Part shown: piece after piece, positions 1 through 64,000 of the stretch
How the letters are laid out: the number at the start of each line of letters is the position of its first letter
How positions within the stretch are numbered: position 1 is the first letter of the stretch
DNA from: Prevotella sp.
GTDB taxonomy: Bacteria > Bacteroidota > Bacteroidia > Bacteroidales > Dysgonomonadaceae
Assembly: GCA_031285625.1 (NCBI GenBank)
Contig: JAITVV010000017.1
Span: 1-64,000, forward strand
Length of the DNA stretch: 64,000 nucleotides
Direction: 5' to 3'
Program-made: the position numbers and the translations under genes
The notes under the pieces: model-generated
The model's database searches: none
Told to the model about the DNA's origin: nothing
What the model saw: the letters and a program-made list of their open reading frames with translations, nothing else

Positions 1-263
1 ACATTGAAGCGAGGCGCAAAAGCATTTTTGGTTCCTTTTTTTGATTTGGAAAAAAGGAACACAAGCAATCTGTGATTGCGCGTAGTATAATTGAATTGAA
101 CATATAATTCTAACTACCGATTCATATAAATCGCTTGTTAAAGATAAAAAGTAACAAAAGTGACAAAAGTGGCACATTTTTCACTATTTCTTCTGTTACT
201 TTTTACTCTCTTCAATTCTCAAAGACCTTTCTCTATTAGATAATTTTGATAGATTATAGTTTA

Positions 264-3200
264 TTATTTTATATCAACCTTGTCCATATCATTATTCGCA
301 TTTATGACAGGGAAATACATCATTTCCGCCTTAGCAGGATTAAGAATATATTGTCCGGAATAGCGAGGTATCAGATTAATGGTATATCTGTATTCTCCCT
401 TCGGCAACTTCTCACAGAAGATAGCAACTTTCTCTTTAAAATACTCCCGATATACCTCATAGTTACTATAACCACGATACTTACTCTGATAACTGCAACC
501 GGCAGGTACGGGCACTTCTATTATCACGTGTTCGGCATTGTCCTGCTTCACTTTTACTTTTACTTCCATAGTCACAGGAACGCCTTTCTCTAAAGTTTCT
601 CTGTTTATAGAAGTCGTTATTTCAAATGCCTCACCAAAATGCTCTTTTGTCCTTCGCTTCATGGTATATGCCGAGTAAATAAGTGGCATGCCATTCTCTT
701 TCCTTATAGATAACTGCTCGCCACCTTGCAGTGTCGTATTGAATGGGAATTCTCTGACCGTTTTATTCTCTTTTCCGGTAAATATTACTGTAGCCTGATT
801 ATCAGCTGTAGTAGACTCGGCTAAGAGATCCGGCAAAATAGTCATCAGGGCAGATGAAGCCTGATAAGTGTTCCATCCATAACGTTTAGTCCCCAATATA
901 TACATTTGCATGCCGTCTATATACTGACGAAGTTCTGAGTCATTACGTGCAATCCGATAAGCTATTACATTAGCTATATCATTGTTGTAATACCAGTAAT
1001 TTGAACGAAGTGTATCTTTTATATTTACTGCACCAAGCACATCCTTGTTTATATGACTGGTCAGAAGTGTTTTGTCATACTCCATCCCCAACTTCTGACG
1101 CATTTCCATCAATGTCAGCTTCTGAGTAAGATATGAATTGCGAACAGCATAATGCTCCGGTCTTTTAGTCTTCTTGTATCTGTTTACCAGAGAGTCTTCG
1201 CGGGCCTCGGTTTTAGCAATTTTGTCTTCAAAGAGTTTTATTATTTCGTCATAACTTTGTTCTGTACCCCAATCAGCCAATGCATTCAGTACATCAATAT
1301 CATATAATGAAGTATTGCGGAAACGATGTACATCAATATAGTCATACTGAACCCTCTTTATATCCAGATCCACCCTATAGCCTGCTATGCGAGCCATATT
1401 CAATGCCCGAAGAATATGGGCTGACATCCAATAAGATGTACTGTTATTATTAGACCACCACGACCATAGTCTGCCCTGATTCTGATTTTTGAGCAAGCGC
1501 CCTATAATCTCATTTACATTCTTATCATATTTAAATGGTTCTTCTTTAAATTGCGCATAAAGACGATAGTTAAGCAAACCTATAAGTTTAGATGCCAATT
1601 GTTCGTTGCATGCATATTTGTATCCCATCAGGTAGCCTGCAGCATCCATATATACATCTATCTGCTTGCCTGTGATAGATATTTCTACCTGTTCGTCAGG
1701 GGCAGCAGCAGCATTAATATTATCACCATTACGCAGAAATTGAAGCACACCTTCTGCCACTTCCACCCCTTGTTTTTCGATAGAGATACTCCTTTGTTCT
1801 CCATCCGAATAACCATCATTCCGAGTAAAACGATATGAAAAAGTGAGGCTATCCTGTTCCGATGGAGCCACTACCGGCAGATACTTCTGATAAGAAGCCT
1901 CAAAATGAATTGGAGTACGGAAGATAGAATCACCGTTGTTTACAAAAATTATTTCCCCATCTATTTCCTTATCTTTAGTATAATTACGAATATTAGTAGA
2001 GAAAAGGGAAGAATCTCCTTCAACAAGGAATTGAGGCGTTTTAATTTCTGCCATTAATGGTTTGTATGAGTTGATGCTACGACGCAGAGTACCTGTTTTC
2101 AATTTCCGGTTCATAGCATATACTACAGCCTGCCATTTGGTTATATTATCAGGAAAAGTAACAGAAAAGTGCACCTCTCCTTTTTTATCTGTTACCAGCT
2201 TAGGCTCCCAGAAGCCCACATCAGAGAAGTTGGAACGCATACCATCGAGTTGCATCAGTTCACTATAAAGTTTAGCCGAAGCATCATCTTCTACGGTTTC
2301 TGATTCCGTATAGCTTTCCATTTCATGGCTAGTGATCATACCGGAAGCGGAAACACTACTTACAGATCCTGTCAGACTCATCTTTTTCTGTACGCCATAC
2401 GCAACTACAACCACTTCTTCAAGTAGTTGGGAATCTTCTTTCAACACTACGGTAATACTACTGCCCCGTGTTACTTTCATTTCTTCCCGCTTATAACCGA
2501 TATAACTGAAAACAAGTGTATTTTCTGCACCATGCAGATCAAGTATAAATTGGCCGTCAATATCAGTCATAGTTCCTGCCAATGTCCCTTTTATATTTAT
2601 ACTCACCCCTATCACAGGCTCTCCCTGTTCATCAGTAACTATTCCTCTGACATCATTGGCTGGATTAAAATACTGCTTACCAATATCGGAATAGCTTTTG
2701 GATGTTGTGCCTCCCCTATATCCGCTTGCAGATACCGTTTGAACAAGTGGTTGGTATTCCAGCCATTTAGCTGATACGGAATCTTTAGGATGCTCTGTGC
2801 ATTTATCCATTTTGAGTTCTACATAAGTACCATAATGTAGTGGAACATCATTATATCTCAGGTAGTTTCCATTGCTATACAGTGCAAAAATATCGTAATT
2901 ACCATATTTCATATCTTTCAATCCATACATGCCATCATTTCCATAGCTACCGAGCACATTCCGGTTAAAAACCGGCACGAATAATTTTCCTGTCTCCCTG
3001 TTACGCATTATAATACCACGAACGCCCGATTTCTCTTTATCTTTCGGTATATGGATTTTAGTATTCCGTAAGCTAACCACTCCCGGGAACCATTTGTCTT
3101 CGACTACGGGAACTAAACCGATCTTACGTCCAAACTCCTTTGGAGTAAAATGAAAATCGTTAAGATTTGAAAAATTATTATCTACGCTCCTGTTCAAAGT

Positions 3201-5999
3201 TTTAGGGTATGGGCTGTCAGGGTATTTATATACTACATTATGAGCATATTTATATCTAAAACCTCCTTCATGAAAATACTCCACACCATCCATATAACGA
3301 TACATACCTTCATCTAAAGGACCTACTGTTTGATGTGTTTTCGAATTGTATCTTTGATTTCCTTCAAAACGAGGATGGAAAACAGGCACTACTATCTTAT
3401 CATTAAGTACATTTCGGGTCATGTATGTAAATCTATCCTCAAAAACAGGGATAACCGATATATATTTCTGATAAAGATTTTCTTCGGTTGAATCCAATTC
3501 ATACACCCAATTCGGATTCTTTTTCGTTCCCTTATTTCTAGCAGGCATATTCACTGTCCTTATATGAGAACTCTTAGGCATATTATTGAGATTGATACTT
3601 AAGATGGTTTTCTTTCCTTCATCAAAACAGTATTTATCAATAATAATAATCCGGTCATGCAGACGTAAACTTATTTTGTGATACCACTTACTATTCACAA
3701 GGAACGAATATCCTTTAGGCTGCCCTGTCCAGCTAAAATAAACAGGTTTTTCATCCACCTCAATAGCATATATAGCAACTTCATTACCATTCACCATTAC
3801 ATAAGGAGCGAATTCGGTAGTTCCATCCGGTGTATCTATTGTATGTTTAAAGATATCATGGTATGGAATAGTCTCTGCAACATAATCGATGGGATACGTC
3901 AAATCTCTATGCAAACGCGGATCGGGGAAAGTGAAACGGTAATAGTCATTCTGGTCCAGATGGGCGATTTTGTTCCAATAATCATAATTCCATTGGGTCA
4001 AAGCCTGAGAATAATTAGCATCTTTCTCATCTATATAATAAGAATCGCGTTTCTCCCTGCCTTTTGGGGTATTGCCATAGTAAGGTAAATCCGGTACATA
4101 ATAATTTAATAATGAATTATATGCAAAGGCTGTTATATCTACTCCTTTCACATTCTGACCACGACTATCGGTAATTTTGATTTTACTATCGATTGTCTGG
4201 CCGGGATATATACGATCCGGCATCTTCCAATCTATATTCAGAAATTCTTTTTGGGGTGCAAATACCCTTCTATATACTTGATCCTCATCCCCCATTGTGA
4301 AAAATATTTCCAGAAAATAGGCCACATCAAGATCAATATATGGTTTCTTAAAGTCAATTTCTTTTCCTGAACCTTTCTCGAGCAGTGTATTACCTTCATA
4401 AACATACCATGCAACATCCAGTCCCAGGGGGTTAACGAGTTCGAGCACGAGCGAATCCTTAACCAGACCTCCCTTTATATCCAGTTCGTGATGCATACTA
4501 CTTACATCTATATCTTTAGAGATTTTATACTTCGGAACAGAAATAGAATATAGTTCAATATTTTGCTTAAATTTCTCTACATGAGGAAGAACGATATCCT
4601 GAGGCTCTTTCCTATTTATCGACATTTTTGCAGGTACACTTTTTTCTACACCCAGTTCACTAAAGCTAATAACTATCGTAGAATCTTTGGTATCATAACT
4701 GATATCATAGTAGGATTTGTAAAATACAACATTATGCGAAGCCGTCAGAGACTGGCCATCAGGTGTTAGCACTGATACATCAACCCGATAGCTACAATCT
4801 GTCCTATCAAAAAGAGAAGCAGGTATCTTATATGTAGTAGGGGTATCATTATTAAGGTTAATTGTATCGCGCCTGATAATATCCGGAACAATTAAAAGAT
4901 CAACATACGAATTTTTCACCTCGCCTCTGGAGATTGCTATTTGTGCCCTCATATCAGGCATAATAAGGTTATTTGCATCAACCACCTTTATTTCCACCTC
5001 ATTGTCATTTGGGAAATATTGTGTAAAATCTTTAAGCTTGGTTTCTATCTTGTTATCATACAATTCATAATCCTCATACCGGAAAGTAGTATGACCGACA
5101 ACTCTTCCTTTCTTGTCGCGCAATTGTAGTGAATAGTTTTTATCGAGCCTTAGTTTAAGAGAATCATGCAGATTTAGTTCTCCGGCAAAGCCTCCGGGGT
5201 TATACGGATCTATTTCAGTTATCTTTTTAAAATCATACCTGTCAGGTTTTTCCATCCAAAGTTCCAATGCTTTCTTTATTGGTTTCTTTCCCCCTGTCAG
5301 CGCATATGATTTAAAGCGAACTTTTTCACCGGGTTTATATTTATTCTTGTCCGTGATCATATAACTATAAAAATCAGGACCGGAGTCTCTACTTCCTCCA
5401 TAATTACTTCCATATGAAGGGCGGACAATATGTTTAGTAAGGTCGAATACTGCTGTAAATTTATTATGTTCCACTGTCAATATCCGCTGAGGATTTTCTG
5501 ACCAATCATCCGTTCTATACACCTTACTCTCTACATCATACGGAATTTGTGAGTCAAACAACCGCCATTTACCATTTTGTATTTTTACCTTTGCATCACT
5601 TCTCACCTCCCCTTCGGAATCTACGACCTGCAGCGTTAAAATACCATATTCGCGAAATAAAAATACTTGAAAAGGTATAATGGGCATATATCTGTAATTG
5701 ATCCTGTTCTTTGCTATACTGGCATATATAAAGTGTCCTTGCTGAGGAGCATTTTCCCATTTGCCTTTGATAGTAGCCACATGGTTGTACAAGAGCTTTT
5801 CCATTAGTTTTTCACTACCGCCCTCTTTCAGAAACTTCAAAGCTTCCTTATTTGTTATCTCAAATATAAAAATTGAATCACAGCCTTCGCGCCACTCTAT
5901 ACGCTCGGTCAGAGATATCTGCCCATACATCGGAGTAATTAGAAAGCTAAAAGCGAATACTATAAGAAATATGTAAAGTAGTGAAGGTAATTTTTTCAT
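264..5999 (-). CDS. Alpha-2-macroglobulin family protein with inserted carboxypeptidase-regulatory-like (SusC N-terminal extension) domain
   Basis: 1911 aa; signal peptide; MG2-like TDKNKYKPGEKVRF; A2M motif RSNFSDVGFWEP...FPDNITKW; thioester-type YACNEQ; C-terminal IEVPVPAGC...PAKAEMMYFP. Confidence 0.9.
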   Translation of the reverse strand: MKKLPSLLYIFLIVFAFSFLITPMYGQISLTERIEWREGCDSIFIFEITNKEALKFLKEGGSEKLMEKLLYNHVATIKGKWENAPQQGHFIYASIAKNRINYRYMPIIPFQVFLFREYGILTLQVVDSEGEVRSDAKVKIQNGKWRLFDSQIPYDVESKVYRTDDWSENPQRILTVEHNKFTAVFDLTKHIVRPSYGSNYGGSRDSGPDFYSYMITDKNKYKPGEKVRFKSYALTGGKKPIKKALELWMEKPDRYDFKKITEIDPYNPGGFAGELNLHDSLKLRLDKNYSLQLRDKKGRVVGHTTFRYEDYELYDNKIETKLKDFTQYFPNDNEVEIKVVDANNLIMPDMRAQIAISRGEVKNSYVDLLIVPDIIRRDTINLNNDTPTTYKIPASLFDRTDCSYRVDVSVLTPDGQSLTASHNVVFYKSYYDISYDTKDSTIVISFSELGVEKSVPAKMSINRKEPQDIVLPHVEKFKQNIELYSISVPKYKISKDIDVSSMHHELDIKGGLVKDSLVLELVNPLGLDVAWYVYEGNTLLEKGSGKEIDFKKPYIDLDVAYFLEIFFTMGDEDQVYRRVFAPQKEFLNIDWKMPDRIYPGQTIDSKIKITDSRGQNVKGVDITAFAYNSLLNYYVPDLPYYGNTPKGREKRDSYYIDEKDANYSQALTQWNYDYWNKIAHLDQNDYYRFTFPDPRLHRDLTYPIDYVAETIPYHDIFKHTIDTPDGTTEFAPYVMVNGNEVAIYAIEVDEKPVYFSWTGQPKGYSFLVNSKWYHKISLRLHDRIIIIDKYCFDEGKKTILSINLNNMPKSSHIRTVNMPARNKGTKKNPNWVYELDSTEENLYQKYISVIPVFEDRFTYMTRNVLNDKIVVPVFHPRFEGNQRYNSKTHQTVGPLDEGMYRYMDGVEYFHEGGFRYKYAHNVVYKYPDSPYPKTLNRSVDNNFSNLNDFHFTPKEFGRKIGLVPVVEDKWFPGVVSLRNTKIHIPKDKEKSGVRGIIMRNRETGKLFVPVFNRNVLGSYGNDGMYGLKDMKYGNYDIFALYSNGNYLRYNDVPLHYGTYVELKMDKCTEHPKDSVSAKWLEYQPLVQTVSASGYRGGTTSKSYSDIGKQYFNPANDVRGIVTDEQGEPVIGVSINIKGTLAGTMTDIDGQFILDLHGAENTLVFSYIGYKREEMKVTRGSSITVVLKEDSQLLEEVVVVAYGVQKKMSLTGSVSSVSASGMITSHEMESYTESETVEDDASAKLYSELMQLDGMRSNFSDVGFWEPKLVTDKKGEVHFSVTFPDNITKWQAVVYAMNRKLKTGTLRRSINSYKPLMAEIKTPQFLVEGDSSLFSTNIRNYTKDKEIDGEIIFVNNGDSIFRTPIHFEASYQKYLPVVAPSEQDSLTFSYRFTRNDGYSDGEQRSISIEKQGVEVAEGVLQFLRNGDNINAAAAPDEQVEISITGKQIDVYMDAAGYLMGYKYACNEQLASKLIGLLNYRLYAQFKEEPFKYDKNVNEIIGRLLKNQNQGRLWSWWSNNNSTSYWMSAHILRALNMARIAGYRVDLDIKRVQYDYIDVHRFRNTSLYDIDVLNALADWGTEQSYDEIIKLFEDKIAKTEAREDSLVNRYKKTKRPEHYAVRNSYLTQKLTLMEMRQKLGMEYDKTLLTSHINKDVLGAVNIKDTLRSNYWYYNNDIANVIAYRIARNDSELRQYIDGMQMYILGTKRYGWNTYQASSALMTILPDLLAESTTADNQATVIFTGKENKTVREFPFNTTLQGGEQLSIRKENGMPLIYSAYTMKRRTKEHFGEAFEITTSINRETLEKGVPVTMEVKVKVKQDNAEHVIIEVPVPAGCSYQSKYRGYSNYEVYREYFKEKVAIFCEKLPKGEYRYTINLIPRYSGQYILNPAKAEMMYFPVINANNDMDKVDIK

Positions 6000-6082
6000 A
6001 TGTATAGTAGATAGTGTTTTAACAAAGATAAAAGAAAAAATGAAAATAAGGCATGAGATGAAATATTATCCAAATAAATATT

Positions 6083-6116
6083 AAAAATCCTGCAAATCAT
6101 CTCGACTTGCAGGATT
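6083..6116 (-). terminator. Intrinsic terminator of the PUL
   Basis: AATCCTGCAA (6086-6095) / TTGCAGGATT (6107-6116) inverted repeat followed by a T-run on the minus strand, downstream of the GH2 gene. Confidence 0.7.
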
Positions 6117-6157
6117 CTACCTTTATTCACTTTTTCTAATACTAATTAAGCTCCATG

Positions 6158-9100
6158 TTATTTAAGAAGATAACCAATTATATTTGTCAATAGTTTCCCG
6201 GCAACCGGATCTGTTGTCGATTTTTCAACAGCCATTGTCGATACTGTCATAGTTCCGTTTCCATCATGTATATTTAGTAATGGAAATCCCTTAATAGTTT
6301 TCACATATTCTGACCGTTGTTCCATATCTCCATTTATATATCCGTGTATTTTGGTCTGATTAGCCAATTCTTCTACATTTATATTCCTGTGAATTTTAAG
6401 AACAGAGTTGCAGATAGTTGGTACTTCACGCTTGTTGTTATTGAAATATCTTAACTCCAGTAAATCTATACCGTTGAACACTGGTGATTCGGGTATTTCC
6501 ATATTTGCGATATCTCCTTCAGTCGGTATCATACTACCTGTAATATATTCAGGATATATTTGCTGTGTGGTTACAGGAGAATTAGATATGAATACTTTAC
6601 CTCCCTTCGAGATGTAATTTCTTATCAGTTCGATTTCACCTGCACTAGATTTGCCATCAATTCCTGAAAATATGTAAAGAGCAGCCTTTGTCTTCATTGC
6701 TTCTGTAACTGTAGTTACCTGAGAATAATTTACACCCAGATAGTCTAAAGATGCTTTAAGGTTATTGAAATCAACAAGTACAATTTTCTTCCCGTCAGAT
6801 TGAAGTGTATTCCATTTCTTATCTGCTAAAAGTATTTTGTATTCATTTTCTGAAACCTGTACACCTTTCTCCGTCAGTCTTAATTTTAGTTTAGCTGTTA
6901 ACTTTTCAGTAGGCAGATTGTCGGGTATTTTTATTACAGGAGTCATCATGTGACGCCCATAATGTTTTACTCCGGCTGCCTTTTCCTGCCCTTTCATCAA
7001 TACTTTACCGGTTTCAGATTCGATAGACCAGTAAAGAATAGATGGTTCCAAATCTTTTCCATTTTCTCTATCATTTACAATATATATCTGGGTAGGTATA
7101 TTTTCTCCTGCATAAAAACTTCTACCCCAAAGCTCTGCACTAACCAATACCGGTTGGAATGCCCTCTTAATTGCATAATAAGTGGGGTATGGCTCGATAG
7201 TATTGACATCATATACATTGCGAAACCAAGTGAGTAACGCAAAATGAAGAATACCGGATGCCTTATCGTTCGACCGGCGCAATGCTTCTGCCAGTTCTCC
7301 TGTGATAAAGGACTGTACTTCGAGAAAGGCATTCGGATTACCATAAGCATAGGCCTGATAACCAATTAATGTTTGAGGATTCTGATGTACTAATGTATAG
7401 AAACGTGTCGGATGTCCTGTCTCATTATTCGGATATCCGGTAGACATCTCCTGACTGATAAGAGGACGCCCCTCATTACGGTTCCGTTGTTGAAATTCCC
7501 CGTTAAATTCTTTAAAGATCGTATGATCATACCAATTAATATATGAATGTATATCATCAATATCCCCATCATCGATCCCTTCATAAAAAGCTTGCCCCTG
7601 TTTGGCTATATTACGGCGATAATTAGAGTCGAAACTTATAGGGCGCGTAGGATCTATTTTCCTCATTTGTTTAACAACATCAGAAATTATCATCATCTTT
7701 TCTTTCCGCTTTGCCAAGTCCGGCTCATTATCGTAAAACTTCATTTCATTGTTGATTGTCCAGAAAAGGATAGACGGATGATTTCTGTACTTCTTTATTA
7801 AGCTGAGGTACTCCTTTGCCCACATGTCTATCAGTAACCTGTCGGGCATCGATTCATGAATCATTAGCCAAGGCCATGTGCCTTCATGACTGATACCTAT
7901 TCCATTTATATCAGCAGCCTCAATCCACAATTTATTATATGGAGTAGTATGCGTACGTGTAACATCAATATTACCGGCTTTCATTATCTGATAAAAGCTA
8001 TTAGCCAGATTGGCATCGTTAGGTGCCAGCGCAAAAGGAGTATGATTACCACCCCGCAACCAATAAGGCTTATTATTAAGATACAACAATCCATTCTTCG
8101 ACTCAAACGTACGGAATCCCGATACAATAGCCATATCATCTATTGGTTGATTGTTTGCTTTAAGTTTAAAGATAAAATTGTAAAGATTCGGTAATTGCGG
8201 AGTCCACAACCGGGGCTTTAACCCAGTAATAGAATAAGTTACAAGTTTTTCCTCTCCTGGATTCAATTCAATCTTATTCAGTGACTCTTCTGTATAAAAC
8301 AGATTTTGTGTATTGTCGATAATATCAGTCGATAAGCTAAATTTTGCCTTTTTGCCTGAATGATTCTTAAGTGTAACATCAAACGTTGCCCCATCAAGCG
8401 CCGGCTTGATAAATACATCTTCTATCCTCACAGGATCAGAGATCACAAGCGATACAGGCTGCCATATTCCGGCAGGATCATCTCCATAAAAGCCATGCGC
8501 AATATCTTTTAGCATTCTGTTGGTTACGGGAACAGTAACAGCTACATCCACTATCTTATCCGCATCTTCTATATTCTTAATATAGTCACGGGTAACATAT
8601 ACTGCTACTAGATTTTTACCCGGTTTCAATAGAGAAGAGACATCAGCTTTGATCTCGCCAAACATACCAACATTGGATGTTACTTTGATACCATTTACAT
8701 ATACATCAGCCATTTTGGAAACTGCATCGAACACCAGTTCCATATTTTTGCCTTTTACATCAGCTGGTAATTCGATCCATTGACGATACCATGCTGCCTT
8801 GGTTTTCCTATAATCGAATGTATAATTTTCGCAACGAGCCGTTTCTTTCTGATAATAAGTATCCGATACCCCTTTCGGAAATTTACCCATCGTCTCACCA
8901 TGTAACCAGATACGGATAGGATTCCAGAAATCAGGCACATTCATTACGTGCCACTGATTATCGGCTGTACTGGGATCAGCCTCTTTTTGAGTATTCCTTA
9001 CTTCATAATCAGGTAAAAACAACCAGTTACCATTCAATGTTATTTCTGTACGTGTCGTGTTTATTTTATCTATTTTGACAGGCTGATAAGTAGCCCGTAT

Positions 9101-9772
9101 TTTTTTTCGTTCTGTCTCTTTTTCCTGTTCGGAAACTTTTACTTCATATACCTTATTTGAGATGCCATCCAGAGCATTGGCCTGAAGTGGTGTAATTACC
9201 AGATCATCAAATTCGGTTTCTATCCAGCCTCCTCCAAGTGTTATCGGACCATATGGAGCCAGGTTGCTATTATTATCCACAACGTCTATTCGCGGAAGTG
9301 CCTCATCATTAAGAAAAACCCGGATACGATTTCCACAAACTTCAATTCTGAAATTGTACCATTCACCTGGAACAGGATGAAAATCTACCGGACGGATATC
9401 CAATAGCTCATCTGTACCCATATATCCCATACGGCTTAGATAGATATCGTCCTGTAGTCCTCCTTTCAGACCGATAATGTAACGATCAAACCTGTTATAT
9501 GCTCTGAATCCGGCCCATATTTGTACTTGCTCTGCATCTTTTGGTGCACGTGCTTTGAATGTTGCAGTATAATCTTTAAGGTTCTGATCACCAAAGCATC
9601 CATAGGCGTCCTTTGATTTAAAAACTCCATTCTCAATCCGGCATTCACCTCTCCCAACCAGAGACAACTTAGACTGATGATTATCAAAGTTTTCACGAAT
9701 CTGACTGCTTATATTTAATGCGAAGAAAGAAACCAGTAAACATAGAATCCCTTTAATTCTCCCGTTTTTCAT
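6158..9772 (-). CDS. Glycoside hydrolase family 2 with N-terminal DUF1080/LamG-like domain
   Basis: GH2 motifs LNGNWLF, AAWYRQW, LWTPQLPNLY, GFRTFE, RNHPSILFWTINNE (acid/base) and ISQE (likely nucleophile); signal peptide. Confidence 0.85.
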   Translation of the reverse strand: MKNGRIKGILCLLVSFFALNISSQIRENFDNHQSKLSLVGRGECRIENGVFKSKDAYGCFGDQNLKDYTATFKARAPKDAEQVQIWAGFRAYNRFDRYIIGLKGGLQDDIYLSRMGYMGTDELLDIRPVDFHPVPGEWYNFRIEVCGNRIRVFLNDEALPRIDVVDNNSNLAPYGPITLGGGWIETEFDDLVITPLQANALDGISNKVYEVKVSEQEKETERKKIRATYQPVKIDKINTTRTEITLNGNWLFLPDYEVRNTQKEADPSTADNQWHVMNVPDFWNPIRIWLHGETMGKFPKGVSDTYYQKETARCENYTFDYRKTKAAWYRQWIELPADVKGKNMELVFDAVSKMADVYVNGIKVTSNVGMFGEIKADVSSLLKPGKNLVAVYVTRDYIKNIEDADKIVDVAVTVPVTNRMLKDIAHGFYGDDPAGIWQPVSLVISDPVRIEDVFIKPALDGATFDVTLKNHSGKKAKFSLSTDIIDNTQNLFYTEESLNKIELNPGEEKLVTYSITGLKPRLWTPQLPNLYNFIFKLKANNQPIDDMAIVSGFRTFESKNGLLYLNNKPYWLRGGNHTPFALAPNDANLANSFYQIMKAGNIDVTRTHTTPYNKLWIEAADINGIGISHEGTWPWLMIHESMPDRLLIDMWAKEYLSLIKKYRNHPSILFWTINNEMKFYDNEPDLAKRKEKMMIISDVVKQMRKIDPTRPISFDSNYRRNIAKQGQAFYEGIDDGDIDDIHSYINWYDHTIFKEFNGEFQQRNRNEGRPLISQEMSTGYPNNETGHPTRFYTLVHQNPQTLIGYQAYAYGNPNAFLEVQSFITGELAEALRRSNDKASGILHFALLTWFRNVYDVNTIEPYPTYYAIKRAFQPVLVSAELWGRSFYAGENIPTQIYIVNDRENGKDLEPSILYWSIESETGKVLMKGQEKAAGVKHYGRHMMTPVIKIPDNLPTEKLTAKLKLRLTEKGVQVSENEYKILLADKKWNTLQSDGKKIVLVDFNNLKASLDYLGVNYSQVTTVTEAMKTKAALYIFSGIDGKSSAGEIELIRNYISKGGKVFISNSPVTTQQIYPEYITGSMIPTEGDIANMEIPESPVFNGIDLLELRYFNNNKREVPTICNSVLKIHRNINVEELANQTKIHGYINGDMEQRSEYVKTIKGFPLLNIHDGNGTMTVSTMAVEKSTTDPVAGKLLTNIIGYLLK

Positions 9773-9845
9773 ATTTGTTTTTTAATTTGAATATTAACAA
9801 ATGGAAGCAAGGAGCTTTTCACTCCCTGCTTTTCATTAATAAATT

Positions 9846-10574
9846 CTATTTCACCTCTACCGTTTTAATATCTGTATAATTATATTTTTGGAAACTATCA
9901 TTTACACGAACACCTATCCTTACAAAATAAGTTCCTTTCCTTTTGATTGGTGCTTTAGTCGTGATTGTCAACGGTTGGCCCTCCTTAGAATTATCCACTC
10001 CCACAACTCCGGCCACAATACTCCCATCGAAATTATTATTTCCAACATATTGTGTACTGGAAATAAACATCTGGTAGTCTTTCAGTGCAGGCATAGCGGC
10101 ACCTGAAGGAGAAGCATTACGTGTAAATTTGAAGGAAGAAATAATGTTTCCCTCAGCATCTGTAGTGGGATCAGCCACCCATTCTACATCGAGATAGGGA
10201 GTCACTGTAAAATCAACAGTTGTAGTCCCTTTCACATCTACTGTCTTCATATCACCTTCGGCAAAAGGATAGAAAGCCCCTTCGATAGGAGTTATACGGT
10301 ATTTAGCTGCGAAAATCTTTCTATTGATATAGGTACCATCCTGATGAATATTCAGATAAAGAGGAAGAGGATTTTCACTCCAGCTTAATTCTTCCAGCCT
10401 TAATTTTATACTTCCTTGTCCTTGCTCCGCCTGATATGGAGCGCCTTTACTTGTTGTAATTGTACCCTGTAATGTTGCATCAGGAGCATCATAGTTATCC
10501 TTTTCACACGAACTGAATACCAGAATCAGAGTAAACAGGAATATATAATATTTTATATTTGATATCTTTTTCAT
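9846..10574 (-). CDS. PUL-associated lipoprotein (DUF3823-like)
   Basis: Lipobox FSSC followed by EKDNYDAPDATLQG; lies directly downstream of SusD. Confidence 0.75.
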   Translation of the reverse strand: MKKISNIKYYIFLFTLILVFSSCEKDNYDAPDATLQGTITTSKGAPYQAEQGQGSIKLRLEELSWSENPLPLYLNIHQDGTYINRKIFAAKYRITPIEGAFYPFAEGDMKTVDVKGTTTVDFTVTPYLDVEWVADPTTDAEGNIISSFKFTRNASPSGAAMPALKDYQMFISSTQYVGNNNFDGSIVAGVVGVDNSKEGQPLTITTKAPIKRKGTYFVRIGVRVNDSFQKYNYTDIKTVEVK

Positions 10575-10593
10575 ATAAGTTTCTTTTAGGGGA

Positions 10594-12639
10594 TTAATAT
10601 CCTTGGTTTTGTATCAATAGTGGATTGGCATTTATTTGCCCTCCCGGAATTGCCTCATAAACATATTTTGCCTCCACTGTAAAGCGTGAGCCTCTTTCAT
10701 CATAACGGCAATCGAAGATATATTTTCCTTCATAATAATCTATCGCTTTTACAACTGCTGTTTTTGAGAACAGGAACGGATTAAGTTTTCTCCATCTGCG
10801 GTTATTTACTTCATCACTGACTGTCCTCCAACGACGCATATCCCACCACAATTTATTCTCAAAAGCTAACTCTTTACGTCTTTCTATACGGATGATTTGT
10901 AAACCCCGGTTTGGCGCCAGAACATAGCCCCCAACACCCATTTCAACACCTATTGATGCTCCGTTTGAGAGTTCTGCTGATGATGATAATAAAGTTGCCC
11001 CGGCCCTGTTTCTTATTTTATTTATACATTCATAAGCATCATTACGAAGATCCGTCCCGTCTATTGTGGTTTGTCCATTCTGATAAAGTTCGAGAGCAGC
11101 CTCAGCCCTGTTAAGCAACACTTCTGCATATCGCATATCGACCCAAGGCATTGTAGAAACATGTAGCTTAGTTTCTGCCGGAGCCATGTTCGGATCCAGC
11201 CATTTACGGCCATGAAAACCTGTTACAGTAGCGCTATTTGCACTATTCGGACCATCAAGTCCAACAGGATTCAATTTAGTACCATTAGATAAGACGTACT
11301 GAGTCTGGTTCTTATGGTCTCCTGCTTCTTTCATATTTTCTTTATAGAAAGTATTTGACTGATAAGACGAAGTCAGTCCTTCTTCTACAAACTTTTGAAT
11401 TGGCGTTGCCGGATCCACACTTTCAATCAACAGACCACGACGTAAATCTACATACCCACCCTTGAATGGCTGACCAGGTAATAATACTGTTCCCCTTAGG
11501 CGTGGTTCGCAATTTTCGAACAATTCTTCAATACTATTATATACAATATAAGTTCCATCATCATTTGTTGTTTTCAGCTGCCCTTTATCATTTATGGGCA
11601 GTCCGTCAAACAGTTCCACATAATCTAAAGTAGGGTTGAACCGATCTCCGTAATCTCCTGTCAAATGCGGCGGAGAGTAAACGGCATCGAAACTGTGTAC
11701 TGCATCAGTATATGAATATCCTTTTGAGAAAATGTTTTCAGGGCTACTGGAATCGATAAATAAATCAGCATAGTTATCTGATGTAGATTTTTTATCTGTG
11801 GCAGACCATTTTTTTGAGTAAAGAGAATAAGCATTTTCAAGTAGCTTTGCCGCTTTATAACTCATCTCGAAATATTTATTAGCTTCAGACGCAGGAATTC
11901 CACAAAGCATAATGCCATCTCTTTCATATATCTGATTTACACCATAACGAGCTATAGATCCTGCAAAAAGTGCAAAACGCGATTTATAGGCAGCAGCTAC
12001 ATATTTATTTGCCCGGCCTACATGTTCACTTTTTTCAGAAAGTCCGTTGATTGCATCATCCAGATCTTCGAGAATGTAGTCATATACATCTTTCTCGCTA
12101 CTACGTGGTATTTTTAAAGCATCAATACCGGCTTCCAAATCCTGAACGCCTTCGATGATAGGAACCCCGCCATAACGTTTTACTAATGCAAAATAGGTAT
12201 ATGCACGTATAAATTTTGCCTCTGCAGCCCATTTATCAGTATTGGCCTTACCCAGAACCGATTCATAATTCTGTATTTCCGCTATCAGATAATTGGAATT
12301 ACGTATAACCAGATATCCGTTATACCAATATTCTTTGGCAGGATTTACCCAACCGCCATTATTCCGATTTGCATTTTCTCCGGTATTTAGCATAGGATTA
12401 TTTATACAGTTCCAAGTATTGAATCCATCCTTGGTACCACCACCATCATTTGCACTATATTTGAAATCTTCAATCGGCATCCGGCTATACAGGGCAGCCA
12501 TATAGGTTTGTACTCCTGATGGATTGGCAAATATTTCTCCATCCTGAACTATGTTCTTGGGTGGGATATCTAAATCTACACAACCTGTATAAGTGCCAAT
12601 AAACAGGATTATCGCTATGTAATATTTTATTTTTTTCAT
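10594..12639 (-). CDS. RagB/SusD family glycan-binding lipoprotein
   Basis: Lipobox TGC; EAKFIRAYTYFALVKRYGGVP, RYAEVLLNRAEA, ERRKELAFENKLWWDMRRW, C-terminal QNQGY. Confidence 0.95.
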   Translation of the reverse strand: MKKIKYYIAIILFIGTYTGCVDLDIPPKNIVQDGEIFANPSGVQTYMAALYSRMPIEDFKYSANDGGGTKDGFNTWNCINNPMLNTGENANRNNGGWVNPAKEYWYNGYLVIRNSNYLIAEIQNYESVLGKANTDKWAAEAKFIRAYTYFALVKRYGGVPIIEGVQDLEAGIDALKIPRSSEKDVYDYILEDLDDAINGLSEKSEHVGRANKYVAAAYKSRFALFAGSIARYGVNQIYERDGIMLCGIPASEANKYFEMSYKAAKLLENAYSLYSKKWSATDKKSTSDNYADLFIDSSSPENIFSKGYSYTDAVHSFDAVYSPPHLTGDYGDRFNPTLDYVELFDGLPINDKGQLKTTNDDGTYIVYNSIEELFENCEPRLRGTVLLPGQPFKGGYVDLRRGLLIESVDPATPIQKFVEEGLTSSYQSNTFYKENMKEAGDHKNQTQYVLSNGTKLNPVGLDGPNSANSATVTGFHGRKWLDPNMAPAETKLHVSTMPWVDMRYAEVLLNRAEAALELYQNGQTTIDGTDLRNDAYECINKIRNRAGATLLSSSAELSNGASIGVEMGVGGYVLAPNRGLQIIRIERRKELAFENKLWWDMRRWRTVSDEVNNRRWRKLNPFLFSKTAVVKAIDYYEGKYIFDCRYDERGSRFTVEAKYVYEAIPGGQINANPLLIQNQGY

Positions 12640-12654
12640 GATGTTTATTGTCTG

Positions 12655-15600
12655 TTAGAATGAAACATTAACTCCAAAATTGAATGTTTTATTTAGAGGA
12701 TACATATAGCCATACAATTCTGTCGGATGTTCAGGATCGAGACCTTTCACTCCGGTTATTGTGAACAAATTATAAGCATTCGTATAGATACGCAGGTTTT
12801 GAATACCCACTTTTGAAACGATTTTCTTAGGAAGAGAATATCCCAATTCAATACTTTTGAGACGCAGGTAAGCTCCATCCTGTATTCTAAACCTAGAATT
12901 ATCATCAGCATTAGACCCCGTATAGGCAAAATGTCCTGAAGTCCACTTTGTAGAAGAATCGTAAGGATCGGCCTTAGGATCTACAGGATGCCATCTGTCC
13001 ATAAACATATCCAACGCATTTCCATTCCACGCAAGAGGTTCTCTAAACTGCTCTCCATATGATACATATGACATAGCTGCGCCCTGAAATAGCATATTAA
13101 TATCAAAGCCTTTATAATCAGCCATAATTGTTAAACCGAAGTTCATCAACGGATAATTACGCTTATCCTGGAAGTCGGCTTTACTGGCATCTGTAGTTGT
13201 TGCAATCGGATAGCGGTCCATATCGTCAATCACACCATCACCATTCCAGTCTTCATAAATATAATCACCCGGAAGAGTCTCGCGACCAGTGAATACAGGG
13301 TAATTTGCAATCTGTTCGTAAGACTGGTAACGGCCATTGTCGCCCCAACCGAACCAAATATCATTATACCTGTTATTTTTATTGTCTCTCCAGTTTTTGT
13401 ATGAGTTACCAAATGGAGAGCCTTCTACATATTTGTTTTTTGTTCTTGTTAAAGACATATTTCCGATGAGGCTGTATCCAAAATCGCCGATGCGGTTTTT
13501 ATGACTTAAAGCTAATTCTATACCTTGAGTTTGGTCACTATTTAAGTTTTCCTGAGCCATTGCGGAACCGAATGATCCCGGAAGGCTTACAGCACGATCG
13601 GCTAATAAGCCATCACGATCACGACGGAATACATCGAATGAAACGCCTAATAATCCTTTCCACATATCAAGGTCGAGGCCCAGATTAAGTGTTTTTACAG
13701 TATACCATGTGATATAATAGTTTGGATAAGGCCTGTATTCGATAGCAGGTACAAATTGCCCATCAAAAACATATCCGCCTCCCAATGCCTGACGATCGCC
13801 ATTGTAAGGATAATTATATCCTGGAATAAACTGATATGATGATGCTCCGTCGTCTCCCATCTTACCATAAGATGCCCGTACTTTCAGGTTATCTATAAAA
13901 CTCAAACTGCTATTGCTTTTTATAAATGACTCTTCTGAAACCCTCCAGCCAATGGCTCCTGCAGGGAAGAAGCCCCAACGTCCATCTTTAGGAAATTTAG
14001 ATGAGCCGTCATATCTGAAACTGAACTCAGCCAGATATTTACCCATAAAGTCATAATTAAATTTTCCAACAAGACCTTTATTTGCATTCTCATATATTCC
14101 ATCAATATTGCTGTTTCCCAACTGATCTTTTGATACTCCGGCATATAAATACGGAATAGAAATAGCCAGATTGCGTTGAGCAAAGAAATTATCGCCCGTA
14201 TTGCGGCTTTCTTCATAGAGTAACAATGCTTTGATCTGATGTTTTTGACTGAACAAACGATCGTAATTCAAGGCTGCCTGCCACAGATGTGAGGGTGTAG
14301 AAGCATAATACCTGTATAGCCTTTCAGGATAATTCATCTTGAACGGAGTGTATGCATCATTCGTTCCATCATAAGTATATACATTGTATTCTTTAGTAAA
14401 AGTGGAATTATCATAGAAACGCATATCATAACTAAATAAACCTTTAGCAGATAATCCTTCAACATAGGGAACATTGTATTCCAATTCGAATGAAGACTGT
14501 ATCCACTTGTTATCATTCTTCTTATAACCTGTCACATCTGCAGACGATGCCGCCAGAGGATTGAGATCATTATTTACCTTCATGTAATATGGAGCCGTAT
14601 TATTGGCATACAATGGTTCGTTCGGAATTTGCCTCCAAAGGGTTTTAAATATCTGCCAGGTATCTGTAGACTGGCTTTTTTTACTGTCAATGATACCATT
14701 CAGCTTAACAGACATTTTGAAATCTTTGGATAATTGGGCATCCAGATTTACACGGAGATTATAACGTTCATATTCAAGATCATCCGCTTTAAGAAATCCT
14801 CGCTGATTCGTGTATCCGAAATTGACAAAATATCCCATCTTGTTAGCAACATTACCGCTAGCGCTCACATTGTGCTGATACTGAGGAGCGGTACTCTTCA
14901 GCACTGCATCATACCAATCTGTAGACTGACGGGTTCCATTGTAGTATTCTTCAAAGTCTTTATCAAAGTATATATCTACTGCATCACCATTCAGTCCAGA
15001 ACTTCTTCTGTTACGTTCGTTGAACAGGGTCATGCGATCGACAGCTCCCACCGGTTTCTGTTGCTCTACCGGTTTCTGTATTCCATAGTTGAATGAATAA
15101 TCGATTTTGGTTTTCCCATCAGAACCTTTTTTTGTTGTGATAAGCACAACTCCATTTGCAGCCCTTACTCCATACACAGCAGCAGAAGCGTCTTTCAGTA
15201 TAGAGATACTCTCAATCTCATTCGGGTCGAGGCGGGTAAAGTTATCACGGGGAATACCATCCACTACAACAAGTGGATTTCCAAATCCCCGAATATCGAA
15301 CTGGTTATTGAATTCTCCGGGTTCTGATGTTTTCTGAATAACACGTACTCCCGGCACTTTACCAGTCATCATATTCTGCACATTCTGATTCTTTGTTGCA
15401 ACAAGGTCTTTGTTATCAATGGCAGCAACCGAACCTGTCAAGGTCGCTTTCTTTTGGGTACCATATCCGACAACTACAATTTCTTCCAAAACCTGCAAAT
15501 CTTCCTTCAGAGTTACATTAAGTGTCGTTTTACCCGATATATCCAATATTTGCGGAATAAAACCGATAAAAGAAATTTTCACCTTTTGCGTGTTGGTTGG

Positions 15601-15861
15601 AACATTTAATGTAAAGTCTCCGTTCTCATCTGTTATTGCTCCGATAGTAGAGTTCTCGACGGCAATACTAGCTCCGATAATAGGGTCTTTTTGCTCATCC
15701 GTTATTTTTCCCGAAACAGTTTTGGTATTTTGCGAATATCCATAATTAACAGAACTGATAAAAATCAGTAAAATGGCAAATAGTCGTACATGAATTTTTC
15801 TTTGCCAAAAAGGGATGTATTCCGCCCCTTTTTTTAAATAGTAATTTTTCATAGGCAACAT
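12655..15861 (-). CDS. SusC/RagA family TonB-dependent transporter
   Basis: LEEIVVVGYG, ISILKDASAAVYGVRAANGVVLITTK, FRYDGSSKF, C-terminal FNFGVNVSF. Confidence 0.97.
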   Translation of the reverse strand: MLPMKNYYLKKGAEYIPFWQRKIHVRLFAILLIFISSVNYGYSQNTKTVSGKITDEQKDPIIGASIAVENSTIGAITDENGDFTLNVPTNTQKVKISFIGFIPQILDISGKTTLNVTLKEDLQVLEEIVVVGYGTQKKATLTGSVAAIDNKDLVATKNQNVQNMMTGKVPGVRVIQKTSEPGEFNNQFDIRGFGNPLVVVDGIPRDNFTRLDPNEIESISILKDASAAVYGVRAANGVVLITTKKGSDGKTKIDYSFNYGIQKPVEQQKPVGAVDRMTLFNERNRRSSGLNGDAVDIYFDKDFEEYYNGTRQSTDWYDAVLKSTAPQYQHNVSASGNVANKMGYFVNFGYTNQRGFLKADDLEYERYNLRVNLDAQLSKDFKMSVKLNGIIDSKKSQSTDTWQIFKTLWRQIPNEPLYANNTAPYYMKVNNDLNPLAASSADVTGYKKNDNKWIQSSFELEYNVPYVEGLSAKGLFSYDMRFYDNSTFTKEYNVYTYDGTNDAYTPFKMNYPERLYRYYASTPSHLWQAALNYDRLFSQKHQIKALLLYEESRNTGDNFFAQRNLAISIPYLYAGVSKDQLGNSNIDGIYENANKGLVGKFNYDFMGKYLAEFSFRYDGSSKFPKDGRWGFFPAGAIGWRVSEESFIKSNSSLSFIDNLKVRASYGKMGDDGASSYQFIPGYNYPYNGDRQALGGGYVFDGQFVPAIEYRPYPNYYITWYTVKTLNLGLDLDMWKGLLGVSFDVFRRDRDGLLADRAVSLPGSFGSAMAQENLNSDQTQGIELALSHKNRIGDFGYSLIGNMSLTRTKNKYVEGSPFGNSYKNWRDNKNNRYNDIWFGWGDNGRYQSYEQIANYPVFTGRETLPGDYIYEDWNGDGVIDDMDRYPIATTTDASKADFQDKRNYPLMNFGLTIMADYKGFDINMLFQGAAMSYVSYGEQFREPLAWNGNALDMFMDRWHPVDPKADPYDSSTKWTSGHFAYTGSNADDNSRFRIQDGAYLRLKSIELGYSLPKKIVSKVGIQNLRIYTNAYNLFTITGVKGLDPEHPTELYGYMYPLNKTFNFGVNVSF

Positions 15862-16111
15862 TTAAAGATTAATTAATAAAATTGATTACGGAATTGCAAA
15901 AATGCCTCAACAGGCTTAATAAGCCGGTTAATGATTCAGTTAACAGATATATATTTTTCTGTTTTTTATTATTTTACATGTCTATTTCAGGCAATACGGT
16001 TTTAAATGAGCTTTCAGCAGATCATTCTTTATATGAGTTCAGAAAGCAGAAAAGCGGAAACAAAAAAAGTCTTTATCAAAAGACCTTCTTGTTAATTTAT
16101 TGAAGAATGTA

Positions 16112-18709
16112 TTAATTATTTTCGTTTAATACCTGATCAAAAGTATATTCAAAATCCGACCCGAATAAAACATTATACTCTTTAACAAATGAAGCATATG
16201 CTTTTTGAGCTAATCCATTCCGGCCCATCCTTACCAGAACTGAACATTTTAATCGTAAGGCATCTTCGTTTAGTGAATCATGAATAAATATAGCATCAGC
16301 CAGATCTATACATATTTGTGTATTCACTCTTATTTCTGGTTTGGCGGATAAATCCAATAACAGATCGACTAATGTGTTTGAAAACTCGGATTTGAATGGG
16401 TCTATCCATTCCACTTGCAGATTTGGTAGTAATTCACCGACTGAAACTATTGCCAATAGTCTCTTCAAGTCGTCAATATTTATCTCACCACTTCTCGATA
16501 GTTTATTGATGAGGAAAAGCGCTTGTGAATAATCACAATACACTTCTTCTCCGTATTCAACAGTCCAGTACGAGTTATTACTCTTTATATTTATTTGCCC
16601 AACCTGATCGAATATCAGCCTAAGCTTACTTAATGACACCCCTCTGTTATTTTTGGCACTCTCTTCCGTTTTATCAAACCATAATATTTCTTTCAATTTA
16701 ACAGATGATATTCCTTTTCCTCCTTTAAAAGTATATAATAGTATGAGTACAAACAGTTGTTTAAGCATTGGGGTAAATTCCTTTGTAACATCATTGCCCT
16801 TCTTGTCTATCACACAAAAACCACCAAAGAGGCAAACAGACTGGCTTATCAATTCCCTACTTATTGGTTTAGAAACGATCTCTTCCGTTGAAGATAATTG
16901 ATTAACATCATTTTTAGTATGTATTTGCTTCTTTCTGGTAAGGATCAGTATCAGGATAAATATGAGACATATAATAGCTAAGATTATAAACAGATTATAT
17001 GATCTTACATTACTTTTCTGATATAGATTTCCTTTAGCTAAAGGGGGAAAGGATAATGTATAAACAGCTATTGTATTTAATGTATCGCCAATATTGCTAT
17101 ATCCTGATGTTAAGGCAACCAGTTGCTGCTTTTCTTTATCCAGATATAGGTCTATATAAGATTTATTGTCTTCAAAATTAATCGGGATACTATCAGCCAA
17201 GACTTCATACTCAGGTTTGTCGATTGAAAATCTCAAGAGTGTAAGTTTAGTATGAAACTGCTGCAACGGATAACTCAATGCATAGAACGAATTAGATGCA
17301 GTGTCTACTATAATTGAATTGGAAACAATAAAATTTTCTGCCGGAGATGGTAATGTCCATAACTTTTGAGATTCTAATGTCTGCATATTCACTTTATACA
17401 AGTCATAGAAATATTGAGGTGACAATTCCTGATTTCCGGTTTGGCTACCATATCCTCCAAAAATCAAAAAATGTCCATCATCTAATTTGCCAAGACCTCC
17501 TAAATAACGAGGTTCCGGATTATCTCCATTCAAGTGTGTTTTTCTCCATTCTTGGGTTTTAAAATTATATATTTGTATATCATTCTTGTATTTATGATGC
17601 CCATAACCTCCAAACAGATAAAGAGAACTATCCATGTCGGATATCAAATGATTATGATGCCAGTAATCGGGAGGAACCTTCGTTTCCGATATCATACTCC
17701 ATTCATTCCTTAATGTGTCGTATAGCAAAACATCTTTTCCTTCTTCTAGTTCGAATGTGTAATTAATATATGTTTTTATATATGGATTATATATCAAATT
17801 ATTTGATTGAACGGCATAAGGTACACCAGTCTTAACTTTTATTTTAGTAAGCGTATTATCATTCAGTTTATATTTAAAAAAATGTTCCTGATCATAAATT
17901 GCAACTTCATTGTTGTCACAATTATAATTTATTATGGGTCTCAGTTTTGTAGTGAATGATGTTCGTTTTTGCCAGAATGCATGCTGGTTAATAATCCAAT
18001 TTGGATTTTCACATATAGCAAGATGGTGTTTAATTTCATCATACACTCCATTAGATGTGTATTTATTTAATGGCCATCGATATAATATTTTTTTTTCTGC
18101 ATCCGAAATATCTATATTTCTTAAAGACATGGCAGGTATATCAGTAACCTGAAATTCGGGATAGTTACTTTTGCCAAATACAACATTAATTTGCCGGAAA
18201 TTATTCAATGCATCTATTTGCTTAGTATATGACTTAGTTCCTATCCGAGCAGAAAGAGTATTAATTTTAGTATTTATATTGATATCGATACGCACCCATT
18301 TACCGTAGCTTATCCCTACATCTTTAAATAAATCGCTAAAAATTTCATCAGAAGAATGAGCTAGTAAGAATTTCGGTTCTCCTGTATTCTTCTTCTCATT
18401 CAACAGAAAATCGATATGTTTTCCATTCTCATTGATAATACGGAATACATATCCAAATGGGTACATAACCACAGAGTCTACCTTAAGATCAAACGAGAAA
18501 TTGTATATTTCGGGAAGCGATAAGATCTTAGAAGGTGTAAGATTAAGGCTCGTACGTTTCTCTTTCTCTACCTCATATGATTTAAATTGTAGTCCGTATT
18601 CAGTTTGTTGTGCTATTGCATAAGTATTGTAAGATAATATTATATATAAAAAAAGTACATACGATAAACAATATCTCATAATATTCATTAAGGGAAAATA
18701 CTTGGTCAA
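16112..18709 (-). CDS. Membrane-spanning PUL regulator (periplasmic LamG/Kelch sensor, TM helix, cytoplasmic winged-helix/BTAD SARP-like output)
   Basis: Kelch repeats LYLFGGYG and FLIFGGYG; TM LFIILAIICLIFILILIL; C-terminal CLFGGF...NNRGVSLSKLR...DSLNEDAL; true start probably slightly downstream. Confidence 0.75.
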   Translation of the reverse strand: MTKYFPLMNIMRYCLSYVLFLYIILSYNTYAIAQQTEYGLQFKSYEVEKEKRTSLNLTPSKILSLPEIYNFSFDLKVDSVVMYPFGYVFRIINENGKHIDFLLNEKKNTGEPKFLLAHSSDEIFSDLFKDVGISYGKWVRIDININTKINTLSARIGTKSYTKQIDALNNFRQINVVFGKSNYPEFQVTDIPAMSLRNIDISDAEKKILYRWPLNKYTSNGVYDEIKHHLAICENPNWIINQHAFWQKRTSFTTKLRPIINYNCDNNEVAIYDQEHFFKYKLNDNTLTKIKVKTGVPYAVQSNNLIYNPYIKTYINYTFELEEGKDVLLYDTLRNEWSMISETKVPPDYWHHNHLISDMDSSLYLFGGYGHHKYKNDIQIYNFKTQEWRKTHLNGDNPEPRYLGGLGKLDDGHFLIFGGYGSQTGNQELSPQYFYDLYKVNMQTLESQKLWTLPSPAENFIVSNSIIVDTASNSFYALSYPLQQFHTKLTLLRFSIDKPEYEVLADSIPINFEDNKSYIDLYLDKEKQQLVALTSGYSNIGDTLNTIAVYTLSFPPLAKGNLYQKSNVRSYNLFIILAIICLIFILILILTRKKQIHTKNDVNQLSSTEEIVSKPISRELISQSVCLFGGFCVIDKKGNDVTKEFTPMLKQLFVLILLYTFKGGKGISSVKLKEILWFDKTEESAKNNRGVSLSKLRLIFDQVGQINIKSNNSYWTVEYGEEVYCDYSQALFLINKLSRSGEINIDDLKRLLAIVSVGELLPNLQVEWIDPFKSEFSNTLVDLLLDLSAKPEIRVNTQICIDLADAIFIHDSLNEDALRLKCSVLVRMGRNGLAQKAYASFVKEYNVLFGSDFEYTFDQVLNENN

Positions 18710-18917
18710 ACAAAGTTATAATCATTAGCCTAACATCCAAAATGTTTTTCTTAACATCAAAAGTAGATAAAATAATAATATCTTTTCTACAGATATTGCA
18801 AAACAAGGATTCTCATCCAAAATATATCTCCGGATTTTATGGTCTAATGATTTAACTTGTAATATTCTGCCCCAACAAGAACATGTAAGAATATTGAAAG
18901 AATAATATAAACATTAA

Positions 18918-19361
18918 TTATGATGTAGTGGGCTGTTTTTTCTTATACCTTATTATGTTTATTACCAGCATATAAGCTGCATGAGGCAGCATAATAAGTG
19001 TCATACCCGAATTAGGCATCATATAACTACCCACCAGAACGAATAGAAAATATGGTACAGTGAATGACAATGGTAAAATTCCACCTTTTCGTTCGATAGA
19101 GTGCACTAATAAGCCTAAAGGTATTAAAAACAAACCAAAATAGAAAAACCAGAAAATCGCTAGTATCTCAACGTCTGCAAAACTACTTTTTGTTTCATCT
19201 ATTGGTAATAGTTCTGCTCCTGAACTAACTTTATAAAAGTTTGTCTCAGCCATTTTTGAAAATTGCTTACCGCCGCCATTAGGCTCTATTGCTAAACTGG
19301 TGTGTAATACAGCAATTATTATCAACAGTATACCATTAGTGATTATATTGAATATTTTCAT
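18918..19361 (-). CDS. Small multi-pass membrane protein (DUF6463-like)
   Basis: 147 aa, 3-4 hydrophobic segments, NGILLIIIAVLHT and FWFFYFGLFLIPLG. Confidence 0.6.
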   Translation of the reverse strand: MKIFNIITNGILLIIIAVLHTSLAIEPNGGGKQFSKMAETNFYKVSSGAELLPIDETKSSFADVEILAIFWFFYFGLFLIPLGLLVHSIERKGGILPLSFTVPYFLFVLVGSYMMPNSGMTLIMLPHAAYMLVINIIRYKKKQPTTS

Positions 19362-19363
19362 TA

Positions 19364-19564
19364 TTAAAAACTTAAAGTGAAAAATAACTCATTATTGTTA
19401 TCAGAGCAGATTATCTTATTCTCTTTTAATAACCAGCCCACAACAAAACATATATATGCTTCCTGGTAATCAGTCAATTGCTGAAGTTCTTTGATTGTCA
19501 GGTTTTTCTCTACCAGCAATTGACAGATCAGCTTTGTATCCTCTTCTATTATTTTCTTTAGCAT
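19364..19564 (-). CDS. Small winged-helix protein (DUF2582-like)
   Basis: 66 aa with VGWLLKENKI motif typical of this Bacteroidota family; 2 bp from the next gene. Confidence 0.7.
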   Translation of the reverse strand: MLKKIIEEDTKLICQLLVEKNLTIKELQQLTDYQEAYICFVVGWLLKENKIICSDNNNELFFTLSF

Positions 19565-19654
19565 ATTCCCTGATGTGTCTTTTTAAATTAGCAAGCACAT
19601 AATGGCAATTGACAAATACTTCTCTATTAAAATGAGTTTTGTTTTCACCCATTT

Positions 19655-20371
19655 TTATTTAAAAGTTTTATTATTCGTAAAATCCATAAAAAATTCTTCC
19701 CTATAGGTATTTCCAATAGCAATCTCATATGTCTTGATGAAAACATCATTATTATCAAAAGAATCAATGTGTTTTTTGTTTACTATATATGATTTGTTAA
19801 TACGAAAGAACGTATTTACCGTTAATAATTCTGATATAGTTTTCAGAGTCATACGTGTAATAATACGTTGACTCTCCATTTGAATTATAACATAATCTTT
19901 TAGTCCCTCAATAAAAAGAATATCTTCCAGATTAACCTTAAAGTATTTTCGGTCTGACTTAATAAATATATAATCATCTTCGACACTATCCACTCCTTTC
20001 TTTTCTTCATTTATTAAGAGCGAATGATAAACAATTGCTTTATTTACAGCCTTCCGGAATTTTACAGGATCGATAGGTTTTACCAGATAATCAATTGCAT
20101 CTACTTCATAACTATCTAAAGCGTATTGAGAATATGCTGTCGTGAAAATAATCAGAGTTTGTTTAGGAATAGTATGTGCAAATTCTATTCCATTAATTCC
20201 CGGCATATTGATATCCAAAAATATAAGATCAACAGTAACATCATTGATAAAAACGGATGCATCCTCGGCATTATTGAAACTTTTCAACAAGGCTAACTGT
20301 GGTATTTCTTCCACTAATAATTTTATACCTTCACGGGCAATAGGTTCATCATCAACTATAATACACCTCAT
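19655..20371 (-). CDS. LytTR family response regulator (module A)
   Basis: Receiver IVDDE, FLDINMP, DYLVKP; LytTR domain FFRINKSYIVN; ATGA overlap with the kinase. Confidence 0.95.
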   Translation of the reverse strand: MRCIIVDDEPIAREGIKLLVEEIPQLALLKSFNNAEDASVFINDVTVDLIFLDINMPGINGIEFAHTIPKQTLIIFTTAYSQYALDSYEVDAIDYLVKPIDPVKFRKAVNKAIVYHSLLINEEKKGVDSVEDDYIFIKSDRKYFKVNLEDILFIEGLKDYVIIQMESQRIITRMTLKTISELLTVNTFFRINKSYIVNKKHIDSFDNNDVFIKTYEIAIGNTYREEFFMDFTNNKTFK

Positions 20372-21447
20372 AATTTCAGTTTTAAATTTACGGTATAAGT
20401 AATATTTGTCTTTGTTTGCTCAAGAAAATAATTTCCATCGTATAACAAATCCAATCGCCGCTTAATGTTATTAAGCCCAATTCCTCCAACTTGTTTCGTG
20501 TGGGAGATTTTCTGCGGGATGGAATTTACACATGTAAAAATTAATGTATCCTCTATTATTTTAAATAATATATGAACATATGAAGCTGACCGGCTATCCT
20601 GATTATGTTTAACAGCATTTTCTACAAATGTGATAAACAGTAAGGGAGCAATCTGTATATTATCCAAGTCTCCGTCTTTAGACACAGTATAATTGAAATA
20701 GTCTCTTCGGATTTTCTCGAGTTCCAGATAATCGCTCAGAAATAATACCTCATCATTCAAAAACACTTTATTCTGTACACTTTCATTCACCAGATAATCA
20801 AGCATTTCTTCGAGTTTTCCAATAATATGTATTGCTACATCAGGATCTTTTTTTATCATGATATTAGCATTGTTGAGCATATTGAAAAGGAAATGAGGAT
20901 TGATCTGATTCTCTAAAAGTTTTAATTCCATCTGTAATGTCGTCGATTTTAGTTCTTCGGATTGTTGCACATCCAAAATCCAATGCTTAAAAACAACCAT
21001 TGTAGAGGTTCCTGCAAAGATCAGAAAAAACACCTGACTGCCCGATATCAAATTGATTATTCCTGTCAGATAATGAATGTTCCCATAATATTTATCCTCT
21101 TCAATCTCATCAACATAAAATGTAAAATTCTGAAATAGTAAAATTGAAATTAACATAAGGACAACCAACCCTGATAAAGCACAAAAATAAAATCCCCATT
21201 TATTTTTTAAGAGAAATTTTGGAGTCAATATATAGATATTAAAATAGCTCGTAACCAAGAATAAAAAAACATAGAAAAACATTCCGCCATATTTCAGAAG
21301 GGGGCTTACCGAAGCAGCCAAATCCGGTTCGTAATTGACAAAACTAGCAGAAATGGAAAGGATAAACACGAATAAGATAAAATGCCGGAATATTCTCCAT
21401 TGGGAGGACATCAAAAGTCTGATAACTATATTATTACTGGACTTCAT
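20368..21447 (-). CDS. LytS/YehU-type sensor histidine kinase (canonical, module A)
   Basis: 4 TM; H-box QINPHFLFNMLNN; N-box FVENAVKH; G-box GGIGLNNIKRRL. Confidence 0.93.
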   Translation of the reverse strand: MKSSNNIVIRLLMSSQWRIFRHFILFVFILSISASFVNYEPDLAASVSPLLKYGGMFFYVFLFLVTSYFNIYILTPKFLLKNKWGFYFCALSGLVVLMLISILLFQNFTFYVDEIEEDKYYGNIHYLTGIINLISGSQVFFLIFAGTSTMVVFKHWILDVQQSEELKSTTLQMELKLLENQINPHFLFNMLNNANIMIKKDPDVAIHIIGKLEEMLDYLVNESVQNKVFLNDEVLFLSDYLELEKIRRDYFNYTVSKDGDLDNIQIAPLLFITFVENAVKHNQDSRSASYVHILFKIIEDTLIFTCVNSIPQKISHTKQVGGIGLNNIKRRLDLLYDGNYFLEQTKTNITYTVNLKLKL

Positions 21448-21450
21448 ATT

Positions 21451-22494
21451 CTATTTCCTTGTTAATTCTAACATAATTTCCATTTCACCGGCAAATTTGT
21501 CTGATGATATAGTCAGGACATAGCTATCCTTATACAAGGTATTTAGCCTCTCTCTAACTTTCAACAATTCCTTTTGCAACAAGATGCTATCAGCCATACC
21601 AAATATTTTAAGCAAAACCACAATAGCCTCATCCAGTATATCTATCCGTATCTCAATTTTCCGGTCAACTTCATCCTCTTCAAACGTATTGATCACATTC
21701 TGAACATAAGGCAAGAGAACCGAAGGGGGCACTAAAATTCCGTTTAAATTTCCTGTCACGCTTAATTCATAATCGAATTTAGGAGAACGCAATCTCTCCA
21801 GTTCCATAAAATTCCTTACAAAGGATATTTCAGAGTTAAGAAAAACCTGCTCCCTGTTACAGTCATATAACTGATAACGTAACAATTGTCCAAATTTCAT
21901 CAACATGGTGGAAGCTAGATCTGGTTCGGTCTTTACATAAGATTTGCTCCTGTTTAATACCTTAAAAAAGGATGCCGGATTGATTTGTTCCTTAAACTGT
22001 TCCACTTGTGAAGATTCCTGTTTAATTTTCAATTCATTAAGCTGTTGATTGGCTATCATCCAATTTTTTAAAAAGACCGGAATAAATATTCCGGAGATAC
22101 ATAACAGATGTAATACAAAAGCGGATATATTCTCAATTAACACAGTATCAGAAAACAGATCATGGCCATCGATATATGACTTATATGTAAAATATGATAT
22201 TGATAAATATAGAAGGCTGCATACGATAATAATAACAACAAACTGAAAATACTTACCTGATAACAGATATTTCACACCTATTTTCGATAATAGAAGTACA
22301 GTTACTAAATAAAGAAAGATATTAGCAGCCACAATCCAATAGATATCATTTCCCATCAGGTGGATAATATCTTGATACCCTAACAAGACATCATTAAGGG
22401 AGATAAATGTGAAAAAGATAATGAGAACTATGTATCTCCATATTCTGAATTTAGGAGAAAGTAGAAATTTATATATAAACGATTCCTGATTCAT
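21451..22494 (-). CDS. LytS-type histidine pseudokinase (module A)
   Basis: H-box reads QINPASFFKVLN (His absent), N-box YVQNVIN, no G-box; LLRYQLYD retained; ATG 22494 preferred because the TTG at 22503 lies inside a -7 box. Confidence 0.85.
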   Translation of the reverse strand: MNQESFIYKFLLSPKFRIWRYIVLIIFFTFISLNDVLLGYQDIIHLMGNDIYWIVAANIFLYLVTVLLLSKIGVKYLLSGKYFQFVVIIIVCSLLYLSISYFTYKSYIDGHDLFSDTVLIENISAFVLHLLCISGIFIPVFLKNWMIANQQLNELKIKQESSQVEQFKEQINPASFFKVLNRSKSYVKTEPDLASTMLMKFGQLLRYQLYDCNREQVFLNSEISFVRNFMELERLRSPKFDYELSVTGNLNGILVPPSVLLPYVQNVINTFEEDEVDRKIEIRIDILDEAIVVLLKIFGMADSILLQKELLKVRERLNTLYKDSYVLTISSDKFAGEMEIMLELTRK

Positions 22495-22666
22495 AAATAA
22501 CAAAAATAAGAGTACCGAAGCTACATATTCCTTGATACAAAAGTATACAGATTATCAATACAAACTCTGACATTACTCAATATATACCAGAGAATTAATC
22601 TCAATCCGTTCTAAATTACCAAACCTTTATATCTAACTCGTTATCAGTAATTATTCTTCCACACAC

Positions 22667-23479
22667 TCAATCTTCCCATTCAGCAGTAATGGTTCTCTGT
22701 TCGGCAGTACAGGCACTGAAATACCCTAACGCTCCATTACTGATATTTGATACCGGATTAGTAGGTGTTCCAACAGCATTTACTAAAGAATCGAAGAATT
22801 TATGAGTTCCTTTATCAACACATTGAAACTCAATAATCAGTTCATCGCCTTTCTTTATCGGATCGATATCCGAATCGTTGGCAAATACCCATAGATCCCA
22901 GTTGTAAGTTTGACCATCTCTAAATTCCAGACTTACAATATATTCGGTTAAATCCGGATTCTGTTTTCCGTTGATAAACAATAAAGCACGGTAATATTGA
23001 TTTATTTCGCCTACAGGATCTTGAAAACGTAACATAACGAAAGGATTATCCACCGCTGCAATTTTTTTCATTGTTACAGACTCTAATGGCACATGGGGAG
23101 GCATTTGTGAAGTTGCAGTATATTCCTGTCCTTCATATACAACAGACATATTGTATTTACGCCCAACTTTTCCTATTATCTTTTCTGCAGTATACCACCC
23201 GTTTGCACCTTGCTTCAGTATCTCTGAATTTCCCTGATCATCAGAGATGGTAACAACAGCTCCACTCAGATTCGGATACCCGTCATTATTATTAAAGTCA
23301 AGTGTATGGCTTACCCGTACTGTTGCCAGCTGATCTTGTTTTACTATACCTTCAATTGCAATTTTCGGAGGGACGGATTTCAGGTCTATGTCAATCTCTT
23401 TTTCGCAGGAAGGAAGACTCACAAGCAATATTGCTATAAGTATAAGTGTTATATAATCTTTTAATAATAAAGTATTCAT
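22667..23479 (-). CDS. DUF4249-like lipoprotein partner of the TonB-dependent receptor
   Basis: Lipobox LPSC-EKEIDIDL; C-terminal PTNPVSNISNGALGYFSA. Confidence 0.85.
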   Translation of the reverse strand: MNTLLLKDYITLILIAILLVSLPSCEKEIDIDLKSVPPKIAIEGIVKQDQLATVRVSHTLDFNNNDGYPNLSGAVVTISDDQGNSEILKQGANGWYTAEKIIGKVGRKYNMSVVYEGQEYTATSQMPPHVPLESVTMKKIAAVDNPFVMLRFQDPVGEINQYYRALLFINGKQNPDLTEYIVSLEFRDGQTYNWDLWVFANDSDIDPIKKGDELIIEFQCVDKGTHKFFDSLVNAVGTPTNPVSNISNGALGYFSACTAEQRTITAEWED

Positions 23480-23530
23480 AATTTATTGGTTGTTAAAGTT
23501 ATTTACCATGTAACAAAAAGATCTGTTACC

Positions 23531-25852
23531 CTAAAACTTGAAATTCCATGAAACGGATGGTACAAACGTAAATAAGGAATATTGGTAAGCAGTTGTTTTG
23601 CTCGGGTCTTTCGTGTTGGTCCGGAATTCTATCAGATATGCATTTTCGCGTCCATATGCGTTATAGAGTCCTAAAACCAATTCAGAATAAAACTTGGAAG
23701 TCTTTTTCAGTACACATGTTGCACCCAGATCGAGACGATGATACGCAGGCATACGGTAACCATTTCTCTCAGCATAATACATCAAATCTTTATCATTCAT
23801 CTGATATTTTCCACTCGGATAGGTTATCGCATTTCCCGTATAATATACCCATGCAGCAGACAATGACCATTTCGGACTGAGTTCGTACATACCAACAATA
23901 GAAATATCGTGTGTCCGGTCCTGAATTGCATTATACCATTCGCCATTATTTATACCATCTATCTTCTTTTCCGACTTGGATAAAGTATAACCTATCCATC
24001 CGGTGAGCCTTCCTGTACGTTTTTTCAACATTAGCTCTACTCCGTACGAGCGGCCTTTACCTGATAGGATTTCCGTTTCTATAACATCACGTCCCATAAT
24101 ATCCGCACCGTCCTTAAAGTCGAGTTGGTTTTTCATATCCTTATAAAATCCTTCGACACTAAATTCGAACATATTATTCGAAAAATTACGGAAGTAGCCT
24201 AAGGATACCTGATCTGCGATTTCAGGTTTTATTATATTGGAACTCATAGCCCACCTGTCAACAGGAGTTCCCTGAGGTGCGTAAGACAATAGGTGCATAT
24301 TTTGTACAGTACGTACATAAGCTGCCTTGACAGAAGAAACAGGATTTACTTTATAAACAGCTGATGCACGCGGTTCAAGGTTAATATGAGTTTTCACTAC
24401 TTTTCCAGATTTATACCATGTACTATCCATCACGTTATTATTGTTATCCATCGTATAATATTCCCCTTTGCCTAAAGCCATAAATGCAGACATCCTAAGA
24501 CCGTATATAACTTCCAGTTTATCACTAAGTTTTAGCTGGTTAGAGATATACACTCCGTTTTCGGACGAATAGCGGTGGTGCAGGTCAACAGTACTTCTGC
24601 TTTCTTCCGAGTCCAGCTTGAAGTTGCCAGGAGCCAGATCATGGTATGTTGAACTTACTCCGAACCGCCATCTGTTTCCAGAATTGTGCTGATAGATATA
24701 TTCATGTTTCAGGTTATAATCTTTTATATTTGATTTGCCATTCTCCTTAGACCCAATTTCCATCTCCATAAAATAGTCATACTGATTGTATGATAAGGTC
24801 GTTTTAGAATTCCACTTATTATTATAAGTATGATTCCAGCTTGCTGACAGAAATTTATTCCCCCAGTTTATTTCAGCAGCTTCTTTTATCTTCATCTTAT
24901 CTTTGCCCATATAACCTGATACAGTTATGCGGTCCTTATCAGAAAGTGCAAAAGACAGTTTTATATTCAGGTCATAGAAATACAGAGTTGTATTTTTTGC
25001 TTCTTCGATTCCTGCAGCCTTCCCTATAGCATCAACATAGGTACGTCTGGCTCCTATAAGGAATGATGATTTACCTTTTTGTATAGGACCTTCCACATTC
25101 AGATTAGATGAAATCAACCCGATACCTCCGGCTACATGATATTTTTGATTATCCCCTAGGCGCTGTTGCACATCTAATACAGACGATAACCGTTCTCCAT
25201 ATTGCGCAGGCAAAGCTCCTTTATAGAGAGTTACATCACGTAATACTTCCGAGTTGAAAGTTGAAAAGAAACCCATCAGATGGGAAGCATTATAAAGCGA
25301 TACATCATCAAGCAGGATAAGGTTTTGATCGGCACTACCACCACGTACATAAAAGCCTGAACTCCCCTCTCCGGCACCCTGTATACCGGGCATTAACTGG
25401 ATAGATTTTATAATATCCCGCTCACCAAGTAAGACAGGAAGTTTATTGATTTCATTTATCTCCAGTTTTTGAACGCCTGTAATTGGTGCTGTTACATTTT
25501 CATCTGGCCGCTGCGATGTTATGACGATTTCTTTCAGCCCAACAGAGGATTGTTTCAGTTCAATATTGCGGGTTGTATTTTTTGTCAGGGAAACTGTAAT
25601 TTCCTGATCTTCGAACCCCAAATAATGAATAAGTATAGTATAGGTTCCTTTTGGCAGTGTTAGCCAATACTTTCCGTCTTCATCAGAACTTACCCCTTTT
25701 GATTCCTGTCCTTTGATAACGACAGGTACTCCCACTAAAGTTTCCTGGGTTTCTTTATCCCGGATAAATCCATTGACCGTAAAATTTTGCGCGCTTATAG
25801 TGACTGACAGCAATAAAAAGCCTAAAAGGCTGAGGTGGCGTACAAGTTTCAT
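23531..25852 (-). CDS. TonB-dependent receptor (non-SusC type, module A)
   Basis: N-terminal carboxypeptidase-regulatory-like domain; plug YVRGGSADQNLILLD; YHRLDL; terminal Phe. Confidence 0.93.
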   Translation of the reverse strand: MKLVRHLSLLGFLLLSVTISAQNFTVNGFIRDKETQETLVGVPVVIKGQESKGVSSDEDGKYWLTLPKGTYTILIHYLGFEDQEITVSLTKNTTRNIELKQSSVGLKEIVITSQRPDENVTAPITGVQKLEINEINKLPVLLGERDIIKSIQLMPGIQGAGEGSSGFYVRGGSADQNLILLDDVSLYNASHLMGFFSTFNSEVLRDVTLYKGALPAQYGERLSSVLDVQQRLGDNQKYHVAGGIGLISSNLNVEGPIQKGKSSFLIGARRTYVDAIGKAAGIEEAKNTTLYFYDLNIKLSFALSDKDRITVSGYMGKDKMKIKEAAEINWGNKFLSASWNHTYNNKWNSKTTLSYNQYDYFMEMEIGSKENGKSNIKDYNLKHEYIYQHNSGNRWRFGVSSTYHDLAPGNFKLDSEESRSTVDLHHRYSSENGVYISNQLKLSDKLEVIYGLRMSAFMALGKGEYYTMDNNNNVMDSTWYKSGKVVKTHINLEPRASAVYKVNPVSSVKAAYVRTVQNMHLLSYAPQGTPVDRWAMSSNIIKPEIADQVSLGYFRNFSNNMFEFSVEGFYKDMKNQLDFKDGADIMGRDVIETEILSGKGRSYGVELMLKKRTGRLTGWIGYTLSKSEKKIDGINNGEWYNAIQDRTHDISIVGMYELSPKWSLSAAWVYYTGNAITYPSGKYQMNDKDLMYYAERNGYRMPAYHRLDLGATCVLKKTSKFYSELVLGLYNAYGRENAYLIEFRTNTKDPSKTTAYQYSLFTFVPSVSWNFKF

Positions 25853-26034
25853 ATTAGTTTTATTTTAAATACATTAATTAGTTTACAAAATTTATCAAAT
25901 GCACTGGATAATCCTTGTGACGAGCTGAATTCATCTTCAAGGACTTTTTCGAGCGCATTTATTACTTTCTCGCAATCGTCAATATCAACTTCTGATATTC
26001 TCGCGGTATTTTTTATAATTTCTTTTCTATTCAT
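25849..26034 (-). CDS. Mini HU/IHF-like protein (helical part only)
   Basis: MNRKEIIKNTARISEVDIDDCEKVINALEKVLEDEF resembles HU helices 1-2; ATGA overlap with the receptor start; homolog at 48945-49124. Confidence 0.75.
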   Translation of the reverse strand: MNRKEIIKNTARISEVDIDDCEKVINALEKVLEDEFSSSQGLSSAFDKFCKLINVFKIKLI

Positions 26035-26104
26035 ATTACTACAGAAGTGCCTCCTTATTAAAGAGGGCTAAACAGAGTTTGTGAAAGTATAGTTCTCAGT
26101 TTGT

Positions 26105-26695
26105 TTAAAAATATACGCCTGCTGTAACTGACAATATATTTTCCTTTACAGCATATTTGCCATCACTTGCTTTATAGTTCTCTGTTAAGCCCAAGCCATA
26201 ATTCACTCCAACCTGCAAAATGCGTAATAGTTCGACTCCGCCACCAATATTAATTCCTGCACCAAAAGACTTTGCTTTCCATTGTGTGTCCACATTATCT
26301 TTGATGTCACCGAATTTGTCTTTACCGGATATTTTGAAATCAATATATGGACCAGCAACCAGATAAGGCCTGGCCAAACCTATAGATGCAAAACGATATT
26401 TTAGATTTACAGGGAGTTCTATATAGCTCCTTTTGTACTTTTTGTCATCAGCTTTAAGTTTTATGCCTCTTTGTACATATAATAAACTAGCCTCAAGTCC
26501 CAGTGGGCCGATAAGGAAAAACTCCGCAGAAGGCCCGATAAAAAACAAAGTCATGTTTTTATCCATAAAGTCGCCAATGTTATCTCCAGTATAATTGGAG
26601 AAATTTGCACCGCCCTTTATTCCGTATCTGAATTGTGCCTGACAAGCCAATGTAAATAAACATAAGAATAAGAATGTGGTTAAGATTTTTTTCAT
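26105..26695 (-). CDS. Porin-family / outer-membrane beta-barrel protein
   Basis: Signal peptide MKKILTTFLFLCLFTLACQA-Q; YGIKGGANFS; YIELPVNLKY; terminal YF; ATG 26695 consistent with -7 box at 26740-26747. Confidence 0.85.
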   Translation of the reverse strand: MKKILTTFLFLCLFTLACQAQFRYGIKGGANFSNYTGDNIGDFMDKNMTLFFIGPSAEFFLIGPLGLEASLLYVQRGIKLKADDKKYKRSYIELPVNLKYRFASIGLARPYLVAGPYIDFKISGKDKFGDIKDNVDTQWKAKSFGAGINIGGGVELLRILQVGVNYGLGLTENYKASDGKYAVKENILSVTAGVYF

Positions 26696-26739
26696 GATTT
26701 GAATTCTATTTGTTTTTATTTTACTGCCTATTTTCACAG

Positions 26740-26807
26740 CAAAAGTAGATTCTTATTAAAAACATTTTTTGAAAATGAGACGAAATAGGGTATTCGTGAG
26801 ACGAAAT
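26740..26807 (-). promoter_or_regulatory. Bacteroidota promoter (-7 TACTTTTG) with 21-bp-spaced direct repeat, putative LytTR site
   Basis: TGAGACGAAAT at 26776 and 26797 (perfect 11-bp repeat); -7 box at 26740-26747. Confidence 0.7.
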
Positions 26808-27088
26808 GGGATTTTTTTCAATCCCTGAAACCCCAGTCTATAAATTGAGGGAAACCTTATTGGAATATTGGGATGCATAAAACCCATTAGTCGTTAACAG
26901 TAGTACAAAATTTAATTGAAATATTGATTTCTTTTCTTCTCTATCTTGAAAAGATGCTGTGATATATCCTGATAGGTAAAGTATCAGGAGTAGAAATGTT
27001 CTCTTTACCATTTTATCTGAATTAATTATTTCTTTGAATTTGAACGTTTCGAAGCAAAAGTATTTTGAAATTAGCTAAGAAATGAATC

Positions 27089-27155
27089 TGTTTGACGAAT
27101 GCAATCTTCCCTTTGACAAACGGTAATACACTTGAGAAGTAATGTGTTATCTTTG
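27089..27155 (+). promoter_or_regulatory. Promoter of the divergent two-component pair with 21-bp-spaced repeat
   Basis: TTTGAC at 27091 and 27112; -7 TATCTTTG at 27148-27155 just upstream of ATG 27160. Confidence 0.55.
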
Positions 27156-27159
27156 CAAT

Positions 27160-28185
27160 ATGAAAAATAAATCACCGGATGGAACTTTCTTTATTATCTT
27201 GTTCTGGGTAATATTATTTTCGCTTTGCTGTTTTCAGATAATAACACAGACAGAGTCAGCCTTAGCTGCTGTATTATTCTCGTTGGTACTTATTCTATGC
27301 TTGAGTTTCCCTCTGACATATATCAATCGCAAAATACTGGTTAAAACGATAAAAAAAGGGAAATATGCATTGTTCATTTTCCAGCTTATAGCTTCTTCTA
27401 TATTAAGTTCTGCAATTTTCGCCTCTCTTTTTTTCTTAATGGATACATTGGAAATAAAAGGAATATTTCCTCGCTCCGAATATTTTGAGTTAATATATCA
27501 AAACCCTAAGAATATCATTGAGTTATTCTTATCAATGGGGCTTACAATGAATCTTTGTGTATTCGGATTCTGCTTCGTCATAGAATACTTAAACTCACAA
27601 AAAGTTATTCTGGAATATCAACTTCGTACTCTCAAGCATCAGGTAACACCCCATTTTATGTTCAATGTACTCAACCATATACATGTATTGATGCGAACCG
27701 ACGTAAAACTGGCATCTACCTTATTAATAAAATACTCGGAAATACTTCGTTATCAATTATATAATGGAGAAGAAGAAAAAATGTCACTGGATCAGGAAAT
27801 TCAGTTCTTAAAGGATTTTATTACTGTTGAAGATGTTAGGTGGGGTGATAAGTTAACACTAAACTGTACATGGCAGATAGAAGATGGGAAAATAGAAATA
27901 CCGACATTACTATTTATAACTTTTATAGAAAATGCATTCAAACACGTTTCCAAATCAGATTTTGAGAAAGGCTATATAATTATTGACTTCAAACAACAGG
28001 GAGATACCATAACACTGATTGTTGAAAATTCAAAATCTGCAATCCAAGATAAATCTAACACATCTAAGGGATTAGGACTTAAAAATATAAAAGAACGGAT
28101 GGATATATTATATAATGGAAAACACCAGATTATAGTCAATGAAACAGATCTCGTATATCGGGTAAAAGTAATAATAGGATTATGA
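27160..28185 (+). CDS. LytS/YehU-type sensor histidine kinase (canonical)
   Basis: TM region; QVTPHFMFNVLN; FIENAFKH; GLGLKNIKER. Confidence 0.92.
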   Translation: MKNKSPDGTFFIILFWVILFSLCCFQIITQTESALAAVLFSLVLILCLSFPLTYINRKILVKTIKKGKYALFIFQLIASSILSSAIFASLFFLMDTLEIKGIFPRSEYFELIYQNPKNIIELFLSMGLTMNLCVFGFCFVIEYLNSQKVILEYQLRTLKHQVTPHFMFNVLNHIHVLMRTDVKLASTLLIKYSEILRYQLYNGEEEKMSLDQEIQFLKDFITVEDVRWGDKLTLNCTWQIEDGKIEIPTLLFITFIENAFKHVSKSDFEKGYIIIDFKQQGDTITLIVENSKSAIQDKSNTSKGLGLKNIKERMDILYNGKHQIIVNETDLVYRVKVIIGL

Positions 28186-28913
28186 CAGAAGAAATATCGA
28201 AAGCTAATAATAAAATACGCTGTTTAATTGTGGATGATGAATCAGTAGCTATCAAAGGGATTGCCGATTATATCAACGAACTGGATTTTCTGATAGTGGA
28301 TTCTACTTGTTCTTCTGCTATAGAAGCAGCAGAAATACTAAAGAACAGGGAAATTGATTTGATGTTTTTGGATATCAATATGCCTCATCTGACTGGTCTT
28401 GCTTTCCTTGAGACGTTGGCAAAAGCTCCCTTGACAATTATCACAACTGCATATTCAGAGTATGCGTTAGATGGATACAGGCTAAACGTGGTAGACTATT
28501 TATTGAAACCATTCGATTTTCAACGTTTTTTTCAGGCTGTAACAAAAGCAAGAGATTCGTTTGAGTCTCATAATGTAGAAAAGATTCCTGAAAGTTTGTA
28601 TATCCGGCAAGGCGATTCTTTTTTTAGAATTGAATGGAAAGATATTCTATTTGTAGAAGCAATGCAAAATTATTTGAAGCTACATATAAAAGATAGAATT
28701 TTGGTTATTCATCAGACAATGGCATCATTGGAAGAAAGACTACCCAAAGATGCATTCTTCAGAATACACCGGTCATACCTTGTAAACATATCTTCTATTC
28801 AATCAATCATGGGTAACTGTCTTTTTATAGATGGTAAATCATTACCCATATCACAAAGAAAAAAGGATGATCTGATGAATACCGTTGTATATAAAAACCT
28901 AATAAGTAAATAA
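28182..28913 (+). CDS. LytTR family response regulator
   Basis: IVDDE, FLDINMP, DYLLKP, FFRIHRSYLVN. Confidence 0.95.
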   Translation: MTEEISKANNKIRCLIVDDESVAIKGIADYINELDFLIVDSTCSSAIEAAEILKNREIDLMFLDINMPHLTGLAFLETLAKAPLTIITTAYSEYALDGYRLNVVDYLLKPFDFQRFFQAVTKARDSFESHNVEKIPESLYIRQGDSFFRIEWKDILFVEAMQNYLKLHIKDRILVIHQTMASLEERLPKDAFFRIHRSYLVNISSIQSIMGNCLFIDGKSLPISQRKKDDLMNTVVYKNLISK

Positions 28914-29096
28914 TATATAATATTTTAGATAAGCATAAAGCATTAATGTTTGATATAAAAATTTCATTTTTAGATTCACCCAATTCTATTCTTTTAATAT
29001 AAAACAGAAAAGTTCAACTTATAATGGTTTGATAAGGAAAATCACTATCTTTGTATCTGAATATTGATTGGATATAATCAAGTAGAAAAAACAAAC

Positions 29097-29493
29097 GGGG
29101 CTGACTGGCTTTGACAGCGAGATGAAGTGGTTTGTAAGCATGCAGTGCGTAGTCGGCTGGCACTATAATCTCAGACGTCAAAATTTTAACTGGCAATAAC
29201 AATTACGCTCTTGCTGCTTAATCGAAGTATAGTAGATATAGCTTAATCTCTGCACAGGTGTGGAGACAAGACATCGCCCGGAAGCTGTGGCTTCGAAGCG
29301 TGCCGATCAGGCGGTGCAGGCAAATCGGAGATAGAATAAGAGAAGCTTTGGCTTTTATTTGAAATTAAGAAGCTAAGGTTTGAGTTGGTAGCTTTGGTCT
29401 TGCTCACTCCCGACAATCTAAAGCGAAGATAAGCATGTAGAAAGCAAATTAGTTCCTTGTTTGGACGAGGGTTCAAGTCCCTCCAGCTCCACA
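29097..29493 (+). ncRNA. ssrA: tmRNA
   Basis: 5' GGGGCTGACTGGCTTTGAC; 3' T-arm and acceptor GACGAGGGTTCAAGTCCCTCCAGCTCCA; internal tag frame GNNNYALAA-stop at 29192-29221. Confidence 0.97.
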
Positions 29494-29550
29494 GATTGAA
29501 AAAGAAAAATGCATCTTACCCCTGTAAATTACACGTTTACAGGGATTTTT
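29478..29550 (+). repeat. attL, 73-bp direct repeat (ssrA 3' end plus terminator)
   Basis: 71/73 identical to 39805-39877. Confidence 0.95.
29519..29550 (+). terminator. ssrA intrinsic terminator
   Basis: CCCTGTAAA-ttacacg-TTTACAGGG hairpin followed by ATTTTT. Confidence 0.8.
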
Positions 29551-29757
29551 ATTTTCTGTAGTCAGCAAAAAACAGCTGTTTTAAGCATGTTTCACGTGCA
29601 AAATCGCTGCCACTTATTTTTAGACGTTAATGGCAGCACTTTTGCACTCGCTAATTTGGTAAATCGCAGTGAATCAAAGAGATGCAATGATGTGATTTTG
29701 ATATGATTGCTCCGGTTTCGTACTTTGTATTAATGAAAAATTTAAACATTTTAGAGT

Positions 29758-30807
29758 ATGAAAAGAGTAACTTTCAAAGTGTCCTTTTTTGTAAAAAGAA
29801 CCAGGATTGCAAAAAACGGAGAAGTGCCTGTTAAATTAAAGGTAACTGTAAATAAAGAGAAAATTGAAGTATCCATTAATCAGAAGATTAATCCTGATTT
29901 ATGGAGTTCAGTAACAGAGAAATCTACGGACAAAGATCGTAAATCGTTGGAAATTAACAGCCGGTTAGATTCTATCCGTTTCCGACTCATGGAAATTTAC
30001 CGGGAAATGGAAATCAACGGTGAAGAGATTAAAGTTGACAAGATAGTCAATAAGTATAAAGGTATTGAAACAGAGCCTAGGATTACCCTTCTTTCGATAT
30101 TTCAGGAACATAATGAAAGATGTCATAAACTGGAAGGCAAGGATATGTCACGTTCTACAATCATGCGCTATGAAACAGCTTATCGACATACTCAGGAGTT
30201 TATTCAATTTCAATATAAAAAGGAAGATGTCGATATTGAAGAGATAAATTATCAGTTCGTAAAGGATTATGAATTCTTCCTGAAGACAGAGCGGGACTGC
30301 AATCATAATTCGACTATGAAATACCTGAAGAATTTTAAGAAGATAATCCGTATTGCTTTGGCCAATGAATGGCTGAAAAAAGATCCTTTTATGAATTTTA
30401 AAATGACTTATGAGGAAGTTGAACGTGAATTCCTAGAATATCACGAGCTAGAGAAAATCATGCAAAAAGAATTTGAAATAGAGCGTTTGGCTAATGTGCG
30501 TGATATACTGGTCTTCTGTTGTTTTACAGGCCTAGCTTTTTCGGATGTAAAGACTCTATCTAAAGAGCATTTGGTAACTGATAATGAAGATGCATTATGG
30601 ATTCGTAAGCAACGGATAAAAACAAATAACATGTGTAATATACCTCTTCTTGATATTCCTCAGAAAATATTGGAGAAATATAGGACTCATCCTGTTTGCC
30701 AAAAGAAAGGAGTATTGCTCCCTGTTCTCTCGAATCAAAAGATGAATACTTATCTTCGTGAAATAGCTGATGTCTGCGGTATCAAGAAGACGATTACAAC
30801 TCACTAA
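29758..30807 (+). pseudogene. Tyrosine integrase (Bacteroidota arm-binding, SAM-like and catalytic domains), truncated at the HxxR motif
   Basis: FCCFTGLAFSD, RIKT, SNQKMNTYL; ends ITTH-stop-PRHS; no LGH...Y segment follows. Confidence 0.9.
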
Positions 30808-31004
30808 CCAAGACATAGTAATTATTCTTACAAGCTGAAAACAAGCAACTTGCAGAGACTTTATTCTTGACAGGTAACGGTTTAGAAACGAGCAAAGTTC
30901 GCTGTTTTACATCACGTTGCTTTTTGCAGAAATACAAAGAACGACTTACGATTGCAAAGATAGGAAAGTTTACTTAGCGAGGAAAATTATTGAAGTTTTT
31001 TATT

Positions 31005-31055
31005 GTGGTATACTTTTCAAGTACTAGGTGGACTACTTTTCAATTATATTATACA
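31005..31055 (-). mobile_element. Isolated IS21-family-like terminal repeat
   Basis: Minus strand reads TGTATAATATAA-TTGAAAAGTAGTCCAC-CTAGTAC-TTGAAAAGTATACCAC: TG terminus with tandem subterminal repeats. Confidence 0.6.
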
Positions 31056-31214
31056 CGTCCGGCTGGAATATCACGGACAAGTTCTCCTCCTAATTGCGGA
31101 TTCCTGCTTATCAGGTCTTCCGCCATTGGCGTAAGGTTTACACCCGGACAAACTGCATTTATACGGATTCCTTTAACGGCATAATCCATAGCTGCTGTAC
31201 GTGTCATACCGATT
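31056..31214 (-). pseudogene. Internal fragment of an SDR-family oxidoreductase
   Basis: IGMTRTAAMDYAVKGIRINAVCPG...IPAGR, cut at the IS-like end. Confidence 0.85.
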
Positions 31215-31291
31215 GAACTAAAATAAAATAAACATTTTAAAGAAAACAAATTTGTTTATTTTTATTATCTTTGTATATCAATACAATAGAT

Positions 31292-31804
31292 ATGGATTCA
31301 AAAATAGATATAATAAAGGGTATTCATCCGGGCATTATTCTGGATAGGGAATTGAAAAAGAGAAAGCTTCAAAAGAGTCGTTTTGCTATTTCCATCAATG
31401 AATATCCTCAGACTTTGGTTGCTATAACTAAAGCCAAGAGACGCATGAATCCGGAACTTGCACTGAAGATAGAACATGCTCTTGGAATAGAAGAGGGGTT
31501 CTTTATGATCTTGCAAGTGTATTATGATATCGAACAGATTAAAAAGGAACAGAATAAGAATTACCATCCCGATCTGACAAAGATAAATCCAACTCTATTC
31601 TGGGATACGAAAATAGAGGATATCGACTGGGACAAGAACCGGAGATATGTAATCCGTCGCGTTCTTGAACGTGGAAATGAAATAGAAAAGAAAGAGATAC
31701 TCCGCTTCTATGGAAAGGAAAAAGTCAATGAAGTTCTGAGATATTATCGGGATTTAACTCCATCAACAAAAGAAAGTGCAAATAAACTGTTAGAAACTAT
31801 ATAA
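31292..31804 (+). CDS. HigA-like HTH fused to DUF6922-like domain (putative antitoxin)
   Basis: IHPGIILDREL...RRMNPELALKIE (HigA-like); LFWDTKIEDIDW...VIRRVLERG (DUF6922-like). Confidence 0.8.
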   Translation: MDSKIDIIKGIHPGIILDRELKKRKLQKSRFAISINEYPQTLVAITKAKRRMNPELALKIEHALGIEEGFFMILQVYYDIEQIKKEQNKNYHPDLTKINPTLFWDTKIEDIDWDKNRRYVIRRVLERGNEIEKKEILRFYGKEKVNEVLRYYRDLTPSTKESANKLLETI

Positions 31805-31806
31805 CC

Positions 31807-32183
31807 ATGTTGTATTATAATACTGTCACGCCTTTACTGCAAAATGCTCTGGAGAACTAATGCTAGCAGAAGTTTTAAAACCCTTTCGATTAGTTGGTGG
31901 TACATCATTGAGCTTACAACTCGGTCACCGCGAATCGGTTGACATTGACTTATTCACAGATTTGGAATACAATACCGTAGATTTTAAAGCTATTGAAGAA
32001 TATTTGAAACTGAATTTTACTTATGTTTCCACATCTAATATTGATTTGGTAGGATTTGGGAAATCATTTTATATCGGACACTCTGAATCGGACTATGTGA
32101 AATTGGATTTATATTATACAGATCCGTTTATCAGACCGGTAAAAGAAATTGACGGTATTCGTCTAGAATTATTGGAAAATTGA
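31807..32183 (+). pseudogene. AbiEii/AbiGii-family nucleotidyltransferase toxin, frameshifted and 3'-truncated
   Basis: MLYYNTVTPLLQNALE, then 1-nt frameshift into LMLAEVLKPFRLVGGTSLSLQLGHRESVDIDLF; stops after DGIRL. Confidence 0.85.
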
Positions 32184-32370
32184 AAATAAAAGCGAAAACT
32201 GACAGAAGTTATGATTTTTACAACCAATATATATGACTGTTATTTACTTTTAAACAATAAAATGACTAAGGTACAATTATTTGAAATGGCAGAAAAAACT
32301 GTTTTATAGTACTTTAAATATATTTTTCAATAATATACTATCTTTACTAATAAATCTACTATAATAACAC

Positions 32371-33903
32371 ATGAAGAATACAAGGTCAATTCTCCCTACT
32401 GCCGTAGGTTTGTTAACAGCAACAGCTGTAGCCGTTGTTACCTCGGATTATGCAACAGCATCCCTTGCAAGTATTGCAGGACAGATAGGGACCGGCGTTG
32501 CAGGAAATATGTTATCAAGTTTGATACCATCAAGATTAAATAATATAGAGGATGATCCGGAAAAGCTGAATCACAGTATTAAGAAATTATTCATTAATTC
32601 TATATCTCAAGCCCTTTCTTCAGTTTATATTACTTATACGAAAGATGATAATGTAACAAAGAAGGAAAAGAAAGAAGCCCTGAAAATAGTTGGATTTTTA
32701 CAAAAGGGATTAACAGATGAATTAAATAATAACTCAATACTGGACATAAATGAGAATTTAGTCAATGATTTTTTATATCAAAAGGACTTACCGCATAATC
32801 AAGATATTATATCCTATATATTAAGAAAATTAGCTATATCAGAGACACAAATAAGTGATTCATTCAAAAGATGTTTATCAGAAAACTATAACACTTATAT
32901 CGAACTTACTTTCGGAGAGGGGTTAAAAGAAGATTCGAATAGAAATGCATGGATAGCATTTCAACGGCTACTTATCGAAGACTTAAGAGACAGGCTTGTA
33001 AGGATAGAAGATGGCCAGATCAGAATAGAGGAAAAGTTAACTAGCCTAAAAGATGTAAATGGAGAATTTACGGATGAAGAGATGAAAGTCATACGCGATC
33101 TAAAAAAAACTCTTCAAGACAAGGAACTTATAAAAACCCATGTAAGTAAAACAACAACTAAAAGGCTGAAAGCTATTGAAGCTAATGGGGCTAAAGTACT
33201 ATCTATTATAACAAAAACAGATGTCCAGGTAGATAATATATATATTATAATCAAATCGTTTGTAGAAGATTATAATAGAGAGAGAAGAAAAGCTAAACGA
33301 AACATTATAATACTAATACTCTTTCTCATAATTTGTTTTCCTCTGATAACTTATCTGACTTATAATTCTTTTACTCAGCCATTTACATTGTCTATTCAAA
33401 CACATGGCTGGAAAGGCAAGAAACACAGGCCATTAGAAGGGGTTGGAACGCTCGAAATAGTTCTGGGAGATAAAACAGAGAAAGCCGAGATAAGCAGAAA
33501 TGGAGAGGCTATATTTAAGAATGTTGATCATAAATACAATAAGACATCTGTTTTGGTTAGATTACTGGATACCAGAGGAGAATTATACTATGTCTCTGAC
33601 AGTACGGTGTTTATAAATAAAAATAAGATTAATTATGTGCAAATCGGTTTGAAGGGTATAGATGAACTCCAGGGGATCATTATTGATAATATTTCCGGAG
33701 ATGGATTGGGCCAAGCAACAGTTGAACTGGCCGGAGTGGAAACAACAACAGACGAAAAAGGGCGTTTTAGACTCTCCATCCCCATAACAAAACAGGAGAA
33801 AAAGCAGGAAATCTATGTGTATAAGGAAGGGTATACCACCTATCGTGCTATGGTACCAATGGGTAATGAAAATGAATGCAGAATTGTATTGAAACGGAAA
33901 TGA
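32371..33903 (+). CDS. Uncharacterised membrane protein: N-terminal helical/coiled-coil region, TM, two C-terminal beta-sandwich (carboxypeptidase-regulatory-like) domains
   Basis: 510 aa; RERRKAKR followed by TM NIIILILFLIICFPLITYLTY; C-terminal GIIIDNISGDGLGQATV...TTTDEKGRFRL...KEGY. Confidence 0.8.
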   Translation: MKNTRSILPTAVGLLTATAVAVVTSDYATASLASIAGQIGTGVAGNMLSSLIPSRLNNIEDDPEKLNHSIKKLFINSISQALSSVYITYTKDDNVTKKEKKEALKIVGFLQKGLTDELNNNSILDINENLVNDFLYQKDLPHNQDIISYILRKLAISETQISDSFKRCLSENYNTYIELTFGEGLKEDSNRNAWIAFQRLLIEDLRDRLVRIEDGQIRIEEKLTSLKDVNGEFTDEEMKVIRDLKKTLQDKELIKTHVSKTTTKRLKAIEANGAKVLSIITKTDVQVDNIYIIIKSFVEDYNRERRKAKRNIIILILFLIICFPLITYLTYNSFTQPFTLSIQTHGWKGKKHRPLEGVGTLEIVLGDKTEKAEISRNGEAIFKNVDHKYNKTSVLVRLLDTRGELYYVSDSTVFINKNKINYVQIGLKGIDELQGIIIDNISGDGLGQATVELAGVETTTDEKGRFRLSIPITKQEKKQEIYVYKEGYTTYRAMVPMGNENECRIVLKRK

Positions 33904-33905
33904 TT

Positions 33906-36900
33906 ATGAAAAAGCAACTGTGGCTGACTCTTTTTTTCTTAATAGTTCCTTTTATTTGTAAAGGGCAAATGACAAAACTTGACGGGGTGGTTGCCGTGCA
34001 AAATAGTAAAATAAATACCGGACAAATTATATATGTAGAAGGTGTTGAGATTAAACATGACGAAGCCAAATCTGATGTTACTGATAGTAACGGCTATTTT
34101 TCGTTGCAAATAGTGGGAGTAGAGCCCAACACGCAAACTAAAATTGAAGTGACGCCGACAGGCAAATTCAATGATTATATTGTTGTTAATAAGCGGGACA
34201 TTAATGATATAACACTTGGTAGAAAAGAAAGGATCAACATATATATATGCGAAAAAAATGAATATTTCAAAAGGGTAGATGAGCTATATAATATCAATCG
34301 CACAAAAAACGATGAGAAATTTGAAAGAGAAATCAAAGACCTTAAATTTCAATTGACAAAAGCCAGAGAAAAAGAACAATATGATAAAGCAAAACGCATC
34401 ACAGATAGTATAGATAACATTGAAAAGATAAAAGTCAATATGGTTGATTTTATCCGTGATATCTCTGAGAAGATGGCTCAGATTAACCTCGATAATTCGG
34501 ATTCAATTATGTTAAATGCCTTTACAAAAATTTCTCAAGGGGACTTGGACAGTGCATTAATATATATACCAATAGAATTAATAAGAGAAAAATATTTGCA
34601 TGGTGAGATACTCTCCGGTACAGGTCAAAAGATGAAAGATGAAGCTATCCAGTTAGTACTGATGAAAGCTCGTCTGTCTGTCCTGAAGAGTTTCGATGAG
34701 GCATGCAGCAATTATGAAGAAGCGATAAAACTTGCTCCCTTCGATTTTGAGATTATTCTGGAATATATGAGTTACCTTAAAACATACAATAAGTATAATT
34801 CAGCCAAGAGGATAACATTAGAAGCAATAGAACGAAGCATAGAGAATGAAAAACAAACCGGAATTATAAGGGCTGAATCATTAGGCAAAGTTCATTTTCA
34901 ATTAGGTAGCCTTATGTCGGAAGAAGGTGATTTTAATAACTCAGAAGAACACTTAAATAAAGCAGCACATTATTTTCAGATATTGAGCCATAATGTAAAT
35001 GATACTGCCTATGTACAAAAGAAAATGGAGATATATACCATGTTGGGGCAAAATGCCAGAAGACAAAAAAACTGGCATAAAGCTGAGGTATATATGCAGG
35101 AAGCATTAAATTGTGTCAGCATTCAAGAACATATTAATTATCCGGATCATATAATCTTTATTTATTTCCAATTTGGTGAAATCAAACGGACTCAATCAAA
35201 TTATAAAGAAGCCTCTATTTATTTTGAAAAGGCATTGGCCATTTATAAATCATTAGACAAGGAAGATATCAATCCATATCAGTATGCACTTCTATTAAGT
35301 CTGCTTTCATTAACAAAAGTGGAGAATTTTGAATATAATGCCGCTAGGGATTATATAAATGAGGCTATTGATATTGTTGATAATGGTGATATTGAGTCTT
35401 CGTCAATGAAAATAAAAGAGGACTGTGCCGGATGTTTCATGGTTGCGGCTCAATGCTTTGAAAGATTGAATGAAATATCAAAGGCAAAATACTTCATGGA
35501 TAAAGGAATGCAAATTTATACCGATTTAGCAGATAAGTATCCTCAGATATATGCCGATACATATTTTATGAACCTTTTTGAAAATATTGACAGTGAAAAT
35601 AAAGAATCAGAAGGCAAACTGATTGAAGTTATAGGTAAATATACAAGTCTGGCTAAGGATGATTATGCTCTTTTCGAACAATATAGAATCATCCTTTTAT
35701 TTAAACTTACAACATATTATGAAAAACATAATAATAATCAAAAAGCAGACAAATACCTGAAAGAAGCATTAAGTGCCACTGAATTACTACTTGAGACCAA
35801 TCCGATTAAATATTATATAACCTTTTCTGATATTTTTTATAATTTAGGATATCATTATCTTGAGAATAAGAATCTTCCGGCAGCTAATTCATATTTTGAA
35901 AAAGGAATAAGTTATTACAAAGCATATACAGAGCTAAACCCTATGGGCGAAATTGCTGGATTGGGAGATTATTTAAGCCAGATAGGTGATTCCTATACAT
36001 CCTTCCATGAATATGTAATAGCAGAAAAGTATCTTAAGCAAGGTGTTGAGATACTGGCCAAACTGGGAAGCGTTGATAATATATCGTATGCTACGGCTTT
36101 AACAGGCAGTTATTACCAGATTGCAAATAACTATCACCGGATAGCATTATCGGATTCCGCACTTGTTTATATAAACAAAGCATTAGATGTTCAGTCGAAT
36201 CTTTACAAAAAAGATCCATTAATATTTAATTCATCTTATTCAAAGATGCTAGTCTCAGCGGCAGCTTCATATCGCATGCATGGAAATATAGAAATAGCAG
36301 ATAGCCTGATTCATAAATCATTGAATATTTTACAGACAATGGATAGCGCTCAAATAAAAGATCATAATGATGCTTTGTCATTAACATTTATGGAGCTAGC
36401 CAATAACTATAAAAATATGAATAATCATAAGGACGCGAAGTACTATTATGATCAGGCATATCCAATAGTTAAGGAACGGTACAGAGAAAGAGGATATCTC
36501 AATATTCAGAATTACTTGATTCTGTTAAATAACATGGGAGAACTCTTTAACTCTATGGAAGAATTTGATTCTGCTGAACATTATCTTACAGAAGGTTTAC
36601 AGGTTTACGATGAATGTGATTCGACTGAACAAATCGAATGTCTTCATATATATTTACTTTTAAAACAAACATTGGGTATTTCATATCTTAAACAAAATAA
36701 ACGCGATGAAGGTAAAGAGATACTGGATGAAGTAATTACCGGATACGAAGAGCTATACCAGGAAGATAAAAGAGCCGCCCAATCTAATATTGGATATATT
36801 ACCGGAGAATTAGGCCTGGTATATTTAGAGGTAAACGAATATGATCAAGCTTATGAACTTTTAAATAAATCAATAAAGTTAAAGGAGGCATTAAGGCAGG

Positions 36901-39446
36901 AATATGACAATAACAGAAATAAATATGAACTTTCTGTTGCCTATAAGGATATGGGGCAATTTTACCAAAAAGTGGACAATCCGGAGAAATGCATTGAATT
37001 TATGCATAAAAGTCAGGATCTGCTTTCTATTCTGATCAAAGAAGTACCTTCTCAGTATCTCGGATATTATATAAAGAATGGAAATAATTTAGAGAGGGTA
37101 TTACTTGAAGCAGACTCAATAAATCAATATTATGAATTTAATAGTAGAACCAAGGCGGAAATAGAAGGAGTAATAAATAATTATCCACATTTGAAATACA
37201 ATATTATCAACTGGTTAATGGGCCAATCAAATCTATTTAGGAGCAAATTAGATAATATAGATAAAGCAATTGAATATTTTGAAAAAGGGATGCTAATATA
37301 TAATGAAATAGAAAATAAGGACGAGATTGGTGATATTCTTATTATAAGTTTATATTATTATTTTGGAAATCATTATTGTCAAGGGAAAGACATAGCAAAA
37401 GCCGAGATTTATTATAAAGGAGGCATTGATTATATAAATCAACTTGATATTGAAAAACAAAAAGAATATGTAAAGGAAAAATATCTTTTATACAATGACT
37501 TATCGATAATTTATTTCTCTGAAAATATTAATATAGATAAGGGTACGGGGTTAAAAAAAGAAGTGATAAAATATTTAGAATCGAAAGGAAAACGTTCAAT
37601 TAAGGATCTGGAATCCTTAGCAAAATCATATTTAGACCTTGGATATTTGTCCTATAAACAGAAGTCTAATGATAATGCTGAAATGTTATTGACTAAAGCT
37701 ATTCTATTATTTGATTCTAATCAGGATTTATCCTTTTCAAAAGATGCTGCGCAGGCTAATGATTACATGGGATATATCAATATTTCTAGTAATCCTATAA
37801 AATCAGAACAATATTTCAGAAAAGCCATAGATATATTTGAATACAACTATAAAATTGATTCGTTGCAGGCATTAATTGATTTTACGCCTATACTGAATAA
37901 TATAGCTAATTCCTACTACGAAATACAAAATGAAGCTAAATTTGAAGAATATATAGATTATATCCTGACGAAGTCTGAGCCTGTTTTAGAAACATCTGAG
38001 TATTTAGCGGGTTTAGTGAAAATTGTAGATGATTTAAAAAAAATGGAGAACGTAAACCTTTGTGAAAAATATACGGATCTATTATTGAGCAAGGTATCGG
38101 CTATAGATGAAAATACTTTTATGTATAAATTTATTTCAATGTATGTAAATTGCACGAAGTCACAAATACTTGTTCAAAGTAATAAACCTGTTGGGGAATA
38201 TCTGTTGAAAGCGATAAAATCATATTCTACAATTGATGATAATGATTTAGAAATAAATAGTTTATCTTTAGTAGGCCTCATATTTCAATTAGTCCCAATG
38301 GATAAAACCATTAATGAAGAAGTTTTAGTTGAAATAGATTCATTATCTAATAAGTATAAAGATCAGGTAATAAGAAGTTTTGCCAATGAGATGGAAGAAC
38401 AAAGAGTAAATTCCGTACAGCTATTATATCCGCTTGCTGACTTTTATTTACATACTCTTAAAGATCCTGTAAAAGCAAAAGAGCTTTATATACCTATTAT
38501 TTCAGAAATTGATAAGTTGGAAAAAGAGAAACTTCCCAATGACCTATTTATTATCCTGGTGAATTCGTGTGAAAGATTAGGAGCTATTTATTATTCTGAA
38601 AATGATTATGGGAATACTGAGATTTACTTGGAACGTGCACTTGAACTATTAGAAGATATTCCTTCAGAGTATGACAACAGTTCATTTAAGACTGAAATAA
38701 AGAATAGAATGGTAGGACTATACATCAACACGGATAGATTCGATAAAGCATTAGATTTGAATAAAGATGTATTATCATTTTTAGAATCTGCGTCTCAAAA
38801 GTCAGCGCAATTGAAAATACATTATTCTTGGGCATTAGCCAATCACGCTGATATCCATAGCCATAGAGCGGGATTTTCAACAGCAATGGATTATTATACT
38901 AAAGCAGTAGATCTGCATAATGAAATCTTAGCAGATAACCCTGACGAACAAAAGCTAATAAGTGATTTATGCGGTTATTTCCAGCAAATGTATATAATTA
39001 GCTATAAACTTTCTGATTATCAGTCGGCACTTGTCTATGTGGATAAACATTTGGAGTATTTAACAAAACATTCAGATATGACGACCCAGGAATATATAGA
39101 TATGAAAAAATGTGATAAGATATTCCTTCTCTTAGTCTTAAATGAAATTGATAGTGCTGTATCTACACTGAAAGGAATATCATATCCGGGTGTTAATATT
39201 ATTCGGGTACGCTTTTATCAGTCATTGCTAAATTTAATAAATGATGAAAAAGAAGAGGCTATTAATATTTTGAATGATCTAATACATTATATTGAGTCAG
39301 ATTATGATGATAGTAAAGACCTTTATAATATGATTGTTGAGCAAATCCAGGTTTTACATCGAAGTAATAGGCATATACATGAAAAATTGTTTGACGACTA
39401 TTTTGTTATATTAAAGAATAAAATTGATGAATTGCAATTAGAATGA
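33906..39446 (+). CDS. Giant exported TPR-repeat protein with N-terminal beta-sandwich domain
   Basis: SpI signal MKKQLWLTLFFLIVPFICKG-Q; VTDSNGYFSL beta-domain; many TPR-like units (e.g. LNNMGELFNSMEEFDSAEHYLTEGL); start 2 bp after the upstream stop. Confidence 0.85.
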   Translation: MKKQLWLTLFFLIVPFICKGQMTKLDGVVAVQNSKINTGQIIYVEGVEIKHDEAKSDVTDSNGYFSLQIVGVEPNTQTKIEVTPTGKFNDYIVVNKRDINDITLGRKERINIYICEKNEYFKRVDELYNINRTKNDEKFEREIKDLKFQLTKAREKEQYDKAKRITDSIDNIEKIKVNMVDFIRDISEKMAQINLDNSDSIMLNAFTKISQGDLDSALIYIPIELIREKYLHGEILSGTGQKMKDEAIQLVLMKARLSVLKSFDEACSNYEEAIKLAPFDFEIILEYMSYLKTYNKYNSAKRITLEAIERSIENEKQTGIIRAESLGKVHFQLGSLMSEEGDFNNSEEHLNKAAHYFQILSHNVNDTAYVQKKMEIYTMLGQNARRQKNWHKAEVYMQEALNCVSIQEHINYPDHIIFIYFQFGEIKRTQSNYKEASIYFEKALAIYKSLDKEDINPYQYALLLSLLSLTKVENFEYNAARDYINEAIDIVDNGDIESSSMKIKEDCAGCFMVAAQCFERLNEISKAKYFMDKGMQIYTDLADKYPQIYADTYFMNLFENIDSENKESEGKLIEVIGKYTSLAKDDYALFEQYRIILLFKLTTYYEKHNNNQKADKYLKEALSATELLLETNPIKYYITFSDIFYNLGYHYLENKNLPAANSYFEKGISYYKAYTELNPMGEIAGLGDYLSQIGDSYTSFHEYVIAEKYLKQGVEILAKLGSVDNISYATALTGSYYQIANNYHRIALSDSALVYINKALDVQSNLYKKDPLIFNSSYSKMLVSAAASYRMHGNIEIADSLIHKSLNILQTMDSAQIKDHNDALSLTFMELANNYKNMNNHKDAKYYYDQAYPIVKERYRERGYLNIQNYLILLNNMGELFNSMEEFDSAEHYLTEGLQVYDECDSTEQIECLHIYLLLKQTLGISYLKQNKRDEGKEILDEVITGYEELYQEDKRAAQSNIGYITGELGLVYLEVNEYDQAYELLNKSIKLKEALRQEYDNNRNKYELSVAYKDMGQFYQKVDNPEKCIEFMHKSQDLLSILIKEVPSQYLGYYIKNGNNLERVLLEADSINQYYEFNSRTKAEIEGVINNYPHLKYNIINWLMGQSNLFRSKLDNIDKAIEYFEKGMLIYNEIENKDEIGDILIISLYYYFGNHYCQGKDIAKAEIYYKGGIDYINQLDIEKQKEYVKEKYLLYNDLSIIYFSENINIDKGTGLKKEVIKYLESKGKRSIKDLESLAKSYLDLGYLSYKQKSNDNAEMLLTKAILLFDSNQDLSFSKDAAQANDYMGYINISSNPIKSEQYFRKAIDIFEYNYKIDSLQALIDFTPILNNIANSYYEIQNEAKFEEYIDYILTKSEPVLETSEYLAGLVKIVDDLKKMENVNLCEKYTDLLLSKVSAIDENTFMYKFISMYVNCTKSQILVQSNKPVGEYLLKAIKSYSTIDDNDLEINSLSLVGLIFQLVPMDKTINEEVLVEIDSLSNKYKDQVIRSFANEMEEQRVNSVQLLYPLADFYLHTLKDPVKAKELYIPIISEIDKLEKEKLPNDLFIILVNSCERLGAIYYSENDYGNTEIYLERALELLEDIPSEYDNSSFKTEIKNRMVGLYINTDRFDKALDLNKDVLSFLESASQKSAQLKIHYSWALANHADIHSHRAGFSTAMDYYTKAVDLHNEILADNPDEQKLISDLCGYFQQMYIISYKLSDYQSALVYVDKHLEYLTKHSDMTTQEYIDMKKCDKIFLLLVLNEIDSAVSTLKGISYPGVNIIRVRFYQSLLNLINDEKEEAINILNDLIHYIESDYDDSKDLYNMIVEQIQVLHRSNRHIHEKLFDDYFVILKNKIDELQLE

Positions 39447-39804
39447 AAGTTCACTTCACTTTGAGTGAAAGTTTTCTACGTTATCTTATTTTTTCTGTTT
39501 CTAGCAATAAATTATTCAGTTTTTCGGCCTTATATCCTCATAATAACATAGAATATTAAAGCAGGGAAAAATACAGTTCCCTCGGAAAATTGGGGACGAG
39601 TTCTTCCCCAATAAATATTCGAACCGGATAAATTGTTAATATCTAATTACATATAAAATTGGCGAAGAAGGGAATTATACCTAACTTTGTCTCAATCGAA
39701 ACTCAAAGCGATTCACAGAATTATAGCATGTGCATAAATGCTGACGGTTCTAATTTATAGTATATAAGGTATTGAAAATCAATGGCTGTTTGGAAGTATA
39801 ACGT

Positions 39805-39877
39805 TCCCTCCAGCTCCACAGATTGAAAAAGAAAAATGTATCTTACCCCTGTAAATTAGACGTTTACAGGGATTTTT
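39805..39877 (+). repeat. attR, 73-bp direct repeat
   Basis: TCCCTCCAGCTCCACAGATTGAAAAAG...TTTACAGGGATTTTT, 2 mismatches to attL. Confidence 0.95.
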
Positions 39878-39920
39878 GTTTCCCACAAAGTGGTAAAAAA
39901 CGGCAAATTCGGGGATAGTC

Positions 39921-40347
39921 CCGGAGAAAAGAAGATGAAATTACTGCTATACTTTTAATTTCAGGATTAGAAATAAGAAAGGAGAAATTATTTTAATCAA
40001 TCACAAGATGACAACTTTAGATTTGACAAATGAGGGTATAATAAGGCTGGGATTATGCGTTATCAGCTATCCTACAAATGAGACACCCGGTAATATATAT
40101 GTAAAAAAGAATGATACCCTGACAGTATTTTTGTGGAAATAAAGGCTAAAAGAATTTCCTCTAATGCAGATACAATATTAAATCTAGCTAGTACGGGAAA
40201 AACTGAAGCAGAAATAGCCAAAATTCTAAATATCTCTATACATACAGTCAAGTACCATAAGAAAAAATATTCACCCAACTCAAAGTTAAGAATACAGCAG
40301 AAGCTATTCAATGGATAAATAATCAAAAAAGGATAGTGAAAAGATAA
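39921..40347 (+). pseudogene. LuxR-family regulator remnant
   Basis: Frames give YTFNFRIRNKKGEIILINHKMTTL..., then GKTEAEIAKILNISIHTVKYHKK, then IFTQLKVKNTAEAIQW; in-frame stop and two frame breaks; no 5' end. Confidence 0.8.
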
Positions 40348-40369
40348 ATTGTATTTACAATACTCAGAA

Positions 40370-41968
40370 TCAAATATTAACCACTTTATCTACTTCACAC
40401 TCAAAATCTCTTAAATGCGTGGCCATCAAAATGGTAATATTGGGATATTGGTGTTTGATATTTCGAAAAATAGCGATCGCATTCTCGGAACTGATACCCG
40501 CTGTAGGCTCATCTACGACTAACAATTGTGGTTTTTTAAGTAGTGCTTGTGCCAACAATAATTTTTTTCGCTGTCCACCACTCAACGTTTCTCCATTCTC
40601 ACCTAACCAACTTGCCAAACCATCTGATAATGATGAACGCCAGCTTATCAAATCAACAATATCCAATACCTCTTCAATTGCATCATCAGGGTACCCCTCG
40701 AAATTTTCACGCAAAGTCCCTGTAAGTAAATATGCTTTTTGCGTAACATAAATACAGTTTGGCACAGGTAGATGTAATAATTCTGAATCATCATTCCATA
40801 TCAATGATCCTTTAGAGCGGTATTCCGGATAAAAAAGGCTGTTCAACAGAGTCGTTTTCCCTTTTCCTGTTTCTCCAAAGAGTGCTATCCATTCTCCCTT
40901 TTTTATTTCTAATGACACTTCGCAAGTATGTACAGAAGTTTCAGGAATCCTTGCACTGATATTTTTTAAACTCAAATTTTCGAAAGAGGAATTAATTTCT
41001 GTTATTCCAACAGATTGTTTACCTTCCTCAATAATTGTATCAATATCTTTGATTTGATGCGCGACAGAGCTCCTTTCCGATTTTCCGGAGAAAAGCATTT
41101 CAGATAGTTCAGCTTGTGCCATAATACCGAAGAAAATCCCTAGCGCTGTTGGTGTATCAATACTATAATTACCTGAATTCCATAACAGGAACATAGCAAT
41201 ATAACTGAACCCAAGCCCAGCAATCAGTTGCAAATAAAATGAATTATTTTGCAATTTATCTTCCAGTCGTTCAATCTGCAATAATCTTTTCTCATATTGC
41301 CCGATAGCTTTCTGCTCCAGATTATATTTTGAAATTTCTATACTGCCTCTAAAACTTTGGATGAGTTCCTTATTGTTTTCTTCACGATGTATTTTTAGCT
41401 CCTTATACAACTTTCTATTTTTTCGGAAAAAGAATTGAGGAATAATAAACAGAAGAAGAGAAGAAGAAATCAAAAATTCTACAGCTATAACTTGCGAAAA
41501 TACAATAAGAAAGAAAAAGTAGATAGCAAGTGACAGTATTAGTGCAGTAAATGGTAAAAGCCACAAGAGGATATGATTCAATATCTGATCAACGCCATGC
41601 GTACTATTTTCGAGCAATGCAGAGTTATTGTTAACCTGTTTCTTAAAATAGGGAAATTTGGCTACCGATTTAAATATTTTCAACTGTAGGCTCCGTTGAG
41701 CTTCAAGTGTGGTTTTATGGTTCTCCAACCGTTCGAAATACCGGGTTGCAGTACGTACCAATGCCATCAAACGAATAATGGCAGATGGTACCAAATATGA
41801 AAATAGGGTATTTGCTGTGACAAATGCTACGCTACACATCGCTAAAAACCATCCCGAGATAGCAGGAAGAGCAATAAATGCTATCGTCCAGAGGAGTAAA
41901 AGAAAAATACCCAACAACCACTTACCCTTTAAGGGTTTTAATATATGTGTTATGATAAATTTATTCAT
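40370..41968 (-). CDS. cydC: CydC-like ABC transporter subunit
   Basis: IRLMALVRTATRYFERL motif; Walker A GETGKGKT; LSGGQ; VVDEPT. Confidence 0.75.
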   Translation of the reverse strand: MNKFIITHILKPLKGKWLLGIFLLLLWTIAFIALPAISGWFLAMCSVAFVTANTLFSYLVPSAIIRLMALVRTATRYFERLENHKTTLEAQRSLQLKIFKSVAKFPYFKKQVNNNSALLENSTHGVDQILNHILLWLLPFTALILSLAIYFFFLIVFSQVIAVEFLISSSLLLFIIPQFFFRKNRKLYKELKIHREENNKELIQSFRGSIEISKYNLEQKAIGQYEKRLLQIERLEDKLQNNSFYLQLIAGLGFSYIAMFLLWNSGNYSIDTPTALGIFFGIMAQAELSEMLFSGKSERSSVAHQIKDIDTIIEEGKQSVGITEINSSFENLSLKNISARIPETSVHTCEVSLEIKKGEWIALFGETGKGKTTLLNSLFYPEYRSKGSLIWNDDSELLHLPVPNCIYVTQKAYLLTGTLRENFEGYPDDAIEEVLDIVDLISWRSSLSDGLASWLGENGETLSGGQRKKLLLAQALLKKPQLLVVDEPTAGISSENAIAIFRNIKHQYPNITILMATHLRDFECEVDKVVNI

Positions 41969-43607
41969 AGTCCATCTGCTCCCCCCAATTTAAGTTCAAG
42001 GTTACATCAGCCACAGCATCAAACATTCTTTCGTGTGAAGCTATAATAACCAAGCGATCTTCAGCCAAATTCATAATCTGTGGAAGAATAATTTCGACAG
42101 TACCAGCGTCCAGATTTGCTGTGGGCTCATCCAGAATAGCTACAGGTCTCGGATGCAACATCATCCGCGCGAGTGTAATTAATTGTTTTTCGCCACCGGA
42201 AAGCTGTTTACCATTATGGCTCAACCCAGCTAGCCAACCATCCTCTTTTTTTGATAAAATTTTATCTAAGAAATCGGGATATTCATCGTATTTATCAGCC
42301 TCGGTTTCGAGGAAAACATTATATCCCAGCGTCCCGTCAAAAATAAAAGGAAACTGGTTCATATATGATGAGTTTGCTTTCAACCACTCATGAGACCACC
42401 CATTATCTTTTCCATTTACCGCAACTATACCATCTTGCGCAAAGAGGCTTCCAGTACAGATTTTTAACAAGGTAGACTTGCCCGAACCAGAGATACCCTT
42501 TACCAGGACTAATCCTTTCGTCGGTAATTTCAGATTGATATTATGTAAGACTTTCACAGGCGAATTGGGATAAGCAAAACTTAAATTATTGATTTCAAAA
42601 GCACTAAGTTTTTCATCCGTATCGGTAAAAGGAACATTGGTGCTCTTATTAAGTATAGGCATCACTAATTTTGCCGAAGCTAAAGCTTTATTGCGATCGT
42701 GATAAGCACTCACAAATTTGCGTAAATAAAAGAAAAAATAAGGGGCCAAAGTCAGTAAAAACAGCGCTGTACGGAATTCATACCCCTTTCCATAGTTGGG
42801 ACCTGTCATAATTCCAAGTAGACTCATACCCAAATAAATAGCAACTACAGCAATAGAGATGGTAACAAAAAGTTCCAATACTGCTGATGACAAAATAGCA
42901 ACCTGCATTACATTCGTAGTAGCTTTATTCAGCGCCTTACTTTTTTCTGATAAAAAACGATATTGGGGTTTGAAATTATCTAAATTAACGATTTCAGCAA
43001 TAGTTTGAAGCCGATTGTAAAAGATTGCCGAATATTTTAAGAAAAGATTGATATGCTTCTTATGAAGAGCCTCAGCACCCAAACCAATAACGATCATTTG
43101 CATCGGGATAACTAACAACGAAATCAATAATATTATACCAACCCACTTTTCCATCCAGAAACTAACAACCAACAACAGTATACTGACTAAAACCGAAGCG
43201 ATGGAATATGGTATAAAAAAAGCGAAAAAAGGTTTCAAGTCATCGCTTATTCTTGTAACAAACAAAGTACTCGATATGGAGTCTAATTGATTGTTTTTAA
43301 GCAATACTGGATAAAGTTTTTTTTTGATCTTGGAAACAATAATATTTCCTGCTTTATAGTTGAATAATGATGCGAAATGAGCAAGGATATATCTGCCAGC
43401 TAAGAATATTGCTGCGTACATTAATGTAATGGGCAAAAATAGTCCATCATCGAGCCATGAAGCAGCAAACCCCGATAAGTACCAACAAAAAACGACAAAA
43501 CACCCCGCACTTAAAACGGTAAATATCGAAGCTAGAATATACGAACCCTTTGCTTCAGCTATCTTTTTACTCAACCACCGGGAGGCACTTTCCTGTTTTG
43601 AGCTCAT
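41961..43607 (-). CDS. cydD: CydD-like ABC transporter subunit
   Basis: AILSSAVLELF, VAIYLG, YHDR motifs; GISGSGKST; LSGGE; ILDEPT; overlaps cydC start. Confidence 0.75.
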   Translation of the reverse strand: MSSKQESASRWLSKKIAEAKGSYILASIFTVLSAGCFVVFCWYLSGFAASWLDDGLFLPITLMYAAIFLAGRYILAHFASLFNYKAGNIIVSKIKKKLYPVLLKNNQLDSISSTLFVTRISDDLKPFFAFFIPYSIASVLVSILLLVVSFWMEKWVGIILLISLLVIPMQMIVIGLGAEALHKKHINLFLKYSAIFYNRLQTIAEIVNLDNFKPQYRFLSEKSKALNKATTNVMQVAILSSAVLELFVTISIAVVAIYLGMSLLGIMTGPNYGKGYEFRTALFLLTLAPYFFFYLRKFVSAYHDRNKALASAKLVMPILNKSTNVPFTDTDEKLSAFEINNLSFAYPNSPVKVLHNINLKLPTKGLVLVKGISGSGKSTLLKICTGSLFAQDGIVAVNGKDNGWSHEWLKANSSYMNQFPFIFDGTLGYNVFLETEADKYDEYPDFLDKILSKKEDGWLAGLSHNGKQLSGGEKQLITLARMMLHPRPVAILDEPTANLDAGTVEIILPQIMNLAEDRLVIIASHERMFDAVADVTLNLNWGEQMDYE

Positions 43608-43742
43608 TAATTGTCTTTTATTTTTATTTTCATTATATGAAATGAGTAGATACTAAAAGAACTTAGTAGCTTCATCTCATCATTGACAAAGATAATAATT
43701 CACGCAAAACAATCATCTATATCTATCAAAGAAATTACTTTA

Positions 43743-44450
43743 TTATGATTTCTTCATCATATCATCAAAAAATAGATCTCTATACGAATTCCCAATGGCA
43801 ATTTCATACATTTTGATAAAAACATCATTATTATCAAAAGATTCAATCTGATTTTTATTAACAATATATGATCTGTTTACTCTGATAAAGATATTTTTAG
43901 GAAGCAAATCATGTATTGTTTTTACATTCATCCGGGTAATAATACGTTGTCCATCCATCTGGATGATAACATAATCTTTTAATCCTTCTATAAATAGAAT
44001 ATCTTTCAGGTTCACCTTGAAGAAACGGCGATCAGACTTTACAAAGATATATTCGTCTTCAACGTTTTCAACACTCTTTTCCTCCTCTTCTAACAAAAGA
44101 GAGTGGTACGTAATTGCTTTATCAACAGCTTTTCTGAATTTTGCAGGATCAATCGGCTTAACTAAATAATCAACGGCATCTACCTCATAACTATCAAGAG
44201 CATATTCAGAATAAGCAGTAGTGAATATTATTAGTGTGTGTTTAGGAATAATTCTCGCAAACTCGATACCAGTTATACCCGGCATCTGTATATCAAGAAA
44301 TATCAGGTCAACCGTTGATATTTTCATGAAATCAGAAGCGGCCTCAGCACTATTAAAACAATCTAATAATTCAAGTTGAGATATCTGATCGACCAGTTTC
44401 TTTATTCCTTTACGAGCTATAGGCTCATCATCTACTATAATACACTTCAT
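43743..44450 (-). CDS. LytTR family response regulator (module B)
   Basis: Very similar to 19655-20371 (MKCIIVDDEPIAR...YEIAIGNSYR). Confidence 0.95.
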   Translation of the reverse strand: MKCIIVDDEPIARKGIKKLVDQISQLELLDCFNSAEAASDFMKISTVDLIFLDIQMPGITGIEFARIIPKHTLIIFTTAYSEYALDSYEVDAVDYLVKPIDPAKFRKAVDKAITYHSLLLEEEEKSVENVEDEYIFVKSDRRFFKVNLKDILFIEGLKDYVIIQMDGQRIITRMNVKTIHDLLPKNIFIRVNRSYIVNKNQIESFDNNDVFIKMYEIAIGNSYRDLFFDDMMKKS

Positions 44451-45508
44451 AATTTCAATTTTAAATTTACGGTATAGGTAGTATCAGTCTTTGTCTGATT
44501 TAATAAATAGTTATTACTAAACAGTAAGTCTAATCTTCTTTTTATATTTGACAAACCGAGCCCTCCCTCCTTCTTTTTTCTTACAATCCCTGAAATCGAA
44601 TTCTCACAGACAAATATCAACTCGCCTTGCTGCAGCTCAAATGACATATAAATATATGAACTATCGTCTGAGGAATTATGCTTTACTGCATTCTCTACAA
44701 AAGGAATAAATAATAAAGGGGCAACCTGTATATTATCCGTATCTCCTTTTATTTCTATTCTATAATCAAATTTGTCTCTTCTTATTTTTTCAAGCTCAAG
44801 AAAATTTGTCAAAAACTTGATGTCATCTTTTAAATAAACCTCATCTTGTACACTATCATTCAACTGATATTGTAGTAAATCATCAAGTTTTTCGAGAATG
44901 TAAGAGGCCATATCCGGATCCTCATCAACCAGTATATTAGCATTATTCAACATATTGAAAAGGAAATGCGGGTTTATCTGACTCTTCAGAAACTTAAGTT
45001 CCGATTGGGTCGTTGCAGACCTTAGTTCGGTTATACGTCGATTACCTATCATCCAGTGCTTAAATAGTAACAGTGCAGATATTCCTCCCAGAAAAAGAAA
45101 TATGGCCAGTAAGGAAGATGCTATACTAAAAAAGATAGCAACAACTGTAGGTTCCTGATGAGTAACACCAATATCATAGAAATACTCTTGCAATAGCATC
45201 ATTATGAATAATGCAAACAATGTGAATATTATGACTGAAACGATATACAAAAATATTTTATTCTTTGCCAAGAAACGGGGAAACAGTACGAATGCATTAA
45301 AATAAACAAGCATATTCATAAACAAGAAATAACCAATCCAACCAAAAAATCTATTTAGCGTCAAATTAAGCCTATCTGGAGCGTCAAAAAACACACCAAT
45401 AGTTATCAATAGGATGACAGCCTGTAGGCTAAGATGCCTGTGTATCCTATATTTATCATCAAATAAAAATGATGACATGCTGGCGTTATTAATCCGTGTA
45501 TTCATCAT
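44447..45508 (-). CDS. LytS/YehU-type sensor histidine kinase (canonical, module B)
   Basis: QINPHFLFNMLNN; FVENAVKH; GGLGLSNIKRRL. Confidence 0.93.
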   Translation of the reverse strand: MMNTRINNASMSSFLFDDKYRIHRHLSLQAVILLITIGVFFDAPDRLNLTLNRFFGWIGYFLFMNMLVYFNAFVLFPRFLAKNKIFLYIVSVIIFTLFALFIMMLLQEYFYDIGVTHQEPTVVAIFFSIASSLLAIFLFLGGISALLLFKHWMIGNRRITELRSATTQSELKFLKSQINPHFLFNMLNNANILVDEDPDMASYILEKLDDLLQYQLNDSVQDEVYLKDDIKFLTNFLELEKIRRDKFDYRIEIKGDTDNIQVAPLLFIPFVENAVKHNSSDDSSYIYMSFELQQGELIFVCENSISGIVRKKKEGGLGLSNIKRRLDLLFSNNYLLNQTKTDTTYTVNLKLKL

Positions 45509-46545
45509 TCCTCTAAGATATCCAGTTGTAACTCTACAAAGCCAGTGTTTAATAGCAATGTATACTTATTCTGATAAAGTAATTCTAACCTCTTTTTTAT
45601 TAAAACTACCTCATCCTCAATTATTTCTTTATCCGTTGCCGATTGACACCGAAGGAGAAGGTATTGATCTCTTAGCCGAAAATCCAAATTTAAATAAGTA
45701 CTGTCATCAATCATACCCTGAACAAGTGTTATCAGCAATAATGGCGATATGATCACATTATTTAAATCCCCTTCTGTTTCAATTGTATATTTAAACTCAT
45801 TTCTATTCAACTGTTCTAATTTGAGAAAATTATTCAGAAAATTTATTTCAGACTTTAAGAAAACCTTGTCTCTATTGCAATCATATAGTTGATACCTCAA
45901 TAATTGGCCCAATTGCATCAGCATATCAGAAGTCTTCTTCGGATCTGTTTTTACCAGAGCCGATGTATTTGTTAATGTTCTGGATAAAAATCCCGGAGTT
46001 ATTTGTCCTTTCAGTTTATTTACTTCCGATTGAAGATGCTCATATTCCAGTTGGCTTACACGCTCATTGCCTACTAACCAATTACGAAATAATACAAGGG
46101 CGGATATTCCCCAAAAGCATATTACTATATTCATAAAGGTTGCCAGATTATCGACCATAATAAGAGGGTTAGTATATGAAGTTACCCTGTGTGGCAATTC
46201 CAATAGATTACGTACCAAACCTTCCTGTAATACAGCTAATGTGGGCAATAAAAATACACCTAAAGACAGGATAACGGAATAACTAACAAACTTGCCTTTT
46301 AATAGATATCTAGGTATTAGAAAATAGTAATTGAAACACATGGCTGCAAGATATTGTAGAAACGAAGAGAAACAAATCACATAAATACGATTCCCTAAAA
46401 CATTACTACAGTCTTGATAAGCTATAAATACCTGATTGAAAGTGATTATAGCTCCAATCATGATAAAAATAAGATACCTCCAGATCCGATATTTTGGATC
46501 GATCAGAAGAAGAGGTACCTTGTATTTTTCTATAACTTTATTCAT
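45505..46545 (-). CDS. LytS-type histidine pseudokinase (module B)
   Basis: H-box QITPGFLSRTLT (His absent); N-box LVQGMI; shortened ATPase domain without G-box; GQLLRYQLYDCNR shared with the module A pseudokinase. Confidence 0.85.
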   Translation of the reverse strand: MNKVIEKYKVPLLLIDPKYRIWRYLIFIMIGAIITFNQVFIAYQDCSNVLGNRIYVICFSSFLQYLAAMCFNYYFLIPRYLLKGKFVSYSVILSLGVFLLPTLAVLQEGLVRNLLELPHRVTSYTNPLIMVDNLATFMNIVICFWGISALVLFRNWLVGNERVSQLEYEHLQSEVNKLKGQITPGFLSRTLTNTSALVKTDPKKTSDMLMQLGQLLRYQLYDCNRDKVFLKSEINFLNNFLKLEQLNRNEFKYTIETEGDLNNVIISPLLLITLVQGMIDDSTYLNLDFRLRDQYLLLRCQSATDKEIIEDEVVLIKKRLELLYQNKYTLLLNTGFVELQLDILEE

Positions 46546-46576
46546 TTCTACCTTGTCTCAGTAAAACAAAGATACA

Positions 46577-48925
46577 TTAAAAATCAAGTCTGTATACTAC
46601 ATTAAAAATAGAATTCTTGATTCTCCTAGGTTCAATAACACCTGTTTTAAGATTATATTCATGTCCGAAATATTCCTTGTATCCTGTTGCGTTTGCACCC
46701 TTAACTGCGATTTCATGTGAAACTCTTTTTCGGTTCATCCTGTAGCTGATCGAATAGCTAGCTAGGAACATAGGAGAAAATTGTTTTGAGAAGGCCCGGC
46801 TCTCATCATATTGTGTTTCTTTGTCAGGATGAGCTAATGTAGCCTGTTCATCTATCGGAGAATACCTGTCTCCACCCTGTACCGTTAATTTTAGATTTAC
46901 TCCCAATACATTTTGCTTATTACTTCCCAGCATCCACTCTTTACCAACCAATCCGTTAACTATAAAATTACGATTAAATTTAGTACTATGCCATACACCA
47001 TCTCCACCAGCATATTCAGAATTGAATACAGAAGCAGTAACCATATAATACAGACCTTTTGTCATATATTTTTCAAATGTAACATCTATCCCATAATTAC
47101 GGCCTTTTCCTTTATTTACTAACGCATCTTCCACGTAAAATGTACTACGGTTAAGAACTGAATACGAACTATCTGCTATTACAGGCACATCATACAAATA
47201 CTGGAAGTAAGGCTCAACTCTTAGATTCATATCATCCGAAATCTTATAGTTATACGATAATGCTATATGATGCGTTTTAGTAAAATCAAGATCTTTATTT
47301 ACTTGTTTATCTCCTGTTGCCTTTGTTTTCACAAAATATACATCCATTTTTTCCATACGGCTATGCAAACCATAAGCCAGGCCAAAAGAGCTTTTAGAAG
47401 AGGCCTGCCACTTGATAGCAGCACGTGGCTCTATTGTCCAACTGTTATTAAGCGTCAGTATTTGCCCATTTGCTCCTAAAGTAGCTGATATTTTATCATT
47501 CAGATCAAACAGAGAGCTTGAATAGGCTGAAATAAGATTGGTATTACCTTTCCCTTCTGAGATTGTTTCTAAAGGCTGTGCATCAAACGGAGCTAGACTC
47601 AAGTCCATATTATATCTCATATTCGTTAGGGTAAAACCCGTTTTATTTGTATGCTTCGCGCTGTATTTCTTATTGAAAGAAGAAGTAAGAACCAAGTTTG
47701 TATATTTACTTCTGAAATCAAGATTTGGAGTTGAATTCATATTTACATCATATATATCTTCCCATGCATCTGTTTTAGAATATGTAGCTGCCAGAGTTGT
47801 TTTCAATAAGGCATTATTGCTGAAGAAATAACGGTGACTTAATCCTCCGGCTGCAGAAATCTGCTTCATTCTCGAGTCCTTTGCATCATCTCTATATTCC
47901 CATTCTTCCGGATCATCTATCTCAGGTTTTATATTATCTTTCAAGGCTGTGCCCCATACAGAAAAGATACCTGCACTCTTTGTCGGAAAATTCAATTTAA
48001 AGTTTAAATCCTGATAATCCAATACCTGATCCATATCTCCGGCAGGATTTACTTTATTCATCAAACCTGTTGTAGAATACCTGTAATTAAATATATATGA
48101 AGAGTTATGTTTCTTACTTATCGGCCCCTCTGAGGCAAAGTCAAGACCAAGTATTCCGGCTTGCACGGTATGTTGAAATTTCTGATTATTACCATTTCTC
48201 AGTTTCATATCAAATACCCCTGAAACAGCATTATTATATTCGGCAGGAAAAGCTCCGGTAAAGAAGTCTGAATTCCCCAATACATTACTACTCAATGAAG
48301 ATAATATACCGCCTCCCAGTGTAGCAACATCCGCAAAGTGATTTGGATTAGGTATTTCCACATCTTCCAATCTCCATTGAAGAAGGCTGGGAGCATTACC
48401 ATGCACTGATATACCATTGTTGCCTATTCCCGGAGAGATTCCTGCAAATGAGCTTACCAGTCGGGCCGGGTCATCCAAGCCTCCGGCGTAGCGCGACGCT
48501 TCTTCTACACTTAGCATATGCCCTCCGGATAGTGCCATCTTATTGAGGGGTTCATTCTTGTTTGTCTGAACCGAAACTACTACTTCACCCAGTTCTTGTA
48601 CACTTTCTTTCAGTTGAATCTCGATAGAAACTTCTTTAGCAGAAGTAAGCATGATCTCTCTGATTACATTGGTTTCATATCCTATTGATGTTGCCTGCAA
48701 ATCATGTCTTCCTACTGGAACATTTTCCAGAATAAAGTTTCCGTCATCGTCAGTAAATGTTCCTATATGAGGAAGATCCAGTAAACCAACTGAAATAGAT
48801 GATAATGGTGCTCCTGAAGAACGGTCTACGACGGTACCTTTTATGTTTTGAGTCAATTTGTTTTGTGCAGATACGTTTATTGTAACGAATATGCAGATTA
48901 GTAGAAATGTAATTGCTTGTTTCAT
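46577..48925 (-). CDS. TonB-dependent receptor (non-SusC type, module B)
   Basis: Carboxypeptidase-regulatory-like N-domain; RYAGGLDDPARL; IPNPNHF; terminal YRLDF. Confidence 0.9.
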   Translation of the reverse strand: MKQAITFLLICIFVTINVSAQNKLTQNIKGTVVDRSSGAPLSSISVGLLDLPHIGTFTDDDGNFILENVPVGRHDLQATSIGYETNVIREIMLTSAKEVSIEIQLKESVQELGEVVVSVQTNKNEPLNKMALSGGHMLSVEEASRYAGGLDDPARLVSSFAGISPGIGNNGISVHGNAPSLLQWRLEDVEIPNPNHFADVATLGGGILSSLSSNVLGNSDFFTGAFPAEYNNAVSGVFDMKLRNGNNQKFQHTVQAGILGLDFASEGPISKKHNSSYIFNYRYSTTGLMNKVNPAGDMDQVLDYQDLNFKLNFPTKSAGIFSVWGTALKDNIKPEIDDPEEWEYRDDAKDSRMKQISAAGGLSHRYFFSNNALLKTTLAATYSKTDAWEDIYDVNMNSTPNLDFRSKYTNLVLTSSFNKKYSAKHTNKTGFTLTNMRYNMDLSLAPFDAQPLETISEGKGNTNLISAYSSSLFDLNDKISATLGANGQILTLNNSWTIEPRAAIKWQASSKSSFGLAYGLHSRMEKMDVYFVKTKATGDKQVNKDLDFTKTHHIALSYNYKISDDMNLRVEPYFQYLYDVPVIADSSYSVLNRSTFYVEDALVNKGKGRNYGIDVTFEKYMTKGLYYMVTASVFNSEYAGGDGVWHSTKFNRNFIVNGLVGKEWMLGSNKQNVLGVNLKLTVQGGDRYSPIDEQATLAHPDKETQYDESRAFSKQFSPMFLASYSISYRMNRKRVSHEIAVKGANATGYKEYFGHEYNLKTGVIEPRRIKNSIFNVVYRLDF

Positions 48926-48944
48926 GATTTTATTTATTATTTAA

Positions 48945-49124
48945 TTATTTATTCTTCAAAATTGTCATCAGCCGGTAAAGCTTATCGAAAATATTTCTTG
49001 TCCCTTTTGTAGCTTTAAGTTCACTACTCAGTACTTCTTCTAAGGCTATTAAAACCTTGTAACAATCGGTAGTACTGACTGCCGACAGATAAGATACTTT
49101 TCCTATTACTTCTTTTTTATTCAT
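48945..49124 (-). CDS. Mini HU/IHF-like protein (not in ORF track, 59 aa)
   Basis: Manual translation MNKKEVIGKVSYLSAVSTTDCYKVLIALEEVLSSELKATKGTRNIFDKLYRLMTILKNK; homologous to 25849-26034 and in the same position relative to the receptor. Confidence 0.8.
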   Translation of the reverse strand: MNKKEVIGKVSYLSAVSTTDCYKVLIALEEVLSSELKATKGTRNIFDKLYRLMTILKNK

Positions 49125-49152
49125 CGTAGTTTGTTGTTATATGATTATGATG

Positions 49153-49220
49153 TAAAAGTAGGATTTGAGTCAAAGTCAGATTAAAATATGAGACAGATCA
49201 GGCTGGTTCTTCGACAGAAT
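49153..49220 (-). promoter_or_regulatory. Promoter of mini-HU/receptor operon with 21-bp-spaced repeat
   Basis: -7 variant TACTTTTA (49153-49160); TGAGACAGAT at 49189 and TTCGACAGAA at 49210. Confidence 0.6.
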
Positions 49221-49225
49221 AGCGT

Positions 49226-50089
49226 TTATTGTATACGAAGCTTTGTCTCGTTTCTTTCAAAAAATAGTTTCCTATCCCTGATAACAATAATTACAGATAA
49301 TATTAAGAGAAGGCCTGTTTGTATTATTTTACTATCAGGATGAGGAGCAAAAAGCTCATTAAAGAAACCAGCTGTAATATGAAAGATAATCGTGACAAGT
49401 ATATTACGCCCCGTCTTATAGTACAACCAGTTCATAATTAAGACATACGGCACAATGCTAACAAGAAAATTCACACCATATATCCATCCTGTTTCTACGA
49501 TATTACTCTGGTAATAATCGCGTATAGTGGAAAGTGGCAGATGCCAGATACCCCAATATATCCCAAAGATGAATGAAGTCGTGAATAGATTGAATTTACT
49601 GCGCAAACTATCTGTACCATAGCTATGCCAGGCTAATTCTTCGATTAGTGGAGCTATAATAAGTAAAAACCATACAGGAAAAATTCCGGAAGAGAATGTA
49701 AATTCACCCGTAATGATGAATTGAGAAGGACTATACCCGAAGAGTAAAGAGATAGCCTGAGCCAGCATTATACTGACGGGCATGACTACACATGCCAATA
49801 TAAAATAAGGCAATCTTATGTCCTTAAAATTAAAAAAGCGCCCTTTTACATCCTCACGAAGGTTAGAATTCCGGGATATCAAAATATATGACACTCCAAC
49901 CGGAGCCAAAAGCCCTATAAATGCTAATAAACTCGCAATATTAAGATAAATATCCTGATAGGGGCTGATCTGGCTAACATACCCTGCTGTAAACCAAAAC
50001 AGCCATGGAATAAGGGTTGATAACAAATAAAAGGTTTTTACCTTTTTGTAGTCGAAGATAACGGAGGGGGATTTTTTTGAAGTTTTCAT
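49226..50089 (-). CDS. CPBP (Abi/CAAX) family intramembrane metalloprotease
   Basis: EELAWH, WGIWHLP, IIFHITAG motifs; multiple TM. Confidence 0.9.
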   Translation of the reverse strand: MKTSKKSPSVIFDYKKVKTFYLLSTLIPWLFWFTAGYVSQISPYQDIYLNIASLLAFIGLLAPVGVSYILISRNSNLREDVKGRFFNFKDIRLPYFILACVVMPVSIMLAQAISLLFGYSPSQFIITGEFTFSSGIFPVWFLLIIAPLIEELAWHSYGTDSLRSKFNLFTTSFIFGIYWGIWHLPLSTIRDYYQSNIVETGWIYGVNFLVSIVPYVLIMNWLYYKTGRNILVTIIFHITAGFFNELFAPHPDSKIIQTGLLLILSVIIVIRDRKLFFERNETKLRIQ

Positions 50090-50236
50090 ATCCTATGTAT
50101 TTGTTGATGTTTAATTATTACATCTCGAAAATACATAGGAATAGTACCCTATATCAGAATATGATACTAAACGGGTTATTCTGTATATGAACGATTATTT
50201 ATTGTATACAAGGAGAATTTAGATAGGTTTTATTGT

Positions 50237-51307
50237 CTATATTTTCTTCGGGCTTATTTTACTTTTCCCCAGAATGAAAGGAAAATACTTAGTAATAATA
50301 TAAATAGGGATAACAGATATAAGTATCATAATAGCACACATAACGGCAGACTCCACAGGAGTGAATACCTGATTTGCATGAGAGTCTCCTCCCAGTATAA
50401 ATAAATATATGGTTTTTACCCATCCTGTGATAATCAGGTGGAAGGCAAATATTATCAATGTGTTTTGACTTAGGTATATTAAAAAGCTGGATTTCATATT
50501 TGTGAATATCCGTGTAAAAAAGAAAATAGCGAATGCACCTACCACACCATTTACATAATATACGAATATATTTTTTCCGTAATTGCTTGTATTCATATCA
50601 ACGAAACCATTCCAGCGGGATAGCAGGATGCCTCCTACCAAGAATAGGACGCACAGCACAATTTTACTAACCACATTAGGATCCATCTTATCAATAAATC
50701 TCTTCATAAAGAAACCAAATGTATAGAAAGGTACTGCCATTATAGCACTATCCAGGCTCCAATAAAGATTTATTTGTGCATAATTGCGCAAATAAATTAT
50801 GACAAGGCTCAAAATATTAATAGCAATAAGTCCAAAGTATTTTTTCTTGTCCAGAGATAAGAAAAAACAGAATATCAGACGACATAAAAACAGTGCTACC
50901 AAAAACCAAAGGGGGATGTTTATCATGGTAGATATGGATGTATGATAACCTTCACCTAACAACATACCTACCATTGGTTTAATAAATCCTTCGATGAAAT
51001 TATGCTCGTAAAGTTCCGGATGTCGGCGAAACGTAACTAATAACCACCAGACATAGGTTATTATATAAAACCACATATATGGGATAAGTAGCGATTTAGC
51101 TCCTTTCTTTAATGTATCGGATATTGTGGAAGCACCTTTATCAACAAATCCAGATAATATAAAAAACAAAGGCATATGAAATGAAAGTATCCAGTTAATG
51201 AATACCATATCAGTCATATATACATGATCTATAGCGACACACCATACACCAATCAACTTAGCATAGTCTATCCAATGTAAACGAACTTTCTCTTTAGATT
51301 CAATCAT
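50237..51307 (-). CDS. Acyltransferase family 3 membrane protein
   Basis: RLHWIDYAK, SFHMPLFFILSG, LWFLVALF. Confidence 0.9.
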   Translation of the reverse strand: MIESKEKVRLHWIDYAKLIGVWCVAIDHVYMTDMVFINWILSFHMPLFFILSGFVDKGASTISDTLKKGAKSLLIPYMWFYIITYVWWLLVTFRRHPELYEHNFIEGFIKPMVGMLLGEGYHTSISTMINIPLWFLVALFLCRLIFCFFLSLDKKKYFGLIAINILSLVIIYLRNYAQINLYWSLDSAIMAVPFYTFGFFMKRFIDKMDPNVVSKIVLCVLFLVGGILLSRWNGFVDMNTSNYGKNIFVYYVNGVVGAFAIFFFTRIFTNMKSSFLIYLSQNTLIIFAFHLIITGWVKTIYLFILGGDSHANQVFTPVESAVMCAIMILISVIPIYIITKYFPFILGKSKISPKKI

Positions 51308-51392
51308 GTAATAAGCAAAAGTTTATGCGTTACGAAATTGTATTGATAACGTTAAAAGTATCAAAAAATATCGAATACGGCTAATTGAGACA

Positions 51393-52841
51393 TTATTTTT
51401 TATTTAACTTACTATGCTTGATACCATAAGTGAAATAAATAATAAAACCTAATACAGTCCATCCTATCATTCGCTCCCAGGTACTCCACGGTAGCGACAC
51501 CATTTGTACGATGCAGATTGCAGCACCAAGGAGTGGTATAAAAGGGACAAAAGGAGTTTTGAAAGGGCGTTTCAGGTCAGGTTGTGTTTTACGTAATATA
51601 ACAATCGATATACAAACTATTGTAAATGCCATCAATGTTCCTATCGATACGAGTTCGCTCAACACATGTAAAGGAAACAAGCCAGCAATCAAGCCTGTCA
51701 CAATACTCGCAAAGATAGTTGCATTATGAGGAACTCCATGTTTAGGATGAACTTTAGAGAACACTTTGGGCAATAGCCCGTCTTGTGATATAGAGTAATA
51801 AATCCGTGATTGCCCAAGCATCATCACCAATATAACCGAACTGAGACCTGCAATAGCTCCCAACTTAATAAATGGACTCAACCATGCCAATCCCTCTCCT
51901 GCACGATCGATAGCTAAAGCAATAGGTGCATCCACATTCAGGTCTTTATAATTGACGATCCCTGTTAATACAGTTGTCACTGCAATATAAAGTAATGCAC
52001 ATATAATAAGTGAAATCAATATACCTTTTGGCATATCTTTTTGTGGATTTTTAGCTTCGCCTGCAGCTGTAGAAAGTGCATCGAAACCCAGATATGCATA
52101 AAAAACAACTGCAGCCCCCCTTAGTATACCCGTCCATCCAAAACTCCCATATCCTCCGGTATTCTCAGGAATATATGGTACCCAATTGCTGGTATCAATA
52201 TAGGATAATCCAAAACCGATAAAAAGCAGAATAACGCTCACCTTGATAACCACAATCACATTGTTTACCAAAGCCGACTGTTTAATTCCCCCAATAAGGA
52301 ATGCTGAAACAACAGCTACAATAAACACCGCAGGGAAATTAATTATTTTACCAGTCCATACCCAGCTTCCATCTTTAAGATGATCAAAAGTAGCTCCTGA
52401 TATCTGATGGGGAAAATCAACACCCCATTCATTTAGCAGGCTCAACATATAGCCAGACCATCCAACAGCAACGCTGGAACAAGCAAAAAGGTATTCAAGA
52501 ATAAGAATCCATCCTACAAACCATGCCAATATCTCCCCCATTGTGGTATAGCTATATGAGTATACTCCACCAGAAACAGGTATCATAGCAGCAAATTCGG
52601 CATAACACAGTCCTGCCATCACACAACTTAAAGCAGAAATAACAAACGATATAGTGAGAGCCGGACCTGCATACATAGCTGCAGCCTGCCCTGTAATGAC
52701 AAAAATACCAGTACCAACAATAGCCCCAATACCTAGTGTAACAAGATTAGTTGCAGAAAGACTTCTTTTAAGTCCCCTATTTACAGTAGGTTCATTGAGT
52801 ATTGCCGAGATATCCTTTTTCTTGAATAACCTGTCAATCAT
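51393..52841 (-). CDS. APC-family amino acid permease
   Basis: LGIGAIVGTGIF, LCYAEFAAMIPVSGG, FYAYLGFD, EAKNPQKDMP. Confidence 0.93.
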   Translation of the reverse strand: MIDRLFKKKDISAILNEPTVNRGLKRSLSATNLVTLGIGAIVGTGIFVITGQAAAMYAGPALTISFVISALSCVMAGLCYAEFAAMIPVSGGVYSYSYTTMGEILAWFVGWILILEYLFACSSVAVGWSGYMLSLLNEWGVDFPHQISGATFDHLKDGSWVWTGKIINFPAVFIVAVVSAFLIGGIKQSALVNNVIVVIKVSVILLFIGFGLSYIDTSNWVPYIPENTGGYGSFGWTGILRGAAVVFYAYLGFDALSTAAGEAKNPQKDMPKGILISLIICALLYIAVTTVLTGIVNYKDLNVDAPIALAIDRAGEGLAWLSPFIKLGAIAGLSSVILVMMLGQSRIYYSISQDGLLPKVFSKVHPKHGVPHNATIFASIVTGLIAGLFPLHVLSELVSIGTLMAFTIVCISIVILRKTQPDLKRPFKTPFVPFIPLLGAAICIVQMVSLPWSTWERMIGWTVLGFIIYFTYGIKHSKLNKK

Positions 52842-52968
52842 AATGGAAATTTTTGTGCAAAAATAAGGAAATAACAAATTAAATCTAAATATTTAACCTT
52901 TATATTACTTTACACAATAAAACAAAATACTGGAACCTAATGTTTTATCAATAATAAATGATATTGAT

Positions 52969-53334
52969 ATGACACAGATAAAGTTAAAACGTGTATATGA
53001 AGATCAGTCTGATAGCGACGGCTTCCGTATATTAGTAGATAAGCTATGGCCAAGAGGTATGAAGAAAGAGCACCTGCATTACGATTTATGGGCAAAAGAT
53101 ATTACTCCCTCCTCTAATTTACGTAAATGGTTTCATGATGATATACAGGACAGATGGAATGATTTCTCTGTGATGTACCAGAAAGAACTAAGTGATTCTA
53201 CATATGCAAAAAATTTAATTGATAATATAAAATTCAGAAAAGTAGTAACTTTACTATATGCCTCTAAAGAACCAGAACATAACCATGCAAAAATATTAAA
53301 GGCATACCTAGATAAGATGCTTGAGAAAAAATAA
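52969..53334 (+). CDS. DUF488 / YeaO-family protein
   Basis: KRVYE...DGFRILVDKLWPRG...PSSNLRKWFH...HNHA. Confidence 0.9.
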   Translation: MTQIKLKRVYEDQSDSDGFRILVDKLWPRGMKKEHLHYDLWAKDITPSSNLRKWFHDDIQDRWNDFSVMYQKELSDSTYAKNLIDNIKFRKVVTLLYASKEPEHNHAKILKAYLDKMLEKK

Positions 53335-53421
53335 TCTTTCCCGGAATTTTGTTAAATTTGCTATTCTCTCTAATAAACGTATGCCTTGCTGCTGAAATTA
53401 CATTAATAAAAACTCGGATAT

Positions 53422-53970
53422 ATGCCAACATTAGATGACTTTCTGGACCGTATTGAACTCCTAAGCGATGATTTTAAATGGTACAATTACAAACAGAGTC
53501 CTGCAACAAAGGAACAGATAGAGATGTATGAAAGAAACCATGGTCTTCAATTTAATGATGATATAAAGATATTTCTTCTGACATATGGTGCCGTTATACT
53601 CGAAGTGGAAGAAAAGATATGGCCGCGTCCGAATGAATATGACGTTTTACCAGCATGGGAATTTGGCTATGGCCTGTTTATCTATGGTCTATCTTCGAAT
53701 AAAGATATGCTATCATGGCTCACTTATGACGAAAAATTTCTCGAAACAATGACTTCAGGAGATATTTCATTAGGACAATTATTTTATAAACGTACGGGAA
53801 ATCTATACAGAGCATATATCAATAATGATGTAATCACTATAGAGTATGACAGACTGGGCAATGATAAAGAGATATATAGCGGAAATTTTTATGATTTTTT
53901 GATCAATGAGGTTAACAAGCTTGATGCAGATTATCAAGAGTATATAAAGATACATAACAAACAAAAATAA
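53422..53970 (+). CDS. SMI1/KNR4 (SUKH) family protein
   Basis: PATKEQIEMYERNHGLQFNDDIKIFLLTYG N-terminal SUKH signature. Confidence 0.7.
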   Translation: MPTLDDFLDRIELLSDDFKWYNYKQSPATKEQIEMYERNHGLQFNDDIKIFLLTYGAVILEVEEKIWPRPNEYDVLPAWEFGYGLFIYGLSSNKDMLSWLTYDEKFLETMTSGDISLGQLFYKRTGNLYRAYINNDVITIEYDRLGNDKEIYSGNFYDFLINEVNKLDADYQEYIKIHNKQK

Positions 53971-53974
53971 GATT

Positions 53975-54760
53975 ATGAAAATAACAATTGTAGGTGGAGG
54001 AAATATGGGAGGGGCTATTGCAAAAGGGTTAGCTACGGGCACCTTTTCTAAGCCTGAGGATATAACTGTAATTAATAAGACACAAAATACAACAGACCAA
54101 TTAAAAAAGGCTAATCCTAACCTGAATGTGGTAACAGGCACATATGAATCTATATCTGCAGCCGATATTGTGATCATTGCAGTAAAACCATGGTTAGTAG
54201 AAGAAATTTTGTGTAATCATAAAGATAAACTGAAGAACCCTGATCAGATATTAATCTCAGTTGCTTCAGGAGTATCTCTGCAACAATTAGCGAATTGGTC
54301 TATAGCTCAAAAGGCATTTTTCAGAGCAATCCCTAACACAGCAATAGCCCAGAAAGAAAGTATGACTTTTATATCATCACTGAATGCAAGTGACACACAA
54401 AATAAATTAATTTTGAGTCTTTTTAATGAGTTAGGTAGAACGGAACTGATAGATGAAAAACTGTTATCAGCAGCAACTTCTCTGTCTTCTTGTGGTATAG
54501 CATATGCTTTCCGTTATATCAGAGCAGCGATGGAAGGTGGAATAGAAATGGGATTGTATCCCCATCAGGCCAAAAGTGCGATACTTCAAACACTACGTGG
54601 CGCAATAGAATTATTAGAGGCGAATGATTCTCATCCGGAAGCTGAAATAGATAAGGTAACTACAGCCGGAGGTATCACAATAAAAGGGCTAAATGAGATG
54701 GAGCATGCTGGTTTTACGTCTGCTGTCATCAGGGGATTGAAAGCTAGTAATGTGAAATAA
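53975..54760 (+). CDS. proC: Pyrroline-5-carboxylate reductase
   Basis: GGGNMG, IAVKP, RAIPNT, VTTAGGITIKGL. Confidence 0.95.
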   Translation: MKITIVGGGNMGGAIAKGLATGTFSKPEDITVINKTQNTTDQLKKANPNLNVVTGTYESISAADIVIIAVKPWLVEEILCNHKDKLKNPDQILISVASGVSLQQLANWSIAQKAFFRAIPNTAIAQKESMTFISSLNASDTQNKLILSLFNELGRTELIDEKLLSAATSLSSCGIAYAFRYIRAAMEGGIEMGLYPHQAKSAILQTLRGAIELLEANDSHPEAEIDKVTTAGGITIKGLNEMEHAGFTSAVIRGLKASNVK

Positions 54761-54903
54761 AGGCTCTAAGATTTCGATATTCTAAATCAAATCTAAAAAA
54801 ATTATATATAGAGGAAGGAAATCGATTAAGAATTCCCTCCTTTATTTTCTTATATCAAACAAAAAAAGCCACATACCTTTTTAAAGTATGAAGCATTAAA
54901 AAC

Positions 54904-54939
54904 AAAAGTAAGAGATCATTCCAATGATCTCCCACTTTT
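54904..54939 (-). terminator. Probable terminator of the T9SS cargo operon
   Basis: GAGATCATT-cc-AATGATCTC inverted repeat with flanking AAAAGT/ACTTTT. Confidence 0.6.
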
Positions 54940-54961
54940 AATCTATATCTAAATTATATTT

Positions 54962-55363
54962 TTAAAGATTACTCTTCCTCTTAGAAGTAGTTACCCCTCT
55001 GTATACAAAGTATATTACTAGAGCAAACAATACAATAGGTAAAGTTACATCTCCAATTGGTGCAGCTGCACCTACCTGTCCGGGATCTGTTGTTTCTCCA
55101 CTCTGGCCAGGTAATGTAAGTTCATCCCAATCATTAAGAGCTAAAGGACCCATTGTCTTTGCAGTAGAAGCCATTGAAGATACCTCTGTTCCTGCCCCAA
55201 CAGACATTTTCTCTATATTTGATAAAGTTACCGAAGAGGGTGACTTACTTGAAATAACAGGGGACTCCATAGCATCTGGTTCAGCAGCATTCACTGAAAC
55301 AGTTGGTATAATAAAACCAAAGGAAGCCATTAAAAATACAAATATCACTAGTTTTGTTCTCAT
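54962..55363 (-). CDS. Small exported low-complexity protein with PID-CTERM-like sorting signal
   Basis: Signal peptide; Ser/Thr/Pro-rich; ends APIGD plus TM plus basic tail SKRKSNL. Confidence 0.7.
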   Translation of the reverse strand: MRTKLVIFVFLMASFGFIIPTVSVNAAEPDAMESPVISSKSPSSVTLSNIEKMSVGAGTEVSSMASTAKTMGPLALNDWDELTLPGQSGETTDPGQVGAAAPIGDVTLPIVLFALVIYFVYRGVTTSKRKSNL

Positions 55364-55399
55364 CTGTTCTATTTTACGTAGGTCTGTGTTTTCTTTTAT

Positions 55400-57973
55400 T
55401 TAGTTTTGTAAGTTTACAAATTTAGCTGTAAAGTTTCTCTTCCCAGAAATTTTTACAATATATGTACCCAAACTTAATGATTTTGGATATTCAAATGATG
55501 GATAATTATTTATTGTGGTCTTCCCTACTAATCGACCTTGCATATCAAATATCTGCAAACTACTATCAAGATCATTTTCATTTAACCCTAAAATATGTAA
55601 TATGGAAGTGTTATAATAGCAAGTAATAGGACTTTCTTCTTTTATAATATCCTCATTGTCACCATAGAAACGAAGTATGAAGCGATTTTCTGCAACATCC
55701 CTCAAATCAGAAGGACCAGATGAATACTCATACACATAACCCGGAGTCAACTTGACAGTTTTATTATTTTCATATTTGTCTATCAGCCAAACATTCGATA
55801 CAGCTGTAACATTCTCTAAGTTAATAAAGTTTAATTTCATTGTCTGTTGGGTTGCTGGAGGAGTAACATACAATGTTAATTCCTTAACATTCAACGGCAC
55901 AGCATTTCCTAACATTCCATTTCCGTCACTTGATTTTGTATAAACATAAGTAGAACCTTGTTCCGGATAAACCACCGCTTCCGATTTTGAATTTTTATTC
56001 TCAGGATCCGGTTCAGTTATAGCAGTAGTGAAACTTTTTGTAGTATCAAATAAGTCGGTGCTCTCCATTTGAGCTCCATCACGTAAAACAACTGCTGTTC
56101 TATCTGCAGTATTGTCTAAAGTACTAGCTACTTCAACAACAAAGAAATCAGATAAAAGACTTGAGTTTGCACTAGCATTCTTTAAGAAACGTGTTGTTCC
56201 AAAAGTTCTCAACTTAGGACTCAATTTTATATCAAATGCTTTATTAGTCTGCAAAATGAACATCTGCATCGGAGCAATTAAGAAGTTAGCAGGATCATTT
56301 ATTGTTTTTGTCGAATTATCTCTATCTCCTATACCAGCTACAGCGGTAGTACCATCTGTACTCACATAGTCATAGTTTACTGTCATGTGATACTTATTAG
56401 CTGAATAGTGAATTAACGCTGTGTTTACAACCCAATATTTAGAGCGTATAATATTATCAACATTATTATGATCCAAAGAAGCTTTAACTCCTGTTCCAAA
56501 TAATTCAGAAACATCAATAAAATTAGTAGACACATCCACTCCTGCATATTTAGAAGGATCATCTACAGTCATAACGTTATTATAACCAAGTCCTAACAAT
56601 GGATTCAAACTTATAGGAGCCATAAAAGGATTTCCCAAGAAATTAAGTCCTCTCTCTAAACTGATATCAACATCTGTCACAGTAAATTTTTCAGTATCGA
56701 TATATTCAATTTTATCTCTACCAAAATCCGGCCAGTCTACATAAATACCTGACCAACCTCCAGGTTTAGTACCTTTAGTAGCATTACTAGGATCATCAAC
56801 TGCCGCGAACCGACTAAAATCTTTCAAATAGTCTGTTGAACCAGGATTTGCAACCCCTCCATTATTGAAATACTCTCTCATTAGTCGACGAGAAAATTCA
56901 AATTTACCTCTAGCTCTATTCTTTTCATTTATTGTCATAGTAGACAAAGGTGCAGACCATCTATAATTAATGATATCATTATCATAGTCTGTAAGATCCA
57001 TAGTCATAAAATAACCATATCCAGCTTTCATTTTATAATTAGGATCTTGAATAGTACCTTTCCCTGAAGTCAAACTAGTCTGATCAGGTTTCATCAAAAC
57101 ATGATACATCAAATAGTCATTACCCATCTCTTTGAAAGGTGGAGTAAAACCAGTCAAATAATTCTTCTTATCTCCATTACGCAATGTATTTCCACCTGAT
57201 GGAACAGAAGCAACCTCATGATTAGCTGAGAAGTTCGATCCATCCTCATCTAGTTCGCTATTATATTTATACATTGTCAAATTCATCTGACTATAACCAA
57301 CCAAATCCGTATTTATTGCCAAATCTTTTTCTCCATCGTTAATAATAAGAGCCTGACCTATATTTAATTTTTGAGGAGTAGTAGCATCATAACCACCTTC
57401 CACAACAAATCTACTGGTTCCTAACGTATTAGAAGCATTCAATGGTGCAACCAAATTATTCACAACAACAGCAGCCGAAGAGTCCACAGCCACAAACCCA
57501 TGAGTTCTAGGATCCAAACCTGCAGCTGTTGTTTTCTCTATCCTTAGTGTAGGGAATTTTATATAATTCTTATTTTTTTGTGAACCTTTTTGAAGAAGAA
57601 GAAGCGCATTAGACCTCCGAATTGTTTGTTTATTATCTGCTCCAATAAAAGCAATCACTCCTTTATTAAGATCTGCTTCCGGATCTTTAAACAAATTCAA
57701 ATAGTCAGCCTCAGCACCTACAGCATCCGGGTCTTTACCATTAATAAAATCCCCTGTTAACTCTGTACGTCCTTTCTGAACTATTCCTGAACCATCGGAA
57801 AATTCGGCAGAACCTTTAATATACAAAGTCGTAGAACCACTGGCCTCACCTGTAGTATAACTGCTATTAAACTTAACATGCATTTTACCCTTTGAGTAAA
57901 AAACAACTGGAGATTGCCCTTTCATCAGTAAAGGCAAGAAAAGTAAGATAACTAATCCTAATCGAAGTTTCAT
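55400..57973 (-). CDS. Secreted protein with T9SS type A C-terminal domain
   Basis: SpI signal ending MKG-Q; NFLGNPFMAPI and IAPMQMF motifs; CTD IFDMQGRLV...GTYIVKI...AKFV. Confidence 0.8.
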   Translation of the reverse strand: MKLRLGLVILLFLPLLMKGQSPVVFYSKGKMHVKFNSSYTTGEASGSTTLYIKGSAEFSDGSGIVQKGRTELTGDFINGKDPDAVGAEADYLNLFKDPEADLNKGVIAFIGADNKQTIRRSNALLLLQKGSQKNKNYIKFPTLRIEKTTAAGLDPRTHGFVAVDSSAAVVVNNLVAPLNASNTLGTSRFVVEGGYDATTPQKLNIGQALIINDGEKDLAINTDLVGYSQMNLTMYKYNSELDEDGSNFSANHEVASVPSGGNTLRNGDKKNYLTGFTPPFKEMGNDYLMYHVLMKPDQTSLTSGKGTIQDPNYKMKAGYGYFMTMDLTDYDNDIINYRWSAPLSTMTINEKNRARGKFEFSRRLMREYFNNGGVANPGSTDYLKDFSRFAAVDDPSNATKGTKPGGWSGIYVDWPDFGRDKIEYIDTEKFTVTDVDISLERGLNFLGNPFMAPISLNPLLGLGYNNVMTVDDPSKYAGVDVSTNFIDVSELFGTGVKASLDHNNVDNIIRSKYWVVNTALIHYSANKYHMTVNYDYVSTDGTTAVAGIGDRDNSTKTINDPANFLIAPMQMFILQTNKAFDIKLSPKLRTFGTTRFLKNASANSSLLSDFFVVEVASTLDNTADRTAVVLRDGAQMESTDLFDTTKSFTTAITEPDPENKNSKSEAVVYPEQGSTYVYTKSSDGNGMLGNAVPLNVKELTLYVTPPATQQTMKLNFINLENVTAVSNVWLIDKYENNKTVKLTPGYVYEYSSGPSDLRDVAENRFILRFYGDNEDIIKEESPITCYYNTSILHILGLNENDLDSSLQIFDMQGRLVGKTTINNYPSFEYPKSLSLGTYIVKISGKRNFTAKFVNLQN

Positions 57974-58188
57974 ATTGTAGTTTTATAAAAGTCAGTAATA
58001 ATCAACCTATTATAATAAAATGCACCTTTAGTTAAGTCTTCAGTGCTTAAATACATTACTATATATCGTCGAGCAAAGATAACTATTTTTTTTAATTTAT
58101 AAACATTCCTTACTATTTTTTTCAGACTAAAATACATAATAACTCATTCTTTAGTACATTTCATTACTTTGTGAAGTAGAAAAAAAAA

Positions 58189-59709
58189 TCATAAATGACA
58201 AGTTCTTAATAAATCATTGATTGTTTTTACAGGATTAAATGTTTCTATTGGCACCTCTATAAATATTGTATTCCAATCAGACATAGCTCCGTTCCACAAT
58301 CCTGGTAACTCCAAAGCTTTTAGCTCTTTACCATTTTTAGATTTGATGGATATAAAACCGGTGTTACTATCCACATAATTCTTGAGATTAAAATGATGTC
58401 CTCTATAATCTTTCACACCACACACCAGGTCGACCGGATTGAAATGTGTTCCACTTTCAAACATCTCTTTCTTTTCCGGATCTGACATATCAACTTGAGA
58501 GCTTTCCAATATCTGAGGGGAAACAGTTCCATCTGCATTTACAGCGAGAAATGGTCCGCCTCCGGGTTCTCCGACATTACGCACCATACCACAAACGCGA
58601 ATTGGACGATCTAATTTACGCTTTAAATAAAGGACCAATTCTGCATCCTCTAGTAATTTAGTGTCCGGATTTTTTATATTTAACTCATTTTGCAAGAAAT
58701 ATAATATTTCCATCAATTCGTCATGAGAGTATTTACCACTATCTATTAATTTCAAATAATCAAAGATTTTTCTTTGAGTATCTACCAGCACTCCCGCCAG
58801 TATTTTTTTATACTTTGTTTCCGTTTCTTTATACTTATCTGGAATTGTATTATCTATATTCTTCAAGTAAACAATATCTGCATCAATATTGTTCAAATTT
58901 TCTATTAAAGATCCGTGACCTCCAGGACGAAACAACAATTTTCCTTCTTTGCGGAAGGGTTCATTATTTACATCAGCTGCTATTGTATCCGTACTTGGAC
59001 TTTGTTCACTAAAGCTTATATCATATATAACATGTAGTTCATTTTCCAAATTCTGCTTTTTCTCTTTTATAAGATTTTCAAACAGTGATCTATGTTCAGG
59101 AGATATTGTGAAATGAATATTTACATCCCCTTTATCATTTTTAGCATATAAATAACCCTCCACCAGATGCTCTTCTACCGGGGTACGGGAATTATCGCCA
59201 TACTTATGGAATTTCAATAATCCTTTTGGTAAATTTCCATAATTCAAACCATCTACCTTTAATAGATTTTTTATAATAGCCTTATAATTACCTTCAGTCA
59301 ATAATGTAATAATATTCTTTCCTTCGTTTTTTAAACATACAGTATCCAGATCCTGATAAAATGCAAATTTTTCAAGATCAGAAAAGAACTTTTTCTCAAA
59401 ATCTGTTGTCGGGGTATTATATGGCGCATCCAAAAACTCGAACAAATCCTTAAACATTCTACTGGCTGCACCAGAGGCAGGAACGAACTTTACTATTTTC
59501 TTTACGGGAGAAGCTTTATATGTATCCCAACTATCAAGGTATTCCTTTTCTTCCTCAGGGGTTACTACTTTTATACCTTTCTCTACCGAAGCTGCAGCAG
59601 CAAGATCCAGAAATGGGAAGCCTTTTTTAAAACTTTCCAACTGTGCCAGTAATTGCTCCTCAGTTATTCCTTTTTCTTCAATATAGTTTTTATCCGATTC
59701 GCTTATCAT
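58189..59709 (-). CDS. DUF4301 family protein
   Basis: KFVPASGAASRMFK, FRPGGHGSL, GEPGGGPF, ELPGLWNG, FNPVKT. Confidence 0.9.
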   Translation of the reverse strand: MISESDKNYIEEKGITEEQLLAQLESFKKGFPFLDLAAAASVEKGIKVVTPEEEKEYLDSWDTYKASPVKKIVKFVPASGAASRMFKDLFEFLDAPYNTPTTDFEKKFFSDLEKFAFYQDLDTVCLKNEGKNIITLLTEGNYKAIIKNLLKVDGLNYGNLPKGLLKFHKYGDNSRTPVEEHLVEGYLYAKNDKGDVNIHFTISPEHRSLFENLIKEKKQNLENELHVIYDISFSEQSPSTDTIAADVNNEPFRKEGKLLFRPGGHGSLIENLNNIDADIVYLKNIDNTIPDKYKETETKYKKILAGVLVDTQRKIFDYLKLIDSGKYSHDELMEILYFLQNELNIKNPDTKLLEDAELVLYLKRKLDRPIRVCGMVRNVGEPGGGPFLAVNADGTVSPQILESSQVDMSDPEKKEMFESGTHFNPVDLVCGVKDYRGHHFNLKNYVDSNTGFISIKSKNGKELKALELPGLWNGAMSDWNTIFIEVPIETFNPVKTINDLLRTCHL

Positions 59710-59765
59710 AAGATAGTTTATTTGTATTAATGTATATGTACAAAACTAAGAAAAATATTAAAACA

Positions 59766-60293
59766 TCACCTCAACTGTTTCGAAAATTCCCATATAACAA
59801 TACCGGCTGCAACGGAAACATTTAGAGAATGTTTAGTTCCGAATTGAGGTATTTCTATACAACAATCACACATATCAACGTATTGCTGTGGCACTCCTTT
59901 CACTTCATTACCCAGTATAATAGCATAATTATTGTCCGCATTCAAATTCAATTCATTCAGCATTACACTATTTTCTGCTTGTTCGATAGCACAAATGATA
60001 TATTGCTCTTTTTTTAACTGGGCAATAGCCTCCCCTGTATTATCAAAATATCTCCATTCTACTGAATCTTCTGCACCCAATGCCGTCTTATGAATCTCCA
60101 CATTGGGAGGTGTGGCGGTAATACCACATAAGTAAATAGACTTAACCAGAAATGCATCGGAAGAACGAAACACCGAACCTATATTATTTAGGCTTCTTAT
60201 ATTATCTAATATTACAACCAGTGGAATTTTGGGCTCTTCTTTAAATTCGGCAATCGATAATCTATTTAGTTCTGTAATTTTCTTAACCCTCAT
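59766..60293 (-). CDS. SpoU/TrmH family RNA methyltransferase
   Basis: LDNIRSLNNIGSVFRS; LGNEVKGV; SLNVSVAAG. Confidence 0.93.
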   Translation of the reverse strand: MRVKKITELNRLSIAEFKEEPKIPLVVILDNIRSLNNIGSVFRSSDAFLVKSIYLCGITATPPNVEIHKTALGAEDSVEWRYFDNTGEAIAQLKKEQYIICAIEQAENSVMLNELNLNADNNYAIILGNEVKGVPQQYVDMCDCCIEIPQFGTKHSLNVSVAAGIVIWEFSKQLR

Positions 60294-60301
60294 AAATCTG
60301 A

Positions 60302-60655
60302 TTAATCAACCAAAACAACACTGGCATAGTCCAGTTGCGCACCCATCGGAGGATTGCGTTTTGATAATTTAATTTCAATACTTTGTATTTGTTTATATTT
60401 TCTTTTAAGACGTTTAATTATTCTATATGCTGCATTTTCAAGCAATTTAGAAGGAATTTGCATCTCTGCTTTTACTTCCTCAAATATATCGGCATAGCTA
60501 ATTGTATCATCTAAAGAGTCAGACTCTGCAGCCTTAAACAGGTCAAGGTTTATTTTTAAATTTACAACATATTCATTTCCGACTCTCGTTTCTTGTGGTA
60601 ACACTCCGTGATAAGCATAAAAAACTATGTTTTCCAGTAAAATAAAACTTTTCAT
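60302..60655 (-). CDS. folB: Dihydroneopterin aldolase
   Basis: FYAYHGVLPQE, SDSLDDTISY, LLE, KRNPP. Confidence 0.95.
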   Translation of the reverse strand: MKSFILLENIVFYAYHGVLPQETRVGNEYVVNLKINLDLFKAAESDSLDDTISYADIFEEVKAEMQIPSKLLENAAYRIIKRLKRKYKQIQSIEIKLSKRNPPMGAQLDYASVVLVD

Positions 60656-60754
60656 AAAGAGTTAAAATAAAACGGTACAAAGCTAAGTTTTTTATTTATA
60701 TTTGTTGGTTAATGATCAGACAAAAAAATATAAAACTTAGCAAAACATTAGATT

Positions 60755-61153
60755 ATGATCAAGGGGAAATCAAAAGAAACAACACCTTACACTTCAAGTA
60801 CGCATAATATTCTTGCGTCAGGCACAAAACTACATGGAGAAATTACATCCGAAGAGGATTTTCGTATCGACGGCACAATAGAGGGCAATATTCAATGTCG
60901 TGGAAAAATTATTATTGGTCAGAGTGGAGCGGTTAACGGTAATATAGATTGTTGCAATATAGACCTGTTTGGCAAAGTAACGGGGAACATTATCTGTTCC
61001 GAAACCGTTATTCTAAAAGCCAGTTCATATTTATCAGGAGAGATCAAAACCCGTATAATAGAGATAGAGCCTGGAGCCAATTTTGAAGGAACTTGTTCGA
61101 TGCTAAATAATAATGTAAATAATAATAGCTTAACTGGTTCTTTGGAAGTGTAA
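60755..61153 (+). CDS. Bactofilin (polymer-forming cytoskeletal protein)
   Basis: Beta-helix repeats RIDGTIEGNI, GAVNGNI, IEPGANFEG. Confidence 0.93.
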   Translation: MIKGKSKETTPYTSSTHNILASGTKLHGEITSEEDFRIDGTIEGNIQCRGKIIIGQSGAVNGNIDCCNIDLFGKVTGNIICSETVILKASSYLSGEIKTRIIEIEPGANFEGTCSMLNNNVNNNSLTGSLEV

Positions 61154-61176
61154 ATACATACCAAAATAATATAGTT

Positions 61177-62949
61177 ATGAATATAAATAAAAGATTAACC
61201 GCACTGCGTAGATTTATGGAAGAGAAAAGGCTGCATGCTTTTATTATTCCTAGTACTGATTCACACTTAAGTGAATACCCGGCTTCCCACTGGGCTTCAC
61301 GCGAATGGATCAGTGGATTTACCGGTTCGGCAGGCACAGTCGTTGTTACTCGCGAAAAAGCCGGTTTATGGACAGATTCGCGTTATTTTCTCCAGGCAGC
61401 AAACGAACTGAAAGAAACAGAAATAGACCTGTTTAAAGAAGGTCTACCTACAACCCCCACTATAGAAGAGTGGTTGACATCGGAACTGGGAAAAGGAGAA
61501 TATGTAGGTATAGATGGTAATGTATATGCTGCCAAAGAAGCCTTTAGCCTTACCCACAAATTAAATATGAAAGGCCTGCATATCATAAGCGATTATGATC
61601 CATTCAGTGACATATGGCACGACAGACCTGAAATACCAACAAATCCGATATTTGTACTTCCTGAAAAGTATACAGGAGAACCTGCACATAAAAAAATAAG
61701 CCGGATATGTGACAGCATAGAGAAGAATGGTGCGGAATCCTTACTTGTAGCATCTTTAGATACCATAGCCTGGATCTTCAACATAAGAGGTAATGATGTA
61801 AAATGCAATCCGGTAGCAGTAAGCTATGCTTATATTTCACGTAAAGAAACAGTCCTGTTCATTAATCCGAAAAAACTCACCCCTGAAATATCCGATTATC
61901 TCAAGGCAGAAGGAGTTACTATTGCTGAATATACAAAAGTATTTGACTATGTATCCAGACTGAAAGAACCGATCTCCCTTGATGCTAACAAGATAACATT
62001 TAGCCTGTATAATACAATTCCGGGCGAATGTAAGATCATTGATATGCCATCTACGGCAGACCTGATGAAAAGCATTAAGAACGAAACCGAGATACAAGGT
62101 TTTCGTAATGCAATGGAACGTGATGGTATTGCATTAGTACACTTTCTTATGTGGCTTGAAAAAGCTGTACCGAATGGAAATGTAACTGAGATCATGATCC
62201 CTGAAAAGCTGGTAGAATATCGTAGTCAACAAAAAAACTTTGTAGGCGAGAGTTTTGATACAATATCCGGCTATGGCCCTAATGGAGCCATTGTTCATTA
62301 TCACGTTACAGCAGAGAGCTCACTTCCTGTAAGACCTGAAGGATTCTTATTGGTGGACTCGGGAGCGCAATACTTCGACGGGACAACAGATATTACCCGT
62401 ACTATTGCTGTAGGCCCTTTGACAGATCAGATGAAGAAAGATTATACTATGGTTTTGAAAGGCCATATCGATTTGGCAACGGCAATCTACCCACAAGGCA
62501 CCAGAGGCAGCCAGCTTGATATACTGGCCCGAAAAGCATTATGGGATGAAGGTCTAAACTATTTGCATGGTACAGGACACGGCATAGGTCACTTCCTGAA
62601 TGTGCATGAAGGGCCTCAGAACATAAGGATGAACGAGAACCCCACAACATTGCAGATAGGTATGGTAACATCTAACGAACCGGGCATTTACAGAGCCGGG
62701 CAATATGGTATCCGCATAGAAAACCTGATAAAAACAAAACATGAAACCACAACCGAGTTTGGAGATTTTTATTCATTCGAAACCCTTACTCTTTGTCCGA
62801 TAGATACTACTCCTATTATAAAAGAGATGTTGACAGAAAAAGAAATCACATGGTTTAATGAATATCACAAATATGTATATGATCGTCTTTCCCCTCTATT
62901 GACTGACGACGCAAAACAATGGTTAAAAGAAAAGACAAATGAAATTTAA
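61177..62949 (+). CDS. Aminopeptidase P (peptidase M24B)
   Basis: SGFTGSAG, DSGAQYFDGTTDITRT, HGTGHGIG, VHEGP, SNEPG, GIRIEN. Confidence 0.95.
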   Translation: MNINKRLTALRRFMEEKRLHAFIIPSTDSHLSEYPASHWASREWISGFTGSAGTVVVTREKAGLWTDSRYFLQAANELKETEIDLFKEGLPTTPTIEEWLTSELGKGEYVGIDGNVYAAKEAFSLTHKLNMKGLHIISDYDPFSDIWHDRPEIPTNPIFVLPEKYTGEPAHKKISRICDSIEKNGAESLLVASLDTIAWIFNIRGNDVKCNPVAVSYAYISRKETVLFINPKKLTPEISDYLKAEGVTIAEYTKVFDYVSRLKEPISLDANKITFSLYNTIPGECKIIDMPSTADLMKSIKNETEIQGFRNAMERDGIALVHFLMWLEKAVPNGNVTEIMIPEKLVEYRSQQKNFVGESFDTISGYGPNGAIVHYHVTAESSLPVRPEGFLLVDSGAQYFDGTTDITRTIAVGPLTDQMKKDYTMVLKGHIDLATAIYPQGTRGSQLDILARKALWDEGLNYLHGTGHGIGHFLNVHEGPQNIRMNENPTTLQIGMVTSNEPGIYRAGQYGIRIENLIKTKHETTTEFGDFYSFETLTLCPIDTTPIIKEMLTEKEITWFNEYHKYVYDRLSPLLTDDAKQWLKEKTNEI

Positions 62950-64000
62950 AGCAGTTATTATACTAATGAGCCTCCTCTTCATATCTGAAATGGAGGCTCA
63001 AAATATTCAGGGTACAGATAATGGGTTTAATCTTGAAGTAACCTACCCGGGACAAGAAGGTAAAAAAATATACTTTGGGCAATACTGGAGAGGTAGCACA
63101 TACGCCCGCGACTCGGTAAAAGTGTCTGCAAGTGGCAAAGCTGTATTCTCTTCTAAAGAAAAGTATCCTGAAGGACAATACTTTATATATATAGCACCAG
63201 ACCTGAGGACTGATCTGCTAATTGGTAATGAACAAAGTAAAATACAAATAAATATCAATAGTCAGGATTATTTAAAGAGCAGCGTTTCGGGAAGTAACGA
63301 TACAAGATTATTGTGGAGTTATATGAACAAGGTTAATGAAAATGAAAGAATCATTGAAGCATTAAATGACCAGTTAGCCGACCCTAAAACTTCTTCGCAA
63401 AAGAAAGCCAGCCTTCAAAAAGAGATAGCAAAAGAAGAGGAACTGGCAGAAGCTTATATTGAAAGCCTTTTAAAAGAGAATAAAACGAGCTGGTTTACTA
63501 CCTTCCTTAAAGGTATGACCTCGGTCAATCTGCCATACCCTAATCCTAAAACAGAAAAAGAGTTTACGGATAATAAGAATTTTGGGAAAGCTCATTATTT
63601 TGATAATATAAATCTCACTGACCCTCGCTTGTGGCGAACAAACTATATGACCAGTTATATTGATACATACATGCGTCAATGGGTTGAACCGATTCCGGAT
63701 TCTTTAGCAATTGCAGCAAGTAAGTTAGTCGCAAAAACAAAAAGTAATGAAGCTTGTTTTAAAGAAATGCTGTCCTATATGGTGAATATGTCAACAACCA
63801 GTGACAGAATGGGAGACGAAAATATCTGGGCAAAGCTTTGCGAAGAATATATCTTTGATAAAAAACTTAAGTGGATCGACAGCATTCAGATGTCAGGCTT
63901 GCAATACATGTACGAGCATATAAAAAACAACCGGATAGGCATGAGAGCCCGTAATATAAAGCTCACATCAATGGATGGAAAAACAATAGAGACAAACGAT
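62939..64000 (+). CDS. Exported DUF5106/TlpA-thioredoxin-like protein, runs off the window
   Basis: ATG 62939 MKFKAVIILMSLLFISEMEAQ...; later HYFDNINLTDPRLWRT and NRIGMRARNIKL, which typically precede a redoxin domain; partial. Confidence 0.65.
   Translation, partial: MKFKAVIILMSLLFISEMEAQNIQGTDNGFNLEVTYPGQEGKKIYFGQYWRGSTYARDSVKVSASGKAVFSSKEKYPEGQYFIYIAPDLRTDLLIGNEQSKIQININSQDYLKSSVSGSNDTRLLWSYMNKVNENERIIEALNDQLADPKTSSQKKASLQKEIAKEEELAEAYIESLLKENKTSWFTTFLKGMTSVNLPYPNPKTEKEFTDNKNFGKAHYFDNINLTDPRLWRTNYMTSYIDTYMRQWVEPIPDSLAIAASKLVAKTKSNEACFKEMLSYMVNMSTTSDRMGDENIWAKLCEEYIFDKKLKWIDSIQMSGLQYMYEHIKNNRIGMRARNIKLTSMDGKTIETND

Follow-up and report, generated by a model that had tools for sequence, protein, structure and literature searches.

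Two adjacent genes in the window (i.e., the whole 64,000-nucleotide stretch of DNA analysed here) were best explained as a membrane-spanning analogue of NLR immunity that has no NTPase, in which a periplasmic TPR protein would be the sensor and a cytoplasmic head may attack the membrane; a probability of roughly 0.55 was assigned to this reading. On balance, the evidence also leans towards the two genes together making up a trans-membrane sensor-effector module that is complete in itself and moves horizontally. The first-pass annotation of this DNA had proposed a sensor-effector interpretation, which was supported. All features are collected in Table 1, where N-dom denotes the unnamed head of gene 1.

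Table 1. Features of the island and of the two-gene cassette, with window coordinates.
Feature	Position	Strand	Basis
tmRNA gene (ssrA), island integration site	29097..29492	+	ARAGORN; tag peptide GNNNYALAA
Direct repeat, 77 nt, left copy, att-like, overlapping 3' end of tmRNA gene	29478..29554		Repeat family D1
Integrase remnant, Arm-DNA-binding and SAM-like domains	29758..30807	+	Pfam PF17293, PF13102; ORF end '...KKTITTH'
DUF6922 gene, 5' of AbiEii fragment	31271..31804	+	Pfam PF21956, E 1.3e-23
AbiEii toxin fragment, 107 aa against a 238-position model	31860..32183	+	Pfam PF08843, E 4.2e-09, profile positions 13-111 only
Gene 1, bitopic inner-membrane protein, 510 aa	32371..33903	+	ORF; stop TGA 33901-33903
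N-dom, residues 1-225, unnamed cytoplasmic head	32371..33045	+	Profile search, Pfam scans, alignment of 21 heads
Gly/Ala-rich N-terminal segment, residues 9-52, two to three short helices predicted	32395..32526	+	KD 1.81; pLDDT <50
Helical bundle; invariant N67-H68, K71, F181-G182-E183, K186, W194, Q198-R199	32548..33015	+	Alignments A1, A2; AF2 pLDDT 75-95 over most
Long helices with heptad periodicity, putative coiled coil joining head to membrane	32965..33315	+	AF2 helices 188-226, 235-281, 287-335; heptad test
Transmembrane helix, positive charges N-terminal (cytoplasmic)	33301..33363	+	KD 2.86, Hessa sum -3.8, residues 312-330
Periplasmic beta-sandwich 1	33382..33651	+	AF2 strands 338-427, pLDDT about 87-93
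Periplasmic beta-sandwich 2, CarboxypepD_reg/transthyretin-like	33664..33891	+	Pfam PF13620 E 2.4e-05, below cut-off
Gene 2, secreted TPR protein, 1846 aa from conserved start	33906..39446	+	ORF, start codon, TPR families
Signal peptide, predicted cleavage before Gln21	33906..33965	+	Sequence; most homologues close the hydrophobic stretch with A-Q/Q (cleavage at the slash)
Gene 2 N-terminal beta-sandwich	33966..34250	+	Conserved block in alignment A3
Gene 2 putative coiled coil	34251..34490	+	Heptad test, residues 169-204 counted from 33876 start
TPR array, middle most divergent between two Dysgonomonas copies	34491..39443	+	Pfam TPR_12 1.1e-31 and others
Direct repeat, 77 nt, right copy, island end	39805..39881		Repeat family D1

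The cassette consisted of gene 1 and gene 2, and was carried by an island of 10.3 kb at the tmRNA gene that held no other intact cargo. The two copies of the direct repeat were 96% identical and spaced 10327 bp apart. An earlier description of the island as decayed was borne out by the tmRNA gene, the repeats, the AbiEii fragment and an integrase for which no catalytic domain was matched (Pfam, E<=0.001; PF17293 and PF13102 only). An AbiE toxin-antitoxin identity was rejected, since only the toxin fragment and the DUF6922 gene were found; these lie upstream as neighbours of the pair rather than components of it, and both were missing from the locus of Dysgonomonas hofstadii. With that species, the window shared no more than the tmRNA gene and the cassette itself, the latter at 76.8% nucleotide identity over 7.1 kb.

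Gene 1 had 35 homologues with 31–72% identity, the majority being full length at 31–40%. The anatomy proposed for it beforehand (a Gly/Ala-rich N-terminus, a helical domain, a coiled coil, a membrane helix and two beta-sandwiches) was recovered by hydropathy (KD, Hessa), AF2 and a heptad test. The N-terminal segment, while conserved across all N-dom architectures in the alignments, was marginally hydrophobic (its Hessa sum being positive), and the first 52 residues could simply be a membrane anchor. Behind it, AF2 placed the helical domain at residues 63–224, and heptad periodicity exceeded the 99th percentile of shuffled sequences at 199–246 and 277–315, according to a crude test of our own. 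The motif RERRKAKR directly preceded the single strong transmembrane helix. Both beta-sandwiches were modelled confidently, the second at residues 432–507, with a transthyretin/CNA-B-like fold; the gene 1 model aligned with 5aq0_A with a TMt of 0.76 and an rmsd of 2.7 (Foldseek). When CarboxypepD_reg domains were recognised either by PF13620/PF13715 or by fold, the window protein was included by its fold, its score of 25.1 bits lying below the cut-off of 32.3, and a PF13620-type beta-sandwich was matched in 16 of 19 members of the gene 1 family (best E 7.7e-09). A fold search with the full model returned beta-sandwich matches only, and the full-length profile (A1) produced only weak beta-sandwich matches among PDB sequences.

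Gene 2 begins at an ATG two bases past the stop codon of gene 1, opening with 'MKKQLWLTLFFLIVPFICKGQ'. The longest open reading frame would begin at 33876 and overlap gene 1 by 28 bp; however, the start at 33906 aligned with the starts of 24 homologues, and therefore the 2-bp gap between two intact genes, as first annotated, is right, as is the length of 1846 aa. The end of the signal peptide follows what we take to be the signal-peptidase-I pattern of Bacteroidota. TPR matches spanned residues 267 to 1632 (Pfam), with TPR_12 scoring 109.3 bits against a cut-off of 30.1, and TPR_2, TPR_10, TPR_8 and TPR_1 also above their cut-offs; no enzyme domain was matched at E<=1. Two other identities were rejected: gene 2 is not a T9SS cargo, as there was no Por_Secre_tail match (Pfam), nor a lipoprotein, since the lone cysteine of its signal peptide ('PFICKGQ') was missing from homologues and so does not belong to a lipobox. 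The signal peptide, the putative coiled coil and the long TPR array all stood as first annotated, without a lipobox, T9SS domain or enzyme domain.

The likeness claimed between the beta-sandwich of gene 2 and those of gene 1 stood in part. A beta-sandwich is present, but its profile match to the second sandwich of gene 1 was weak (probability 18%, E 0.0013), which at most suggests a common superfamily, rather than a specific pair of like domains. A complex prediction combining gene 1 residues 336–510 with gene 2 residues 21–300 scored 0.00, a value that counts neither way. The partner is a giant in the window, but complete gene 2 homologues in related loci were 600–868 aa long, and giant size was peculiar to Dysgonomonas. 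Self-BLAST identified no internal repeats at E<=1e-3, so the giant array is not a recent amplification. Compared with its Dysgonomonas orthologue, gene 2 was 84–88% identical towards the N-terminus and 45–58% at residues 801–1300. Some genomes carried tandem repertoires of three to five TPR paralogues. Among such paralogues, identity was 49–92% across the first 300 columns, 15–35% in the middle for most pairs, and 41–59% at the end.

After removal of four duplicate loci, a partner adjoined the gene 1 homologue in 27 of 41 non-redundant related loci (25 downstream, 2 upstream). For 8 of the other 14 loci, the sequence stopped too near gene 1 for a call to be made, and four full-length homologues were without a partner (L004, L021, L031 and L037). 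The two genes therefore co-occur, conserved and paired, in many other loci, beyond what chance would suggest. Between the two Dysgonomonas genomes, dN/dS was 0.14 for gene 1 and 0.20 for gene 2, with dS about 0.95; both genes are under purifying selection. N-dom was present in 2 of 170 genomes of the family and missing from 33 of the 34 other genomes of the genus. The window's own genome had a single N-dom gene, while in D. hofstadii the N-dom region was present a second time, as a broken copy. A survey of sequencing runs listed none of RNA with the cassette and one of DNA, which may be the source sample.

Searching with the N-dom profile (residues 1–225) produced 300 cluster representatives, 173 of them at E<=1e-10. 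Among the 150 matches listed, N-dom always lay at the N-terminus, within the first 282 residues, and in 59 the beta-sandwich region of gene 1 was found at the C-terminus. Pfam scans of 74 relatives identified NB-ARC, NACHT, nSTAND or another P-loop NTPase directly behind N-dom in 21, TPRs without an NTPase in 11, FHA in two and a prok_STING domain in one. The last of these (P0144) ended in the STING domain (51.5 bits against a cut-off of 27.1) and also matched the STING half of the PADLOC TIR-STING effector model. In another protein (P0059), a single chain joined N-dom to a TM helix and to periplasmic TPRs. There were also short forms of about 200–260 aa containing N-dom only, and tail-anchored forms of about 400 aa with a C-terminal TM helix. 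An alignment of 21 heads showed the motifs LNH(D/S)I, FGE.LK and AW.AFQR, together with the hydrophobic N-terminus, to be common to all of these architectures. Judged by profile and alignment, N-dom and the modules found at the N-terminus of STAND and STING proteins are homologues, and its terminal position suggests an effector role. Among the 74 proteins scanned, N-dom had no fusion to a recognised enzymatic effector such as a nuclease, a protease or TIR, a PfkB kinase domain being the one exception, which is consistent with N-dom itself being the effector.

No model in Pfam, NCBIfam or PADLOC covered N-dom, and its predicted structure had no convincing relative (best E 0.55 by Foldseek, best Z 6.5 by VIA-align). 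HeLo, MLKL and Bell-type folds were absent from these matches, an absence that does not exclude such a fold. A lead from the protein atlas to NNH2 (PF22734, NACHT N-terminal helical domain 2; score 0.83) was not upheld: no NNH match was found at E<=10 by hmmscan of 19 family members and 19 fusion proteins, and hhalign of alignment A2 with a true NNH2 protein gave a probability of 0.85%, with one side being a single sequence. Two peptide patterns taken from N-dom identified no relative among viral contigs. Of the resemblance anticipated for gene 1 residues 1–230, homology to N-terminal domains of NLR-like proteins was upheld, but no likeness to HeLo or MLKL was found.

A suggestion that gene 2 homologues might pair with membrane partners bearing swapped effectors was confirmed in seven other genomes of the order, where gene-2-like proteins adjoined TM/beta-sandwich partners with three different cytoplasmic heads. 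One of these, head B, was found again in NB-ARC+TPR proteins, where it is N-terminal, and in LRR-Roc-COR (ROCO) proteins, where it is C-terminal; its profile (A4) had no match among PDB sequences. NLR-type terminal heads from two unrelated families would be wired to a periplasmic TPR protein, the putative sensor, via a single-pass protein. Another of the heads occurred in two loci (L074 and L075) where the scaffold stood next to a sigma-70-like gene, an identity resting on one Sigma70_r4_2 match in L075; this head had a weak C39-peptidase-like match and an N-terminus that appeared anti-sigma-like by eye. This association implies that the periplasmic module is a general device for trans-membrane signalling that is not bound to defence.

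The main rival explanation builds on these two loci and supposes that the pair is a non-immune signalling system, in which an envelope or nutrient signal is perceived by the periplasmic TPR protein and passed on by gene 1, with N-dom having a regulatory function, for instance by binding or modulating some target in the membrane or the cytoplasm, instead of killing the cell. We consider this rather unlikely, while noting that it has several observations in its favour. Many neighbourhoods of related loci were housekeeping in character (including HtpG, pantoate ligase, PEPCK and LptF/G); others were of a mobile or defence type and contained TIR proteins, MNT/HEPN pairs or a conjugative element, with no consistent defence-island signal across them. 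Architectures combining CarboxypepD_reg and TPRs were widespread (Atlas clusters of 50–174 members), and neither protein matched any PADLOC model, save for a chance-level TPR match. However, both N-dom and head B recur at the ends of STAND NTPases, and a STING protein is headed by N-dom as well; STAND and STING partners are typical of conflict systems. The extremely patchy distribution of the island-borne pair and the tandem TPR repertoires with hypervariable middles also argue against a signalling role of this kind.

It is improbable that the module is immune but N-dom merely an adaptor, recruiting a separate effector through homotypic N-dom contacts on the 'effector-associated domain' principle described for STAND systems by Kaur et al. 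(2021). The short and tail-anchored N-dom forms could be the recruited partners, although the short ones may be fragments of metagenome contigs; the single N-dom gene in the window's own genome leaves nothing there to be recruited, and the fusions with recognised effectors described above were lacking. Still less probable is a part in the structure or assembly of the cell envelope, for which the TPR protein would serve as a scaffold and would not signal. Analogues would be CpoB, PorE and the TPR proteins of polysaccharide export, and secreted proteins with a coiled coil, TPRs and CarboxypepD_reg domains are common in envelope machinery; yet no export, secretion or peptidoglycan genes accompanied the pair, the module moves alone and is missing from most of the genus, and its head is common to STAND and STING proteins. 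Finally, decaying island cargo without current function can practically be dismissed: the island neighbours are fragmentary and D. hofstadii has its broken N-dom copy, but both reading frames were intact across 7 kb and under purifying selection.

The preferred reading, that of an NLR-like immune module spanning the membrane, was compared with known systems. Known bacterial NLR-like immunity is cytoplasmic and NTPase-dependent. Some STAND/NLR-like proteins (Avs, bNACHT, NB-ARC+TPR) have an N-terminal module homologous to N-dom, a TPR array is the presumed sensor in both cases, and the logic fits sensor-driven oligomerisation of a terminal effector. Bacterial NACHT proteins, according to the preprint of Kibby et al., combine an N-terminal effector, a central NTPase and a C-terminal sensor. 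In contrast, genes 1 and 2 contain no P-loop NTPase (Pfam, E<=1), its place being taken by a coiled coil and a TM helix, while the TPRs of the presumed sensor belong to a second, exported protein in a system that crosses the inner membrane. N-dom has in common with the Bell domain (Bab-Agp) and fungal HeLo (HET-S) a helical bundle and a hydrophobic N-terminal segment in the effector position. Bell was proposed (Dyrka et al. preprint) and Bab reported (Ibarlosa et al. preprint) as cell-death execution domains; however, Bell is about 100 aa long, while N-dom is about 225 aa, and no fold match between N-dom and such domains was found. The EACC2-caspase conflict systems of Kaur et al. (2021) are a published precedent in which a constant cytoplasmic module is combined with a C-terminus that varies between a STAND NTPase and a sensor that is extracellular and has TM helices; N-dom, by contrast, is all-helical and has no caspase. 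The STING protein with N-dom recalls the bacterial TM-STING effectors of CBASS, which are described by Culbertson and Levin (2023) as having two N-terminal helices and a mode of action that is unknown; however, there was no STING domain, cyclic-nucleotide sensor domain or cyclase (CD-NTase) among the window genes (Pfam), which does not fit a CBASS effector.

Other parallels concern signalling across the envelope. As in ECF sigma/anti-sigma signalling, where scaffold relatives beside a sigma-70-like gene also find a counterpart, a bitopic inner-membrane protein would pass a periplasmic event to a cytoplasmic head, but gene 1 had no anti-sigma domain and the island no sigma factor gene (Pfam). 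Periplasmic repeat-protein regulators such as ExoR-ExoS relay periplasmic events in a comparable manner. The defence systems Zorya and Kiwa recognise phage at the envelope; the attack would likewise be detected at the membrane or in the periplasm rather than in the cytoplasm, but they have no domains in common with the pair and PADLOC matched neither. We know of no precedent for an immune sensor built of periplasmic TPRs. Neither the pair nor the head was found described in the papers covered; supplementary tables of STAND and NACHT surveys could contain the domain under a different label, for example 'TM' or 'unknown'.

If the module is immune, its action might proceed as follows. The conserved end of gene 2, comprising the beta-sandwich and coiled coil, would dock onto the periplasmic domains of gene 1, leaving the TPR array to bind a periplasmic ligand, for which foreign proteins or peptides of phage, bacteriocin or secreted-effector origin would be candidates. 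Binding would alter the oligomeric state of the gene 1/gene 2 complex; the coiled coil would relay this change across the membrane and gather the N-dom heads, whose Gly/Ala-rich N-terminal segments may then enter the inner membrane and cause arrest or death of the cell. A bolder and less probable reading is that such pairs represent an unrecognised class of periplasm-surveying immune receptors in Bacteroidota, in which diversifying, secreted TPR proteins dock on a bitopic adaptor with interchangeable NLR-type heads, a coiled coil stands in place of the STAND NTPase, and N-dom attacks the cell's own membrane.

The module was observed in cultivable Dysgonomonas and Porphyromonas and, since it comprises two genes that move as a unit, the hypothesis is directly testable. 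If immune, it would mean that bacterial pattern receptors can face outward into the periplasm, that the ATPase switch is dispensable where a membrane-spanning coiled coil transmits clustering, and that an unnamed domain with hundreds of representatives is a candidate cell-death effector. Invaders, such as phage ejection proteins, bacteriocins and injected effectors, would then be detected before reaching the cytoplasm, and N-dom would be a new and widespread family of cell-death effectors, accounting for some membrane-associated STING and STAND proteins. Even if it is not immune, the pair would represent a new modular scaffold for trans-envelope signalling in Bacteroidota.

Gene 1, encoding a bitopic inner-membrane protein, and gene 2, encoding a secreted TPR protein, lie on a 10.3 kb genomic island inserted at the 3' end of a tmRNA gene and limited by a 77-nt direct repeat. 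G+C content across the window is ~30–39%. Gene 2 is best read from its ATG at 33906 rather than as its longest ORF, because this codon opens a typical signal peptide and lines up with the starts of 24 homologues in an alignment. The first-pass annotation had described two intact, tightly coupled genes, 2 bp apart, on a decayed island, and this was confirmed: the gene 1 stop codon (TGA) occupies 33901–33903, and between the repeats there are otherwise an integrase ORF matching Arm-binding and SAM-like domains only, a DUF6922 gene and an AbiEii fragment of 107 aa. A 66-aa ORF resembling, by eye, a short-chain dehydrogenase fragment ('...GIRINAVCPGV...') would be a further remnant. Similar clusters on either side of the island region each combine two His_kinase genes with a LytTR response regulator and a receptor whose N-terminal domain is CarboxypepD_reg; an additional LytTR two-component pair is also present.

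Coordinates of the gene pair, its island and comparable loci
Feature	Location	Strand	Remarks
Island	29097–39881		
tmRNA gene	29097–29492		ARAGORN
Direct repeat, left	29478–29554		96% identical to right copy
Direct repeat, right	39805–39881		96% identical to left copy
Gene 1	32371–33903	+	510 aa
Gene 2	33906–39446	+	1846 aa
Longest gene 2 ORF	33876–39446	+	
Dehydrogenase-like ORF	31049–31249	-	66 aa
Flanking clusters	19655–25852; 43743–48925		
LytTR pair	27142–28913		
Head-B systems	L069 3853–19501; L070 4841–18111; L071 2212–12890; L073 428–6171		
Sigma-factor variants	L074 3426–8081; L075 849–5061		
Gene 1 variant	L038 589–9665		730 aa
LRR protein locus	L014 4426–9870		1815 aa
Second TPR protein locus	L035 14132–16453		774 aa
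Decayed head copy (L048)	G008:C3:421459–421791		

Gene 1 has a strong TM helix at residues 312–330 (KD 2.86, Hessa -3.8) with the basic run RERRKAKR on its N-terminal side, which therefore places residues 1–310 in the cytoplasm and 331–510 outside; residues 6–24 showed marginal hydrophobicity (KD 1.81, Hessa sum positive). The AF2 model, based on a 19-sequence alignment, comprised a helical domain, long helices at 188–335 and beta-sandwiches at 338–427 and 432–507 (pLDDT about 85–95), of which the sandwiches alone produced Foldseek matches, to transthyretin-like and CNA-B/pilin-type domains. Heptad periodicity was observed at 199–246 and 277–315 by a crude ad hoc test. Gene 2 consists of a signal peptide, a conserved beta-sandwich, similar to that of gene 1 at superfamily level only, a heptad stretch, and TPR matches spanning residues 267 to 1632. 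Its initial description as lacking a lipobox, T9SS CTD or enzyme motif was upheld, since neither family search nor homologue alignment identified a sorting domain, lipobox or enzyme family. Self-BLAST revealed no recent internal duplication.

Of the 401 genomes sampled across the order, 8 matched (E<=1e-10) a profile built from 25 sequences over the N-terminal 340 residues of gene 2. In all seven genomes besides that of the window, the neighbouring gene encoded a TM protein with the gene 1 beta-sandwich region (E 1e-17 to 1e-27), and the heads of these proteins differed; partners with swapped heads, for which the first-pass annotation had proposed a survey, do therefore occur. Four genomes contained head B, at residues 1–165 of a 361–363-aa protein, followed by one to five tandem gene 2 paralogues, some of them broken, and a conserved ~650-aa membrane protein, which might be the output of this variant; one copy of the latter gave a weak TrkA_N match. 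Head B also forms the N-terminus of NB-ARC+TPR proteins (P0191 residues 1–163, 43% identity) and the very C-terminal end of LRR-Roc-COR proteins (P0194 residues 1072–1226), is present on TPR-only proteins, and showed a weak match to the PADLOC candidate system PDC-S60 (E 0.0013). A short form (275 aa) was present at L072. At L074 and L075, a sigma-70-like gene (Sigma70_r4_2 match in L075 only, not L074) preceded a 507–514-aa protein with an N-terminus that is anti-sigma-like by eye, a weak C39-peptidase-like match, a TM helix and beta-sandwiches, accompanied by a gene 2-like TPR protein. Two TIR-domain genes lie just upstream at L074, on the opposite strand.

The sigma-factor variant indicates that the scaffold can drive transcription. 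For this reason, and because neighbourhoods are mixed and neither gene matched a PADLOC model beyond a chance-level TPR match, non-immune envelope signalling is retained as an unlikely but serious alternative. Some neighbourhoods were of housekeeping type (HtpG, PEPCK, LptF/G), and others of mobile or defence type, including a conjugative element (L008), TIR and FGE-sulfatase proteins (L005) and MNT/HEPN pairs around L021.

Residues 1–225 of gene 1, the cytoplasmic head termed N-dom, were covered by no model in Pfam, NCBIfam or PADLOC. A profile of this region from 32 of 41 gene 1 loci, searched against 1.84 billion cluster representatives, produced 300 matches at E<=1e-3, of which 173 reached E<=1e-10 and 37 reached E<=1e-30. 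Among the 150 matches listed (110–2333 aa), N-dom invariably lay within the first 282 residues (150/150), and 59 possessed the gene 1 beta-sandwich region. Pfam was applied to 74 of the remainder: N-dom was followed by NB-ARC, NACHT, nSTAND3/5, NPHP3_N, AAA_16 or AAA_14 in 21 cases, by TPRs with no detectable NTPase in 11 (in P0059, a TM helix separates the head from the TPRs), by FHA in two, and by prokaryotic STING (51.5 bits), PfkB kinase and CarboxypepD_reg in one each. The other 37 had no credible family, three of them giving chance-level matches only; several proteins without an assigned family were ~400 aa long with a C-terminal TM helix. When 21 heads were aligned across all architectures, they shared a Gly/Ala-rich hydrophobic start and the motifs LNH(D/S)I, FGE.LK and AW.AFQR, followed by a heptad-rich helix. 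P0051 (775 aa), a close relative of the gene 1 head, lacks a TM helix and is fused to ~42-aa TPR units, some nearly identical to one another; Dyrka et al. (preprint) report internal repeats of this highly conserved kind among NLR TPR and WD repeats.

The N-dom–STING fusion matched the STING half of the PADLOC TIR-STING effector model, such that the head occupies the place of TIR in a known CBASS effector. Bacterial TM-STINGs, which Culbertson and Levin (2023) describe as proteins with two N-terminal helices and no known mode of action, may overlap with this fusion. As the N-terminal module of bacterial NACHT proteins is described as the effector by Kibby et al. (preprint), N-dom stands where an effector would be placed in no fewer than three kinds of oligomerising sensors. 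This position, and the absence of any recognised enzyme joined to N-dom among the 74 scanned proteins, the PfkB case apart, make N-dom more likely an effector than an adaptor; an immune module in which it serves as adaptor is rather improbable. The proposed likeness to NLR N-terminal domains stood as regards homology, which extends to the heads of the 21 NTPase proteins. No solved structure was convincingly related to the N-dom model, the best Foldseek match having E 0.55 and the best VIA match Z 6.5. An atlas lead equating N-dom with NNH2 (0.83) failed a direct profile test. The strongest argument that the membrane scaffold stands in for the NTPase and repeats of an NLR is that two unrelated heads each occur both on STAND-type NTPases and on this scaffold.

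Homologues of gene 1 numbered 35, at 31–72% identity, the majority being full length at 31–40%. With the query counted, 19 of the 36 listed proteins were aligned, and pattern scans from this alignment located 8 genome and 37 metagenome loci, leaving 41 after removal of 4 duplicates; these are not independent, since many come from related gut metagenomes. A gene 2-like ORF was adjacent in 27 (25 downstream, 2 upstream). Four loci had a full-length gene 1 and room for a partner but none (L004, L021, L031, L037), two held a variant (L038) or fragment (L039), and in eight an end lay too near gene 1 for a partner to be called. Alignment of the window with D. hofstadii (L001) was confined to the cassette (76.8% over 7128 nt) and the tmRNA gene; the flanks differed. 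Of the 170 genomes of the family, 2 contained N-dom; within the genus, leaving aside that of the window, 1 genome in 34 did so. Gene 1 had a dN/dS of 0.14 and gene 2 one of 0.20 (dS about 0.95). Conserved adjacency, cassette-only alignment, patchy occurrence and low dN/dS together indicate that the pair is functional and moves as a unit. A structural role is very improbable, and decay, given these dN/dS values, is scarcely credible.

In D. hofstadii the cassette is instead found upstream of the tmRNA gene at a distance of ~3 kb, among unrelated flanks. The other pair-holding genome of the genus, presumably D. hofstadii, has an additional head region that has decayed (profile positions 109–219, 4 in-frame stops). 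The variant at L038 retains head, coiled coil and TM helix, with an unrelated ~390-aa extracytoplasmic domain and without a TPR partner; its neighbours include, by eye, ParA-like and type I restriction-modification-like ORFs, and an ORF whose N-terminal region is P-loop-like and is joined to an actin-like domain of the MreB/Mbl type (Pfam E 3.4e-61). At L014, a BspA-type LRR protein bearing GLUG motifs together with CarboxypepD_reg and T9SS sorting domains overlaps the last 4 bp of the gene 2 homologue, and may be a coincidence or a third component of that locus. At L035, a second TPR protein lies directly downstream of the gene 2 homologue.

Complete gene 2-like partners at gene 1-type loci were 600–868 aa long, reaching about 1850 aa in the two Dysgonomonas copies only. 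Tandem paralogues shared 49–92% identity over the first 300 alignment columns, 15–35% in the middle for most pairs and 41–59% at the end; the two Dysgonomonas orthologues showed the same pattern (84–88% versus 45–58%). Such conserved ends and divergent middles would be expected if the end used for docking stayed constant and the surface that binds ligand varied. Beyond the parts, their conservation, modular exchange and pattern of variation, which were shown, the mechanism may be envisaged as follows: the conserved N-terminus of gene 2 would dock on the periplasmic sandwiches of gene 1; ligand capture by the TPR array would change the state of assembly; the coiled coil would pass this change across the membrane; and the N-dom heads would cluster, whereupon their small-residue-rich N-terminal segment would insert into the membrane.

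The literature provided no description of the pair or head, within a scope excluding the supplementary tables of STAND surveys. Kaur et al. (2021) offer the closest published theme with their conflict systems, from whose EACC2 N-dom differs; Bell and Bab-type death domains, as presented in two preprints (Dyrka et al.; Ibarlosa et al.), are functional analogues only. Head homology and the survey of swapped effectors support the original sensor-effector interpretation, and the pair is best filed as a new, putative form of NLR-like sensor-effector immunity that is NTPase-less, split and membrane-spanning.
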